From Neocallimastix sp. 'constans' (Eukaryota): a stretch of DNA of 64,000 bases. The DNA is taken from contig JBODTK010000147.1 in the NCBI GenBank assembly GCA_050613775.1, forward strand, positions 62,001 through 126,000, in the 5' to 3' direction. The translations under genes and the position numbers were made by a program. Under the pieces are notes generated by a model. That model was not told the DNA's origin. It made no database searches and saw only the letters and a program-made list of their open reading frames with translations. This document shows positions 1 to 64,000 of this stretch, piece by piece. Numbering within the stretch: position 1 is the first letter of the stretch; every line of letters begins with the position of its first letter.

Positions 1-2339
1 ATTAAATAGTACAAAAGTTTATTTTAATTAATTAATTAATTAATTAATTATTAATATGTATATTAATATATATATTTTGTTTAAATTTAATTTATTAAAT
101 TAAATGAAATAATTTTTTATTTTTCTGTTTAAATGTAGATAATTGTTACATTATTGATTATATAAACTATTAAAAATAAATATTAAATAATTATATAAAA
201 ATGAAATATTTAAATATTTAAATATATTTCATCAAACCCCCACTATCCTTTTTAACTATTTAACTATTTATCTATTTATCTAATTATTCATTCATTTATT
301 TATCTATCTATTTATTTATCTATTTATTTATTTATTTATTTATTTATTTATCAAAGTATATTAATTTTTATTGGAATATTATATAATTATTAGTTTTAGT
401 TTTTCAATATAATAAATAAATAAATAAATAAAAATAAAAATAAAAACTAAAATAAAATATAAATAGTATGAAAATAACATAAACTCAGAATAAAATATTC
501 CATAGAAATGACAAAAAATAAATATAAAAATAAATATAAAAATAAAAATAAAAATAAAAATAAAAATAAAAATAAAAATAAAAACAAAAATATTAAAATA
601 TAATTAATAAATAAAATAAAATTAAAATAATGAATTAAAAAAAAAAAAAAAAGAAAAGTTATATCTTACTAATAATATTTTATATTATGAATTTGAAAAA
701 GTAATATTAAAAAGATAAAAAAATAATATTTTTTCTTTTAACTGGATTACCTTGAATTGAAATTCTTGATTATCTTTTTTTTCTGTATTTTTTTATTTTT
801 TTTTTTTTTTTTTTTTTTTAATTCATTCAAATTATATGAAAATTAAAATATATATTATATAAAATATATATATAATTTTTTTCTAGCAAAAAATAATATA
901 TTTAATAATATGATTTCTGGTATACATTTGTAAAAGTCTAAAAATTATCATATTTCATTTTTTTTATTTTTTTTTTTTTTTTTTTAATACTCTTATAATA
1001 ATAATAATAATTTAATGATATAAATAGTAAAAATATGGTATTTATTTCATATGGGTTTTTTTTATTTTTATTTTTTTTTTTTTCTTCTTTATTAATGTAA
1101 TAGAGTTCCATTGAAATTAACGAGAAACCTCTTATAAAAAAGAGTTCTCTCAATACTTATTCTTAAGTTATTATTAATATATTATTAATTATTTTTTTAT
1201 TATTCGTTAGAATTATTGCTTAATATATTTTAATATAATTACTTTATTAGTTATTATTATTATTCGTTATTTATTAATAATGATGAATGATTATCAGTTC
1301 TATTAAATATTTAATAGTATTTATTAATTAATATTAAAAGTATTAATTGTTATTATTATTAACTATTATAAGTATTAATTATTATTATTATTATTATTAA
1401 TTATTAATTATTAATTATTATTAATATTATTAACTAATTGATGAGTATGACTTATAATATTAAACCAATAATACAATATTAATTTATGAGGTTTTTTTTT
1501 ATTAAACAATACTGATCAATTACTAATAAAACTAGTGATATCCATTCATAAAATTGTATATAGGAGTAAATGAGACAGCTTGAGATCAATGGATTACTTC
1601 ATATTTCTTTTAAAGTACCTTTTTCGATTAAATATAACTTACCTTTCATATATATTATATATATCACTAATTCATCGGTGACCAGGAATAACGCATTATT
1701 TAACCTGGAGTATGGTTTATATTGTGCTGTAGCATCGTCAAAAATCAAAGCTTTCATCATAATTGCTGGCATAATCAGAAGTAGTTCTTACTTCCACTGT
1801 AATTTTAATGTATTCTAATTCTTATGATTATTTAAGTTTTTTTAAACTTACAAAATAATTTAATGATTTCTTCTTCTGTTGTTGGCTTTTTTTGCCTAGT
1901 AGTAAAGGTGTTCAAAAATAAACGGTTTAATTAAACGTATCATATTTACATTATTATTATAGTGTATAAAATAACAGAAAATATAAAGAGCATATATGTT
2001 TAACATATATATATATATGGGTCCAGCAAACTGTAGGATTGATTTTTACATGGCTTGTAGTATGAATAATAAATAATGGAATAAATACTATTAAATTATA
2101 AAAAAAAAAAAATTATAAAAGTTTAATCATTTAATCGTTATAAATTAAAATAATACGATCAGTATCATTTAAATTACCAAAATGAACTTTAAAATACTAA
2201 TTAACCATAAATAATAGTTAATGTCAATGAAAACGAACACTCAAAAAAAAAAAAAAAATAAAAAAAAAAAAAAATAAAAAAGGACAAGTAAAAAAACTTT
2301 TAAATCTTTTATATATATAATTTATTTCTTAACAAAGTT

Positions 2340-2370
<31 letters not shown>

Positions 2371-3468
2371 GAGTTTCAACTTTTCCTTTCGGTTTTAATA
2401 ATAGTATTTAATATGTTATTGAATAATAATCAATATTATAAATTTAATACTAGATTTACAAAGTTTTATATCATCATATTAATAAAACAACATCATCGTT
2501 AAATATGTATTCACGAAATTACAACATCATTATTACCTTATGTACATAAAATATGTTATACTTTTATAATGTACAATATTGTATATACCTAATTTATAAA
2601 CAAGAAATCTAAAAAAAAAAAAAAAAAAAATCAATTGCTTAAACCTATTACTTTTTTTTTTTATAAACCTAATGATAGGAGTTTTATGTAATATCATAAA
2701 ATTATATATATAAAAAGAATAATATAATATGAATTTATCAATAGTTATAGGATAAATTAATAAATCAAATTTCTTAAAAAAAAAAAAAAATAAATAAATA
2801 AATATTTATATACTAAACATATATGATAGTATATTGTGTGACACCTTTTGTAGTACAACAATTTTCATAACTAACTTTTTTTAACAATCATTATATACGA
2901 TACATGATTTTACGTTTCTTTGGTGTTTTGGAGAAATATTAAAGTAATTCGCAATTCACTAATGTGATTCCTCTCCTAAATTACTTCATTTCTTGCTACT
3001 ACTCCCAAATTTTAAATGTAATTATTAGGTTATGATATGCTCATTTAGGGCTGAGTCAACGTTCGTTGACAACTCTTAGATGGGACCAGGCCAGGTGGGC
3101 CGAAGATGGCCAAGGACATCTGCCCTGTAGACTGTTGATTTTGTAGTTTTTATTATTTTAGTAATTCATTTGTAATATTTTCAAAAAGTAGACCTAGGAT
3201 TGAAAAATCATTACAAAAAAAAAAAAAAAAAAAAAAAAAAGAAAAAAGAAAAAAATGGTGTAAATAATATGAAACATGATATATATTACACTGTGAACAG
3301 GGAGTCTAAGCCAGTTCACCAATAAAATAATAGTCATTATTTATATATCATTTATATTATTATGTGCAGAATATTAACAAAAGTTTTTAACAATATTTTA
3401 TTATCATTGTTTATAAAAACAATATTAATAACCATAACAATAATAAAAGTATTAATTTTATTTTACAA

Positions 3469-3519
<51 letters not shown>

Positions 3520-6075
3520 TGAAGTCAATAATCAAATGAATTCAATAAATAAAATTAAAAATACTAATAAATAATTAAATTATGTATAAACGACAATATA
3601 TGCATATGATAAAAAAATAAATTTATGAATAAAAAAAAAATGAAACATTTAATAATTAGGATTATTAAAAAAAAAAATTATAATGACAATAATAAAATAA
3701 AATATTAGAAGCTATAATTTATGGTATTTTTTAATTTAAAATTTCTTTTATTCAAATTATATTTAATATTTTTTTTAGAATGGAAATAGTTAATATTGTT
3801 CGATGAATATAAAATATATATATATATATTATTTTAATCTTTTTAAAAAGATTTGATAAACTTAATTCGGTTTTATAGTTTTAATAGGAATGTTTTTTTT
3901 TTTTTTTTAAAAAAAAAATTCTATTCAAAAAATATTTAAATTTTGTTTAAATAATTCCTACTCCAAAAATTATATAAACAAAATTTAATAATAATATAAA
4001 AAAAAAAAAAAAAAAAGAGATATTAAAGAAATTTAAATATTATATATATATTTTTCTTTTATTTTCTTTTCTTTTCTTTTCTTATTAAACAGTTTAATTA
4101 ATATTTTTTTTTTTCATTTTTAATTTTTTTTAACTTTAATTTTCGAAATTAAAGGAAATTTAAAGATTCAAAACATCTATTTTATTATTAGTTAAACTTA
4201 CTTTATTATCCGTTTTTTTTTTTTTTTTTTTTTTTTGGTTAATTAACAAAAATAATTAAATTCAAAATATATATATATATATAAATAGGTTTTGTATTAT
4301 ATTGTTTAAGTTATAATTAAAAGAAATTATAATTGGGTATATATATTAATTGTATTTATTTAATTTATATGGAAATTAGGATTATATGAGAATAAAACAA
4401 AATAAAATTATAATTTTCAATTTGAATATTTTTATTTTAGGAAAAAAAATGATGGGATGAATCAAGTGAATTAATAAAAAAAAAAAAATTAAAACTAAAA
4501 TAGAGAAATTAATAATAATTCCATTAAATGTTTAAATATTCAATTAATTATTAGCTAAATATAGTAAATAAGTAAATAATAAAAAATTTGATTTCTATTT
4601 TTTAATTTTTTTTTTTTTTTTTTTTTTTTTAATAATATTCATTTTAAAATATTATTTATACAAATTTGTAAAAAAAAAAAAAAAAAAAAAATATTTTAAA
4701 AAGAATAATAATAAAAAAATAAAAAATAAAATAAATATTAATATAAATTTCAAATAAAAAATATATCAATAATGCTAATAAAAATTTACAGAAATAAATT
4801 TGATATAAAATAACTTTGAAATTTATATTGTTTTTTTTTTTTTTTTTTTTTTTTAATTTATATTGTTTTTTACTTTTTAGCTAATTTTAATTAATTTTTT
4901 GTTTAATAAATTATTTAAAAAAAAAATTATAATTTATAATTTGTAATTTATAATTTCTATTTTTTTATTTGTTGTTTTTTTTGTTTTATTTCCGCTTTTT
5001 TGGTTTAAAAATAATATAAACTAAAACAATATATAAATATAAAAAATATATATATATCGAAAAATTAGATTAAAAGATTTATTAATTATTAAGATATTTT
5101 TAAAAAAAAAAAAAAAAAAAAAATATTAATGGCTATAAATATTAATTCAATTTATTGAACAATTTAAATGGAAATTAGGATTGTTAAAAAAAGAAAAAAA
5201 AAAAAAAAAAAGTTCAAAAAAAAAAAAATTATTACTATTTTTATTTAATGAGATAATTATATAATTAACCAAAGTTAAATATAAACTTTACAAATATTAT
5301 TTTATTTATAATAGAAAATAAACTTTACAAATAATATTTTATTTATAATAGAAATTAAAGTTATTATTTTTAATTATAAAAACATCGATATATTAATAGA
5401 TAAGCTTTTTTTTTTTTGTTTTTGTTAACATTTTAGTATAGAACATTAGGAAAATATTATAATTAACATTTTAAAATAAAATTTAAGAAAATATTATAAT
5501 TCTGGAATATAATTTATGAAATATATATGAAAATTATGTTTATAAAAAAAAATATAAAAATAATAATAAAAATAAGTTATATATAAACTTTAAAATAAAA
5601 AAAATATATATTTTTAATTATATGTTATCTACTTTCATATAATTAATAACTAAGTATTAATAAAATAGATTTTTAAGAAATATTTTAAATACAAATTTCA
5701 TAAAATTATTTAAATAATTTTTTTTTTTTTTTAAAAAAAAAAAAAAATAGAAATTATAAAAATAAAAATTTTTGATGATAAAACAAAAAAAACTATTTTA
5801 TTTTTCTTATTTTAAAAATAATATAGATAAATATTTTTATAATTTAATTTTATTTATTTATTTTTTTTTTTTTTGTTTTAGTTATTTAAGTAAAAATTGA
5901 ATTTAAAGATTATGATTGATAATAAGTATTTATTTAATTATTATTAATACTTTTTTTTTTTTTTACATTTTTTTTGGATGAAAACATTAAGAACTCTATG
6001 AAAAGAATATTTAAATAATAATTAATATATTTTCTAGAAATTCATTTATGAATTATAATAATTGAATAATAGATT

Positions 6076-6119
<44 letters not shown>

Positions 6120-6796
6120 ACTTTTTTTCATTTACATGGAAATTATTATTACAAGTTAAATAAATATAAAAAAAAAAAAAAAAAAAAAAATTCATAATTA
6201 TTTTAAATTGATTAAATTTTTTTTTTTAATTTTAAAAATTAAAAATGATTTTAATCGAATAAACTTATTTTGAAAATTAAAAACTAAAATTAAAATTATA
6301 ATAACTACGTAAATTAGGTGTGGAGATTTGGAATTTTAAAAATTAAAAAATATAATAAAAAACAATAATAAAATAAAATAAATTTTTATTGTTTTATAAT
6401 ATTTTTATAATAAAATAAACTAAAAATAATATATAAAATTTTCATCAATAAATATATTAAATTATTGTTATATATTACAAACAATGAATAGAAACAAAAT
6501 TATTATCAAACGTAATTGTTTGCTAGACACCTTTTGTATAATTAAGTATATTTATGCAAAATAATATAATTTTATTATTACCTTTGATTATAAATATAAT
6601 AATCAGAGGTTTTAATACTGTATCCAAGAAAAATACCAGAAAAAGTTGAGTCAGAAAATTTATCCTTAAATTGTTTAGGAATAAAATTAAAAAGCTTGAT
6701 AAACCAAAGACTTTATAAATTTTGAATAATTATCTTTTTTTCTAACCCCTAGTAGATTAGAAATAATTAATGTTAAACTTTAGTATAATATTTTTC

Positions 6797-6831
<35 letters not shown>

Positions 6832-7294
6832 CTTGATTTAAGTTGAATACTTATATTGTCAAAAAACATTTTCATTTATATTAAGGTCTTCATGGAAGAA
6901 GAAAAAAAAAAAAAGTTTAATTAATAATTTATAGCTAATATAATAAAAAAAAAATTATTTAACTGAACTATTTAAAAAAAAATAAAAGAAAAAAAAATAT
7001 AAAAATTATTTAATGTCAGAAAAAAAAAAAATAAAATAAAAATAAAAATTGTATATCTATAATAACTTCCATCTTATTAAACTTTTAATTTCAAAATCAT
7101 TAGGAAGTATAATTTAAGGAAATAAATCTTTTTTTTTTTTTTTTTTTTTTTAAATTATTAAACTAATATAAAAAAAATAAAGTATTTAAATAAAGTATTT
7201 AAAAGCTTAAGTAATTAGTAAAATAAAAAAAAAAAAAATTTTAGAAATTAGTAATAGCAATTATGTTTTATAACCTAAATGAATTCAAAAGCTT

Positions 7295-7638
7295 ATTTGA
7301 TTGTGCATTTCGCAATCATGCATTTCGCAATGTGGCTCATAGAATTTTTAAAAAAAGCCATACATTTTAAAGATATTCTTATACGATTATAAGTAAATAT
7401 ATAAATAATTATTATTTCTTTTGAAATAATAATATATTCTATTAAAAAAAAGAATTATAAAAAATTATTTTTACAATTGAATATCAATAAATCATAAACT
7501 AAAAAAAAAAAAAAACATTTATTATTTACTTAATTATTATTTATTTTATTATTATTTATTTTATTATTATTTATTTTATTATTATTTAGTTAATTATTAA
7601 AAAACAAACCACATACAAAATTACGCCAAAATAAACCC
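7295..7638 (+). mobile_element. Dispersed ~350-bp non-autonomous repeat (MITE-like), copy 1
   Basis: Aligns by eye along its whole length with the reverse complement of 31114-31508. Shared blocks: GCATTTC(G/T)CAATGTGG, AAAGCCATACATTTT..AGATATTCT, AAGAATTATAAAAAATTATTTTTACAATTGAATAT, and AAACCACATACAAAATTACGCC vs AAGCCGCATACGAAAACACGCC. Confidence 0.65.
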
Positions 7639-7771
7639 TAACCCTAATGAAATTTTACCTACTATATCATAAAGAGGGATATCATCTGGAAGAATTGTTA
7701 TTATCATTCATTGAATAAAAATAATAAGAATAAAAAAAAATAATACCACTACTACTAAATATAATAATAGA

Positions 7772-7803
<32 letters not shown>

Positions 7804-7979
7804 AAATAAATTCCATACATCCAAAATAAATAAAAAAAATCCCTATAGCTCCATCTATTCTTCTGACATTAAATGAAGAAGACGATATTAATTTCTCTGG
7901 GAATATTACAATATTAAGAAACAATATAAAATGCTGACAACTTTAACAACAATTAATAATAATAGTAATAATAATAATA

Positions 7980-8165
7980 ATACCACATGGATTATTGAGA
8001 GTTCAAAAAACCTACCTCTGGTGTCAATACTAATTTTTATTATCCATAACATTGATTAGTCATTATGGCCTTCTCGGTTAGGACATTTCAACAATTATAA
8101 TACTATTAAGGATTAAGGATTATAAATTATTTCACAATAACAACAATGACAATGACAACAACAAC

Positions 8166-8196
<31 letters not shown>

Positions 8197-8866
8197 AATG
8201 TCCTGAATGTAAAAATCAAAAAAAATTAAGAGAAAGCCTTTTTCTAATTCTGAATTTTTTTTTTTTTTATTTTTTTTTTTTCACAATCAACCTTTAAAAC
8301 TTGTCCATAATGATATTGTTGGTGACGGAGTAACTTCTTTTTTAAGGTTATAACTACTATCCTTTCTAGAAAATGATGGATTTACCTATTATTAAAAAAA
8401 AATAAAAATAAATATGAGTGTTTTTTTTTTTTTTTTTTTTTTTTTTTAAGGTAAATCCATCATAAATAAATATGATTGTTTTATGATAAATTTATTGAAT
8501 TTTTAAAAATGAACTTCCAACTTTTATAATATTCCTATTAAAATTTTTAAAATCTGATAATGGTACTGTATATATATATATATATATAAAAGGTTACCTC
8601 GTTTTTTTTTTTTTTTTTTTTTTTGAATCATCATGGAATTAGCTCTATACATTCTCTTCCTGATTCTTCCCAACAAAATGGTCTCGCTGAACCGTCAAAT
8701 CAAGCTATAAATAATTGTGTTAAAAGGCTTTTAAATTCTGCCATATTACCTCTTACCTTTTGGGATACTACCGTTCAATGTGCTGCCTTCTTATATAACT
8801 CAAATCCACATTTTAGTATTAATTTCAAAATTCCTAATAAATTATTATTATTATTATTATTATTAT

Positions 8867-8902
<36 letters not shown>

Positions 8903-9650
8903 GTTATCCTGAAAATTCTTCTGGATATCATATTTCTAGATATCTCTACTAATTTTATTATTATTTCTAGAGATGTTTACTTTGTGGCTGATGTTCGTGA
9001 GACCATTAATGCTTTCATTTTTCTCTTCTAATACTATTGATACTTTATTTAATTACTTCAATTTATGGATTGAGTGGGAAAATATTTATAAAATCGATAA
9101 ATTATAATACCAATAATACCAATAATACCAATAATAATAATAATAATAATAATAATAAACAATAAGAATAAAAATATCGAAATAAGACTAATAATAAATA
9201 ATAAGAATAATACTATTGAAATAAGAATAATAATAAATAATAAGAATAATAATAAATAATAATAATAATATTGAAATAAGAATAATAATCAATAATAAGA
9301 ATAATAATATCACCAACAATAATACTAATAATAGTAATGACTTTTTTAGATAACAATATTAATAGAAAAAAAAGTATTTAAGAAGATGAAGACTCAGATG
9401 CATGATGATTCAGATACGCATACATTAAATATAAGAAAAGAAATATTATCAAAAAAATATAAATATTAAATTAAAAAAAAAAAACATAAGAATCTTCAAC
9501 ATTATAACACCAATATCCACCTACATAGGATGAATCTATGGATTTCAAAAGATTTAAATGAATAGAACATAGCAATAAAGAATGAAATTTAAAAAAATAT
9601 ATATGATAAAAATGTTATGATGGCTGTTGATATTAATAGTATTCCAAAAA
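7980..9650 (+). pseudogene. Heavily decayed Ty1/Copia pol remnant (protease, GAG-pre-integrase, integrase, start of RT)
   Basis: Motif remnants occur in Copia order across frameshifts: WIIES (~7988), LWPSRLGHFN (~8063), CPEC (~8200), LVHNDIVG (~8300), KSDNGT (~8550), QQNGLAE (~8670), FWD, GYPENSSGY, ISRDVYF (~8963), PPT*DESM (~9518). No LTRs recognised. Confidence 0.85.
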
Positions 9651-11687
9651 ATAAAAAAAAAAAAAAAAAAAATACATTTTATTAATAATTAGAAAATTGT
9701 TTATAAAATATAATATTATTGTTATATCTATTAAATAATAGTTACATTAAATAAATAATACAATTTCCATATCAATAAATATAATTTATTATATAATTAC
9801 TATTATTTTTATAATTATTAATATTCAAATTTTTAATACACATAAATGGAAAAAAAAAAAACATTTATATATATATATATTGTGATATATAAATAGATAA
9901 TAATATATTAAAATCTTGATATATATATATATAAATATTATAATTTATACTCATGATATAATTAATTTTAAATTTTATATTAAATCTTTTTCTTAATAGA
10001 GATGCTTTAAATTTCTATTAAAAAAAAAAAAAAAAAAGGTATTTCAAAGCAAAAAAATAAAAAAGTCTAAATAACAAACCAAACCATTATATAATTATAA
10101 TTATATTTATTCATTTATTTCAAAATAATAATGATAATCATCGCATTTGAAAGTATTAAAAATTATGATGATGCCTATTAAAAATTATGATGATGATGAT
10201 TATTTTAATTTTAGTTTTAGTTTTAATAATTGGCTTTATTTGAATACAAAAATAATAAATTAAATTAAATACAGATACAATAAAATGTATATCTAATGTA
10301 CATTAATGTATGATATTCAACTATTAATTTGTAGTTGTAAAAGGATTTCACGTATACATAAAAAAATTTTTTTTTTTTTTATAAAATTGACTAAAAAATT
10401 TAATTAAATTTTAATAATATAAAAAAAAAAACTTTTTTTTTTTATTTAAAAATAATAATTAAAAAAAAAGAAAAAATAAAATTAAATACTTCTTTATTTT
10501 TTTTTTTCCAACTAATAATAATCTTTCAAAGAGTTTATTTATATAAAAGATTTAAATTTAAAAATTTAAAAATATATATATTTATATATCTTTATAAACC
10601 TTTTTTTTTTTTTTTTATTTTTTATAACGAAATAATATATATTATATATTTGAATGTTATGATTTAAAATTTTGTATTATTTTTAACGAAAAAAAAAAAA
10701 AAATAAAATAAAACTGAAAAATAAGTTATTAAACACCTTTGCATTCTCAAAGTAGTATATACAGGATTATCAGTAAATCAATAAAAAAAGTTTATCAGAA
10801 AATAAATAATATAATTACATTAAAATTCAAATTCAAGTTCAAATTCAAATTCCAAAAAAAAAAAAGAAAAAATAAAAACAATAATAAATAATAATAATCG
10901 TAATAAAAAGAAAAAAAAAATAATTATTATTTCAGTATATTTCAATATTTATATAGATAAAAAAGTAACCTTAAAATTTAGATAAAAATATTAATATTAA
11001 ATAATCAAAAAAAAAAAAATAATAATAAAAAATAAAACAAAAAAAAAAAAAAAACAATCTGAAAATTCTTATTTTTATTTAATAATTAAAATATTATACA
11101 AAGTTTAAAAAAAAAAAAATTTTTTTTTTTAATTTATATTATTTTTTATTATACTAACACTGCATTCATTCAATCCGTAATTCTATTTTGTACGATTTAT
11201 TTAATCTTTGGAAAAAGTAACAATTATTTGTAAATTGAAGGGGGAAAACAATTTGTTTTACAATATTAATATATAAATATTTAAGTATAAACTGCTACAT
11301 CTATTAAATTTATTCATTTTATTGATAATAATATTTAAATCGAAATAAATTCAATTGAAACAAATTAAAAGGATAATTCTTAATAAACGATTTTCGTGTA
11401 ATCAAAATAAATTCTTTTTTTTTTTTTTTTTTTTTTTTAATCTTTATCATTATTCTTATTATTTTTATTTTATTTTATTATTTATTTATTTATTTATTTA
11501 TTTTTATTATTTATTATTTTTCTATTTAGTATTTTAATAATTTAGTCATATTGTTTTCTATTTAAATATTCAAAATTAGTTAATTAATATAATAAAATTT
11601 CATAAAGTATTAAAATTAGATATAATAAAAAGATTAACCAAAAACAATAAAAACCGAAAATATAAAAATAGAGAAATTATTGCAAAT

Positions 11688-11721
<34 letters not shown>

Positions 11722-11863
11722 TATAGTTTAATAGCATAATAATATTAAGTTTATAAAATAGATTTAATAAGTAAAAAATTTAATTATTTTAATTTTATAG
11801 AAGTTTAAGCCTTTTAAATATAGAAAATTTAGTTTAATTTTTTTTTTTATAATTAATTTGAAA

Positions 11864-14800
11864 ATGAGTACATATATTAGTAATATAAATAGCTACTATT
11901 TTACAACTACTGTAGAAATTAACGCTAATTATAGTTCAAAGGAATTCTTTTGTAATGGTGCTACATGGATTATTAAAATAGAAAATATAACTAATAATAG
12001 TATGGATATTAAATTTTCGTATAATGGAAATCCACGAAATACGTCATCAGTAAGGTTAAGTATTAATAATGGAAGTAAAAATGAGTGTTTTAGTATAGAT
12101 AGGAAAAATCATTATATTCATAACTATAGTTTAGACGAATTTTACAATAAAAACTTTTGTCTTTATCAATTCCAGTATGATTCCATTGAAACAATTAATA
12201 AAATTACTGTAGGCATAACATTAATTAATAGTTCTACTGACTATTCTTATCTTCAATATTTTTCAGAAAAAGTTATACCAGAAAATTACATCCTTTTACC
12301 TAGTGCATCCTCATATAATGATGTTTACATTCATGAAATCGAAGGCAAACAATATATTTATAGTAAGTATATTGACCAAATCAATAATTTTAATAACTTT
12401 ACTCAAGAATATTCGGATGTAGAATTTGAAATAGGAAAACATCAAAAGGTTATAAAAGCGCATCGTGTGATACTGGCTTCTCGTTGTCCATCCTTTAAAA
12501 TTTTATTTGAAGAACAAGCTTTACATAATAATTCATCAAATGGTATTTTAAGAATAGTATTACCAAGTTATAATTATACAAGTTTTAAAGCTCTTATAGA
12601 TTATCACTATAAAGGTAAATGCTATATCCCAAAATCAAGAAAAGTTTTAGGTGATTTATTGGATTTGGCATATCAATATCATGTTTATAATTTAATTGAA
12701 AGTATCGAAGAGAAATTAGCAAATCCTGAAAATAATTATTTAGAAGAAGAAAATGAGGAAATTGATACGGATACCTTTGAAAATGAAGAAATTAATTCAA
12801 ATAATCGAGATATTCATCTTTTTAAATTAGATAGTATATTAAAATCAAAAACTTTAAAGTGTCAAAAGTGTTCAAATGGTCAATTGAAAAGAAAAAGAGA
12901 ATTAAATGAAATCGATGACCTTTTATTATTAAATGATCAAAGATATGCTAATGGAAAATATAAAACCATAAGACTTACCGAGCAAGGGGAAGAATATTAT
13001 GACGGATTTAATTATAATAGAATGAAAAAGCAAAGTACAATGAATGAAGGAATGGATGATTCTTATAAGAATATGTTTAATAGCATCCGTTTTACCGAAA
13101 ATGAACCCGGACTTAGTGAAGATAGTATTTTAAATGAAATAGATAGTGAAGAGGGTGATCAACAACTAAGTAAAGATATTAGAGTTGAAATAATAGATGT
13201 TGAATCAGGATTAAGTGATTCTAATCCAGAAGAACGGATGTCTGAAAATGATAGAGATGTGGAGGAGTATGAAACAGATAGAGTAGAAGTTAATGTATCA
13301 TTAGATGAAACCAAATCTAATAGTGATGATAAAATGAATGAAATTGTCGATCTTCCAGTAGAATTCGACGATAATAAAGAAAAAAATGAAGATGATTATG
13401 AAAATGGCTATGAAGAAGAAATTGAAAATGTTGAAAATGAAGTAATTGAAAATGAAGAAATGGAAAATGAAGAAATTGAAAATGAAGTAATTGAAAATGA
13501 AGAAATTGAAAATGTTGAAAATGAAGTAATTGAAAATGAAGTAATTGAAAATGAAGAAATTGAAAATGAAGAAATTGAAAATGAAGAAATTGAAAATGAA
13601 GTAATTGAAAATGAAGAAATTGAAAATGAAGTAATTGAAAATGAAGAAATGGAAAATGAAGAAATGGAAAATGAAGAAATTGAAAATGAAGAAATTGAAA
13701 ATGAAGAAATTGAAAATGAAGAAATTGAAAATGAAGAAGTTAAATATGAAGAAGTTACAAGTAAGGAAATTGAAAATGAAGAAATTGAAAATGAAGAAAT
13801 TGAAAATGAAGAAATTGAAAATGAAGAAATTGAAAACGAAGAAATTGAAAACGAAGAAATTGAAAATGAAGAAATTGAAAATGAAGAAATTGAAAATGAA
13901 GAAATGGAAAATGAAGAAATGGAAAATGAAGAAATGGAAAATGAAGAAATTGAAAATGAAGAAATTGAAAATGAAGAAATGGAAAATGAAGAAATGGAAA
14001 ATGAAGAAATGGAAAATGAAGAAATTGAAAATGAAGAAATTGAAAATGAAGTTGAAATTGAAGATGAATTTGAAGAGTTAGAAGATAAAGTTGAAACTAA
14101 AGAGTATGAAGATGAAGGTGAAATAGAAATTGAAAGTAATGACAATTACGAAAATAATGAAGGCAATGAGGATAAATATAGTACATCTGAAAAAGATATT
14201 CTTGAAAAGGAAATATCAATGGATTCGATATCATTATCAGATACTGAAAGTGATGAAATTCATCAGGAAGATGAAAATATTGAGGATATTCACGAATCAT
14301 TTATTAATAATAATGAAAATAAAAATGAAAATAAAAAAATATTCAATAATGAAGAGAATAATAATGAAATTGTTGAAATCAGTAATGGAAATGAAAATGA
14401 AAATGAGGATGAAGATGAAGATAAAAATAAAAAGGATAAGTCATCTGAAAATTTAAATATTTTAGAAGATCATGAAGAAGAGTATGATCCAACTATAATA
14501 AATGAAGAAACTAGCACTTATGAAAACACTAATGAAGAAAATTACTTTGGTATGGAATTAAATAATGTTATTCCACCAAAAGAACATTTGAATATTAGAG
14601 ATGATATTAACGAATTTTATAATACTTCAAAAAAGAAAAGAAATAAAGAAAACTACAATGAAAATCATGAATTAAATGATGAAGATAATGATAATCAAAC
14701 AAACATTGAATTGAATTATGAAAATGAGATATTTTTCAATAGCGAATTCGAATTAGAAAGGTATCATGGTAATAATAATGAAATTCATGATGATGACAAT

Positions 14801-16339
14801 GAAATTATTGACCATGAAAATGAAATAAATAAAGCATGTCGAAATGAAAACACTAGAATAAATGATAATATAAGTGAACCTGAAAATATAGATGATGATT
14901 TGAATCAACCTCATATAGAATTAGAACAATGTCATAATGAACATCAGCAATCTGATGACCAACAGATTGAAAATAATCAAATCGGTGATATAGAAAATCA
15001 CAATACAAATGAAGAGGAGCAATATATTGAAGAAAATAAAAATAATGATGTAGAAATTCAACATTTTAATGACTATGAACAATTAATTGAAGAAAATCAG
15101 AATGATGAAATGGACAATCAGCAAACAGATGAAGATAAACAGTATATTGAAGAAAATCATCATAATAATGTAGAAATTCAACAATCTAATGAAATTGAAC
15201 CACTAATTGAAAAAAATCAGAACGAGGAAATAGAAGAAAAGCATATTGAAATAGAACATAATGAAAGTTTAGAGGGTCAAACACAAATAGAAGAACAACT
15301 AGTCAAAAAATATTATATTAAAAGTTTAGGAGATCATCAATACAATGACCAAGTAATTGAAAGCAATCAAATTAACAGTTTTGAAAAACAACAAATGCAA
15401 GAAGTCGAGGAGAATAAAGATAATCTATATGATCGGAAATATAAGATGTATGAAGAGACAGTTAATGAAATAGTAAATGATGGCCAAGATCAAAGTAATG
15501 AAGAAATTCAAAATGAAATAATTGATCTTCATTTTAATAATAATATTGGTGATACAAATCCATATGAAAATATAGGGGATAATGCGATACAAAATATGCA
15601 TGAGGAGCACTTTTATGAGGATGATAATAATGATTTTGAGAATAGTCTAAATGAAAATGATATAGATAATACTGAAAATAAAAATGAAGAAGAAAGTATA
15701 GATAGTATTCAACCTGTCGAAGATAATTATAATAATTATAACGTCAATAATGATAATGAAGATATATACAGTAGTTTTGAAAATAAAGATTTAACTACGA
15801 AAGAAATGCTAATTTCAATTGATCAAGATAATAAGAGAGAAATTTCATTTAATTATAATAATAGTAAAAATAATGAAAATAATAAATTAGATGATATACT
15901 AGTAGAAGAAGAACATCAAACTTTAGTAGATAATATAGTAAATGATATTGAGGAAGAAGATAATTATGATAGTCTTGAAGTAGATACATATATCAATGAA
16001 CAAGATAATATTGAAGATGTAAATGTCGAAGAAATAAATATTGAAGTATATGACGAAGATTATATTCAGTCTTCAATAGAAGAAGATCACATGAATGAAG
16101 TAAATGAAATAATTATTGAAGATACAAATGAATATGAAATAAAAGATGATCTTATGAGAGAAAAAACTAAAAATTACTATTATAATGACATGGAGGAGAA
16201 TCAAGATATAGATGTAATGATGAATGATAGCAAAGATGAAGAATTAAATGATCAAATAATGTACATTGACACATTAAATTTTAATCAAGAAATTCATCAT
16301 GGGTATTATAATGAAAGTATATTCAATGAAACTTTTTAA
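11864..16339 (+). CDS. BTB/POZ-domain protein with a putative N-terminal MATH/TRAF-like domain and a ~1100-aa Glu/Asp/Asn-rich tail (1491 aa)
   Basis: Uninterrupted 4.5-kb ORF; first ATG is at 11864. BTB signature YSDVEFEIG..KVIKAHRVILASRCPSFKILF..FKALIDYHYKG..LLDLAYQYHVYNL (~12410-12718). N-terminal SKEFFCNGATWIIKI resembles a MATH strand pattern (weaker evidence). Confidence 0.85.
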   Translation: MSTYISNINSYYFTTTVEINANYSSKEFFCNGATWIIKIENITNNSMDIKFSYNGNPRNTSSVRLSINNGSKNECFSIDRKNHYIHNYSLDEFYNKNFCLYQFQYDSIETINKITVGITLINSSTDYSYLQYFSEKVIPENYILLPSASSYNDVYIHEIEGKQYIYSKYIDQINNFNNFTQEYSDVEFEIGKHQKVIKAHRVILASRCPSFKILFEEQALHNNSSNGILRIVLPSYNYTSFKALIDYHYKGKCYIPKSRKVLGDLLDLAYQYHVYNLIESIEEKLANPENNYLEEENEEIDTDTFENEEINSNNRDIHLFKLDSILKSKTLKCQKCSNGQLKRKRELNEIDDLLLLNDQRYANGKYKTIRLTEQGEEYYDGFNYNRMKKQSTMNEGMDDSYKNMFNSIRFTENEPGLSEDSILNEIDSEEGDQQLSKDIRVEIIDVESGLSDSNPEERMSENDRDVEEYETDRVEVNVSLDETKSNSDDKMNEIVDLPVEFDDNKEKNEDDYENGYEEEIENVENEVIENEEMENEEIENEVIENEEIENVENEVIENEVIENEEIENEEIENEEIENEVIENEEIENEVIENEEMENEEMENEEIENEEIENEEIENEEIENEEVKYEEVTSKEIENEEIENEEIENEEIENEEIENEEIENEEIENEEIENEEIENEEMENEEMENEEMENEEIENEEIENEEMENEEMENEEMENEEIENEEIENEVEIEDEFEELEDKVETKEYEDEGEIEIESNDNYENNEGNEDKYSTSEKDILEKEISMDSISLSDTESDEIHQEDENIEDIHESFINNNENKNENKKIFNNEENNNEIVEISNGNENENEDEDEDKNKKDKSSENLNILEDHEEEYDPTIINEETSTYENTNEENYFGMELNNVIPPKEHLNIRDDINEFYNTSKKKRNKENYNENHELNDEDNDNQTNIELNYENEIFFNSEFELERYHGNNNEIHDDDNEIIDHENEINKACRNENTRINDNISEPENIDDDLNQPHIELEQCHNEHQQSDDQQIENNQIGDIENHNTNEEEQYIEENKNNDVEIQHFNDYEQLIEENQNDEMDNQQTDEDKQYIEENHHNNVEIQQSNEIEPLIEKNQNEEIEEKHIEIEHNESLEGQTQIEEQLVKKYYIKSLGDHQYNDQVIESNQINSFEKQQMQEVEENKDNLYDRKYKMYEETVNEIVNDGQDQSNEEIQNEIIDLHFNNNIGDTNPYENIGDNAIQNMHEEHFYEDDNNDFENSLNENDIDNTENKNEEESIDSIQPVEDNYNNYNVNNDNEDIYSSFENKDLTTKEMLISIDQDNKREISFNYNNSKNNENNKLDDILVEEEHQTLVDNIVNDIEEEDNYDSLEVDTYINEQDNIEDVNVEEINIEVYDEDYIQSSIEEDHMNEVNEIIIEDTNEYEIKDDLMREKTKNYYYNDMEENQDIDVMMNDSKDEELNDQIMYIDTLNFNQEIHHGYYNESIFNETF
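13410..14050 (+). repeat. Coding 15-bp minisatellite (GAAAATGAAGAAATT variants) encoding (ENEEI/M/V)n, about 40 units
   Basis: Tandem repeat directly visible inside the BTB ORF. Confidence 0.95.
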
Positions 16340-17909
16340 TTAATAATAGGTAATCAAAAAAAAAAAAAAAAAAACGTCAATTTCATAGAATATATATATA
16401 TATATATATATATATTTATTATTATTATTATTTCAATATAAGTATTTATATAATTATATATATTCATAAATAACATTGAAAATGAAAATATTATTATTTA
16501 TATCAACAATTTAAGATACAAAAATTCAGATTAATATACCCAAAAATCAAAAGCTTTGTTTTTGTATTTACTATTCAATAAAATTTATTATATAAGAAAT
16601 GTCTTTTTATAAATATATATATATATATATTAAAACAATTATTCAAATCTAATATTAATTATTGTTTATTAATCACTTTTTTTTTTTATGCCTACTAAAA
16701 TTAAAATAAGATAAATTTATTTCAAAAAGAAAATAATAATAATAATAATAATAATTAACTTAAAAGGTTCATGCTGATTTTGAATGCCTTTTGATACTAA
16801 ACTAGCTCATGTTCATCAACAAACAATGCTAAAACATATATGATTAGCATACAACCATAGCATATTTATCATTCAATAAAGGTAAAAGAACAAGAATTAT
16901 CAATAAAAAACGGATCCTCTAAATTTTATTTTACTGATAAACATATTTTCTTTAATAGAAAATAATATATATATTTCTTTAAAAAAAAAAAAAAAAAAAA
17001 AAAGAGAGAGAGAGAGAGAAAGAAAATAATAATATATATATAAAAGAATTAATATATTTATATTAATATATTAATTTATTGGTAAGTAAACGTGACAATT
17101 TAATTAACATTATTGATTATATTTATATTATTTTTAAAAAAAGAAAAAAAAAAAAAATTTATCTTTCGATTATTTTATTACTCATTTAATATTTTTCTAA
17201 ATATTTATCAATTATTTAAAAATTTTTATTTTATTTTATTATATATATGTAGTGATTTCATTTAATTTATTATTTTAAAAAAAATTTTTTTTTTTTATTT
17301 TTTTTTTTATTATTATTATTTTTCTTTATTTTATTATTATTATTTTTATTTTTTTTTTATTTTTATTTTTATTTTTTTTTTTTTTATTTTTATTTTTATT
17401 TTTATTTAATTATTATTTATATCTTTATTTTTATTTTTATTTTTATTATTTTATTATTTATTTTATTGTTATTTTATAATTATTAAATCATGTATATTAC
17501 AAACTCAAAAGCCTATATATTTTTAATAAATAAATAAAATAAAATACAATAAAAATAAAAATAAAAAATAATAAAAAAAAAAAAAAAAAATTCTATATAA
17601 AGAATTATTTATTTATTTTAACTGAATTATAATATAATAATAATAATAATAATAATATATATTAGATTAGGAAGAGAATCATACTTTTAAATATTTTATT
17701 TAATGGTTAAAAGGATTTTTAAAAGGAAATAAAAGTTTTTTTTAAAAAAAAAAAAAATAATTATTATTATTATTATGTCTGTTAAAGGTATTTTTAAAAT
17801 CTATGATATATAAATGTGTAAATATAGAAAACAATATATACATATATACATGTATGTATATAAAGTTAAAATGCATTATTTAAAAATATATATATATATA
17901 TATATATAT

Positions 17910-17937
<28 letters not shown>

Positions 17938-17943
<6 letters not shown>

Positions 17944-18062
17944 AAAGGTGCCTAAAATAAATTCAAAGAGAGAGAGATAAAAAAAAAAAAAATAAAAAAA
18001 AAAATTAAAGGTGTCTAAAATAAATTCAAAGAGAGAGAGATAAAAAAAAAAAAAAATAAAAA
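17938..18062. repeat. Tandem duplication of ~62 bp
   Basis: AAATTAAAGGTG(C/T)CTAAAATAAATTCAAAGAGAGAGAGATAAAA occurs twice in tandem. Confidence 0.8.
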
Positions 18063-18141
18063 AATAAAAAAATAAAAAAATTCTTATGCAAATGAACCAA
18101 CTCTTCATTTTCATTTCCTTAATGGAGTAGAAAGGAATGGA

Positions 18142-18185
<44 letters not shown>

Positions 18186-18261
18186 GGCAACAGACTTTTT
18201 CATCTTTAATTCATTAATTAATTAATTATAATTAATTATTTATTTATTTAATAAAAATACA

Positions 18262-18311
<50 letters not shown>

Positions 18312-18501
18312 GAATAAAAAAAAAATAAAATAAAATAAAAAAATAAAAAAAAAACACAAAATAAAATAAAATAATGATAAAATGTATTTTCTAGATTCAT
18401 TTAATTAATTAATATCAATTTAAGTTAAAGAACTTTACACGACCGCATTATCATTCTGTAGTATAATTATTATTATTATTATTATTTTTTTTTTTTTTTT
18501 T

Positions 18502-19492
18502 ATAAAACTTTACAATATTAATCATAATTTTTTTTTTATTAATAAAACTTTACAATATTTATCATAATTTTTTTTTTATAAAACTTTACAATATTTTCAT
18601 AATTTTTTTTTTTAATAAAACTTTACAATATTAATCATAATTTTTTTTTTATAAAACTTTACAATATTAATCATAATTTTTTTTTTTATAAAACTTTACA
18701 ATATTAATCATAATTTTTTTTTTATAAAACTTTACAATATTAATCATAATTTTTTTTTTTATAAAACTTTACAATATTAATTATAATTTTTTTTTTATAA
18801 AACTTTACAATATTAATCATAATTTTTTTATAAAACTTTACAATATTAATCATAATTTTTTTTTTTATAAAACTTTACAATATTAATCATAATTTTTTTT
18901 TTAATAAAACTTTACAATATTAATCATAATTTTTTTTTTTTTTTATAAAACTTTACAATATTAATCATAATTTTTTTTTTTATTTGTTTTTTTATAAAAC
19001 TTTACAATATTAATAATAATTTTTTTTTTTTATAAAACTTTACAATATTAATCATAATTTTTTTTTATAAAACTCTACAATATTAATCATAATTTTTTTA
19101 TAAAACTTTACAATATTAATCATAATTTTTTTTATAAAACTTTACAATATTAATCATAATTTTTTTTATAAAACTTTACAATATTAATCATAATTTTTTT
19201 TTTATAAAACTTTACAATATTAATCATAATTTTTTTTTTTATAAAACTTTACAATATTTTCATAATTTTTTTTTATAAAACTTTACAATATTTATCATAA
19301 TTTTTTTTTTCTTATAAAACTTTACAATATTAATCATAATTTTTTTTTAATAAAACTTTACAATATTAATCATAATTTTTTTATAAAACTTTACAATATT
19401 AATCATAATTTTTTTTTAATAAAACTTTACAATATTAATCATAATTTTTTTTTTATAAAACTTTACAATATTTATCATAATTTTTTTTTTTT
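18502..19492. repeat. Minisatellite: ~27 copies of ATAAAACTTTACAATATTAATCATAA, each followed by a variable-length poly-T
   Basis: Conserved 26-nt core directly visible; units differ mainly in T-run length. Confidence 0.95.
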
Positions 19493-19927
19493 AAAGATAA
19501 CGAAATTATGATACTTCATTTGGTTGTGCAAAGTCCAGGCTGCTGGCCATGTCTTACTGTTTCTTCCAGCATTGACACTCTTTACTAGTAGTAGCAGCAG
19601 CATCAGTAGATAGTAGTAGTATGTAGTAGTATAGTAGTAGTAGGTAGTAGAAATTCGATCGATATTTGAAACCTACCGAATTGAACAAAATATCATTTGC
19701 TGAGACCCAGCAAATAGCAATAGGTAATAACAGTATAATGGATGGAAGAAGAGCCGCGCAGTAACTACCAAGAATTGAAGTGTCAGAATAAGCAACCTGA
19801 TTTTTCATCTGACACTTAAAAATAGGTTTCCTTCCATTTCCTTATACTATTATTATTATACTGTTATTAATTTAATTAATACTTCTTCCCCAATTTCCCC
19901 CCACCCCTACAAAGAAGGAAATTAAAC

Positions 19928-19962
<35 letters not shown>

Positions 19963-20517
19963 CACACACACACATACACACATTAGAATCAACATACATA
20001 CACATTATTTTTCAATACTATTTTACCAAATATTTACTAATAATACACTACTACTAATAATATTTATCTATTATTATTTTACTATAACTATTATTACTAC
20101 TATTAACTATTATTACTATTTAAAATTATTACTATTTACTTATTATTACTATTTACTATTATCATTATTACTATTAAACGTTATCATTTATCATTTGTTA
20201 GGTTGCCACGATTAAAAAGTGTTATATATATAAGAATAACTATTTTTTTATCATTGACTTTTTTTAACTACATATAGGATTGTAAAAAAAAAAAATAAAT
20301 AAATAAATAAATAAATAAATAAATTAATAGGACACACTTGATTCTATTATTTATTTTTTTTTTTTTTGTAAGCTTTAACAATTCTAACATCTATATCTAA
20401 TCTATGTCCACTTCGTGCTCTCAATAGCCAATAAGAAAACCATATGAATAAGAGATCTTTTCACCTCCCGGTGAAAATCTATGCCTTATTATTATTATTA
20501 TTATTGACGTGGAAATG

Positions 20518-20768
20518 ATATTAATAAAAACCTCCAATACAATTTTTTTTTTTTTTTTTTATCCACGGATATTAGAATTGGTATTGATCATTTCAGTAAA
20601 GAAATCTATAAAAATAAGAAAAACTAATCAAATTTAATAATAATAATATTAATAAAAACCTCCAATACAATTTTTTTTTTTTTTTTTTTATCCACGGATA
20701 TTAGAATTGGTATTGATCATTTCAGTAAAGAAATCTATAAAAATAAGAAAAACTAATCAAATTTAATA
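20518..20768. repeat. Tandem duplication of ~128 bp
   Basis: ATATTAATAAAAACCTCCAATACAA(T)n ATCCACGGATATTAGAATTGGTATTGATCATTTCAGTAAAG...CAAATTTAATA is present twice. Confidence 0.9.
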
Positions 20769-21160
20769 GCAACAATAAATAACCAACAATAAATGACCAT
20801 AATAATAATCATATAATATAATATAAAATAATATTTAAAAATTATTAAAACTATTATTTTATTTTAAATTTAAAATTTTTTTTTTTTTTTTTTTTTATTA
20901 TTTTATATTTTATTTTATATATAAATTATTTGTAAAAATAAAATTATTGACTCAAATGTAATAATAAAATATTAAAAAAAATTAAAAATGAAAAAGAAAA
21001 AAAAAAAATTAAAACATTAAAATACTATACATAGAGGATAAGTATTTAATTAATTAAATAATAAATATATATAAAAAAAAATATACCTATACCTATACCT
21101 ATTTAAATAAAATATATATAAATATTTTATTCTAAATATTTTTTTTTTTTTAATTGTTTT

Positions 21161-21202
<42 letters not shown>

Positions 21203-21438
21203 TTATTTGAATTATTGGAAATAAATAAAAAAAAAATATACATATATTTACTTTTTAACAAATGATAATAAATGATATATTTTAATTAAATAAGATAATA
21301 GCAATAATATGCATTTCTCATTATTTTTAATATTTTAATTATTATTATTATTATTATTTCATCCTATTTATTCATTAAAAAAAGAAAAAAAAAAAATTCT
21401 ATAATTTTTTTTTTCCTCATTTTATTTATTTTTATTTA

Positions 21439-23166
21439 TTAACAGTTACTACGAATACCACACCAATCGTCATTTTCAACTCCCCAGTCACCAGTTTCAT
21501 CAGAATAAGCAACATCACAGCTACTACAACATTCATAGCCCATTTCACCATAGACACTTGGGCAAATGTCAACAGCTTCATTAATGGAACCGGAGCAATC
21601 AGTACGAATACCACACCAATCATTATTTTCAACACCCCATGCACCATCGCCATCTTCATAGTAGACATCACAATTTCCTTGTTCACAACAACTATAACCT
21701 TGACTTAAGATACTCTTTGAACATTGATTAGCAGAAGCAGCTTCAGTTTTATTTGAGGTTTTAGTAGCCGTTGCCTTTTTAGTGGTAGTCTTCTTATTAG
21801 AGCCTCCACCAGTACTGTTACTACCACTACTTGTAGTACCTTGATGAAGGATGGTTTGAGTACCAGTAGAATATTCATCACCTTCATCACTACTTGGAAT
21901 AACCATTTCAACATCCTTAGCTTCAATAACAGTACTATCAGCTAAAGTTACACGGAAAGTGTATGGACCTGCACCGAAACCACCAGAGTTAAGAGCCCAA
22001 TAATTATAAGCACGTCTCCATAAACTTTCATAGTTACCATTATTTAAAAATTCAACCTTAGCAACTGGATAACGAGTATTGTAAACTTCAACTTCACCCC
22101 AGAATTGAGTACTTCCAGTCTTAAATTGGAATTTTAGTGGGGAATCTGGTTTCAAGAGAGCAGGCCAATCTGGAATATCAACATCACATGGAATAAGAGC
22201 CCAAGTAATCTTAATACGATCTGGCGTTTTATTGGAAAGAGCCTTAAAGGCAATATCACTAAAATCTAAACTTCCATGTTCACATTCTGGACATTGATCA
22301 ATAACACGTATTCTAACAGCCTTGTATGGATTACTAGTTGAAACAACAACAGCACAAAGACCACATCCTTTTTTTTTAAAAGGAAAAAAATATATATTTA
22401 TATATATATATTTATTGTTTTTAAAATAAATTTAATAAATATTACAATAATATTAATATCAATTTTGAGAATTTCAATAATATTTCCATTTTTAAAATTT
22501 TTATTTCTATTTAATAATTATTCATATATTTATATCTATTTATGAATATATATTTTTCTATTATTTATACTAATATTTTATTTATATAATATATTCTTTT
22601 AAAATATCATTTATAACAAAATTCTTTAATTTAATGATAAATTTATTAAAATTTACTGGTTTTTATAATTATTCCGTTCTTACATAAAAATATTTGTCTT
22701 TACTTTTATATTATATTAATGACATATCCTTTTTAAAATAAAGAAAAAACTTATATGTTTTTTTTTTTTTTTTTTTTGATTAAATTGTAACACATAAATC
22801 ATTTCAATTTATAATAATTATAAAATTTATAGAGTTATCAATTCATATATATATATTATTTTAACATTTACCCATATCAAGATTATATTGTTTATTGTTA
22901 AGAGCAGCATACATCATATCAGCATAGTATTCCTCTTTTGGGAATAAACAATTACCACCTGAAGTGGCATCACCATAAGCAGTACCATCACCACTATAAA
23001 TTGGACCATCTACAAAATATTCCTTAAAGTTTTCACTATAATTTTTAGTGTTTGCCTCAATTATTTCAACGATACCTGGATAATTTTTGAAGGCATCAAT
23101 GCTACCAGTACCAGCACTAACGATAGCAATTAAAGAATTGATTAAAGTTAATTTTCTAAAATTCAT
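21439..23166 (-). CDS. Secreted expansin-like protein (DPBB + CBM63-like domains) with a Thr/Ser/Lys linker and two C-terminal fungal dockerins; exons 23166-22872 and 22367-21439, 407 aa
   Basis: Signal-peptide-like [18 protein letters not shown]. Expansin motifs [71 protein letters not shown] intron (22871-22368) joins the two ORF-track pieces in frame. Dockerins [27 protein letters not shown] and [29 protein letters not shown]. Confidence 0.93.
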
Positions 23167-23505
23167 TTCTGTATTTTTTTTTATTGTTATTTTTTTCTTT
23201 TGTTTGTTTCCTTTATTGTTCTTTTGTTTATATAAATTATTATTTTCAAAATAATATTAAATAATTGTTTTGTGTTTTTTTTTCTTTAATTACAAATTAT
23301 GTTGTTATAAATTATATTAAATTTGATTTAAAAAAAAAAAAAAAAAAGATGAATCAAATAAATCAATTATTTTACAGTATATAAAAATTAAAATTATTTT
23401 CTATTTTTATAATAATAATTTATCTTTTTTTTTTTTTTTAAAGTATTAAAAATAATTTAAGATAAAAAAAAAAAAAGGAAATTCTTATAAATATTTATAT
23501 TTTTT

Positions 23506-23564
<59 letters not shown>

Positions 23565-24799
23565 TTTTCTGATTTTCTCCTTTTCTTTTATTTTAAATAA
23601 ATTATTTTTACTATTCAATAAACTTTTTATATTTAATAAATAACAAAAATAAATATTGAAAATAAATAATATATAAATTTTATTATTATTATTCATTATT
23701 ATTATTTTTAATATTATTCATTATTATTCATTATTATTATTATTTATTATTTTAAATATTATTTATTATTTTTAAATATATATTCTATATAATATAATCA
23801 TTTATAATCATTTTAAATTAAATAAATATATATAATATAAAATATATATAAAATATAATATATAATATAATATAATATATAATGTAATATAATGTAATAT
23901 ATGAAATACAATAATAAAAAAATTTTTTTTATCTTTTATAATTTAAATTTTTTTTTATTTTGTTTGTTTTTATACTTTATTTATTAACATATATAATGAT
24001 TATATTTTTGTATATATGAAATATATAATAATATATAATAATACTAAATTTAATTAATAAAATACAATAAATTACTCTCAACCATTGATTTATTTATTTA
24101 TTAACTATTTTATTATTATGTATTGAATAATATACAATACAATATATAAATAATATATACACAACATTTAATCTAATTTATTATTAATTTATATTTTATA
24201 TCATCATTTATTTATTTACTTAATTATTTATTTATTCGTTCATTTATTGATATTTATTTATTTGTTATTTATTTATATATTCATTTATTTATTTTAGACC
24301 AGCTTTAATTAATTCTCTTTAATATTATCATTAATTACAATTATTAAATAATATATTAGCAATATATTAGCAATATATAGAAATTATTCATATTATATTA
24401 ACTAAATTTAAATGAACAACGAATCATACCATACAATTAAATAAATGAAAGTTTTAACACCCACAAATTTAAATATATATTTATTTATATTTATTTATAT
24501 ATAACTCTATTTATCTAAAATAAATATAAACTTTATTTCTATTTATTTGGCATAATGATATAAAAAGAAAAGCCGTTTTTATGAGACTCTATATAAATAT
24601 TATAATAATTAAGGTTCTATGAGAGATAAAAAAATATGAAATTATATCTAAATATAGAAAGTTTTTTGTAACACGAGAATTGGTAAAATAGAAAATGAGG
24701 TTACACGAAAGATTAAAAATGAGTAAAAAAATGAATAATAAAAACAAAACTATTTTATAAATTATAAAAAAGATGATTGTAAAAGATAAATGAATAAAA

Positions 24800-25810
24800 A
24801 ATAATAAATAATAAATATTAAATATTAAATAAAAAATAATAATAAATAATAAATAATAAATAATAAAAAATAAAAAGAGTATTTATTAATAAATAATAAA
24901 TAATAAATAATAAAAAGAGTATTTATTAATAAATAATAAATAATAAATAATAAATAATAAATAATAAATAATAAATAATAAATAATAAAAAGAGTATTTA
25001 TTAATAAATAATAAATAATAAATAATAAATAATAAATAATAAATAATAAATAATAAATAATAAATAATAAATAATAAATAATAATAAAGAGTATTTATTA
25101 ATAAATAATAAATAATAAATAATAAAGAGTATTTATTAATAAATAATAAATAATAAATAATAAGAAGAGTATTTATTAATAAATAAATAATAAAAAATAA
25201 AAAGAGTATTTATTAATAAATAATAAATAATAAATAATAAATAATAAATAATAAATAATAAATAATAAATAATAAATAATAAATAATAAATAATAAAAAG
25301 AGTATTTATTAATAAATAATAAATAATAAATAATAAATAATAAATAATTGAATAATAAATAATAAATAAATAAATAATAAATAATAAATAATAAATAATA
25401 ATGAATAAATAATAAATAATTGAATAATAAATAATAAATAATAAATAATAAATAATAAATAATAAATAAATAATTAATAATAAATAATAAATAATTAATA
25501 ATAATAATAAATAATAAATAATATATAATAAATAATAAATAATAAATAATAAATAATAAATAATAAATAATAAATAATAAATAATAAATAATAAATAATA
25601 AATAATTAATAATAATAATAAATAATAAATAATATATAATAAATAATAAATAATAAATAATATATAATAAATTATTGAATAATAAATAATAAATAATAAA
25701 TAATAAATAATAAATAATAAATAATAAATAATAATAAAAGAGTATTTATTAATAATAAATAATAAATAATTGAATAATTAAATAATAAATAATAGAATAA
25801 TAAATAAATA
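24800..25810. repeat. (AATAAAT)n satellite interspersed with AAGAGTATTTATTAATAAAT
   Basis: Directly visible; same family as 52887-54040 and 54630-54790. Confidence 0.9.
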
Positions 25811-26886
25811 AATCATATTTATTTATTTATTATTAAATTATTTATTTATTTATTTATTTTTTATTTATTTATTTATTTTTTATTTATTTATTTATTTTTT
25901 ATTTATTTATTTATTTATTTATTTAAAAAATTTTAAATTAATTTAAAACATTTTTAAATAAAAAAAACGTTTTAAAAATTTTTTCTCTTCTCAAGATTTA
26001 ATTTCAAATGTCTTTTTTTGTTTGTTTGTTTTTTGGTTGACATTTAATAATATTTGCAAAAATTTTAATGCATTTTTATTATTCATCATTTCATATTTCA
26101 TTAATAATTACTTAAAATATTTAATCATTTATTAATAATTACTTAAAATATTTAATCATGATCGTTTATAGCTGTTAAATTATAATCATTTTATAGAATG
26201 ATAGTTAAGAGTTAAAATGATGATCCATTACGAATTAAATAATTAAATAACATCAATAATAATCTAATTAATGGTTAATAATAATTATTATTATTAATCA
26301 TTAGTACAACTATCCATTATTATTAAATAACTATCCATTATTATCATTATACAATTATTTAGTTATTATTAATTATAATTATTTAATTATTTAATATTAA
26401 TTATAATTATTAACCATTATAATTATATTTATTTTTAATTATTATTATTATTAATTATTATTAATTATTATTTAGTTATTAATTATTATTATTATATTAT
26501 TATTATTTATTTATTGATAATTATTTAATTATTATTTATTAATTATTTATTAATTAATTAATTATTTATTTATTTATTATTTATTAATTATTTAATTATT
26601 TATTTATTAATTATTATTTAATTATTTAATTATTTAATTATTTATTTAATAATTATAATAATAATAATAATATAAAATTTAAAATTAATTTGAAGATAAC
26701 TTCAAAATTCAAAAAAAAAAATAATTAAAAAAAATTTTTTTTTTTTTAATTTAATTTAAATAGAAATTAAAAAAATTTTTTTTGTTTGTTTGCGATTTCA
26801 TTGGAGAATGGCCAGTTTCAGATGAAGAACAGACCACACAAGAAAGCACCAAAAAAAATATCAAATAAAAGAAAAAAATTATCATA

Positions 26887-26918
<32 letters not shown>

Positions 26919-27809
26919 ATTTTAATTTTATTCTATTTTATAATATGAATTGATATAAAAAGGAAAATTTAATTATAAAATTTATTTATTTATTTTTATA
27001 TTTATTTATTTATTTATTTATTACCTATTTATTTATCTACTTATATATTTTAATTTTTTAGGTGGTTATTTATTTATTAACTTATTTATTTATTTATTTA
27101 CTTATATATATATTTTTTATTAAATTGAATTTGGATATCTAAAATTTATATATGTTTAAAGTTTTTTTATTCAATAAATAAATAAATAATAAAATAATTA
27201 ATGAAATTTTAAAACGGAATGCCAATGCTATATTGATGATGATATTTATTTTATTATTATAAACTATTGAAGATTAATAATTAGAATTTTAAATATTCAT
27301 TTGTATCATATCCTTTAATGATAAAAAAAATTAATAAAATTTTAAAATATTGACTATTGACTATGATAATGATAATTATATTTATAAAAAAAAATTAGAA
27401 ATTAGAATATTTTTTTTTTTTAGTTAATTTATTGATAAAAAGGAAGGATAATCATATTTTTATCTTGATGATCACACTAAATAGTTTCAATAAAAATTTC
27501 TCATAATGATGGTAGCGAAAAAAAAGAAGAAATAAATTATAGTAATCACCTTCTAGATAAATTATCAAATAATTTTTATAGACTATTCTGTAAATACAAT
27601 GGAAGCTATCACTTTATTTATCAAATTAATATTCTATACTGAATTATTAATTATGAATTTTAAAAAAAAAAAAAAAAAAAACGGTTAATAGTTTTTTTTT
27701 TTTTTTAATTAAAAATATTCTGTTTTTTTTTATTATTTTTTTATTATTATATTACAACATTAGTTTTAAGCATAAATAAACTAGTTTTATTTTTTTAAAA
27801 AAAAAAAAA

Positions 27810-27985
27810 AAAGGTAATGTAATACTTCATGATTTAATAAAGAAAAAAAAAAAAAAAAGGTAATGTAATACTTCATGATTTAATAAAGAAAAAAAAAAAA
27901 AGGTAATGTAATACTTTATGATTTAATAAAGAAAAAAAAAAGGTAATGTAATACTTCATGATTTAATAAAGAAAAAAAAAAAAGA
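27810..27985. repeat. Four tandem copies of AAGGTAATGTAATACTTCATGATTTAATAAAG(A)n
   Basis: Directly visible. Confidence 0.9.
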
Positions 27986-28212
27986 TGATTCAGTTTAAGC
28001 TTTAATTAATAAATATATTCTAAAAGTTTGATTTAAATAATAAAAAAAAAATTATAATACTATAGTGAATTTTTGCCGTTTATGCTTTAATTAAAGGGAA
28101 AATAAAATCAAATGAAATAAAAAGTCAAAGTTTTAAAAAAAAAAATTATAATTAAATTTTTGCGGTTCACATTTTAATTAAAGAAAAACTTTTTTATCAT
28201 AATAAAATAAAA

Positions 28213-28243
<31 letters not shown>

Positions 28244-29438
28244 GTTTAGATAATAAAATCTATAGTACTTCATATATACTTTAAATAATGATAAAAAAAA
28301 ATTTTTTTTTTTTTTTTATTCATTTTGTTAAGCTTTAATTACTTTATTTATATTTAATATCTTAATTAGAAAAATAAAAATTAGATAAAATAAAATTAAA
28401 ATTAAAACTAAAAATAAGAATATTAGATATAAAAATGAAATTTATAGCGGTTTATGGTTTATTAAAAAAAAAAAAAAAAAAAATAGTGAATTGTTGATCT
28501 CATAATTATATATAAAATTCTAATTATAACTAATTAAGTTAATTTTTATAATTTTTATTTCTTCCTTATTAAAACTATTTATATATTTTACTTTAATTAT
28601 TTAATTATTTTTATAATTATTATTATTTTAATAATTATATTATTTTATTTATGAATTATTTATATTATATTTTTATTTTTAAAAAGAAAGCATTTTTTAT
28701 TTTTCTTTTGATTTCATTAAAATTTAGTAGTTCTTTTTTTTTTTTTCCTAAATAAAAAAATATTAACAAATAATATTTTTCTTGGTTTTTTTTTTTTTTT
28801 TTTTTTATGTATTTCATTCTATTTATTTGTTTTTTGGTTTTTTTGGTTAATTTTTTTTTTTTTTTTTCTATTTTAGATTTCTCTTATCAAGCTATCAAAT
28901 AAATAAAGTTAATTAAAACTTTAAAAAAAAATTTTTTTTTTTTCATGATTCGTAGTTAAAATTTTTTTCTTTTTTTTTTTTTTAATTTTTTTTTGTTTTC
29001 TGTATTTCATTTTTAATTAAACTATGAACCATCCAAAAAAATAATTAAAAATATTTTTTTATCTTTTATTTATTTTTTAATTTTTTATTTTTTCTTTTTT
29101 AATTATAAACGGCTGAAAACTTATCCTAATTTTTTTTCTTTTTTTTTTTTTTTTTTTAATCAAAATATCAAATATAAAAAGGTTAAATTAAAGCTTAATT
29201 AAAGAAAAAAAAAAAATTTTTTTTCTTTTTTATTTTTCTTTGTTAAAAACATGAACCGTTTATAATATATTATAATATTTTTTTTTCTTTATAATTTCTT
29301 ACTAATAGTTTAAACTATCTGTTAAAAATTTTTTTTTTCCTTTTTCAGTAACTATAAAAGAATTTCATTTTAGGTTGAAATCATTGAAAGGGTTAGTATA
29401 ATTTCTTGACTAATTATTATATTTTATTAAATTTTTTT

Positions 29439-29710
29439 TGGGAGAGTTTGCATTTCCCCAAGTTGAATTTTGTCAGGTTGCATTTCGACAAGTGGCGTAT
29501 TGATATAAATAAATGAATAAATAAGTATTAATTTAAAATAATTTTCTTTAAAATTGTTTTTATTCAATATTAATAATATTAAAATTTTATTTATTTATTT
29601 ATTTATTTATTTAATAATTTTCAACTTGGCGAAATGCCACATAATTTTAATACGCCACATGCTTTCAAAAAAATTGGAGAAATGCAATTTGGCGAAATGC
29701 ACTACTCCCA
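29439..29710. mobile_element. MITE-like element with imperfect terminal inverted repeats
   Basis: Left end TGGGAGAGTTTGCATTTCCCCAAGTTG..GCATTTCGACAAGTGGCGTATT; right end AATACGCCACATG..AATTTGGCGAAATGCACTACTCCCA; AT-rich non-coding centre. Confidence 0.7.
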
Positions 29711-29719
29711 TTTTTTTTT

Positions 29720-30105
29720 TTTTATTTCTTACTAAATTGTGAAAACCCTACTGAAGCAGATTATAATATTCCTTTAATGCATATACCATATACAATACTT
29801 TGGAAGGAACAAATAAGAAACAATAAATAAGTCACTTTATTATAATAAAAATAATAATAATAAATTTATTGGATATTTAGATTCCGGTTTTTTTTTTTTT
29901 TTTTAACTAGTAATAAAAAAAAAAAGACATGAAAGATCAACCAGTGGTTTTTATATATTCTTATTAGGTGATAATCCAATCTATTGGAAATCACAACCCG
30001 CATAAGAATGTAAAACCTTTTCCACTACGGAAGCATAATTTTGTTAGTCTGACCGAATGTGTCCAACAAGGACTTATGGTTTAAAAGTTTGTTTAAAGAA
30101 AAGGA
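29720..30105 (+). pseudogene. Copia RT-end/RNase H fragment
   Basis: Remnants CENPTEADYN, IGY..DS, ERSTSG, LLGDNPIYWKSQ, STTEA*FVSLTECVQQG, WFKSLFKE, broken by frameshifts. Confidence 0.8.
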
Positions 30106-30939
30106 CATAAATATAGAATAAGAATAAGAATAATATTCTTATCGACGAAATAATATAGAATAGAATAATGAGTAGGAACTCTATCGATTTTAGTAGTACT
30201 TTTTGTTAATTCCTTTTTTTTTTTTTTTAAATTAGTATTGACAAAAGTAATGATTTAATTACCAACTGATCTATCTAAAATAATTATATATATCGTTGGA
30301 TAAAATAATAATAATAAATAAAATAAAATAAAATAAAAATAAATAAAATTTAAAAATGTCAATATCATCACATATAAAAATGTATATATATATAAAGTTT
30401 TTTATGATGATAGAAAAAAAGGAGTGTACATGAAATGAAGAAGGATGAAATAAATAAAATTAATTATTTATTTAAAGATATACCCCAATGATGTGGACTG
30501 CTTTTCCAGGTCCATGGAGGGTTGATGGAAAAGGAATAGCCTATATCAGGCGTACTAATTACAGCTTTCAGTGATTCTGATGATAATCAATGAGTTATCC
30601 TTTCTAAAGTGACTTCTAGTATGAAGAGAAAAAATTGGAATACTGGAAGACTGTAGAAAGTGAACCTGATGTTTTATATTATTTTAAACTGGATATGTAG
30701 TAACATTGAAAATGTATAATTAATAATATAAGGTAATTTCTACGTATTATCATTGTAATGAATCTATTGTATTTTTTAACTTTAACATTTATTTTGTATA
30801 TGTATTTTTCTATAGTATTATTTAAACTCTCATGTAGCTATTGTAAAATGGAAATGTAGGAGATTGATTCACTCCAAAGCTTGTGTTTAAGACATTATTT
30901 AATGGATGGGAATCTTTTTATCGTCTTTCACTACTAATA

Positions 30940-30971
<32 letters not shown>

Positions 30972-31113
30972 CATTTAGCTAATTTATGATTATTCAATAG
31001 AAAATTTTTTTTTACATTTTAAAGAGCTTTATTAATTAAAAGAATAACTATCATTCAAAAGATAAAAAGAAACGATTATTCATTTTAACAGTATATACAA
31101 AGTAGTTTTGTAT

Positions 31114-31508
31114 GGGTACTTCACAATGTGGCGTGTTTTCGTATGCGGCTTGATTTTTTAATAACTAAATAAATAATAATTAAATATATAATATTAAATA
31201 AATACTAATTAAATAAATAATAATAAAATAAATAATAATCAAATAAATAATAAATATTCTTTTTTTATATATGTATAATTTATTAATATTCAATTGTAAA
31301 AATAATTTTTTATAATTCTTTTTTAATAAAATATATTATTATTATATTATTACTTTTGAAATAGTTATTTAATAATATTTAATTGAAAAATATATTATTA
31401 TTTATTTATATATATATTTATTAATGATTGTATAGAATATCTTAAAAATGTATGGCTTTATTTTAAAATTTTATACGCCACCCACATTGAGAAATGCACA
31501 ATTGCGAT
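31114..31508 (-). mobile_element. Dispersed non-autonomous repeat (MITE-like), copy 2
   Basis: Reverse-complement match to 7295-7638; ends CACAATGTGGCGT / ACGCCACCCACATTGAG are inverted-repeat-like. Confidence 0.65.
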
Positions 31509-31756
31509 TAATTGTATCAATAACTTTCTAACCCTTGTGAAAAATTATAAATATTATAGCAGCAATGCCGGATAAAATCAATTATTTACAAATCATCAAG
31601 AACGATATATTTCAATCCTTCATATAGTCATCACTAACAATTTTTTTTATAGTATTTAAAGGGAGTTTACTTTACTTTCTCTTTTATTTTTTATTTTTAT
31701 TTTTATTTTATTATATATTTTTTTAAAAAAAAAAAAAAAAAAAAAATTTTTATCTA

Positions 31757-31794
<38 letters not shown>

Positions 31795-31795
<1 letters not shown>

Positions 31796-32065
31796 GTTAA
31801 ATATAACACTTGAATTCAGAAATGATATTTATATTTTATTATGTGTTTATTTATTTATTTATTTATTTATTGCTTTTACATTTAGAAAGACCTTATTCAT
31901 TTAAGAATATGTTATTATATGTTATTTATATTTATTTTCTAGTCTAACATTATTGGTAACATTTAACGTTACACTGCATTATATTATCGAATAAAAAAAT
32001 ATTTTACACTTAATAATGTAGTATAATGTACAATGTAATTAAACACATAACTGTGATATTTAACA
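31795..32065 (-). repeat. 3' LTR of the Copia element (271 bp)
   Basis: Direct repeat of 37493-37730 with a few substitutions and ~33 extra nt. Confidence 0.95.
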
Positions 32066-35000
32066 TTCCCCCTACATTGGCATTTTCTACATTTCCATGA
32101 TGAAGTCCTGCGAAGTATTTAAGCTTGGGTCCAGAAATACTTTTGGTTAATGGATCTGCCATCATTGAGTTAGAACCAATGAGTGTTAATTTAATTTCAT
32201 TTTTCATAATTTCATCTTGAACATATTTGTATTTTATATCCATATATTTGCATCGTCCCTTTTGGTTTTCATTTTCAGCTATATCCTTACATGGTTTATT
32301 ATCTATTCTAATATTAATTCTAATGTTTTTTGTTAAATATTTCATTAACTAATTTTCTTATCCATATAGCTTGTTTGGTACATTCTATTAAGCTTGAGTA
32401 TTCGACTTCTGTGGTTGATAAGGCTATATTTTTCTGTGTAATTGATTTCAATGATATTGGGCTATTTCCTTAATACAAAAATATATCCTGAAGTGGATCT
32501 TCTTTTAACCTCATCACCAGCGAAATCTGCATCACAATAAGCTCTTAAAATTTTCTTTCCGTTATATAATGAAGTGAATAGTCCTTGGTACTTTTAAGAT
32601 ATTTTAGTATTTGTATACCTGCGTTCAAATCAGCTTTTGTTTGGATTCTCAGAAAATCTTGCAGCTTGATTTATTGCAAATGCTATGTCAGGTCTTTTGT
32701 TTTTTGTTGATACATATAATAGAGAATCCAATTAATCTTTTATAATCAGTTTTGTTAATTTTCTCAGAGTTTTCTCTATCTTCTAATTTTGCATTAATAC
32801 ATGGTATTCTAGTTATTTTAGTATTGTTTATGTTGTAGTTAGTTAACATTTTTTCAATATAATCCTTTTGATTAATTTTGTAGCCTTTATTTGTTTTTAA
32901 CTATATTGATTCCAATAATTTTGTTTGCTGATTTATCTGTGGAGACTTTGTATTTACGTTTTATCTTTGAAACAACTTTGGTAATTTCTTTATTCTCTCC
33001 TGCAATTAGTATATCATCAACATAAAGTGTTAGTAATAAGCATAATTTATTATTTTTATATTTACCAAATAAACAACTATCTGTATTATATTGAATTAAC
33101 CCAATTTTCTTAAGAAAACCGGAGATTTCGTAAAACTATTGTCTTCCAGCTTGTTTGAGTCCATAGAGAGCCTTTCGTAATAATCCTGATTTTCCGCAAT
33201 TGAAATTTTTATCACCGATTGGAATTTGTACATAAATTTTCTCATCTAATTTAGCATTCAAATATGCAGCTTTAATATTAATTTGTCTTAAATCCCATTT
33301 ATATATAGATGCGATAGCAATAGTTAATCTAAAACTATGCCATTTCTATTGAAGGAGAATAGGTGCAGTTATAATCAACTCCTTTAATTTGTCGAAAACC
33401 TTTGACGACCAATCTAGCTTTATATATACCATTATTTTTTATAGTAAAAACCCATTTAACGTCGAGTGGCTTAATGCCTTTTGGGATATTTTTATTTTCA
33501 ACAATTTTCATTACATTATTTCCATATAAATTTTGTAATTCTTTGTTAATTGCGTCTTTCCATTTGTCCGCATTTTCTGAATTCATAGCTTCTTCATAAT
33601 TCTTGGGAATTAATGTATTTAATATTATTGACTCTATTTCTCTTACGTCTTTTCGTTTTCATCTGAGTCTATTTTCCTTTCAAAAAAAATGGTTTATTTG
33701 ATGTAGATACTCTATCTTTTATTTTTCTTTCTTCATTCGATTGATAATTTTTTCTTTTTTCTTTTTCGATAGTTTTTTTGTTTTCTCGTTATCAATTTTA
33801 TCATTTTTGTTTACTAGTTTATCGAAAATTTTATTATTTCTTTTAATATTAAATTTAAAGTTCTTTTTCTTTGTTCTTTCTTAGTTTTCTTTTACCTAAA
33901 GGTTCCAGATCACTAAAACTGTCCTCAGATTCATTCTCTGAATTATAGTGCTATTCCAGAAGATTTAGCTATAAAATCAAATATCTTGAGTTGTGAACCT
34001 AATTGGGAAGAAACAACTTCACATCTAATTAAAGTTTCTCAACAATTAAAGAGCATACAAGAAGTCATTCATTTTATTATTATCATATATATTTTATTAT
34101 TTTCCAAATTTGATTTTTCATTCATCTTCATATTAGCCAGATTTTTATGATTGCTTTCAATTCTATTCTCAATAAGTTTCTGGTCTAAAATTTCATAATT
34201 ATTAAGGTTTGATTTAGATAAATTTTTATAATTATTAAGATTTGAAAATTTTAATTTATTCTTAAATTTGAAAATTTTGAAATTTTTTATTCAAATTTTT
34301 ATTAATAAAACTTATTTTTTCACATTTTTGTTCAAAAAAAATCATTTTTTGTGATTTTTATACCCTTTATGTTATTATCGTTATTTCTATTAATAATAGT
34401 ATTATTTTCATTACTTTTACTATTGTCATGTAGGGTTTTGGCATGATTTTCGTTTGATGAAATTTTTATATTATCTTCAATATTTGAATTTTTGAGTATT
34501 TCCTCTTGTTTTTCAGCTAATTTTTGATTTTCATTAATTTTATCTTCATTGATTTTATCATCATTAATTTTATCTTCATTAATTTTATTTTTATTAATTA
34601 TGTCTTTATTAATTATGTCTTCATTAATTTTGTTTTCATTAATTATTTCGTTTTCTGAATTATTATCCAACATGTTTTCATTATTGTATTCATCCATTAA
34701 ATCAATATTATCTTCAATATTAATTTTATTCGGTTTGTTTTCATTCATTTCAAATTCATTATGATAAATAGATTGACTAAATTGAGGTTGTGAATCATGT
34801 TGTGAGTCCAGTTCCCACCTCAATTTGTTTATCTGAAGGATTTGAGGAATGAAAAAATGATATGCCAAGTGAACCTAGAGTACTTTCATTGAAGTATGCG
34901 TCACGAACTATAATTATTGTTTTTTGAAGTAATGTCGAGGACACGATAACCTGGAGAGAATCTGATGAGTATCCTAAGAAAATACCTGGTTTTGTATTAT

Positions 35001-37478
35001 TTTCAAATTTTCCTTGTTTGTATCTATTAAGGAAAAATACTTTATACATCCAAACACTTTAAGTTTAGATATATCAATTTTCTTATTAAAAAAATAACCT
35101 CGTTCGGGATTTTAAAATTAATTCCTTGATGCGGATTTAAATTATACAATATACATGCATATTTAATAGCTTCATCCCATAAAATAGGTGATAATTTAGC
35201 TGCACTAAGTAATGTTTTTCGCGCAGTTATCTAATGTCTGATTTAATTCTTTCAGCGCGACCATTTTGTTGGGGATTACCTGGTGTTGAATGATTAAATA
35301 TAATTCCATTATTTTTTTAAGATAATTTATAAAATTAGAATTGTTATATTCTAAACCGTTATCAGATCTTACTTCTTTTATATTGTAATTACAAGTATTT
35401 TTCTTAAGTTTATGAAACTCAATAAAATTTTTGTACTGCTTCAGATTTGTGTTTCAGTAAGTAGACCCAACATTTTCTACTGAAGTCATCTATGAATGTT
35501 ATATAATATTTGTATCCACTAAATGATGGTGAAGACTTTAGTGGTCCTACGATATCAGAATGAACGACTTGTAATGGTGAGGAACTTTTGTTGATTGTTT
35601 TGTTGAATGGTTTTTTTCTTGAGTTTACTTATTTTGCAATCTTCACAATTTATATTATCATTCTTTTCTTCCTTAATGTTGTTGTTTTCTAGAAATTTTT
35701 GAAGATTTTGATTGTAATAGTGGCCTAATAAAGCATGCCATAATTTTAAATCGACATTGTTTATATTATAATCTTTACTTTTCATTGAGCTTTATTTAAA
35801 GGTAAAGAGGTTTTCATCATTTGTATAAACGGTAGTAATTAGTTTATTATTTTTAAATATTTGGAGTCTTTCTTTATTGTTATGCATATCCATTACTAAT
35901 TTGAAGCCTTTTTTTTACATAGGTAATGAGTGGAAATTAAATTATTTTGTAATGTTGGAGCATAAAATACTTCTCCAATAGAAAAATTATTATTTTTATA
36001 CATTCCTTTGTACATACCCTTTTTGTATATTCTATCGGATTGTCCGTTTGGGTATGTAATTCCTCTATTAGCAACTTCTTCAATGTTTGATAGTATTTTT
36101 ATATTCTTAGATAAATTAATCCCTGTTCCATTATCAATGATCCATGATTTTATATATTGTTATCTTCCATAATATTATTTTCTTCTTTTTAAGATTTCGG
36201 TAGTTATACTTTATTTACCCTTATGTTCCTGGAAGTTATTGAATTGTTATTAAAATTATCTTTTACAATATTAGTTTTTATATTGAAGCAGAAGTCGAAT
36301 GAAGGATTTGAATCTGAATTCGAATTGTTTTGTTCTTTATAATTAACGTTATAAGATTTGAAGTTTCTTTTTTACTACCTTTCCTGTTTTAAAGATGTTC
36401 TTTTAATTTTTTAATTTTGTTTCTTGACTTATTATTAATATTTTTCTTTTCTCCTCTATAGTTATTATTTGGTGAATTCGATGGGTTGAAGAAACAGTTA
36501 TCAGTAGTGTGCCCATTTTTATGGCAATATTGACAGTATTTCGTTGGAATTTGCTTCTTTATTAAAATTATATGGGAGTTTCCCATTTTCGGACTCTATT
36601 AATTTGATCTTCGTGTTGATATATTTCCTTGATTTCTACTCTCGTTTAATACTTTTACTTTTCTTAATTATGGTACTTAGTTTTGTTATGTCTTCTTTTA
36701 AATCCTTAAATGTCTTTTCAACATATATAGAAATGTGAATGAATATGCAATGCCGACTTTATTTTAGTTCCTCTAAAGAATACAAGACTTTTGTTTCTTC
36801 ACTTAGTTCTGGCTTATTTTGAGATTTTGCCTCGTTATTGTATTCTGTAAATAATGAGTTAAGATTATCTAAATACAGTTTAAAGTCATCGTTTTTCGAT
36901 TTCTAGCTTTTTTTTTATCTTCATTTCAATTTCAAATAATCTTGAAGGGCCTGTTTCTGAAAATCTTTCCTTTAATTCCTTTATCATTAAGTAGGCACTT
37001 GTACAATTATTTAATAAGCTTTTTTGTATATTCGTCGAGGCTGTTCAATATTATAATTCTGACTGTACTGTCCTATTTTAAATGTTTTTTTTTATTTGTG
37101 TTTATATCTTTAATATTTTTTGATATATAATCACCCAATTCTTCAGAATCAAGGAATAATTTTAAGTCTGAATACCATTTGTGAAAGTTTTCATTTGTAA
37201 TTCTAAAGTTTTGAATGTGAAATTTATTAATTGTGTTGGTTTGAGTATTTGGAGGTTCTACTTCGACAAGAGTATCATTCATTGTTGTACTAGATGTATT
37301 TGTAGTCTTTGTTGCCCTTGAAGAAGTTTTTGAAGAACTCCCCGTAGCTGTTGAATTATCTGATTTAGTCATTTTAATGTGACTGCTAATATTTCTTTAT
37401 TTTAATATCTAATGAATGTTTAATATTTTAATATATTGGATTTTGATATCACCAATTGTTAATGAATTATTGAGTCAT

Positions 37479-37492
37479 TGAGACTCTTAATC
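37479..37492 (-). promoter_or_regulatory. Primer-binding site GATTAAGAGTCTCA, complementary to the tRNA-Lys(CUU) anticodon arm
   Basis: Abuts the 5' LTR. The same 14-mer abuts the 5' LTRs of the two other elements (40896-40909 and 41390-41403). GACTCTTAATC is the conserved eukaryotic tRNA-Lys(CUU) anticodon stem-loop core. Confidence 0.8.
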
Positions 37493-37730
37493 TGTTAAAT
37501 ATAACACTTAAATTCAGAAATGATATTTATATTTTATTATGTGTTTATTTATTTATTTATTTATTGCTTTTACATTTAGAAAGACCTCATTCATTTAAGA
37601 ATATGTTATTATATATTATTGGTAACATTTAACGTTACACTGCATTATATTATCAAATAAAAAATATTTTACACTTAATAATGTAATATAATGTACAATG
37701 TAATTAAACACATAACTGTGATATTTAACA
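37493..37730 (-). repeat. 5' LTR of the Copia element (238 bp)
   Basis: TG...CA ends, adjacent PBS, repeat of 31795-32065. Confidence 0.95.
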
Positions 37731-37914
37731 ATTATTATTATTATTATATACTTTTTTTATTTTATTCTATTTTTTTTTTTTTTTTTTTTTTGTTTTTTTT
37801 AGGCTTTCTTGTAATGGTTAATACTTCTACAAATTCAACAACAATACCTGTTTTGCGGCGAGGCTTTCGAAGATTCGATATTCAGAATAATGATTTCATT
37901 CTTATCTTTAATTC

Positions 37915-41163
<3,249 letters not shown>

Positions 41164-41169
<6 letters not shown>

Positions 41170-44100
41170 AATATATGAGCTTATCTATTAAATGAATCTA
41201 GAATAATGATAATACAAGTTATTAATATAAACATAATATAATGTAATTAATTAAAGGTATTTTAAAACAAGCCAACATCTTTAGTATAAATACATGTAAA
41301 TTTCATTATGTTGAATGTTGACTAATTACATTACCTATTTATATATACTTATAAATAACCATATGAATAAAACTTCATATTCAATAATAGATTAAGAGTC
41401 TCACCGGACTCTCAGTGACTCTTAAGAGGATTCTCTGAAAGATGAAAACCAAAAGCCGGACACATAAAATATGATTATCAAGAAGAAAGTTGTTTAGAAT
41501 TGAAGAATGCCGAATACTCGATCCCCCTCCCCCATATCCATAACCGTGTGAAAAATCAAATCTTTAGAAAATCTGAAAATCGAGATATTGAAATCTCAAA
41601 AATTTTGAAATTCAATAAAATATTTTTTTAACCTCCAACCAATATTTAAGAATTACTTAAGGAAATACTAAAGCTCTATTTACTCTTCAAGAAATAAGTT
41701 AAGATTACCCAAAGCGAAGGATGAAAAAAAAAAGTACACCAGGAACCAGGATGTATTGAAAGTTTTAAACTACGTCTATTCGTCAGATGAAATTCCATGT
41801 TACCACCAATGTATGAAGGATATTTTTGAATTTGCAAAAGATTTTTCTGAAAAAAAAAAAAAAAAAAGATTAAAGATGATGTTTGGTGTGGATAATATAA
41901 ATAAACTTTTTTTTTTTTTTAAGTAAAATGAAAAAAAAAAAAAAAAAAAAAAAACTAATTCGTAACTTACATTTAAATCAGGTCTATCGACACAATGCCT
42001 AGAAGATGGAATAATTTAAAAAGAGATGATCCATATACGCTCAAAATTTAGTCTTTGTATGATTCAATGGACTGGTTTCGAGAACAACAAGAGCTAATAG
42101 ATGAAATATAATAATTATAAAAAAAAAAAAAAAAAAAAGTATCTTTTAAGCATGAACTTTATATTAATGATGAACCAACTAATTGAAAAATACCATAAAA
42201 TTGTAATAAATTTTAATTCTATTAGAACTAAAAGATAAAAAATAAAGAGTATTGGAGTATTATCGAAAAATGAGGGGAAAAAAAAAAAAAAAAAAACTAA
42301 AACACCCTATTATACAGAATTTCGTATGTGTAATGATTATGAAAAACCTCAAGATATTTATCAACACCACAATAGAGGAAAAGTTGCCACTGACATATTC
42401 AATGCAATGAAAGGATGTTGTAAACCTGAAATGCTTTATTGTTACCTAAAAGGACAACTAAAATACCGAGTTGCTAAATACAAATTTCGAAGTTAATACT
42501 TCTAGCTAGTAACACAAATACAAATTGATATTTCAAATAGCCTTAATACCGTTGATATTGAAGACTTGTAACTGTTGATTCTGATAAGAAAAGAACCAAA
42601 ATATTTTTTTTTCTACTTTAAATGAATTAACATATATATCAAATCGCAATAAACAATAATATAAGACAACACACCAACACCAGAAATAAAAAAAAAATAA
42701 ACTTATAACTCTCATAGTTGAATGTCTTAATTCTATTCGTATAAATTATTGGAGAACCAATCACTATTTCTAGTGGGTATCGTAATCAAGAAGTAAGTAA
42801 AACAAAGCAATAAATTCAACAAATAAAAAAAAAATAATAATAATAATAATAATAGTCAACACACGAAAAGTGAAGCCGCGGATCTTCAACCATGTAGTGG
42901 TACTGAACATCCAAAAATTTGGAGGAAAAAAAAAAAAATTTTTTTTTTTTTTTTTTTAGTATTATACAATGCTATAATTAAAATTCAAAGAATATGATTA
43001 ATTTATTATTAAAAAAATTGTTTATGGGCACACGTCCGTGACAAAAAATCCCAAAAAAAATAATCGTCACGAAAACTTCGTTACTACGATGGTAAAAAAT
43101 CACGGAAAATAACCAAATATCCAATTATTACTGATGAAGTTCAAGATTACATTAATATAGGTAAAGATAAGCAAGGACTGGCCAATGAAAGCCAGTATTT
43201 CTAATAATTCAGACCCTAATGAAGATTGATACTTGTAATTACGAATCCTATCGACACAGAAATAAATGATAAATCCGATCGGGATGACAATAAAGAAATT
43301 CTTTGATAATAAACCTCAACTCAAGTGCTGCTAACAAAATAAAATATACTTCTTTCCTAAAATACTTTCAGAATATTTATAGTATTCATGATTTGGGAAT
43401 TACATAGTTATATTTTAGAATTTTCAATATTTATAAAAATATAAAGAGTTACTCCTTATGTCACTATATAAAATATCCATTTAAATTACCATAGATTTCA
43501 TTCCATAATCAAAACTATAAATACTTGTGGCCAGAGAAAAGAAAAGAAAACATAGAATATGTAAATATCATATATTAAAAATATGCAATAATATGTATTC
43601 TACTTAAAAAGAGGTTAATCACAAACGCACATATCAAAACCACTTATATTCCAAAATAGTACTAGAATATACAACCAACAATTAATTTATAATTAACTTA
43701 GAATTAATATATAATAAATTACTTATATAAATGAAAGAAATTATAGTTAACTTGTGGTTAATTATTCTCCCAAAATATTTGCACAAATATAGAGTATATT
43801 ATTAAAAAGTAAAAAATATATAATTTAATTTTTATCCGAATATCATGGTATAGCTTAGCATGAAATGAATATTTACCATGGATACTACTAATTTTAGGTG
43901 ATGGTGTAATGCCTTCACATAATCGTAAGGATTCCCATCCACAATGGTATAACACTTTTCTTTGAAAAAAGGTTCCATTGTTATTATGATGACATTGATT
44001 CATCATGTATTATTACAAATCAACCTTCAAAAAATGTTAAGACGACTTATTTATTAACGATGAGATTATTGGACTCTTCCTTATCACCACTTAAACAAAT

Positions 44101-45954
44101 TGGTTCACATTTCCAATCGACTGAGCTGACATCATACAGTAAAAATGTGATTATCTATATTAATTAATTATTTAACTAACGATGAATTTAACATATTATA
44201 ATACTTTTATGAAAAAGTTAAATGTGAAAATTAATCATTCATTTTTTAAATTTTTAATCATTCAAATCTAAATATTTAATTCCTAAATTCTTATATTTGA
44301 GGGGGGAATAATGATCACATGTAAAAAAAAATTTAAATTAAGAACATAAACGAATATGAGAAAACATCAATTATAAGTTAATTAAAGCAAAAACCAAAAA
44401 AAAAAAAAAATTTTTTTTTTTTACTAGAATATCATTTAGTAACTAAGATTGATCTCATCGAAAAAGAAGATTTAAAATATCAAAAAGAAGAAAACGTAAA
44501 TAAAAATTTACATGATAAGACTAATATTTCTCAAGATTACTAAAATGACTAAATTATCCATTTGCATATTAAAGAACCCTAACAGGGAAATTTTGAAAAA
44601 ATTAACCTACAAGAAGAAATTAATTGAAATATGAAATCTTTATCAATTATGCAGCAATTTATATTATTTATTAATAAGTTTAAATGACTAAAAATAACAT
44701 AATGAATTATAAATGAAATCACTTTTAATACCCCAAAATTATATTTTATCAAATACACCAATATATAATAATCAACATTTTTATGTAAAAAATAAACAAA
44801 TAATTTCATAAGAGATTTCATAATAAATATTTAAAAGCAAATCACAAGGTTAATATTAAACCCATAGAAGAGTGATAAATAAAAGATTGATAAATTGGTT
44901 ACCTCTTACCAACAAAAGTACACCCTGTTGCAAGGTTAATTATTTATCCCACAAAAAGAGATTATAATAAAATAAATGGTTTCTATCTCTTTATCTAACG
45001 AAAGTATGGTTGAAGACGATAAATCGAAGATACCACTATATAATAAATTTACATCTAAAATTTTTAAAAAGTTAATAATAATTTTATATAATGATTGCAA
45101 GACACTTTATACACTTTATTGTAACAATACTTAATTCGATGAAGTTTTTACAAAACTCATCTAATATGAATCTCAAAACTACAAAGCGAAAATATGTTAA
45201 TAGTTAATGCTAATTTATAAAGCAATATTTAACATAGTTATTACTAAAACGACAAAGTGAAATATATATAAAAATTAGCGCTAACCCACAAAGCTGTTTA
45301 TAACTGAAAGTGATGTAAAACCCAATATTTAAGAGGTATTCATACAAATTGAGATGTGTATAATATCACCCTTCAAGAAAAAGGTTTCCATCATACAAAT
45401 AGTAATAAATAAACCATATATTATGAGAGATGTTTTAGATACATCTAATATTAATGGTGTAATAATATTAAATATTTAGTTTTAAGGGGAAATTATTTGA
45501 TTACAAATATAATTAAGAAATTATTTTAGCAATATTTAAATCGAATTAAAGAAATTAAAGAAATGGAAAAAATATTTTATTCATGTAAAATTAAGAGGTT
45601 AATTTAAAATAGAAGTAATTAATAGTTTAATAATATCAAGTTAATATTATAAAATAGAATAATTTTATATATACATATTCACCAGTAAACCAATTTATTC
45701 ATTATAGAATAATTTGGTTTTATGAGGGAATGTTACAATATGTGAATTTATATATTAAATGAATCAAGAATAATGATAATGTAAATTATTAATATAAGCA
45801 TATTATAATGTAATTAATTAAAAGTATTCTAGAACAGGCCACATTTTTAGTATAAATACATGACATGTAAATATCATTATGTTAAATATTGTTAATTACC
45901 TATTTATATTTACATATAAATAACCTTATTAATAAAACTTTATATTCAATAATA
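41164..45954 (+). mobile_element. 4.8-kb LTR-bounded element (LARD-like) without recognisable gag/pol, carrying decayed cargo coding sequence
   Basis: Diverged direct repeats 41164-41389 and 45731-45954, with shared blocks TATTAAATGAATC.AGAATAATGATAAT, TATAATGTAATTAATTAAA, TTTAGTATAAATACATG and AATAAAACTT.ATATTCAATAATA. PBS at 41390-41403; PPT GAGGGAA before 45731; internal TTGAGGGGGGAA at ~44297; (ATT)n on both sides. Confidence 0.85.
42592..43100 (+). pseudogene. Frameshifted peptidase M15 (M15A/Peptidase_M15_3-type Zn peptidoglycan peptidase) of bacterial/phage type
   Basis: Stitched translation: EPKYF..TLNELTY..IAINNNI-DNTPTPEIKK..LITLIVECLNSIRINY-GEPITISSGYRNQEV..NSQHTKSEAADLQP..LYNAIIK-FKEYD*FII..LWAHV..NNRHE. 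Contains SGYR (42772-42783), the H-x6-D Zn ligands (42860-42883) and the WxH third ligand (43025-43033). Confidence 0.85.
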
Positions 45955-46053
45955 ATTATTATTATTATTATTATAATTATTATTATTATTATTATTATTA
46001 TTATAATTATTATTATTATTATTATAATTATTATTATTATTATTATTATTATA

Positions 46054-46125
<72 letters not shown>

Positions 46126-46155
46126 ATTATTATTATTATTATTATTATTATTATA

Positions 46156-46186
<31 letters not shown>
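45955..46186. repeat. (ATT)n microsatellite with periodic ATA interruptions
   Basis: Directly visible. Confidence 0.95.
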
Positions 46187-47289
46187 GTGTTATTTTTTTT
46201 TTTCGTTATTTTTAATTAATATGAATTTTTTTTATTATTTATTATTTATTATTTATCATTATTATTTATTATATAACATTATTTATTTCTAATATTATTT
46301 ATTATAGTTTATAATAATTTTATTATTATTATTATTATTGTAGTTATTACTGTTATTTTTAATTTTTTTTTTTTTTTTATTAATTATTATGATTATAGCT
46401 GATGATATTATTTCTTATATCATCATTTTTTATTATTATTTATTATTATTATTATTATTATTTGTATATATTATTATGTAATATAATTTTTTCATATTAT
46501 TAATTATAATCAAATTATTTTTTAATTTTCATTATTTATCATTAATTACTTATTTATTATTATTAATATTACAGGTATTTTTTTTATTATTCATTATTAC
46601 ACTAATATCTGTACATTAATTGACAATAATATTAATAATAGTAATAATAATAAGAAATAAAAATAAATAATAGTAATAGTTATAAATGAGTAGTGAATAA
46701 TATAGTAGTTAAAAATGATAGTTATTAGTCATCATTATTATATCTAAAATTTAATATAATTAATAGTAAAAAAAAATAAAATAAAATAAAAACTAAGTGA
46801 ATATGGCTGTTGTTAATTATAACTATTATTCATCGTTATTCTATCTAACTCTAAAATTTAATATAAGTAATAATAAAAAAAATAAAAAAAAATAAAAAAG
46901 TTTTTAACAAAAATATGAATAAAAAAAATAATTATTGTTATGAATACTGCTTAACATAATTATAAATTAATATTTATAATTAATAGAAATAATCATAAAT
47001 ATTAATAATATTTAATAATAACAGTAATAAAAGAATCATAATAATAATAATAATTAATAATTAATGATTATTAAATATTATTTATTATTTATTATAATTA
47101 ATTATAGCTATTTCTATTAATTTTATCTCTATTAATACACAGATAATTCTAAAAAAAATTGAAATAATGGTGATAATGATAAATAACATTCAAATAATAA
47201 TAAATAATAAGAATAATAAAAATATAAATAATGAATAATAAATAATGAATAATAAATAATAAACAATAAATTATGATAATAATAATAAT

Positions 47290-47351
<62 letters not shown>

Positions 47352-47520
47352 TAATAATATAATAAAAAAAAATAATTGAAAAATAAATGTAACTAAAAAT
47401 TATTAAATAATAATAAATACTAATATTAAAAATCTAAATAATAAATAATAAATACATCATATAAAATGATTATTAATAATTATAAACTAGAATTATTTAT
47501 TATAGATAATAAAAAATAAT

Positions 47521-47820
47521 TAATAATAATTATTAACTAGAAAGATTTGTTGTAGATACTGAACAATAATTAATAATAATTATTAACTAGAAAGATTTGT
47601 TGTAGATACTGAACAATAATTAATAATAATTATTAACTAGAAAGATTTGTTGTAGATACTGAACAATAATTAATAATAATTATTAACTAGAAAGATTTGT
47701 TGTAGATACTGAACAATAATTAATAATAATTATTAACTAGAAAGATTTGTTGTAGATACTGAACAATAATTAATAATAATTATTAACTAGAAAGATTTGT
47801 TGTAGATACTGAACAATAAT
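47521..47820. repeat. Six perfect tandem copies of a 50-bp unit
   Basis: Unit TAATAATAATTATTAACTAGAAAGATTTGTTGTAGATACTGAACAATAAT repeated six times without spacers. Confidence 0.95.
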
Positions 47821-48083
47821 TAATAACAATAATAATAATAAAAAAAATGTCATATAAAAAAAAAAAAGTTTAATAAGAAATAATTAGAAATTAATAACAA
47901 TAATTAATATTAGTATTAGTATCATAAACTCTTTAACTCTTTACTATTATTTGTTATTATTCATACTACTATTAATTAGTATTGTCTCAAATTTTATTTT
48001 ATATTTTTTTTTTAATTATTATAGTTATTATTTATTATGATTATGAATATTTTATTCTCCGTTATTGTCTCTATTTTTACTAA

Positions 48084-48114
<31 letters not shown>

Positions 48115-48287
48115 TTTTTAGTATTATTATATTTTTTATTAATAAATAAAATTTATAATTATTGTATATATATATATACATTATCTTATATATATAAAAA
48201 TGTAAACAATCTATATTTAAACAGGGTACTTTTGAATTTTGTTCCATATCTCTTTAGAATAGCCTAATTAACATACATATGTAAATC

Positions 48288-48339
<52 letters not shown>

Positions 48340-48579
48340 TGTAATGGTATTAGTATTAGTATTATTAATTTTTTTTGTAACAATTTTATTATTACTATTT
48401 TTTTTGTTACAATTTTATTATTTATTACTATTATTATTCAATAGGGTTTTTTTTTTTTAAAAAAAAAAATTCATAAATTACTATATTTATTTATTATTAT
48501 TATTATTATTATTTGCAATTAGGAAAGGAAAAGGAATAAAATTATTGTTATTAGTTTTATTGATCTATACTTTGTCTAA

Positions 48580-48678
48580 TGATTTTTTTTTTTATTACTT
48601 ATTTTAAAGTATATTAAGGTATACTCCAATTTGTTTCATTCATTCGTCACCAATAATTAAAAATTATTTTAAAGTTTA

Positions 48679-48726
<48 letters not shown>

Positions 48727-49130
48727 ACTGGGAAAAAAAATTTTTTTTTTTTCCTTTTCTTTTTCTTTCCTTTTTCCTTTTTGAATTTAGCATTAATGTA
48801 GTATCCAACTCAGACCAAGGATTAGGACCTATATATAGATATATATATATATTTTTTTTAAAAAAAAATAAAATTACATGATTTCATTATTGTTTCATAA
48901 AAGACTAAAATAATTTAATTTTTTCATATGATTCTATTATTTTTCCTTAAATAAAGTTTGAGTAAATCTAAAATGAGGTAAAAAACGAAATATCAAAATA
49001 TCAAAAAAAAAACTACCGGGAGAAATTTTTTTAAGGTTTAATGAATTTAAATTGTAGGGTGATCAATGGAAAGATGATTGAACAACTGGAACTATACTTT
49101 AAAGTAGGTAAAAAAAAAAAAAATCCTTTG
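48580..49130. mobile_element. Degenerate TIR element / MITE remnant
   Basis: Left ACTTATTTTAAAGTATA..TCCAATTTGTTTCATTCAT..TCACC resembles the reverse complement of right GGTGATC..ATGATTGAACAACTGGAACTATACTTTAAAGTAGGT; internal repeat AAAACTAC(T/C)GGGA. Confidence 0.5.
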
Positions 49131-50114
49131 ATTCGTCCTATTTATTTCTATGTTTAAAAATTTAGTTATTATTATTATTATTATTATTATTATTTTATTA
49201 TTTATGTATTAATTTATTTATAATTGCTTTATTTAAAAAAAAATAATAATAAAATAATTCGCTAATTATAATAAACTTTTACCAACTGTGAAAGTTAAGA
49301 AAAAACAATCGGGAAAAAAAGAATTCATTATAAATATGATTCATCATTAAAAAAGTTTAATTTTTTATAATTATATTGATAATACATTTTATATCACTTT
49401 ACAATTTCATTTCAATTTTATGATATAAAACGTAAATAAAAACTTTAATTATTAATAAATTATTTTATTAATAATTACATAAAAATAAATTAATAAATCA
49501 TTTGCAAATTCGTGACAGAAATAAAACGTGATCGAAAATAACGTGATAAAATTAAAATTATGTAAAGACATAAAATTATGAAAGAACATAAAAATTAATG
49601 TAAACATAAAATTTATTACATAAATTTTATGTTATGTTAAAATTGAAATAATTTATAAATTTCTTTTTATTATTTTTATTATTTTTATATTTAATATTTT
49701 ATTTTATTATATTTTTAATTATTTTTAATAATTATTATTTTATATTAATATTTTATTAATTATAATAAATTTATATTTTTATTAATATTTTATGAATATT
49801 TTATATTTTATTTTATACTTTTATATTAAATACTTTAAATACTTAATAGTTACTCTAAGAGAATTAATTAATTAAATAGTTTATTATGAATTTCAAATAT
49901 AAAAACAAGAATAATTCTTTATAATTATTCTTTGCAGCACAATTTTATGCCAAATTTATATTATAATTATTTTATATTTTCAAGATAAATATTAAATACA
50001 TGTATTAATTAATTTTATAATTATTTTTAAATAATAAATAAATTTCATAATTAAATAACAATTTTATAAAACTTCTCCCAACAAGAGAACTTGAATCAAA
50101 GGCGTACTTTATCA

Positions 50115-50310
50115 TTTATTTCATTTCAATTTTATTTCATTTCATTTTATTTCATTTCATTTTATTTCATTTCATTTTATTTCATTTCATTTTATTTCAT
50201 TTAATTTAATTTAATCTATCTAATTTCATTTAATTTAATTTAATTTCATTTAATTTCATTTCATTTCATTTCATTTAATTTAATCTATTTTATTTAATTT
50301 AATTTAATTT
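50115..50310. repeat. (ATTTC/ATTTT/ATTTA)n pentamer-type simple repeat
   Basis: Directly visible. Confidence 0.8.
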
Positions 50311-52886
50311 AATCTATTTTAATATCTTTAATTATGTTATTTATTAGTAATTTGAATTAAATTTAATATTATATTTATTTTTTTACATTTTATTTATTTT
50401 TTTATTTATTATGTATATTTTATATTTATTATATATATATTTATTATACATACATAATCATTTATTATTATTTATATTTTTTTAAGTTTTAAAGTTTTTA
50501 AATTGATATATTTTGAATTAAAAAAAGAAATAAATATATATTTTTTAGCCAAAGTTTAATAAATTATTGTACCACCAATGAAACGAATTACCATAGAATT
50601 TAAAGTTTGAATGCTTAAACAAAAAATTACCAATAATAGAAATTCCTTAAACTTTATTTTATAATAATTTAAAGTTTATTATTTAATTTTTTTTTATTTT
50701 TATTTTTTGGGTGATTCATCTTTTTTTATTTATTTATTTCATCTATTTATTTACTTATGTATTTATTATTTTATCTATTTATTCCTTTATTAATTTATTA
50801 TTCTTTTATTTATTTATTTATTACATATTCATTTTTTATGAGTAATTCAATAGTAAATAATGAAATATTGAATATATTTCCTTTTTAAAATTGTATAATA
50901 AATATTATCGATTAATATAATATTAAATAAATATGATCATATAATATTAAATAGTATTGTCTATTTATTTATTAATAATTATTACTATTCTACAAATAAA
51001 TTAAATAAAATAAATGAATAAATAAATAATTATCTATTAAATAAATGAATTAAATCCAATATAATGATGTAATATAATAAATTTTATTAATTGATTTATT
51101 AATATATAAGAAAAATCATCAGTTTTTTTTTTTTTTTTAATTTTGTTTTAAATATTTTATAGAATTGTCAAAAACAAAAAAAAAAAAAAATTCTTTTTTT
51201 CCTTTCCTTATTGTATAAATACATGAATTTTAAAAAATAAAAAATTGGAATAAAAGTAAAGTGGACATATGTCTTTTTAATTCATAGAGAAATCGAATTA
51301 GGAATAGAATAAAATTATGAGAATATAAAAACTAACTGGCTCATTAAAAAAAAAAAAAAAAAAAAAAGGAAAAGGTTTAATATCTTATAGAGATTATATT
51401 GATATAGAATATAAAATTTATATATTTATATATGTATCTTTATTAGTTAAAATAAAAGGTTAGGATAAGTCTTGTACAACCAAGTTCTTTTCCTCGTTTT
51501 TAATTTTAATTTTAATTATGGAAAAAAAAAAAGTGTGCTACTACCACTGGAACGTGTGACTTGTACGTGGTAGTCGAGGAATATACTACAAAAAACAGAT
51601 ATTTATATATAGATAGATAGGTAAATGAAGATTTATTTATTTATTTATTTATACGTATTTATTTATTTTTATATTCATATATTTATTTATTTATATGTAT
51701 TTATTTATTATTTATTTATTTATATGTATTTATTTATTTATATATATATATTTATTATTATTTTTTAATATTATATATTATCATATATTATTTATTATTA
51801 TATTATTTATTATATGATTTATTATGATATGATTCATTATATTAATTTACTATATTATGTATTTTATACAATTTTTATATTATATTATATGTATATATAT
51901 ATATATATATTTTTTTTTTTTTGAACATTCTATGACGTAACAATGACTCGTTTTTTTTGTTGTATTTTTTTTTATATTTTTTTTTCACGAATTTTTCTTT
52001 TTTTTTTTTTTTTTTATTCCTTTTCTTCTCTCTTCTCTTATTCTTTATTTTGTTTAATTACATATTATTTAATTTTTTATATAATTATATTTTATTTCAT
52101 TCTCTCTCTATATATAAGTAGAAATCTTTATTGTTAATTTTTTTTTTTATGTTTTAATTTCATAATATCAATATATATAAAACTATAGTATAAACACCTC
52201 TAGAATAATATGAATTACTGGATGTGAATATATTTATTGTATAATAATGATGTATATTAAAAATAAAATATGTAAAAAATTTTTTTATATATATTAAATA
52301 ATAATATTTGTTATATGTTGATATCAATTATTTAAAATATATAAATATTTAATTATTTAATACAAATAAAAAAAAAATATGAATGCTTATAAATATGCAT
52401 TTAATTAAAATATTCTTATTATTCTTATTCTTCCTATTAACTCTAATATTTTGTTGCTTTTTTTTTTTTTTTTTTTTTTTTTTTTCATACAATAAAAAAT
52501 AAACACCAGAGATGATAGTCAATGTATTCAATCCTTTGATTAAGTTAAGGTATATCCTAGTAAATAAGATATTGATTAATGAAATCTTCAATTAATTTTT
52601 AGAGGAATTCTTGTATTTTTTTTTTTTAATTGGAATAAGATGTTATTCATCTTTGTAAAACTTTTATTTTATTTATTTATTTATTTATTTTTTTTTTACA
52701 TTTAAATAGATATAAATTTAAATATATATATTTATATATATTTTTTTTATTGTATAGTAATTTTGTTATTTAAAGGATGATGACAATAACAAATTAACTA
52801 TTAGAATGAGTTGACTTTGAGTTGAATTTTTTTTTTTTATTTACTTTTTATAGTTTAATTCAATACAAATTAAATTTAATAAGTTG

Positions 52887-54040
52887 AATAATAAATAATA
52901 AATAATAAATAATAAATAATAAATAATAAATAATAAATAATAAATAATAAATAATAAATAATAAATAATAAATATTAAATAATAAATAATAAATAATAAA
53001 TAATAAATAATAAATAATAAATAATAAATAATAAATAATAAATAATAAATAATAAATAATGAATAATAAATAATAAATAATAAATAATAAATAATAAATA
53101 ATAACAGGAGTATTTATTAATAAATAATAAATAATAAATAATATATAATAACAAGAGTATTTATTAATAAATAATAAATAATAAATAATAAATAATAAAT
53201 AATAAATAATAAATAATAAATAATAAATAATAAATAATAAATAATAAATAATAAATAATAAATAATAAATAATAAATAATAAATAATAAATAATAAATAA
53301 TAAATAATAAATAATAAATAATAAATAATAAATAATAAATAATAAATAATAAATAATAAATAATAAATAATAAATAATAAATAATATATAATATATAATA
53401 ACAGGAGTATTTATTAATAAATAATAAATAATAAATAATATATAATAACAAGAGTATTTATTAATAAATAATAAATAATAAATAATATATAATAACAAGA
53501 GTATTTATTAATAAATAATAAATAATAAATAATATATAATAACAAGAGTATTTATTAATAAATAATAAATAATAAATAATAAATAATAAATAATAAATAA
53601 TAAATAATAAATAATAAATAATAAATAATAAATAATAAATAATAAATAATACATAATAAATAATATAAATAATAAATAATAAATAATATATAATAAAAAG
53701 AGTATTTATTAATAAATAATAAATAATAAATAATAAATAATATATAATAACAAGAGTATTTATTAATAAATAATAAATAATAAATAATATATAATAACAA
53801 GAGTATTTATTAATAAATAATAAATAATAAATAATAAATAATAAATAATAAATAATAAATAATAAATAATAAATAATAAATAATAAATAATACATAATAA
53901 ATAATATAAATAATAAATAATAAATAATATATAATAAAAAGAGTATTTATTAATAAATAATAAATAATAAATAATATATAATAACAAGAGTATTTATTAA
54001 TAAATAATAAATAATAAATAATAAATAATAAATAATAAAT
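52887..54040. repeat. (AATAAAT)n satellite with interspersed ATATAATAACAAGAGTATTTATT units
   Basis: Directly visible; source of the spurious IIYYLLF ORFs. A shorter block lies at 54630-54790. Confidence 0.92.
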
Positions 54041-55455
54041 ATTAGTAATTCATCTATATTAAAAATATATATATATAAAGAAATAGTGGAATAATATATA
54101 TTAGTTGTTATATATATTCCATGTATAGTACTATATGTATTATTTGAAATATTATAATATATGATTTCTATATGCAAAATAAAAAAATGATTTAAATATT
54201 TAATAATTTTTAGACCAATAATATTTGTGCTAGAATGGTTTTCTTATAAGTAAATAAATTAAAATCAAAAAAAAATTTAAACAGAATTAAGTAGTAATTA
54301 ATAAAATATTTAATGTTTCTATAGTATTATATGGTAAATATATTGCAATATATAAATTCAATAAATAACAATTAATTGTACTATATTATATGTAATTTAA
54401 AGCATAAAGCATTCGAATGTTTTAAACAAATTAAAAATTTAATATAAAATTAGTAGAAATAAAGAAATCATGAAATAAAAATAGAATGAAAGAAAAAAAA
54501 AAATTAATTACAATTTTATATGTTTTAGCATTGTGTTCATTTGAAAACTAACAAATACAAACAATGAATAATAAATAAATCATAATAAATAAATTATAAA
54601 TCATAATAAATAAATCATAATAAATAATATATAATAAAAAGAGTATTAATAAATAATAAATAATAAATAATAAATAATAAAAAGAGTATTTATTAATAAA
54701 TAATAAATAATAAATAATAAAAAGAGTATTTATTAATAAATAATAAATGATAAATAATAAAAAGAGTATTTATTATTAAATAATCAATAATCAATAATCA
54801 ATAATCAATAATAAATAATAGTTTTAATATTCATATAATAATATAAATTTATTAAATTTTTAAAAAATAATATATATAAATATATAATAAATAGACTAAT
54901 TTATATAATAAATATAATCAATACTATATAAATAATATATTAATAATAAACTTCTCTAAATAAATAAATAAATATATAGAAAAGTAAATAGATGGATCAA
55001 TAAATATTAAATAAATTTATTAATTTTTATATAAATTGCTTTAATCATTTTAACATATTATGAATCATCATTAATTTATTTATTTATTTATTAGTTAATC
55101 TGTTCATTTACTTTTAGCATAATTATTTTTTTTTAAATAAAATTTAATAAAATAATTAGCAATAAATATAATTTATTACCATTTTTAATTAATTTATGCT
55201 TTTTTAATTATTAATCCTAAAATTTTAATCAATATCTATTTTCTTTTTAATTTAATTATTTTTTTTTTTTTTTTTAAATTTTTTTTTCCTTTTCCCTTTT
55301 CTATTTTATATTCATTTTGTATTTATCTTTTTTTTTTTTTTTTTTTTTTAATAAACGACCTTTTTTTTCTTACTTTTGAAGAATACATGGAAAAGAAATT
55401 AAATAAAAGATAATAACTTATAGAAAGAAAATATTTTATATACTTTACTAAAAGA

Positions 55456-55486
<31 letters not shown>

Positions 55487-56986
55487 TATATATTTATATT
55501 TTTTTATTATTAACATAACAAATAAAATTTCTTTCTAATGATACAATTATAAAAAAAAAAAAAAATCTAAGCAATAGTTATTTGAATTTTAATTATATAC
55601 TTATTAATTTAATGTGTAATATTACAGACTTTATGTATTGAATAACTTTTATTGCTTAAGGCTATTTTCTTTTCTTTTCCTTCCTTTTTTTTTTTTTTTT
55701 TTTTTTTTTCAATTAACTATCTATGTTATACATTTATTTATTATTTTTTATTTTTTATAAAAAAAAAAAAAAAAAGTAAAAAAGTAGTACTTTTATTTTA
55801 TTATTATTCAATAAAAGGAAGAAAATAATTAATTAATAAAAAAACGAGAAAAAATAATAAAATCTAATAAATAATACTAATAACAATAATAACCAAAGAA
55901 AAATAAAATATACAAAAAAAAAAAGAAAAAAAAAAAAAAGCAAAAAACAAAAAGCAAAAAGCAAAAAGTAAAAGGAAAAAAAAAAAAATTAACAAAAAAT
56001 ACCAAAACAAAACAAAACAAAACTAAAAAAAAAAAAAAAAAAAAGAAAGAAGAAAAAAAAGTTTATCTGTTATTTTAATATATATATATATTTTACTATA
56101 TTTTATTTTTGATTATAAATAATATATATAAATATAAGAAGCTTATAAATAAAAAGTAATTATTCTACTTTTTTTTTTTTTTTTATTTTTGTTATTATTG
56201 AAAACGATACAAGATAATATATATTTTTATATTTTAAAATAAATAAATGAAAAAAAAAAAACGAAACGAAAAACTTTTTGTATATAATAATAAACAACAA
56301 TAAAATTTGAACAAAGTATTGAATTAGAAAGAATAACATAAATTTTAATCTTATATATAACATCTATATATAAATACAAGATATAAAATAAATAAACCAA
56401 CAACAATCAAATATTATAACTTTAATAGTATTTTAATTAAAAAATAAATAAATAAAAGCATTAGTTTAGTCTTTAAACATAAATAAAAAATTTTTGTGTT
56501 TATTATATTTATATTTCAAAAATTAATAATATGTTTTAATGGTCTATCACTATTCTAACTTTATGTATTTATATAATTTTTATATAGAGCTTTGTATTCA
56601 CTCGTTATATGTTAATATTTTTAATAAGCAAAAAAAAAAAAAAAAGAAATAAAACTCTGTAAATTTAATAAAATATTTTGTATAAATAAAAAAACCAAAT
56701 TTAATAAATATCAAAATAAAGCTATAATTATTATCAAGGATAACAGCAAATAAACTGATAGATTAATAATTTTGTTTTATCTATCTTTCTTTTAGAAATA
56801 TTTTTTTTTTAAAAAAAAAACAAACTCTATTATAAAATAATATCTAAAACAAGAACAAAGACAAAAATTTTATATATTTACATATAATTATAACTATATA
56901 ACTGAAAATATAAAATAAATAAATAAATAAATAAATAAATAAATATCAACATTCATTATTTTATTAAATAATTTAAGTTTGTCAAA

Positions 56987-59900
56987 ATGTTACAAGGAAC
57001 AAGTTCTATTGAAGTTTATAATATTTTAAGGTATAAAAATAATTATTTTATTTAATATTTGAATTTAAATATATTTATTTAATCCCAACTATAAACTTTT
57101 ATTTTATTATCAATAGTTATATAATTAATATTTATCAAAAATTAATATTGTTTATAGAATTTTTATTTATCAAAAAAAAAAAAAAAAAAAAAAAAGATAA
57201 TGTTGTTATTGGCTAAATAAAATTAATATTTACCAAACAATTGATATTACTATTTGTTTAGAATTAATATTTACAAAAAAATTTATATTGTTAATCTTTT
57301 AGAGTTAATTATTTATCAAAAATTAATATCGTTATTAGTTTAGAATAATATTTACCAAAAAATTCATTTTATTAATAATTTAGAATCGATAGTATATAAT
57401 TAAAAGTATCAAAAAAAATTTTTTTATATTAATTTTTTTTTTATAATTAAAAAAAATTTATTTTAAATATAATATTATATATATAAATATTTTTATCTTT
57501 TAATGAAAATATTATAAGAAAATTACGTGAAATTGGTGAAAGAATAGAAAATACTATTGATACTGTGATTATTGATAAATGCCAAATAAATAGATTATGG
57601 AATAGGTTAAATCTATTTTTAAAAGAATTTGAAGATGTTCAATCAGAAAATAGTGGAAACATATCAAATAGTTGTTTCAAAGAAGTAAAAAGATTATTTT
57701 TACAAATAGAAAGTCATATTAAAAGCTACAAGAAATATGGTCCATTTAAAAAATTAATTTCGAATAATGAATTGGAAAAAACATTTGATAATTATAATTC
57801 ACAGTTAGTCTATTATAGTTTACAATTAGGATTAAGAAATTTACCTTACCTAAATAATTCAGTTCGTGATATGGAAGATCAGGATGATAAAGAGGAAGAT
57901 AATGAACATTTTAATTCTACATTAAATTCTGCAATGGCAACTGATGATCTTCTACTCTCATTTTTAGGATGTGTTACTGATCGAGAAATGATTATTGAAG
58001 CTATTTCTACCTTAGAAGATATTATTAATGAAGGTATTATTAAATCAGATATTCAATCTTACCAACCCTTACCCAATGGTGACGATGGGGATCGTAAATT
58101 AGTGTATATTCAATCGAATTCTAAAGAAATAATTTCAATTACACGTAATTATAAAAAACCTATAATGAATCGAAAAAAATATGCTAATATTGATAACATC
58201 GTTTATGTATGTGAATATCTTAAGAAGAAGGCCGAAGGTTTATCAATTGAATCAAAAAATTGGCAAATTGCTAGTTGGGATATTGAAATTTGGGAAAAAC
58301 TATCGGTAGGTCCTTTCTCTAAGATTTATAAAGGTTTTTGGTTAGGTAATGATGTTGCTGTTAAGGAAATGTCTTATCAAATTAATCGTGTTCGTATCCG
58401 TAAGGAATTTTACAAGGATGTAAAAATGTGGTTTAATTTAAGTCACCCTAATGTTCTTTCCTTATATGGGGCCAATATTCTTGGGGATTATCCATTGGTA
58501 GTTATACCGTTGATGAAAAATGGAAATTTAATTGATTACATTGAAGGTAAGGAAAGGTTATCTCTTCTTAAATTAATAGAAATTTTAATTGGTGTTAGTT
58601 CTGGTATGGAATATTTACATGCTAAAAATGTGGTTCATGGAGATTTAATGGCGAGAAATATTCTTTTAGATGAACATTTACAGCCACATATTTGCGATTT
58701 CGGTTTTAGTAAGTGTAGAGCCGACGTGGATCATCACTCTAAATTGAAACGTTTAGATTCGTTACGTTGGACTGCTAATGAAGTTCATGAAAGTTTTATC
58801 TACACTAAAAAATCTGATGTGTATAGTTTTGCTATGCTTTGCTATGAACTTTTCACCTGGGGTGCTGTTCCATTCCAAAATTTATCGGAACGTTTTCTTT
58901 CAGAAGCCGTTATTGCTGGAAAACGTCCAGAATATCCCGAAGGTTGTCCAATGGCCATATGGAGGTTAATGGAACAGATGTGGAATGGGAACCCAGAGGC
59001 TCGTCCAGATTTCAGTGATATTACTCGTTATCTATATCATTTTAAGACTGAATTAAAACGCCAAGCCTTACAGGATAAGGACAGCATTTCAGAAGGGAGA
59101 GTTCCATCAAATGAAGAATTAAATGAACCTCATTATCCAGTTTATATGGAGGATAATACTGCTAGTCCAGCATTATCCAATGACTATATTGATAACAACA
59201 GTAGTAATCCTAGTGTCGACTCTCCTCTCTATCTTAATAACAATAATCCTAATGTCGACTCTTCTCCGCTTTATCTCAGTAACAATGATCATCCTAGTGT
59301 CGATTCTTCTTCCTATCTCAATAATAGTCATCCAACTGTCGATACTACTTCCTATTTTAATACCAATCATCCAAATGTAGATTATCCTAATAGCGGATCA
59401 GATAACTACAGTCCACGAGTTTATCAGTTTAGTCCGGGACGTTCACCACATCTCATATCAGGAATGGAGGATGTTTCAGGATCTGGTTCAGGAACAGGAT
59501 CTATTGAATTGAATTCCTCAGTAAGTCAAAATATGTCACACTCTTCCAAATATCCTTCTATGCATAACGATGCTACGCTGTTGAAGTCGAATGTGACTTC
59601 GCCATCAAAGTCTATTGCAATTCCCTATATCAAGAATCCTCAAGGTCGTCCAGTGGTTATTGGAAGTCACAAAGCTCAAGGTAGCGGTCGTAGTTATAGC
59701 CACAGTCATTCTCATTCTCTTAGTGGTAGCTTTAGCTATAATGGTCATTCAGTTTATCCACATTCACCATCCAATTCTAGTAGTAATATAGTTATGTCTA
59801 TTCCGGTTGGAATGCATCCAGTACAATTTACTTCAGAAATGCTACCAGAACGTCTTTCCTCCATGCAAATACATAGTAGTTCCGTAAAGAATGGTAAGGT

Positions 59901-62900
59901 TAAACCGATCAATGTAGTGCAAAGTAATTATCGCCAAAGAAATAATTCTTCTTCTTCGGCAACGACGGTCGGTCCTTCCTCTTCTTCTCTTACCACTTCT
60001 CAAGCTTCTCCAAACATCTTAAGTCCAAGAGGTGGAGTTGGTAGTAGTAATGATAATGGTAATGGTAACGATAATGGTAACAATAATGGTAATAGTAATG
60101 GTAATTTGAAATCTTCAAACAGTATCTATCGCTTATCAAATGGGGGAAATAGTATTACTAATTTAAAGAGAGTAACTTCCACAAATCATCACTATCATCA
60201 TAATCCGGAAGAGGATGAAATTGATTCAAGTATGGTCTTCACTCCAACTAGAAATGGTTATCTCTCTCAATCAGCTTATGATTTTGCCTTTAAGGAATTA
60301 GAGGAAGAAATGTATCCACAAAAAATGTACCTTACTCGTACGAAAGGTGAAGAAATTGATCAAGAAAATTGGAATGAATTTTCCCTTTCTGATGAAGATG
60401 ACTATGCTGGTCATTATATTGAAAATTATTTTGATGATGATTACGTTGATATATACTCACAACCCAACTTCAATGAAATTAATGATAGTTATAGACATCG
60501 TATTCAAAAGATTTTTGAAAATGACATTGAACTTTCTTCCATCTATGAAAATGAAAATGATGAACTCTATCAATATAGATATATGGTAGATGATAATATG
60601 CTCAAGGGAATGACAAGTAATTCTTCTGGTAATAACTATGCCTCCTATGGTACTACTTCCAGTTATAATAAGAGAAGATCTAGTCAAGGTCTAACCATTG
60701 ATACAACAAGGAAATCACGTTCTTATTCACGTTCTCATGCTACTGCTAACCCTTTGAGTAGTGGTAATGGAAATGATAATGGTCATGGTATTAGTGATCA
60801 TCGATCTCGTTCTCGTTCTCATTCTAGATCTAGAACACGTTCTAAATCTAATAATAGTTTTAGTAAACCTAAATATTCTTTTATGGACATGGAATCGTTT
60901 GATGGAACTCCAGGTATGTCTGCTGCGACTCCAACCTCAATGAATACTCCATTAAGTCAACGTAAACTTTCCATAGGACCAAGACTTTCATTCTCAGATA
61001 ATAAAACTCATGATAATGATAATGACAATAATAATAATGATAATGATAATAGTAATGTTAATAATAATGGTAATGGCAATGTTCTTTATCAAGATCATCG
61101 TCGAAATCAAAGTCAAGGTCAAAATCAAAATCATGGAGTTGATCATCGTCGAAGTCAAAGTCAAGGCCAAAATCAAAATCATGGAGTTGATCATCGTCGA
61201 AGTCAAAGCCAAGGTCAAAGTCAAAATCAAAATCAAGGAGTTGATCATCGTCGAAGTCAAAGCCAAGGTCAAAGTCAAAATCAAAATCAAGGAGTTGATC
61301 ATCGTCGAAGTCAAGGTCAATATTATAAAAGTCAAGAATCTCAACCTTATCAAACACCACCTGCTTCAAGACCTCATTCACCTTATATCTACGGTGATGA
61401 TATTGATGATGATATGAAAGGGGAAGATAGTACAGAGAATTATAGTAAAGGTAAAGCAAATCTTAGTATTGATACTAGTAATTTATTACACTCTATGATA
61501 AATAGTATGAGCCTTCATGAAGAAGGAGTTAAGGAAGATCAAGATAATTCGGGTAATTCCTATTCAGTTCCTTGTATTTCCGATCGTACAGAAGGTGTTT
61601 ATCGTTGTGATATAAGGAAAGATATTACTTTTAGTTTTATGGATGATGATGATTTATCTGTTTATTATCCAAAGGAAGAATATTGTCTTTCTAAGTTAAC
61701 TTTCCCAGGTATTAATCCTGAAGCAATTCAACCTCCAACTTTTAAAACAGATTTCATTCAACAAATTTGTATGGAAGTTCCAACTGAACCAATAGAAAAG
61801 AAGGATTTCGCAAGAGAAATGCTTCTCAATATTTATATGAATGAATTTAAGGTACGATTTGGTGAATTTAAATTTGAGGAAGTAATTAAAAAGAATCGTA
61901 TTGAATTTAATACCTATGGATTCAGTGATTGGTCGTATAAACGTTCTGCCTATAAGGTTTTAATTGATATCATAAAATATACTCATATTAAGCATTTATT
62001 TATTCGTAATTGTCGATTTGGTGATCCAGCTATTGTTGCCTTAGCAAATGCTTTAATATTTAATGATGAATTTACCATTATTGATATTACCTTCTGTTCT
62101 AAACGTTCTCGTCCACCACAAGAAAATAATATTATGGATATTATTCGTTATGATGCCTCTAATCTAGATCCAAAATGGGTATTGAATACTAATGTAACGG
62201 CTAAATCGGGTCAACTCTTTGCTAATCTTGTACAACAAAGTAAGAATTTAAAGGCAATTCACTTAAGAAATGCAGCTTTTGGTGATGATTGTGCTATCAT
62301 GATGGCTAATGCTCTTCAACATAATAAAAATATTGAAGATTTTGAATTAACTAATTGTGAAGTTCATGAATCTGGTGCAGTAGCCTTTGCTGAAGCTCTT
62401 AAAACTAATAAAATACTTTTACGTCTTATACTTCAACAAAATCCAATTGAAGATAAGGGAGCTATTGCTATTTCTTCTGCTTTACGTAAAAATAAAACGT
62501 TGAAATATTTATTGCTTCAAAAATGTGGCCTTACCTCTAAATCTATGTCCTCCTTCACCCTAACTTTTCTTAACAATTTAGGCTTAGAATTAATAAAGTA
62601 GAGTATTATTTATATTTATATTATAATTTTTATTTCATTTTTTATTTTATTTTATTTTATTTTATTTTATTTTATTTTTTTTATTTTTAAATTTATAATT
62701 TATTTATTTATATTTTATTTATTAATTAATTTATTTAATTTTTTATTTTTATTTTTATTTTTTTATTTTTATTTTTTATTTTTATTTTTAATTTTATTTT
62801 TTTAATTTTATTTTTTATATTTATTTAATAATATATTGAATATATGTATTTTTTTTTTTTTTTTCTTTTTAAATCTTATTAATTAATTCTTTAGGTTCAG

Positions 62901-63466
62901 TAGTAATGGTATTGGTAATGAAGGTGCAAAAGCATTAGCAGAAGGTGTTTTAGCTAATTCTCATATAAAACAATTATGGATAGATGATTGTAATATTGGT
63001 AAGAAAGGGGTACAAGCTATTTCAAAGGCTTTAGATCAAAATGTTGTTACAGAAATACAGTAAGTATTTAAACAAATAAATAAATAAATAAATATGAATA
63101 AATATGAATAACTATAAATAACTATAAATAACTATAAATAAATATATAATTTATATATATATTTATAATTATAATAATTTTTTTTTCTTTTTTTTTTTAA
63201 AAAATATTAACAAAAAAATAAAAAAAAAAAATGTTTTTTTTTTTATTAAAATAATTAGTGTTGGTTCAGTATTAAAGTTCTGGGAAAAGAAAGAAAACTT
63301 TAATTCAAGAATTATTATCCATAAAGGTAAAAACAAATATTTATATTATTATAATATTGATATTAAAAATAAAAATAATAATAATAAAAAGATACTAATA
63401 TATTATTTATTTATTTATATATGCTATTATTTGTTATTATCATTATTAATAGATCTTTTCAGTTAA
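56987..63466 (+). CDS. Multidomain protein kinase: MLKL-like N-terminal helical bundle + TKL/TK-like kinase + long disordered region + RI-like LRRs; exons 56987-57030, 57519-62597, 62895-63059, 63259-63326, 63453-63466 (~1789 aa)
   Basis: All four GT..AG introns are phase-compatible (AG|A, AA|G, CA|T, G|AT). Kinase motifs VAVK, HPNVL, HGDLMARNILL, DFG, RWTANE, SDVYSF, RP (~58261-59043). LRRs such as LKAIHLRNAAFGDDCAIMMANALQHN and LLRLILQQNPIEDKGAIAISSALRKN continue in exon 3 (FSSNGIGNEGAKALAEGV). The last two exons are less certain. Confidence 0.88.
61090..61320 (+). repeat. Coding tandem repeat, 5 units of (GV)DHRR(S/N)QSQGQ(N/S)QN(H/Q)
   Basis: 48-54-bp units visible in both the DNA and the kinase ORF translation. 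Confidence 0.93.
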
Positions 63467-64000
63467 ACATAAGATGAATAATAATTTAGGAACCCCCCCC
63501 CCCCCCCAAAAAAAAAATAAAATAAAAATATAAAATAAAATAAAATAAAATAAAAAATTAATAGTAATAACAGCAATAAATATTTATTTATTTATATACA
63601 ATTTTAGAGTTTTAAATTATTAAATTATAATAAAAAAATTAAAAAAAAAAAAAAAAAATATGAAGATTTTTTTTTCTTTTTTTTTTTTTAAACTTTAGAT
63701 TATAATATATAGGAAGCACCATAAATATTGAAATTAAAAAAAATTATAAAAGAAACAATGGAAAAAATAATAATATAAACTAAATTAAAAAAAAAAAAAA
63801 GTCTAATTAATTAAAAGAACAAGTAAAAAAAAAATAAAAAAAGTTCAAGAAAAAAAAAAAATAAGAATAATAAAATTTAAACAAAATATAATAATAAAAA
63901 ATATTATAAAACATTCATAATATAATATCATACATTAATAAAAAACAAACAAACAAACAAACAATATATATATATATATATATAATAAAACAAAATTAAA

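What the first reader, a model, noticed from the sequence alone, without database searches (positions are those of the whole stretch)
42592..43100. Phage/bacterial-type peptidoglycan hydrolase (peptidase M15) carried inside a fungal LTR retroelement
Seen: across frameshifts the + strand gives KYF..TLNELT..NNI-DNTPTPE..L..LIVECLNSIR..YGEPITISSGYRNQEV..SQHTKSEAADL..YD*FII..WAHV..NRHE, lying in sense orientation between the PBS and PPT of the element at 41164-45954. Established: this motif order (F-T-x-x-E-L, IDNTP, PIxIxSGYR, SQH-x6-D, DQLI, WVHVS, NR) typifies M15A-family Zn peptidases found as endolysin-like genes in Bacteroidetes and their phages, and gut fungi live among such bacteria and acquire genes from them. 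Inference: a non-autonomous Copia-dependent retroelement family has captured and spread an antibacterial cell-wall hydrolase, i.e. a cargo-carrying retrotransposon system in a rumen fungus. This copy is dead and is absent from the ORF track.
Basis: partly seen in the sequence, partly recalled or inferred. Interest (0 to 1): 0.88.

Follow-up and report, generated by a model that had tools for sequence, protein, structure and literature searches.

The report
Dead retroelement carrying bacterial wall-cutting genes
In a gut fungus, a 4.8 kb jumping-gene shell holds a broken copy of a phage-type enzyme that would cut bacterial cell walls, plus a probable second one, and similar broken copies occur elsewhere in related genomes, likely because the shell picked up a gene the fungus had borrowed from bacteria, spread it briefly and then decayed.

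Summary
A frameshifted peptidase M15 lies in sense orientation at about 42599-43111: 45.6 bits frameshift-aware against a shuffle maximum of 22.8, with the Zn ligands H/D/H present. It sits inside an LTR element (41164-45954) with 10.7% diverged LTRs, a FunCo1-type tRNA-Lys PBS shared with two neighbouring elements, a short PPT, and no gag/pol detected. Independent contigs confirm the breaks in 42310-42814 and show at least 3 copies, 8-11% diverged from this one, about equal to the LTR divergence. A N. lanati paralog shares the interior to within about 255 nt of the 3' LTR. So a family is likely, but no other copy's LTRs were seen. No intact copy was found, the listed substitutions look neutral, and expression is not shown. 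Both gene types are already published as bacterial transfers into other gut fungi (PMC11291939). Best reading: a fossil LARD-like element that captured a borrowed host gene, not a working antibacterial system. The scan had not noted this on other DNA.

The parts
41164..45954 (+). Non-autonomous Copia-type LTR element (LARD-like), 4791 nt, inserted in an (ATT)n microsatellite
   Evidence: no tblastx hit to the neighbouring Copia; no gag/pol Pfam hit in any frame
41164..41389 (+). 5' LTR (ends TA...TA, not the canonical TG...CA)
   Evidence: 192 matches, 23 mismatches, 14 gap columns against the 3' LTR
41390..41403 (+). Primer-binding site GATTAAGAGTCTCA, complementary to the anticodon arm of tRNA-Lys(CTT); FunCo1 type
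   Evidence: same word directly after the 5' LTR of two other elements in the window; its reverse complement lies in tRNA-Lys(CTT) in 5 of 71 viral loci; PMC5445492 passage
41966..42415 (+). Probable decayed phage-tail-lysozyme domain (PF18013); the ESGL motif reads KSGL; start boundary approximate
   Evidence: Pfam 21.4 bits, E 3.2e-4, below the cut-off of 28.2, at 42047-42409; frameshift-aware 24.7 bits at 42290-42415, 0 of 200 shuffles as high, next tile 20.9
42599..43111 (+). Decayed peptidase M15A/M15_3 domain; Arg of SGYR 42781, Zn ligands His 42860, Asp 42881, His 43031; no ATG in front of KYF
   Evidence: sequence
43188..45476 (+). Unassigned interior; pieces at 43188-43226, 44927-45198 and 45333-45476 are shared with a N. 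lanati paralog
   Evidence: tblastn of P0015; no Pfam or PHROG assignment
45600..45730 (+). 3' internal region similar to that of the adjacent small LTR element
   Evidence: 71% over 222 columns including the LTR start, E 4e-19, AT-rich
45724..45730 (+). Short polypurine tract GAGGGAA
   Evidence: sequence; the neighbours have AGGGGGAA and AGGGGGGAA at the same place
45731..45954 (+). 3' LTR (TG...TA)

Best explanation
This is a dead, non-autonomous Copia-type LTR element holding a broken peptidase M15 and a probable phage-tail-lysozyme domain, which it likely captured from a bacterially derived gene already living in the fungus and likely spread to a few sites in one burst before all copies decayed. 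Shown: the LTRs, PBS and PPT, the M15, real breaks, and at least 3 diverged copies. Inferred steps: (1) the two domains came from bacteria or phages, probably separately, and evolved for a long time as coding sequence; (2) they were probably one reading frame, lysozyme then M15; (3) the transcript was taken between the LTR cis-elements by template switching during reverse transcription; (4) a FunCo1-type Copia supplied Gag and Pol in trans, priming on tRNA-Lys; (5) the copies then decayed without selection. The intact protein would have cut peptidoglycan; that is predicted from family membership only.
For: Shell. Copies: in run X1, three distinct contigs cover 42310-42372 at depths 32, 37 and 36; paralogous gene models lie on different scaffolds of one assembly in two genomes; P0015 shares the interior to 45476. 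Timing: LTR-LTR distance 0.107 (CI 0.072-0.155) against window-to-copy distances 41/417, 6/76, 7/92 and 11/101, all Fisher p>0.5. Several of the window's breaks are absent in another copy, so the copied master was likely intact. Long coding history: the three fungal rows form one clade with a 1.48 stem and 0.09-0.19 tips; best phage identity 37% (quick tree). Separate origin: 0 of 47 and 0 of 5 M15-bearing phage records carry PF18013; published donors are Millionella for a fungal M15_3 and Clostridium for fungal PF18013. Decay: 4 synonymous of 17 listed changes.
Against: No other copy was seen with its LTRs or its flanks. The parent host gene was not found, and the published A. robustus and P. 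finnis proteins were not retrieved, so their kinship to this cargo is unknown. No lost intron or template-switch junction could be tested. The distance comparison has wide intervals and cannot exclude a duplication of similar age. The substitution list was cut by the tool (20 rows not shown). The long stem could lie in unsampled bacteria rather than in the fungus.
Confidence: 0.6

Rival explanations
1. One capture or insertion, later multiplied by segmental or whole-genome duplication or hybridisation; no family spread by retrotransposition.
For: Low copy number (3, perhaps 4, per sample). Flanks of the paralogs are unseen. Extensive duplication in Neocallimastix genomes is recalled, not checked here.
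Against: Three copies at equal depth exceed one doubling. All four window-to-copy distances fall near the LTR-LTR distance, which duplication would match only by coincidence.
Confidence: 0.2
2. A true cargo system: the element kept an intact lysozyme-peptidase payload under selection, useful against gut bacteria, and live copies persist in this or another gut fungus.
For: Two hydrolase-like domains in sense orientation behind the LTR. The master was likely intact when copied. Annotated M15_3 and PF18013 genes in A. robustus sit on small gene-poor scaffolds (43.6 kb with 7 genes, 28.6 kb with 3 genes). Repeat masking could hide intact copies from protein databases (inference).
Against: No intact homolog in four protein searches. 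All copies seen are broken and changes look neutral. RNA runs hold at most 0.07 of the words; one contig at depth 2.8 in the single RNA run laid does not show transcription.
Confidence: 0.12
3. A piece of bacterial or phage DNA landed directly in an existing element, with no fungal-gene stage.
For: Intron-less look, phage-type motifs, no parent gene found.
Against: Only 37% identity to the best phage protein; no DNA-level phage match; the domain pair is absent from 52 phage records searched; no other phage gene detected in the interior.
Confidence: 0.08

Closest known systems
LARDs, large retrotransposon derivatives (as described in PMC6431247, section 5 read)
   Same: Foreign DNA between two LTRs replaces gag/pol; under 10 kb; would move in trans
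   Different: Here the trapped DNA is a bacterial-type hydrolase gene and the host is an early-diverging fungus; mobility is inferred, not shown
LTR-mediated retrocopies (PMC5131818, abstract and opening read)
   Same: Sense-oriented gene copy flanked by LTR-element ends; may combine two parental genes
   Different: Parent gene, intron loss and junction micro-similarity could not be tested here
FunCo1 Copia clade (PMC5445492, passages read)
   Same: [quoted passage not shown]
   Different: No RT to place the element; LTR ends are TA...TA and TG...TA
Peptidase M15_3 / M15A endolysins of Bacteroides phages (BF503P2, crAssphage cr125_1)
   Same: Motif order and Zn ligands; 37% identity to BF503P2 over 129 columns
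   Different: Broken, long branch, no start codon in front, probably the C-terminal domain of a longer frame
Published bacterial transfers into gut fungi: A. robustus ORX64927.1 (M15_3) and ORX63940.1, P. finnis ORX49608.1 and ORX49610.1 (PF18013); PMC11291939 supplement rows
   Same: Same two Pfam families in the same fungal phylum
   Different: Listed as separate single-domain proteins; the rows read give no LTR context; not retrieved here, so orthology is untested

Membership tests
Peptidase M15A / M15_3 (PF08291) | Pfam gathering score 23.2 bits | tested here: inconclusive
   13.1 bits on one broken frame; the X-joined read-through was scored only against my own profile, 66.6 bits
Peptidase M15A / M15_3 (PF08291) | Zn ligands H-x6-D...H and Arg of SGYR (motif recalled; seen in the phage set) | tested here: met
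   His 42860 and Asp 42881 aligned; W-A-H-V aligned
Peptidase M15A / M15_3 (PF08291) | Intact frame and activity on peptidoglycan | tested here: not met
   frameshifts confirmed by independent contigs; activity not testable
Phage tail lysozyme (PF18013) | Pfam gathering score 28.2 bits | tested here: inconclusive
   21.4 bits, E 3.2e-4; fragments 13-16 bits; own profile 24.7 bits, 0 of 200 shuffles
Phage tail lysozyme (PF18013) | Glu of the ESGL motif (catalytic role recalled) | tested here: not met
   window reads KSGL; phage consensus has ESGL
LARD / non-autonomous LTR element | LTR pair, PBS, PPT | tested here: met
LARD / non-autonomous LTR element | No gag/pol | tested here: met
   a very decayed remnant could be missed
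LARD / non-autonomous LTR element | TG...CA ends and a target-site duplication | tested here: inconclusive
   ends TA...TA and TG...TA; ATTAT on both sides, uninformative inside (ATT)n
LARD / non-autonomous LTR element | Dispersed copies, each with its own LTRs and unrelated flanks | tested here: inconclusive
   at least 3 copies and a shared interior; LTRs and flanks unseen
FunCo1 Copia clade | PBS ATTAAGAGTCT | tested here: met
FunCo1 Copia clade | RT phylogeny | not tested
   the element has no RT; the neighbouring Copia RT was not placed in a tree
LTR-mediated retrocopy | Parent gene, intron loss, junction micro-similarity | not testable with these tools
   parent not found; no genome

The most novel reading that the evidence does not exclude
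A Copia-dependent retroelement lineage in gut fungi carries a selected antibacterial payload, a lysozyme-peptidase fusion assembled from two bacterial donors, and live copies still exist; the M15_3 and PF18013 genes annotated in other gut fungi would be members. That would be a retrotransposon acting as a vehicle for inter-kingdom weapon genes.
Probability: 0.12. Interest if true: 0.8.

Novelty: new variant of a known kind. Interest (0 to 1): 0.45.

Why it matters
It is a concrete case of a bacterially derived cell-wall hydrolase gene sitting inside, and likely amplified by, an LTR retroelement in an anaerobic gut fungus. It offers one route for the post-transfer duplication and domain joining of borrowed genes in this phylum. 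It also points to candidate peptidoglycan hydrolases of gut fungi that can be tested through their annotated relatives. As a fossil it says little about present function.

Tried and rejected
No whole genome held. No blastn match to phages. tblastn against phages empty for the lysozyme frame, P0002, P0015 and the frame at 43910-44164; plasmids empty; PDB sequence search empty. PHROGs: nothing below E 0.19 in 15 queries. Metagenome scans: 143 pattern hits with none confirmed, and 0 hits. GTDB scans: 0 hits, and 384 pattern hits with none confirmed; these need exact words and are weak. Viral motif scans 64 and 96 empty; the 2 hits are unrelated. ESM Atlas on P0011: no usable hit; the Atlas could not read a second stretch. 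Rfam on 37000-46200: 0. P0001 looked like an intact homolog but is a spliced model of this same locus; it was also the query of the one representative search, which covers the lysozyme end but little of the M15. P0010 in cluster 2 is a clustering accident. My first idea of a Polinton-like ATPase in the interior was dropped. RNA rows with shares of 0.07 or less are no evidence; 1 of them was laid. Read laying gave no cover beyond about 42834, where the tool skips repeats. The tree is the quick method; the careful search did not finish, and the two phages beside the fungal clade were chosen by similarity. In one search the 13 substitutions between 42422 and 42494 were dropped from the count because the frame there is unknown. 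Papers seen: PMC11291939 (supplement rows by search) and its preprint 10.1101/2021.12.02.471044 (passages); PMC8778642 (passages; 'M15' 0 times); 10.1101/487215 (term search of main text, 0 hits; supplements closed and may list such genes); PMC5445492 (passages); PMC6431247 (passages and section 5); PMC5131818 (abstract and opening). Searches listed no paper on an LTR-borne hydrolase in gut fungi; subscription papers are not covered.

Full report
Setting. The window is very AT-rich and holds a dockerin-bearing expansin-like gene. A public gene model whose pieces match this locus letter for letter is named Neocallimastix sp. 'constans'.

The M15 is real. Pfam alone is weak on a broken frame: M15_3 at 13.1 bits, E 0.11. 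I collected phage M15 genes with a motif scan (120 loci; 81 distinct proteins) and ran a frameshift-aware alignment. It scored 45.6 bits at 42665-42949, against a shuffle mean of 14.0 and maximum of 22.8 in 200, and 21.1 for the next of 254 tiles. The picking motif came from the window, so this is partly circular, but the Zn-ligand motifs were not in it. Read through with X at the breaks, the best blastp match in that set is Bacteroides phage BF503P2, 37% over 129 columns. A paralog finds the same phage independently at E 7e-4 among 50,697 records.

A second domain. Upstream, one frame hits Phage_lysozyme2 (PF18013) at 21.4 bits, E 3.2e-4, below the family cut-off. A profile from 109 phage domains scores its C-terminal part at 24.7 bits, with 0 of 200 shuffles as high and 20.9 for the next tile. 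I call this probable. There is no ATG in front of KYF, and one paralog contig's loose end and gap count fit an open frame running into it (my reading). So the cargo was likely one frame, lysozyme then M15. The pair is not a usual phage module: 0 of 47 records (50 submitted, 3 not held) and 0 of 5 records carrying such M15 genes have PF18013 (one locus may be shared between the two sets).

The shell. The LTRs at 41164-41389 and 45731-45954 differ at 23 of 215 aligned sites. GATTAAGAGTCTCA follows the 5' LTR directly, as it does in a broken full-length Copia at 31795-37730 (RVT_2 E 5.7e-28) and in a small element at 39838-41095. Its reverse complement lies in the anticodon arm of tRNA-Lys(CTT) in 5 of 71 viral loci, and it is the PBS described for FunCo1 (PMC5445492). 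The element shares its 3' region with the small element (71%) and shows no gag/pol. The LTR ends are not canonical, and the target-site duplication is uninformative inside (ATT)n.

Copies. Four runs of the 24 listed were laid on 42310-42920. Contigs identical to the window cover 42310-42722 in X1 and X2 and 42699-42814 in X1 and X14, so those breaks are real. In X1, three distinct contigs at depths 32, 37 and 36 cover the left end. One differs by 41 substitutions and 23 gap letters, one skips 251 nt, and further pieces differ at 7 of 92 and 11 of 101 sites. That is at least 3 copies, perhaps 4. Gene models show the same: P0012 on another N. 'constans' scaffold, P0004 and P0015 on two N. lanati scaffolds, P0011 in N. 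californiae. P0015 joins the M15 C-half to pieces matching the window out to 45476, about 255 nt from the 3' LTR. No call showed another copy's LTRs (empty).

Age and selection. The window-to-copy distances (0.098, 0.079, 0.076, 0.109) do not differ from the LTR-LTR distance of 0.107. That is what one burst from one master predicts, though the intervals are wide. The copies have different lesions, and several of the window's breaks are absent in another copy, so the master was likely intact. Of the listed changes inside the two domains, 4 of 17 are synonymous, near neutral; the list was cut by the tool. In a quick tree of 87 rows the three fungal rows form one clade with a 1.48 stem and 0.09-0.19 tips. 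The gene therefore had a long coding history before the copies decayed.

No living copy found. Three searches of the 90% protein collection and one of the 50% representatives returned only fragments and spliced models. They need shared words or used an imperfect query, and repeat masking could hide copies. One RNA-library contig at depth 2.8 covers 42310-42434; it does not show transcription.

What is known. PMC11291939 lists M15_3 in A. robustus (ORX64927.1, 140 aa, 1 intron, approximate donor Millionella) and PF18013 in A. robustus and P. finnis (Clostridium donors) as transfers. Gene capture between LTRs is established as LARDs (PMC6431247) and LTR-mediated retrocopies, including two-gene chimeras (PMC5131818). 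My searches listed no report of such a cargo in gut fungi.

Verdict. It works like a LARD with a captured, bacterially derived hydrolase gene; membership as a dispersed family is likely but the flank test is open. Fossil family by retrotransposition 0.6; duplication after one insertion 0.2; selected cargo system 0.12; direct landing of bacterial DNA 0.08. New variant of a known kind, interest 0.45.

Noticed in passing
window 39838-41095 (-): Small TRIM-like element with 100% identical LTRs over 186 nt and the same tRNA-Lys PBS. Its interior matches spurious 72-aa gene models on about 30 contigs of N. lanati and N. 'constans' and one in A. robustus: a young high-copy family with a conserved interior. 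No Rfam hit.
   Followed up: partly
window 31795-37730 (-): Full-length but broken Copia (RVT_2, rve, SH3, gag pre-integrase) with the same PBS; a possible helper type.
   Followed up: partly
window 31795, 37730, 39838, 41095, 41164, 45954: All three LTR elements are flanked on both sides by (ATT)n, which suggests a target preference for this microsatellite; not tested against chance.
   Followed up: no
window 41392-41425: The PBS core TTAAGAGTC is followed by its reverse complement about 16 nt later, and a similar arrangement is seen in the small element; it could fold over the PBS. Not folded.
   Followed up: no
window 37900-38800 (+): Decayed RVT_1 fragment (E 7e-5), likely a LINE remnant between the LTR elements.
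   Followed up: no
window 43860-44165: A coding-like stretch inside the element with an 85-codon open frame; unassigned.
   Followed up: partly
window 21439-23256 (-): Expansin-like gene with two CBM_10 dockerins, split by an intron.
   Followed up: no
window 57487-62601 (+): 1704-codon frame with a weak MLKL_N hit (E 1.4e-4), a kinase domain and an LRR-like C-terminus; possible immune-type kinase.
   Followed up: no
window 11801-16339 (+): BTB-domain protein with a very long acidic repeat tail.
   Followed up: no
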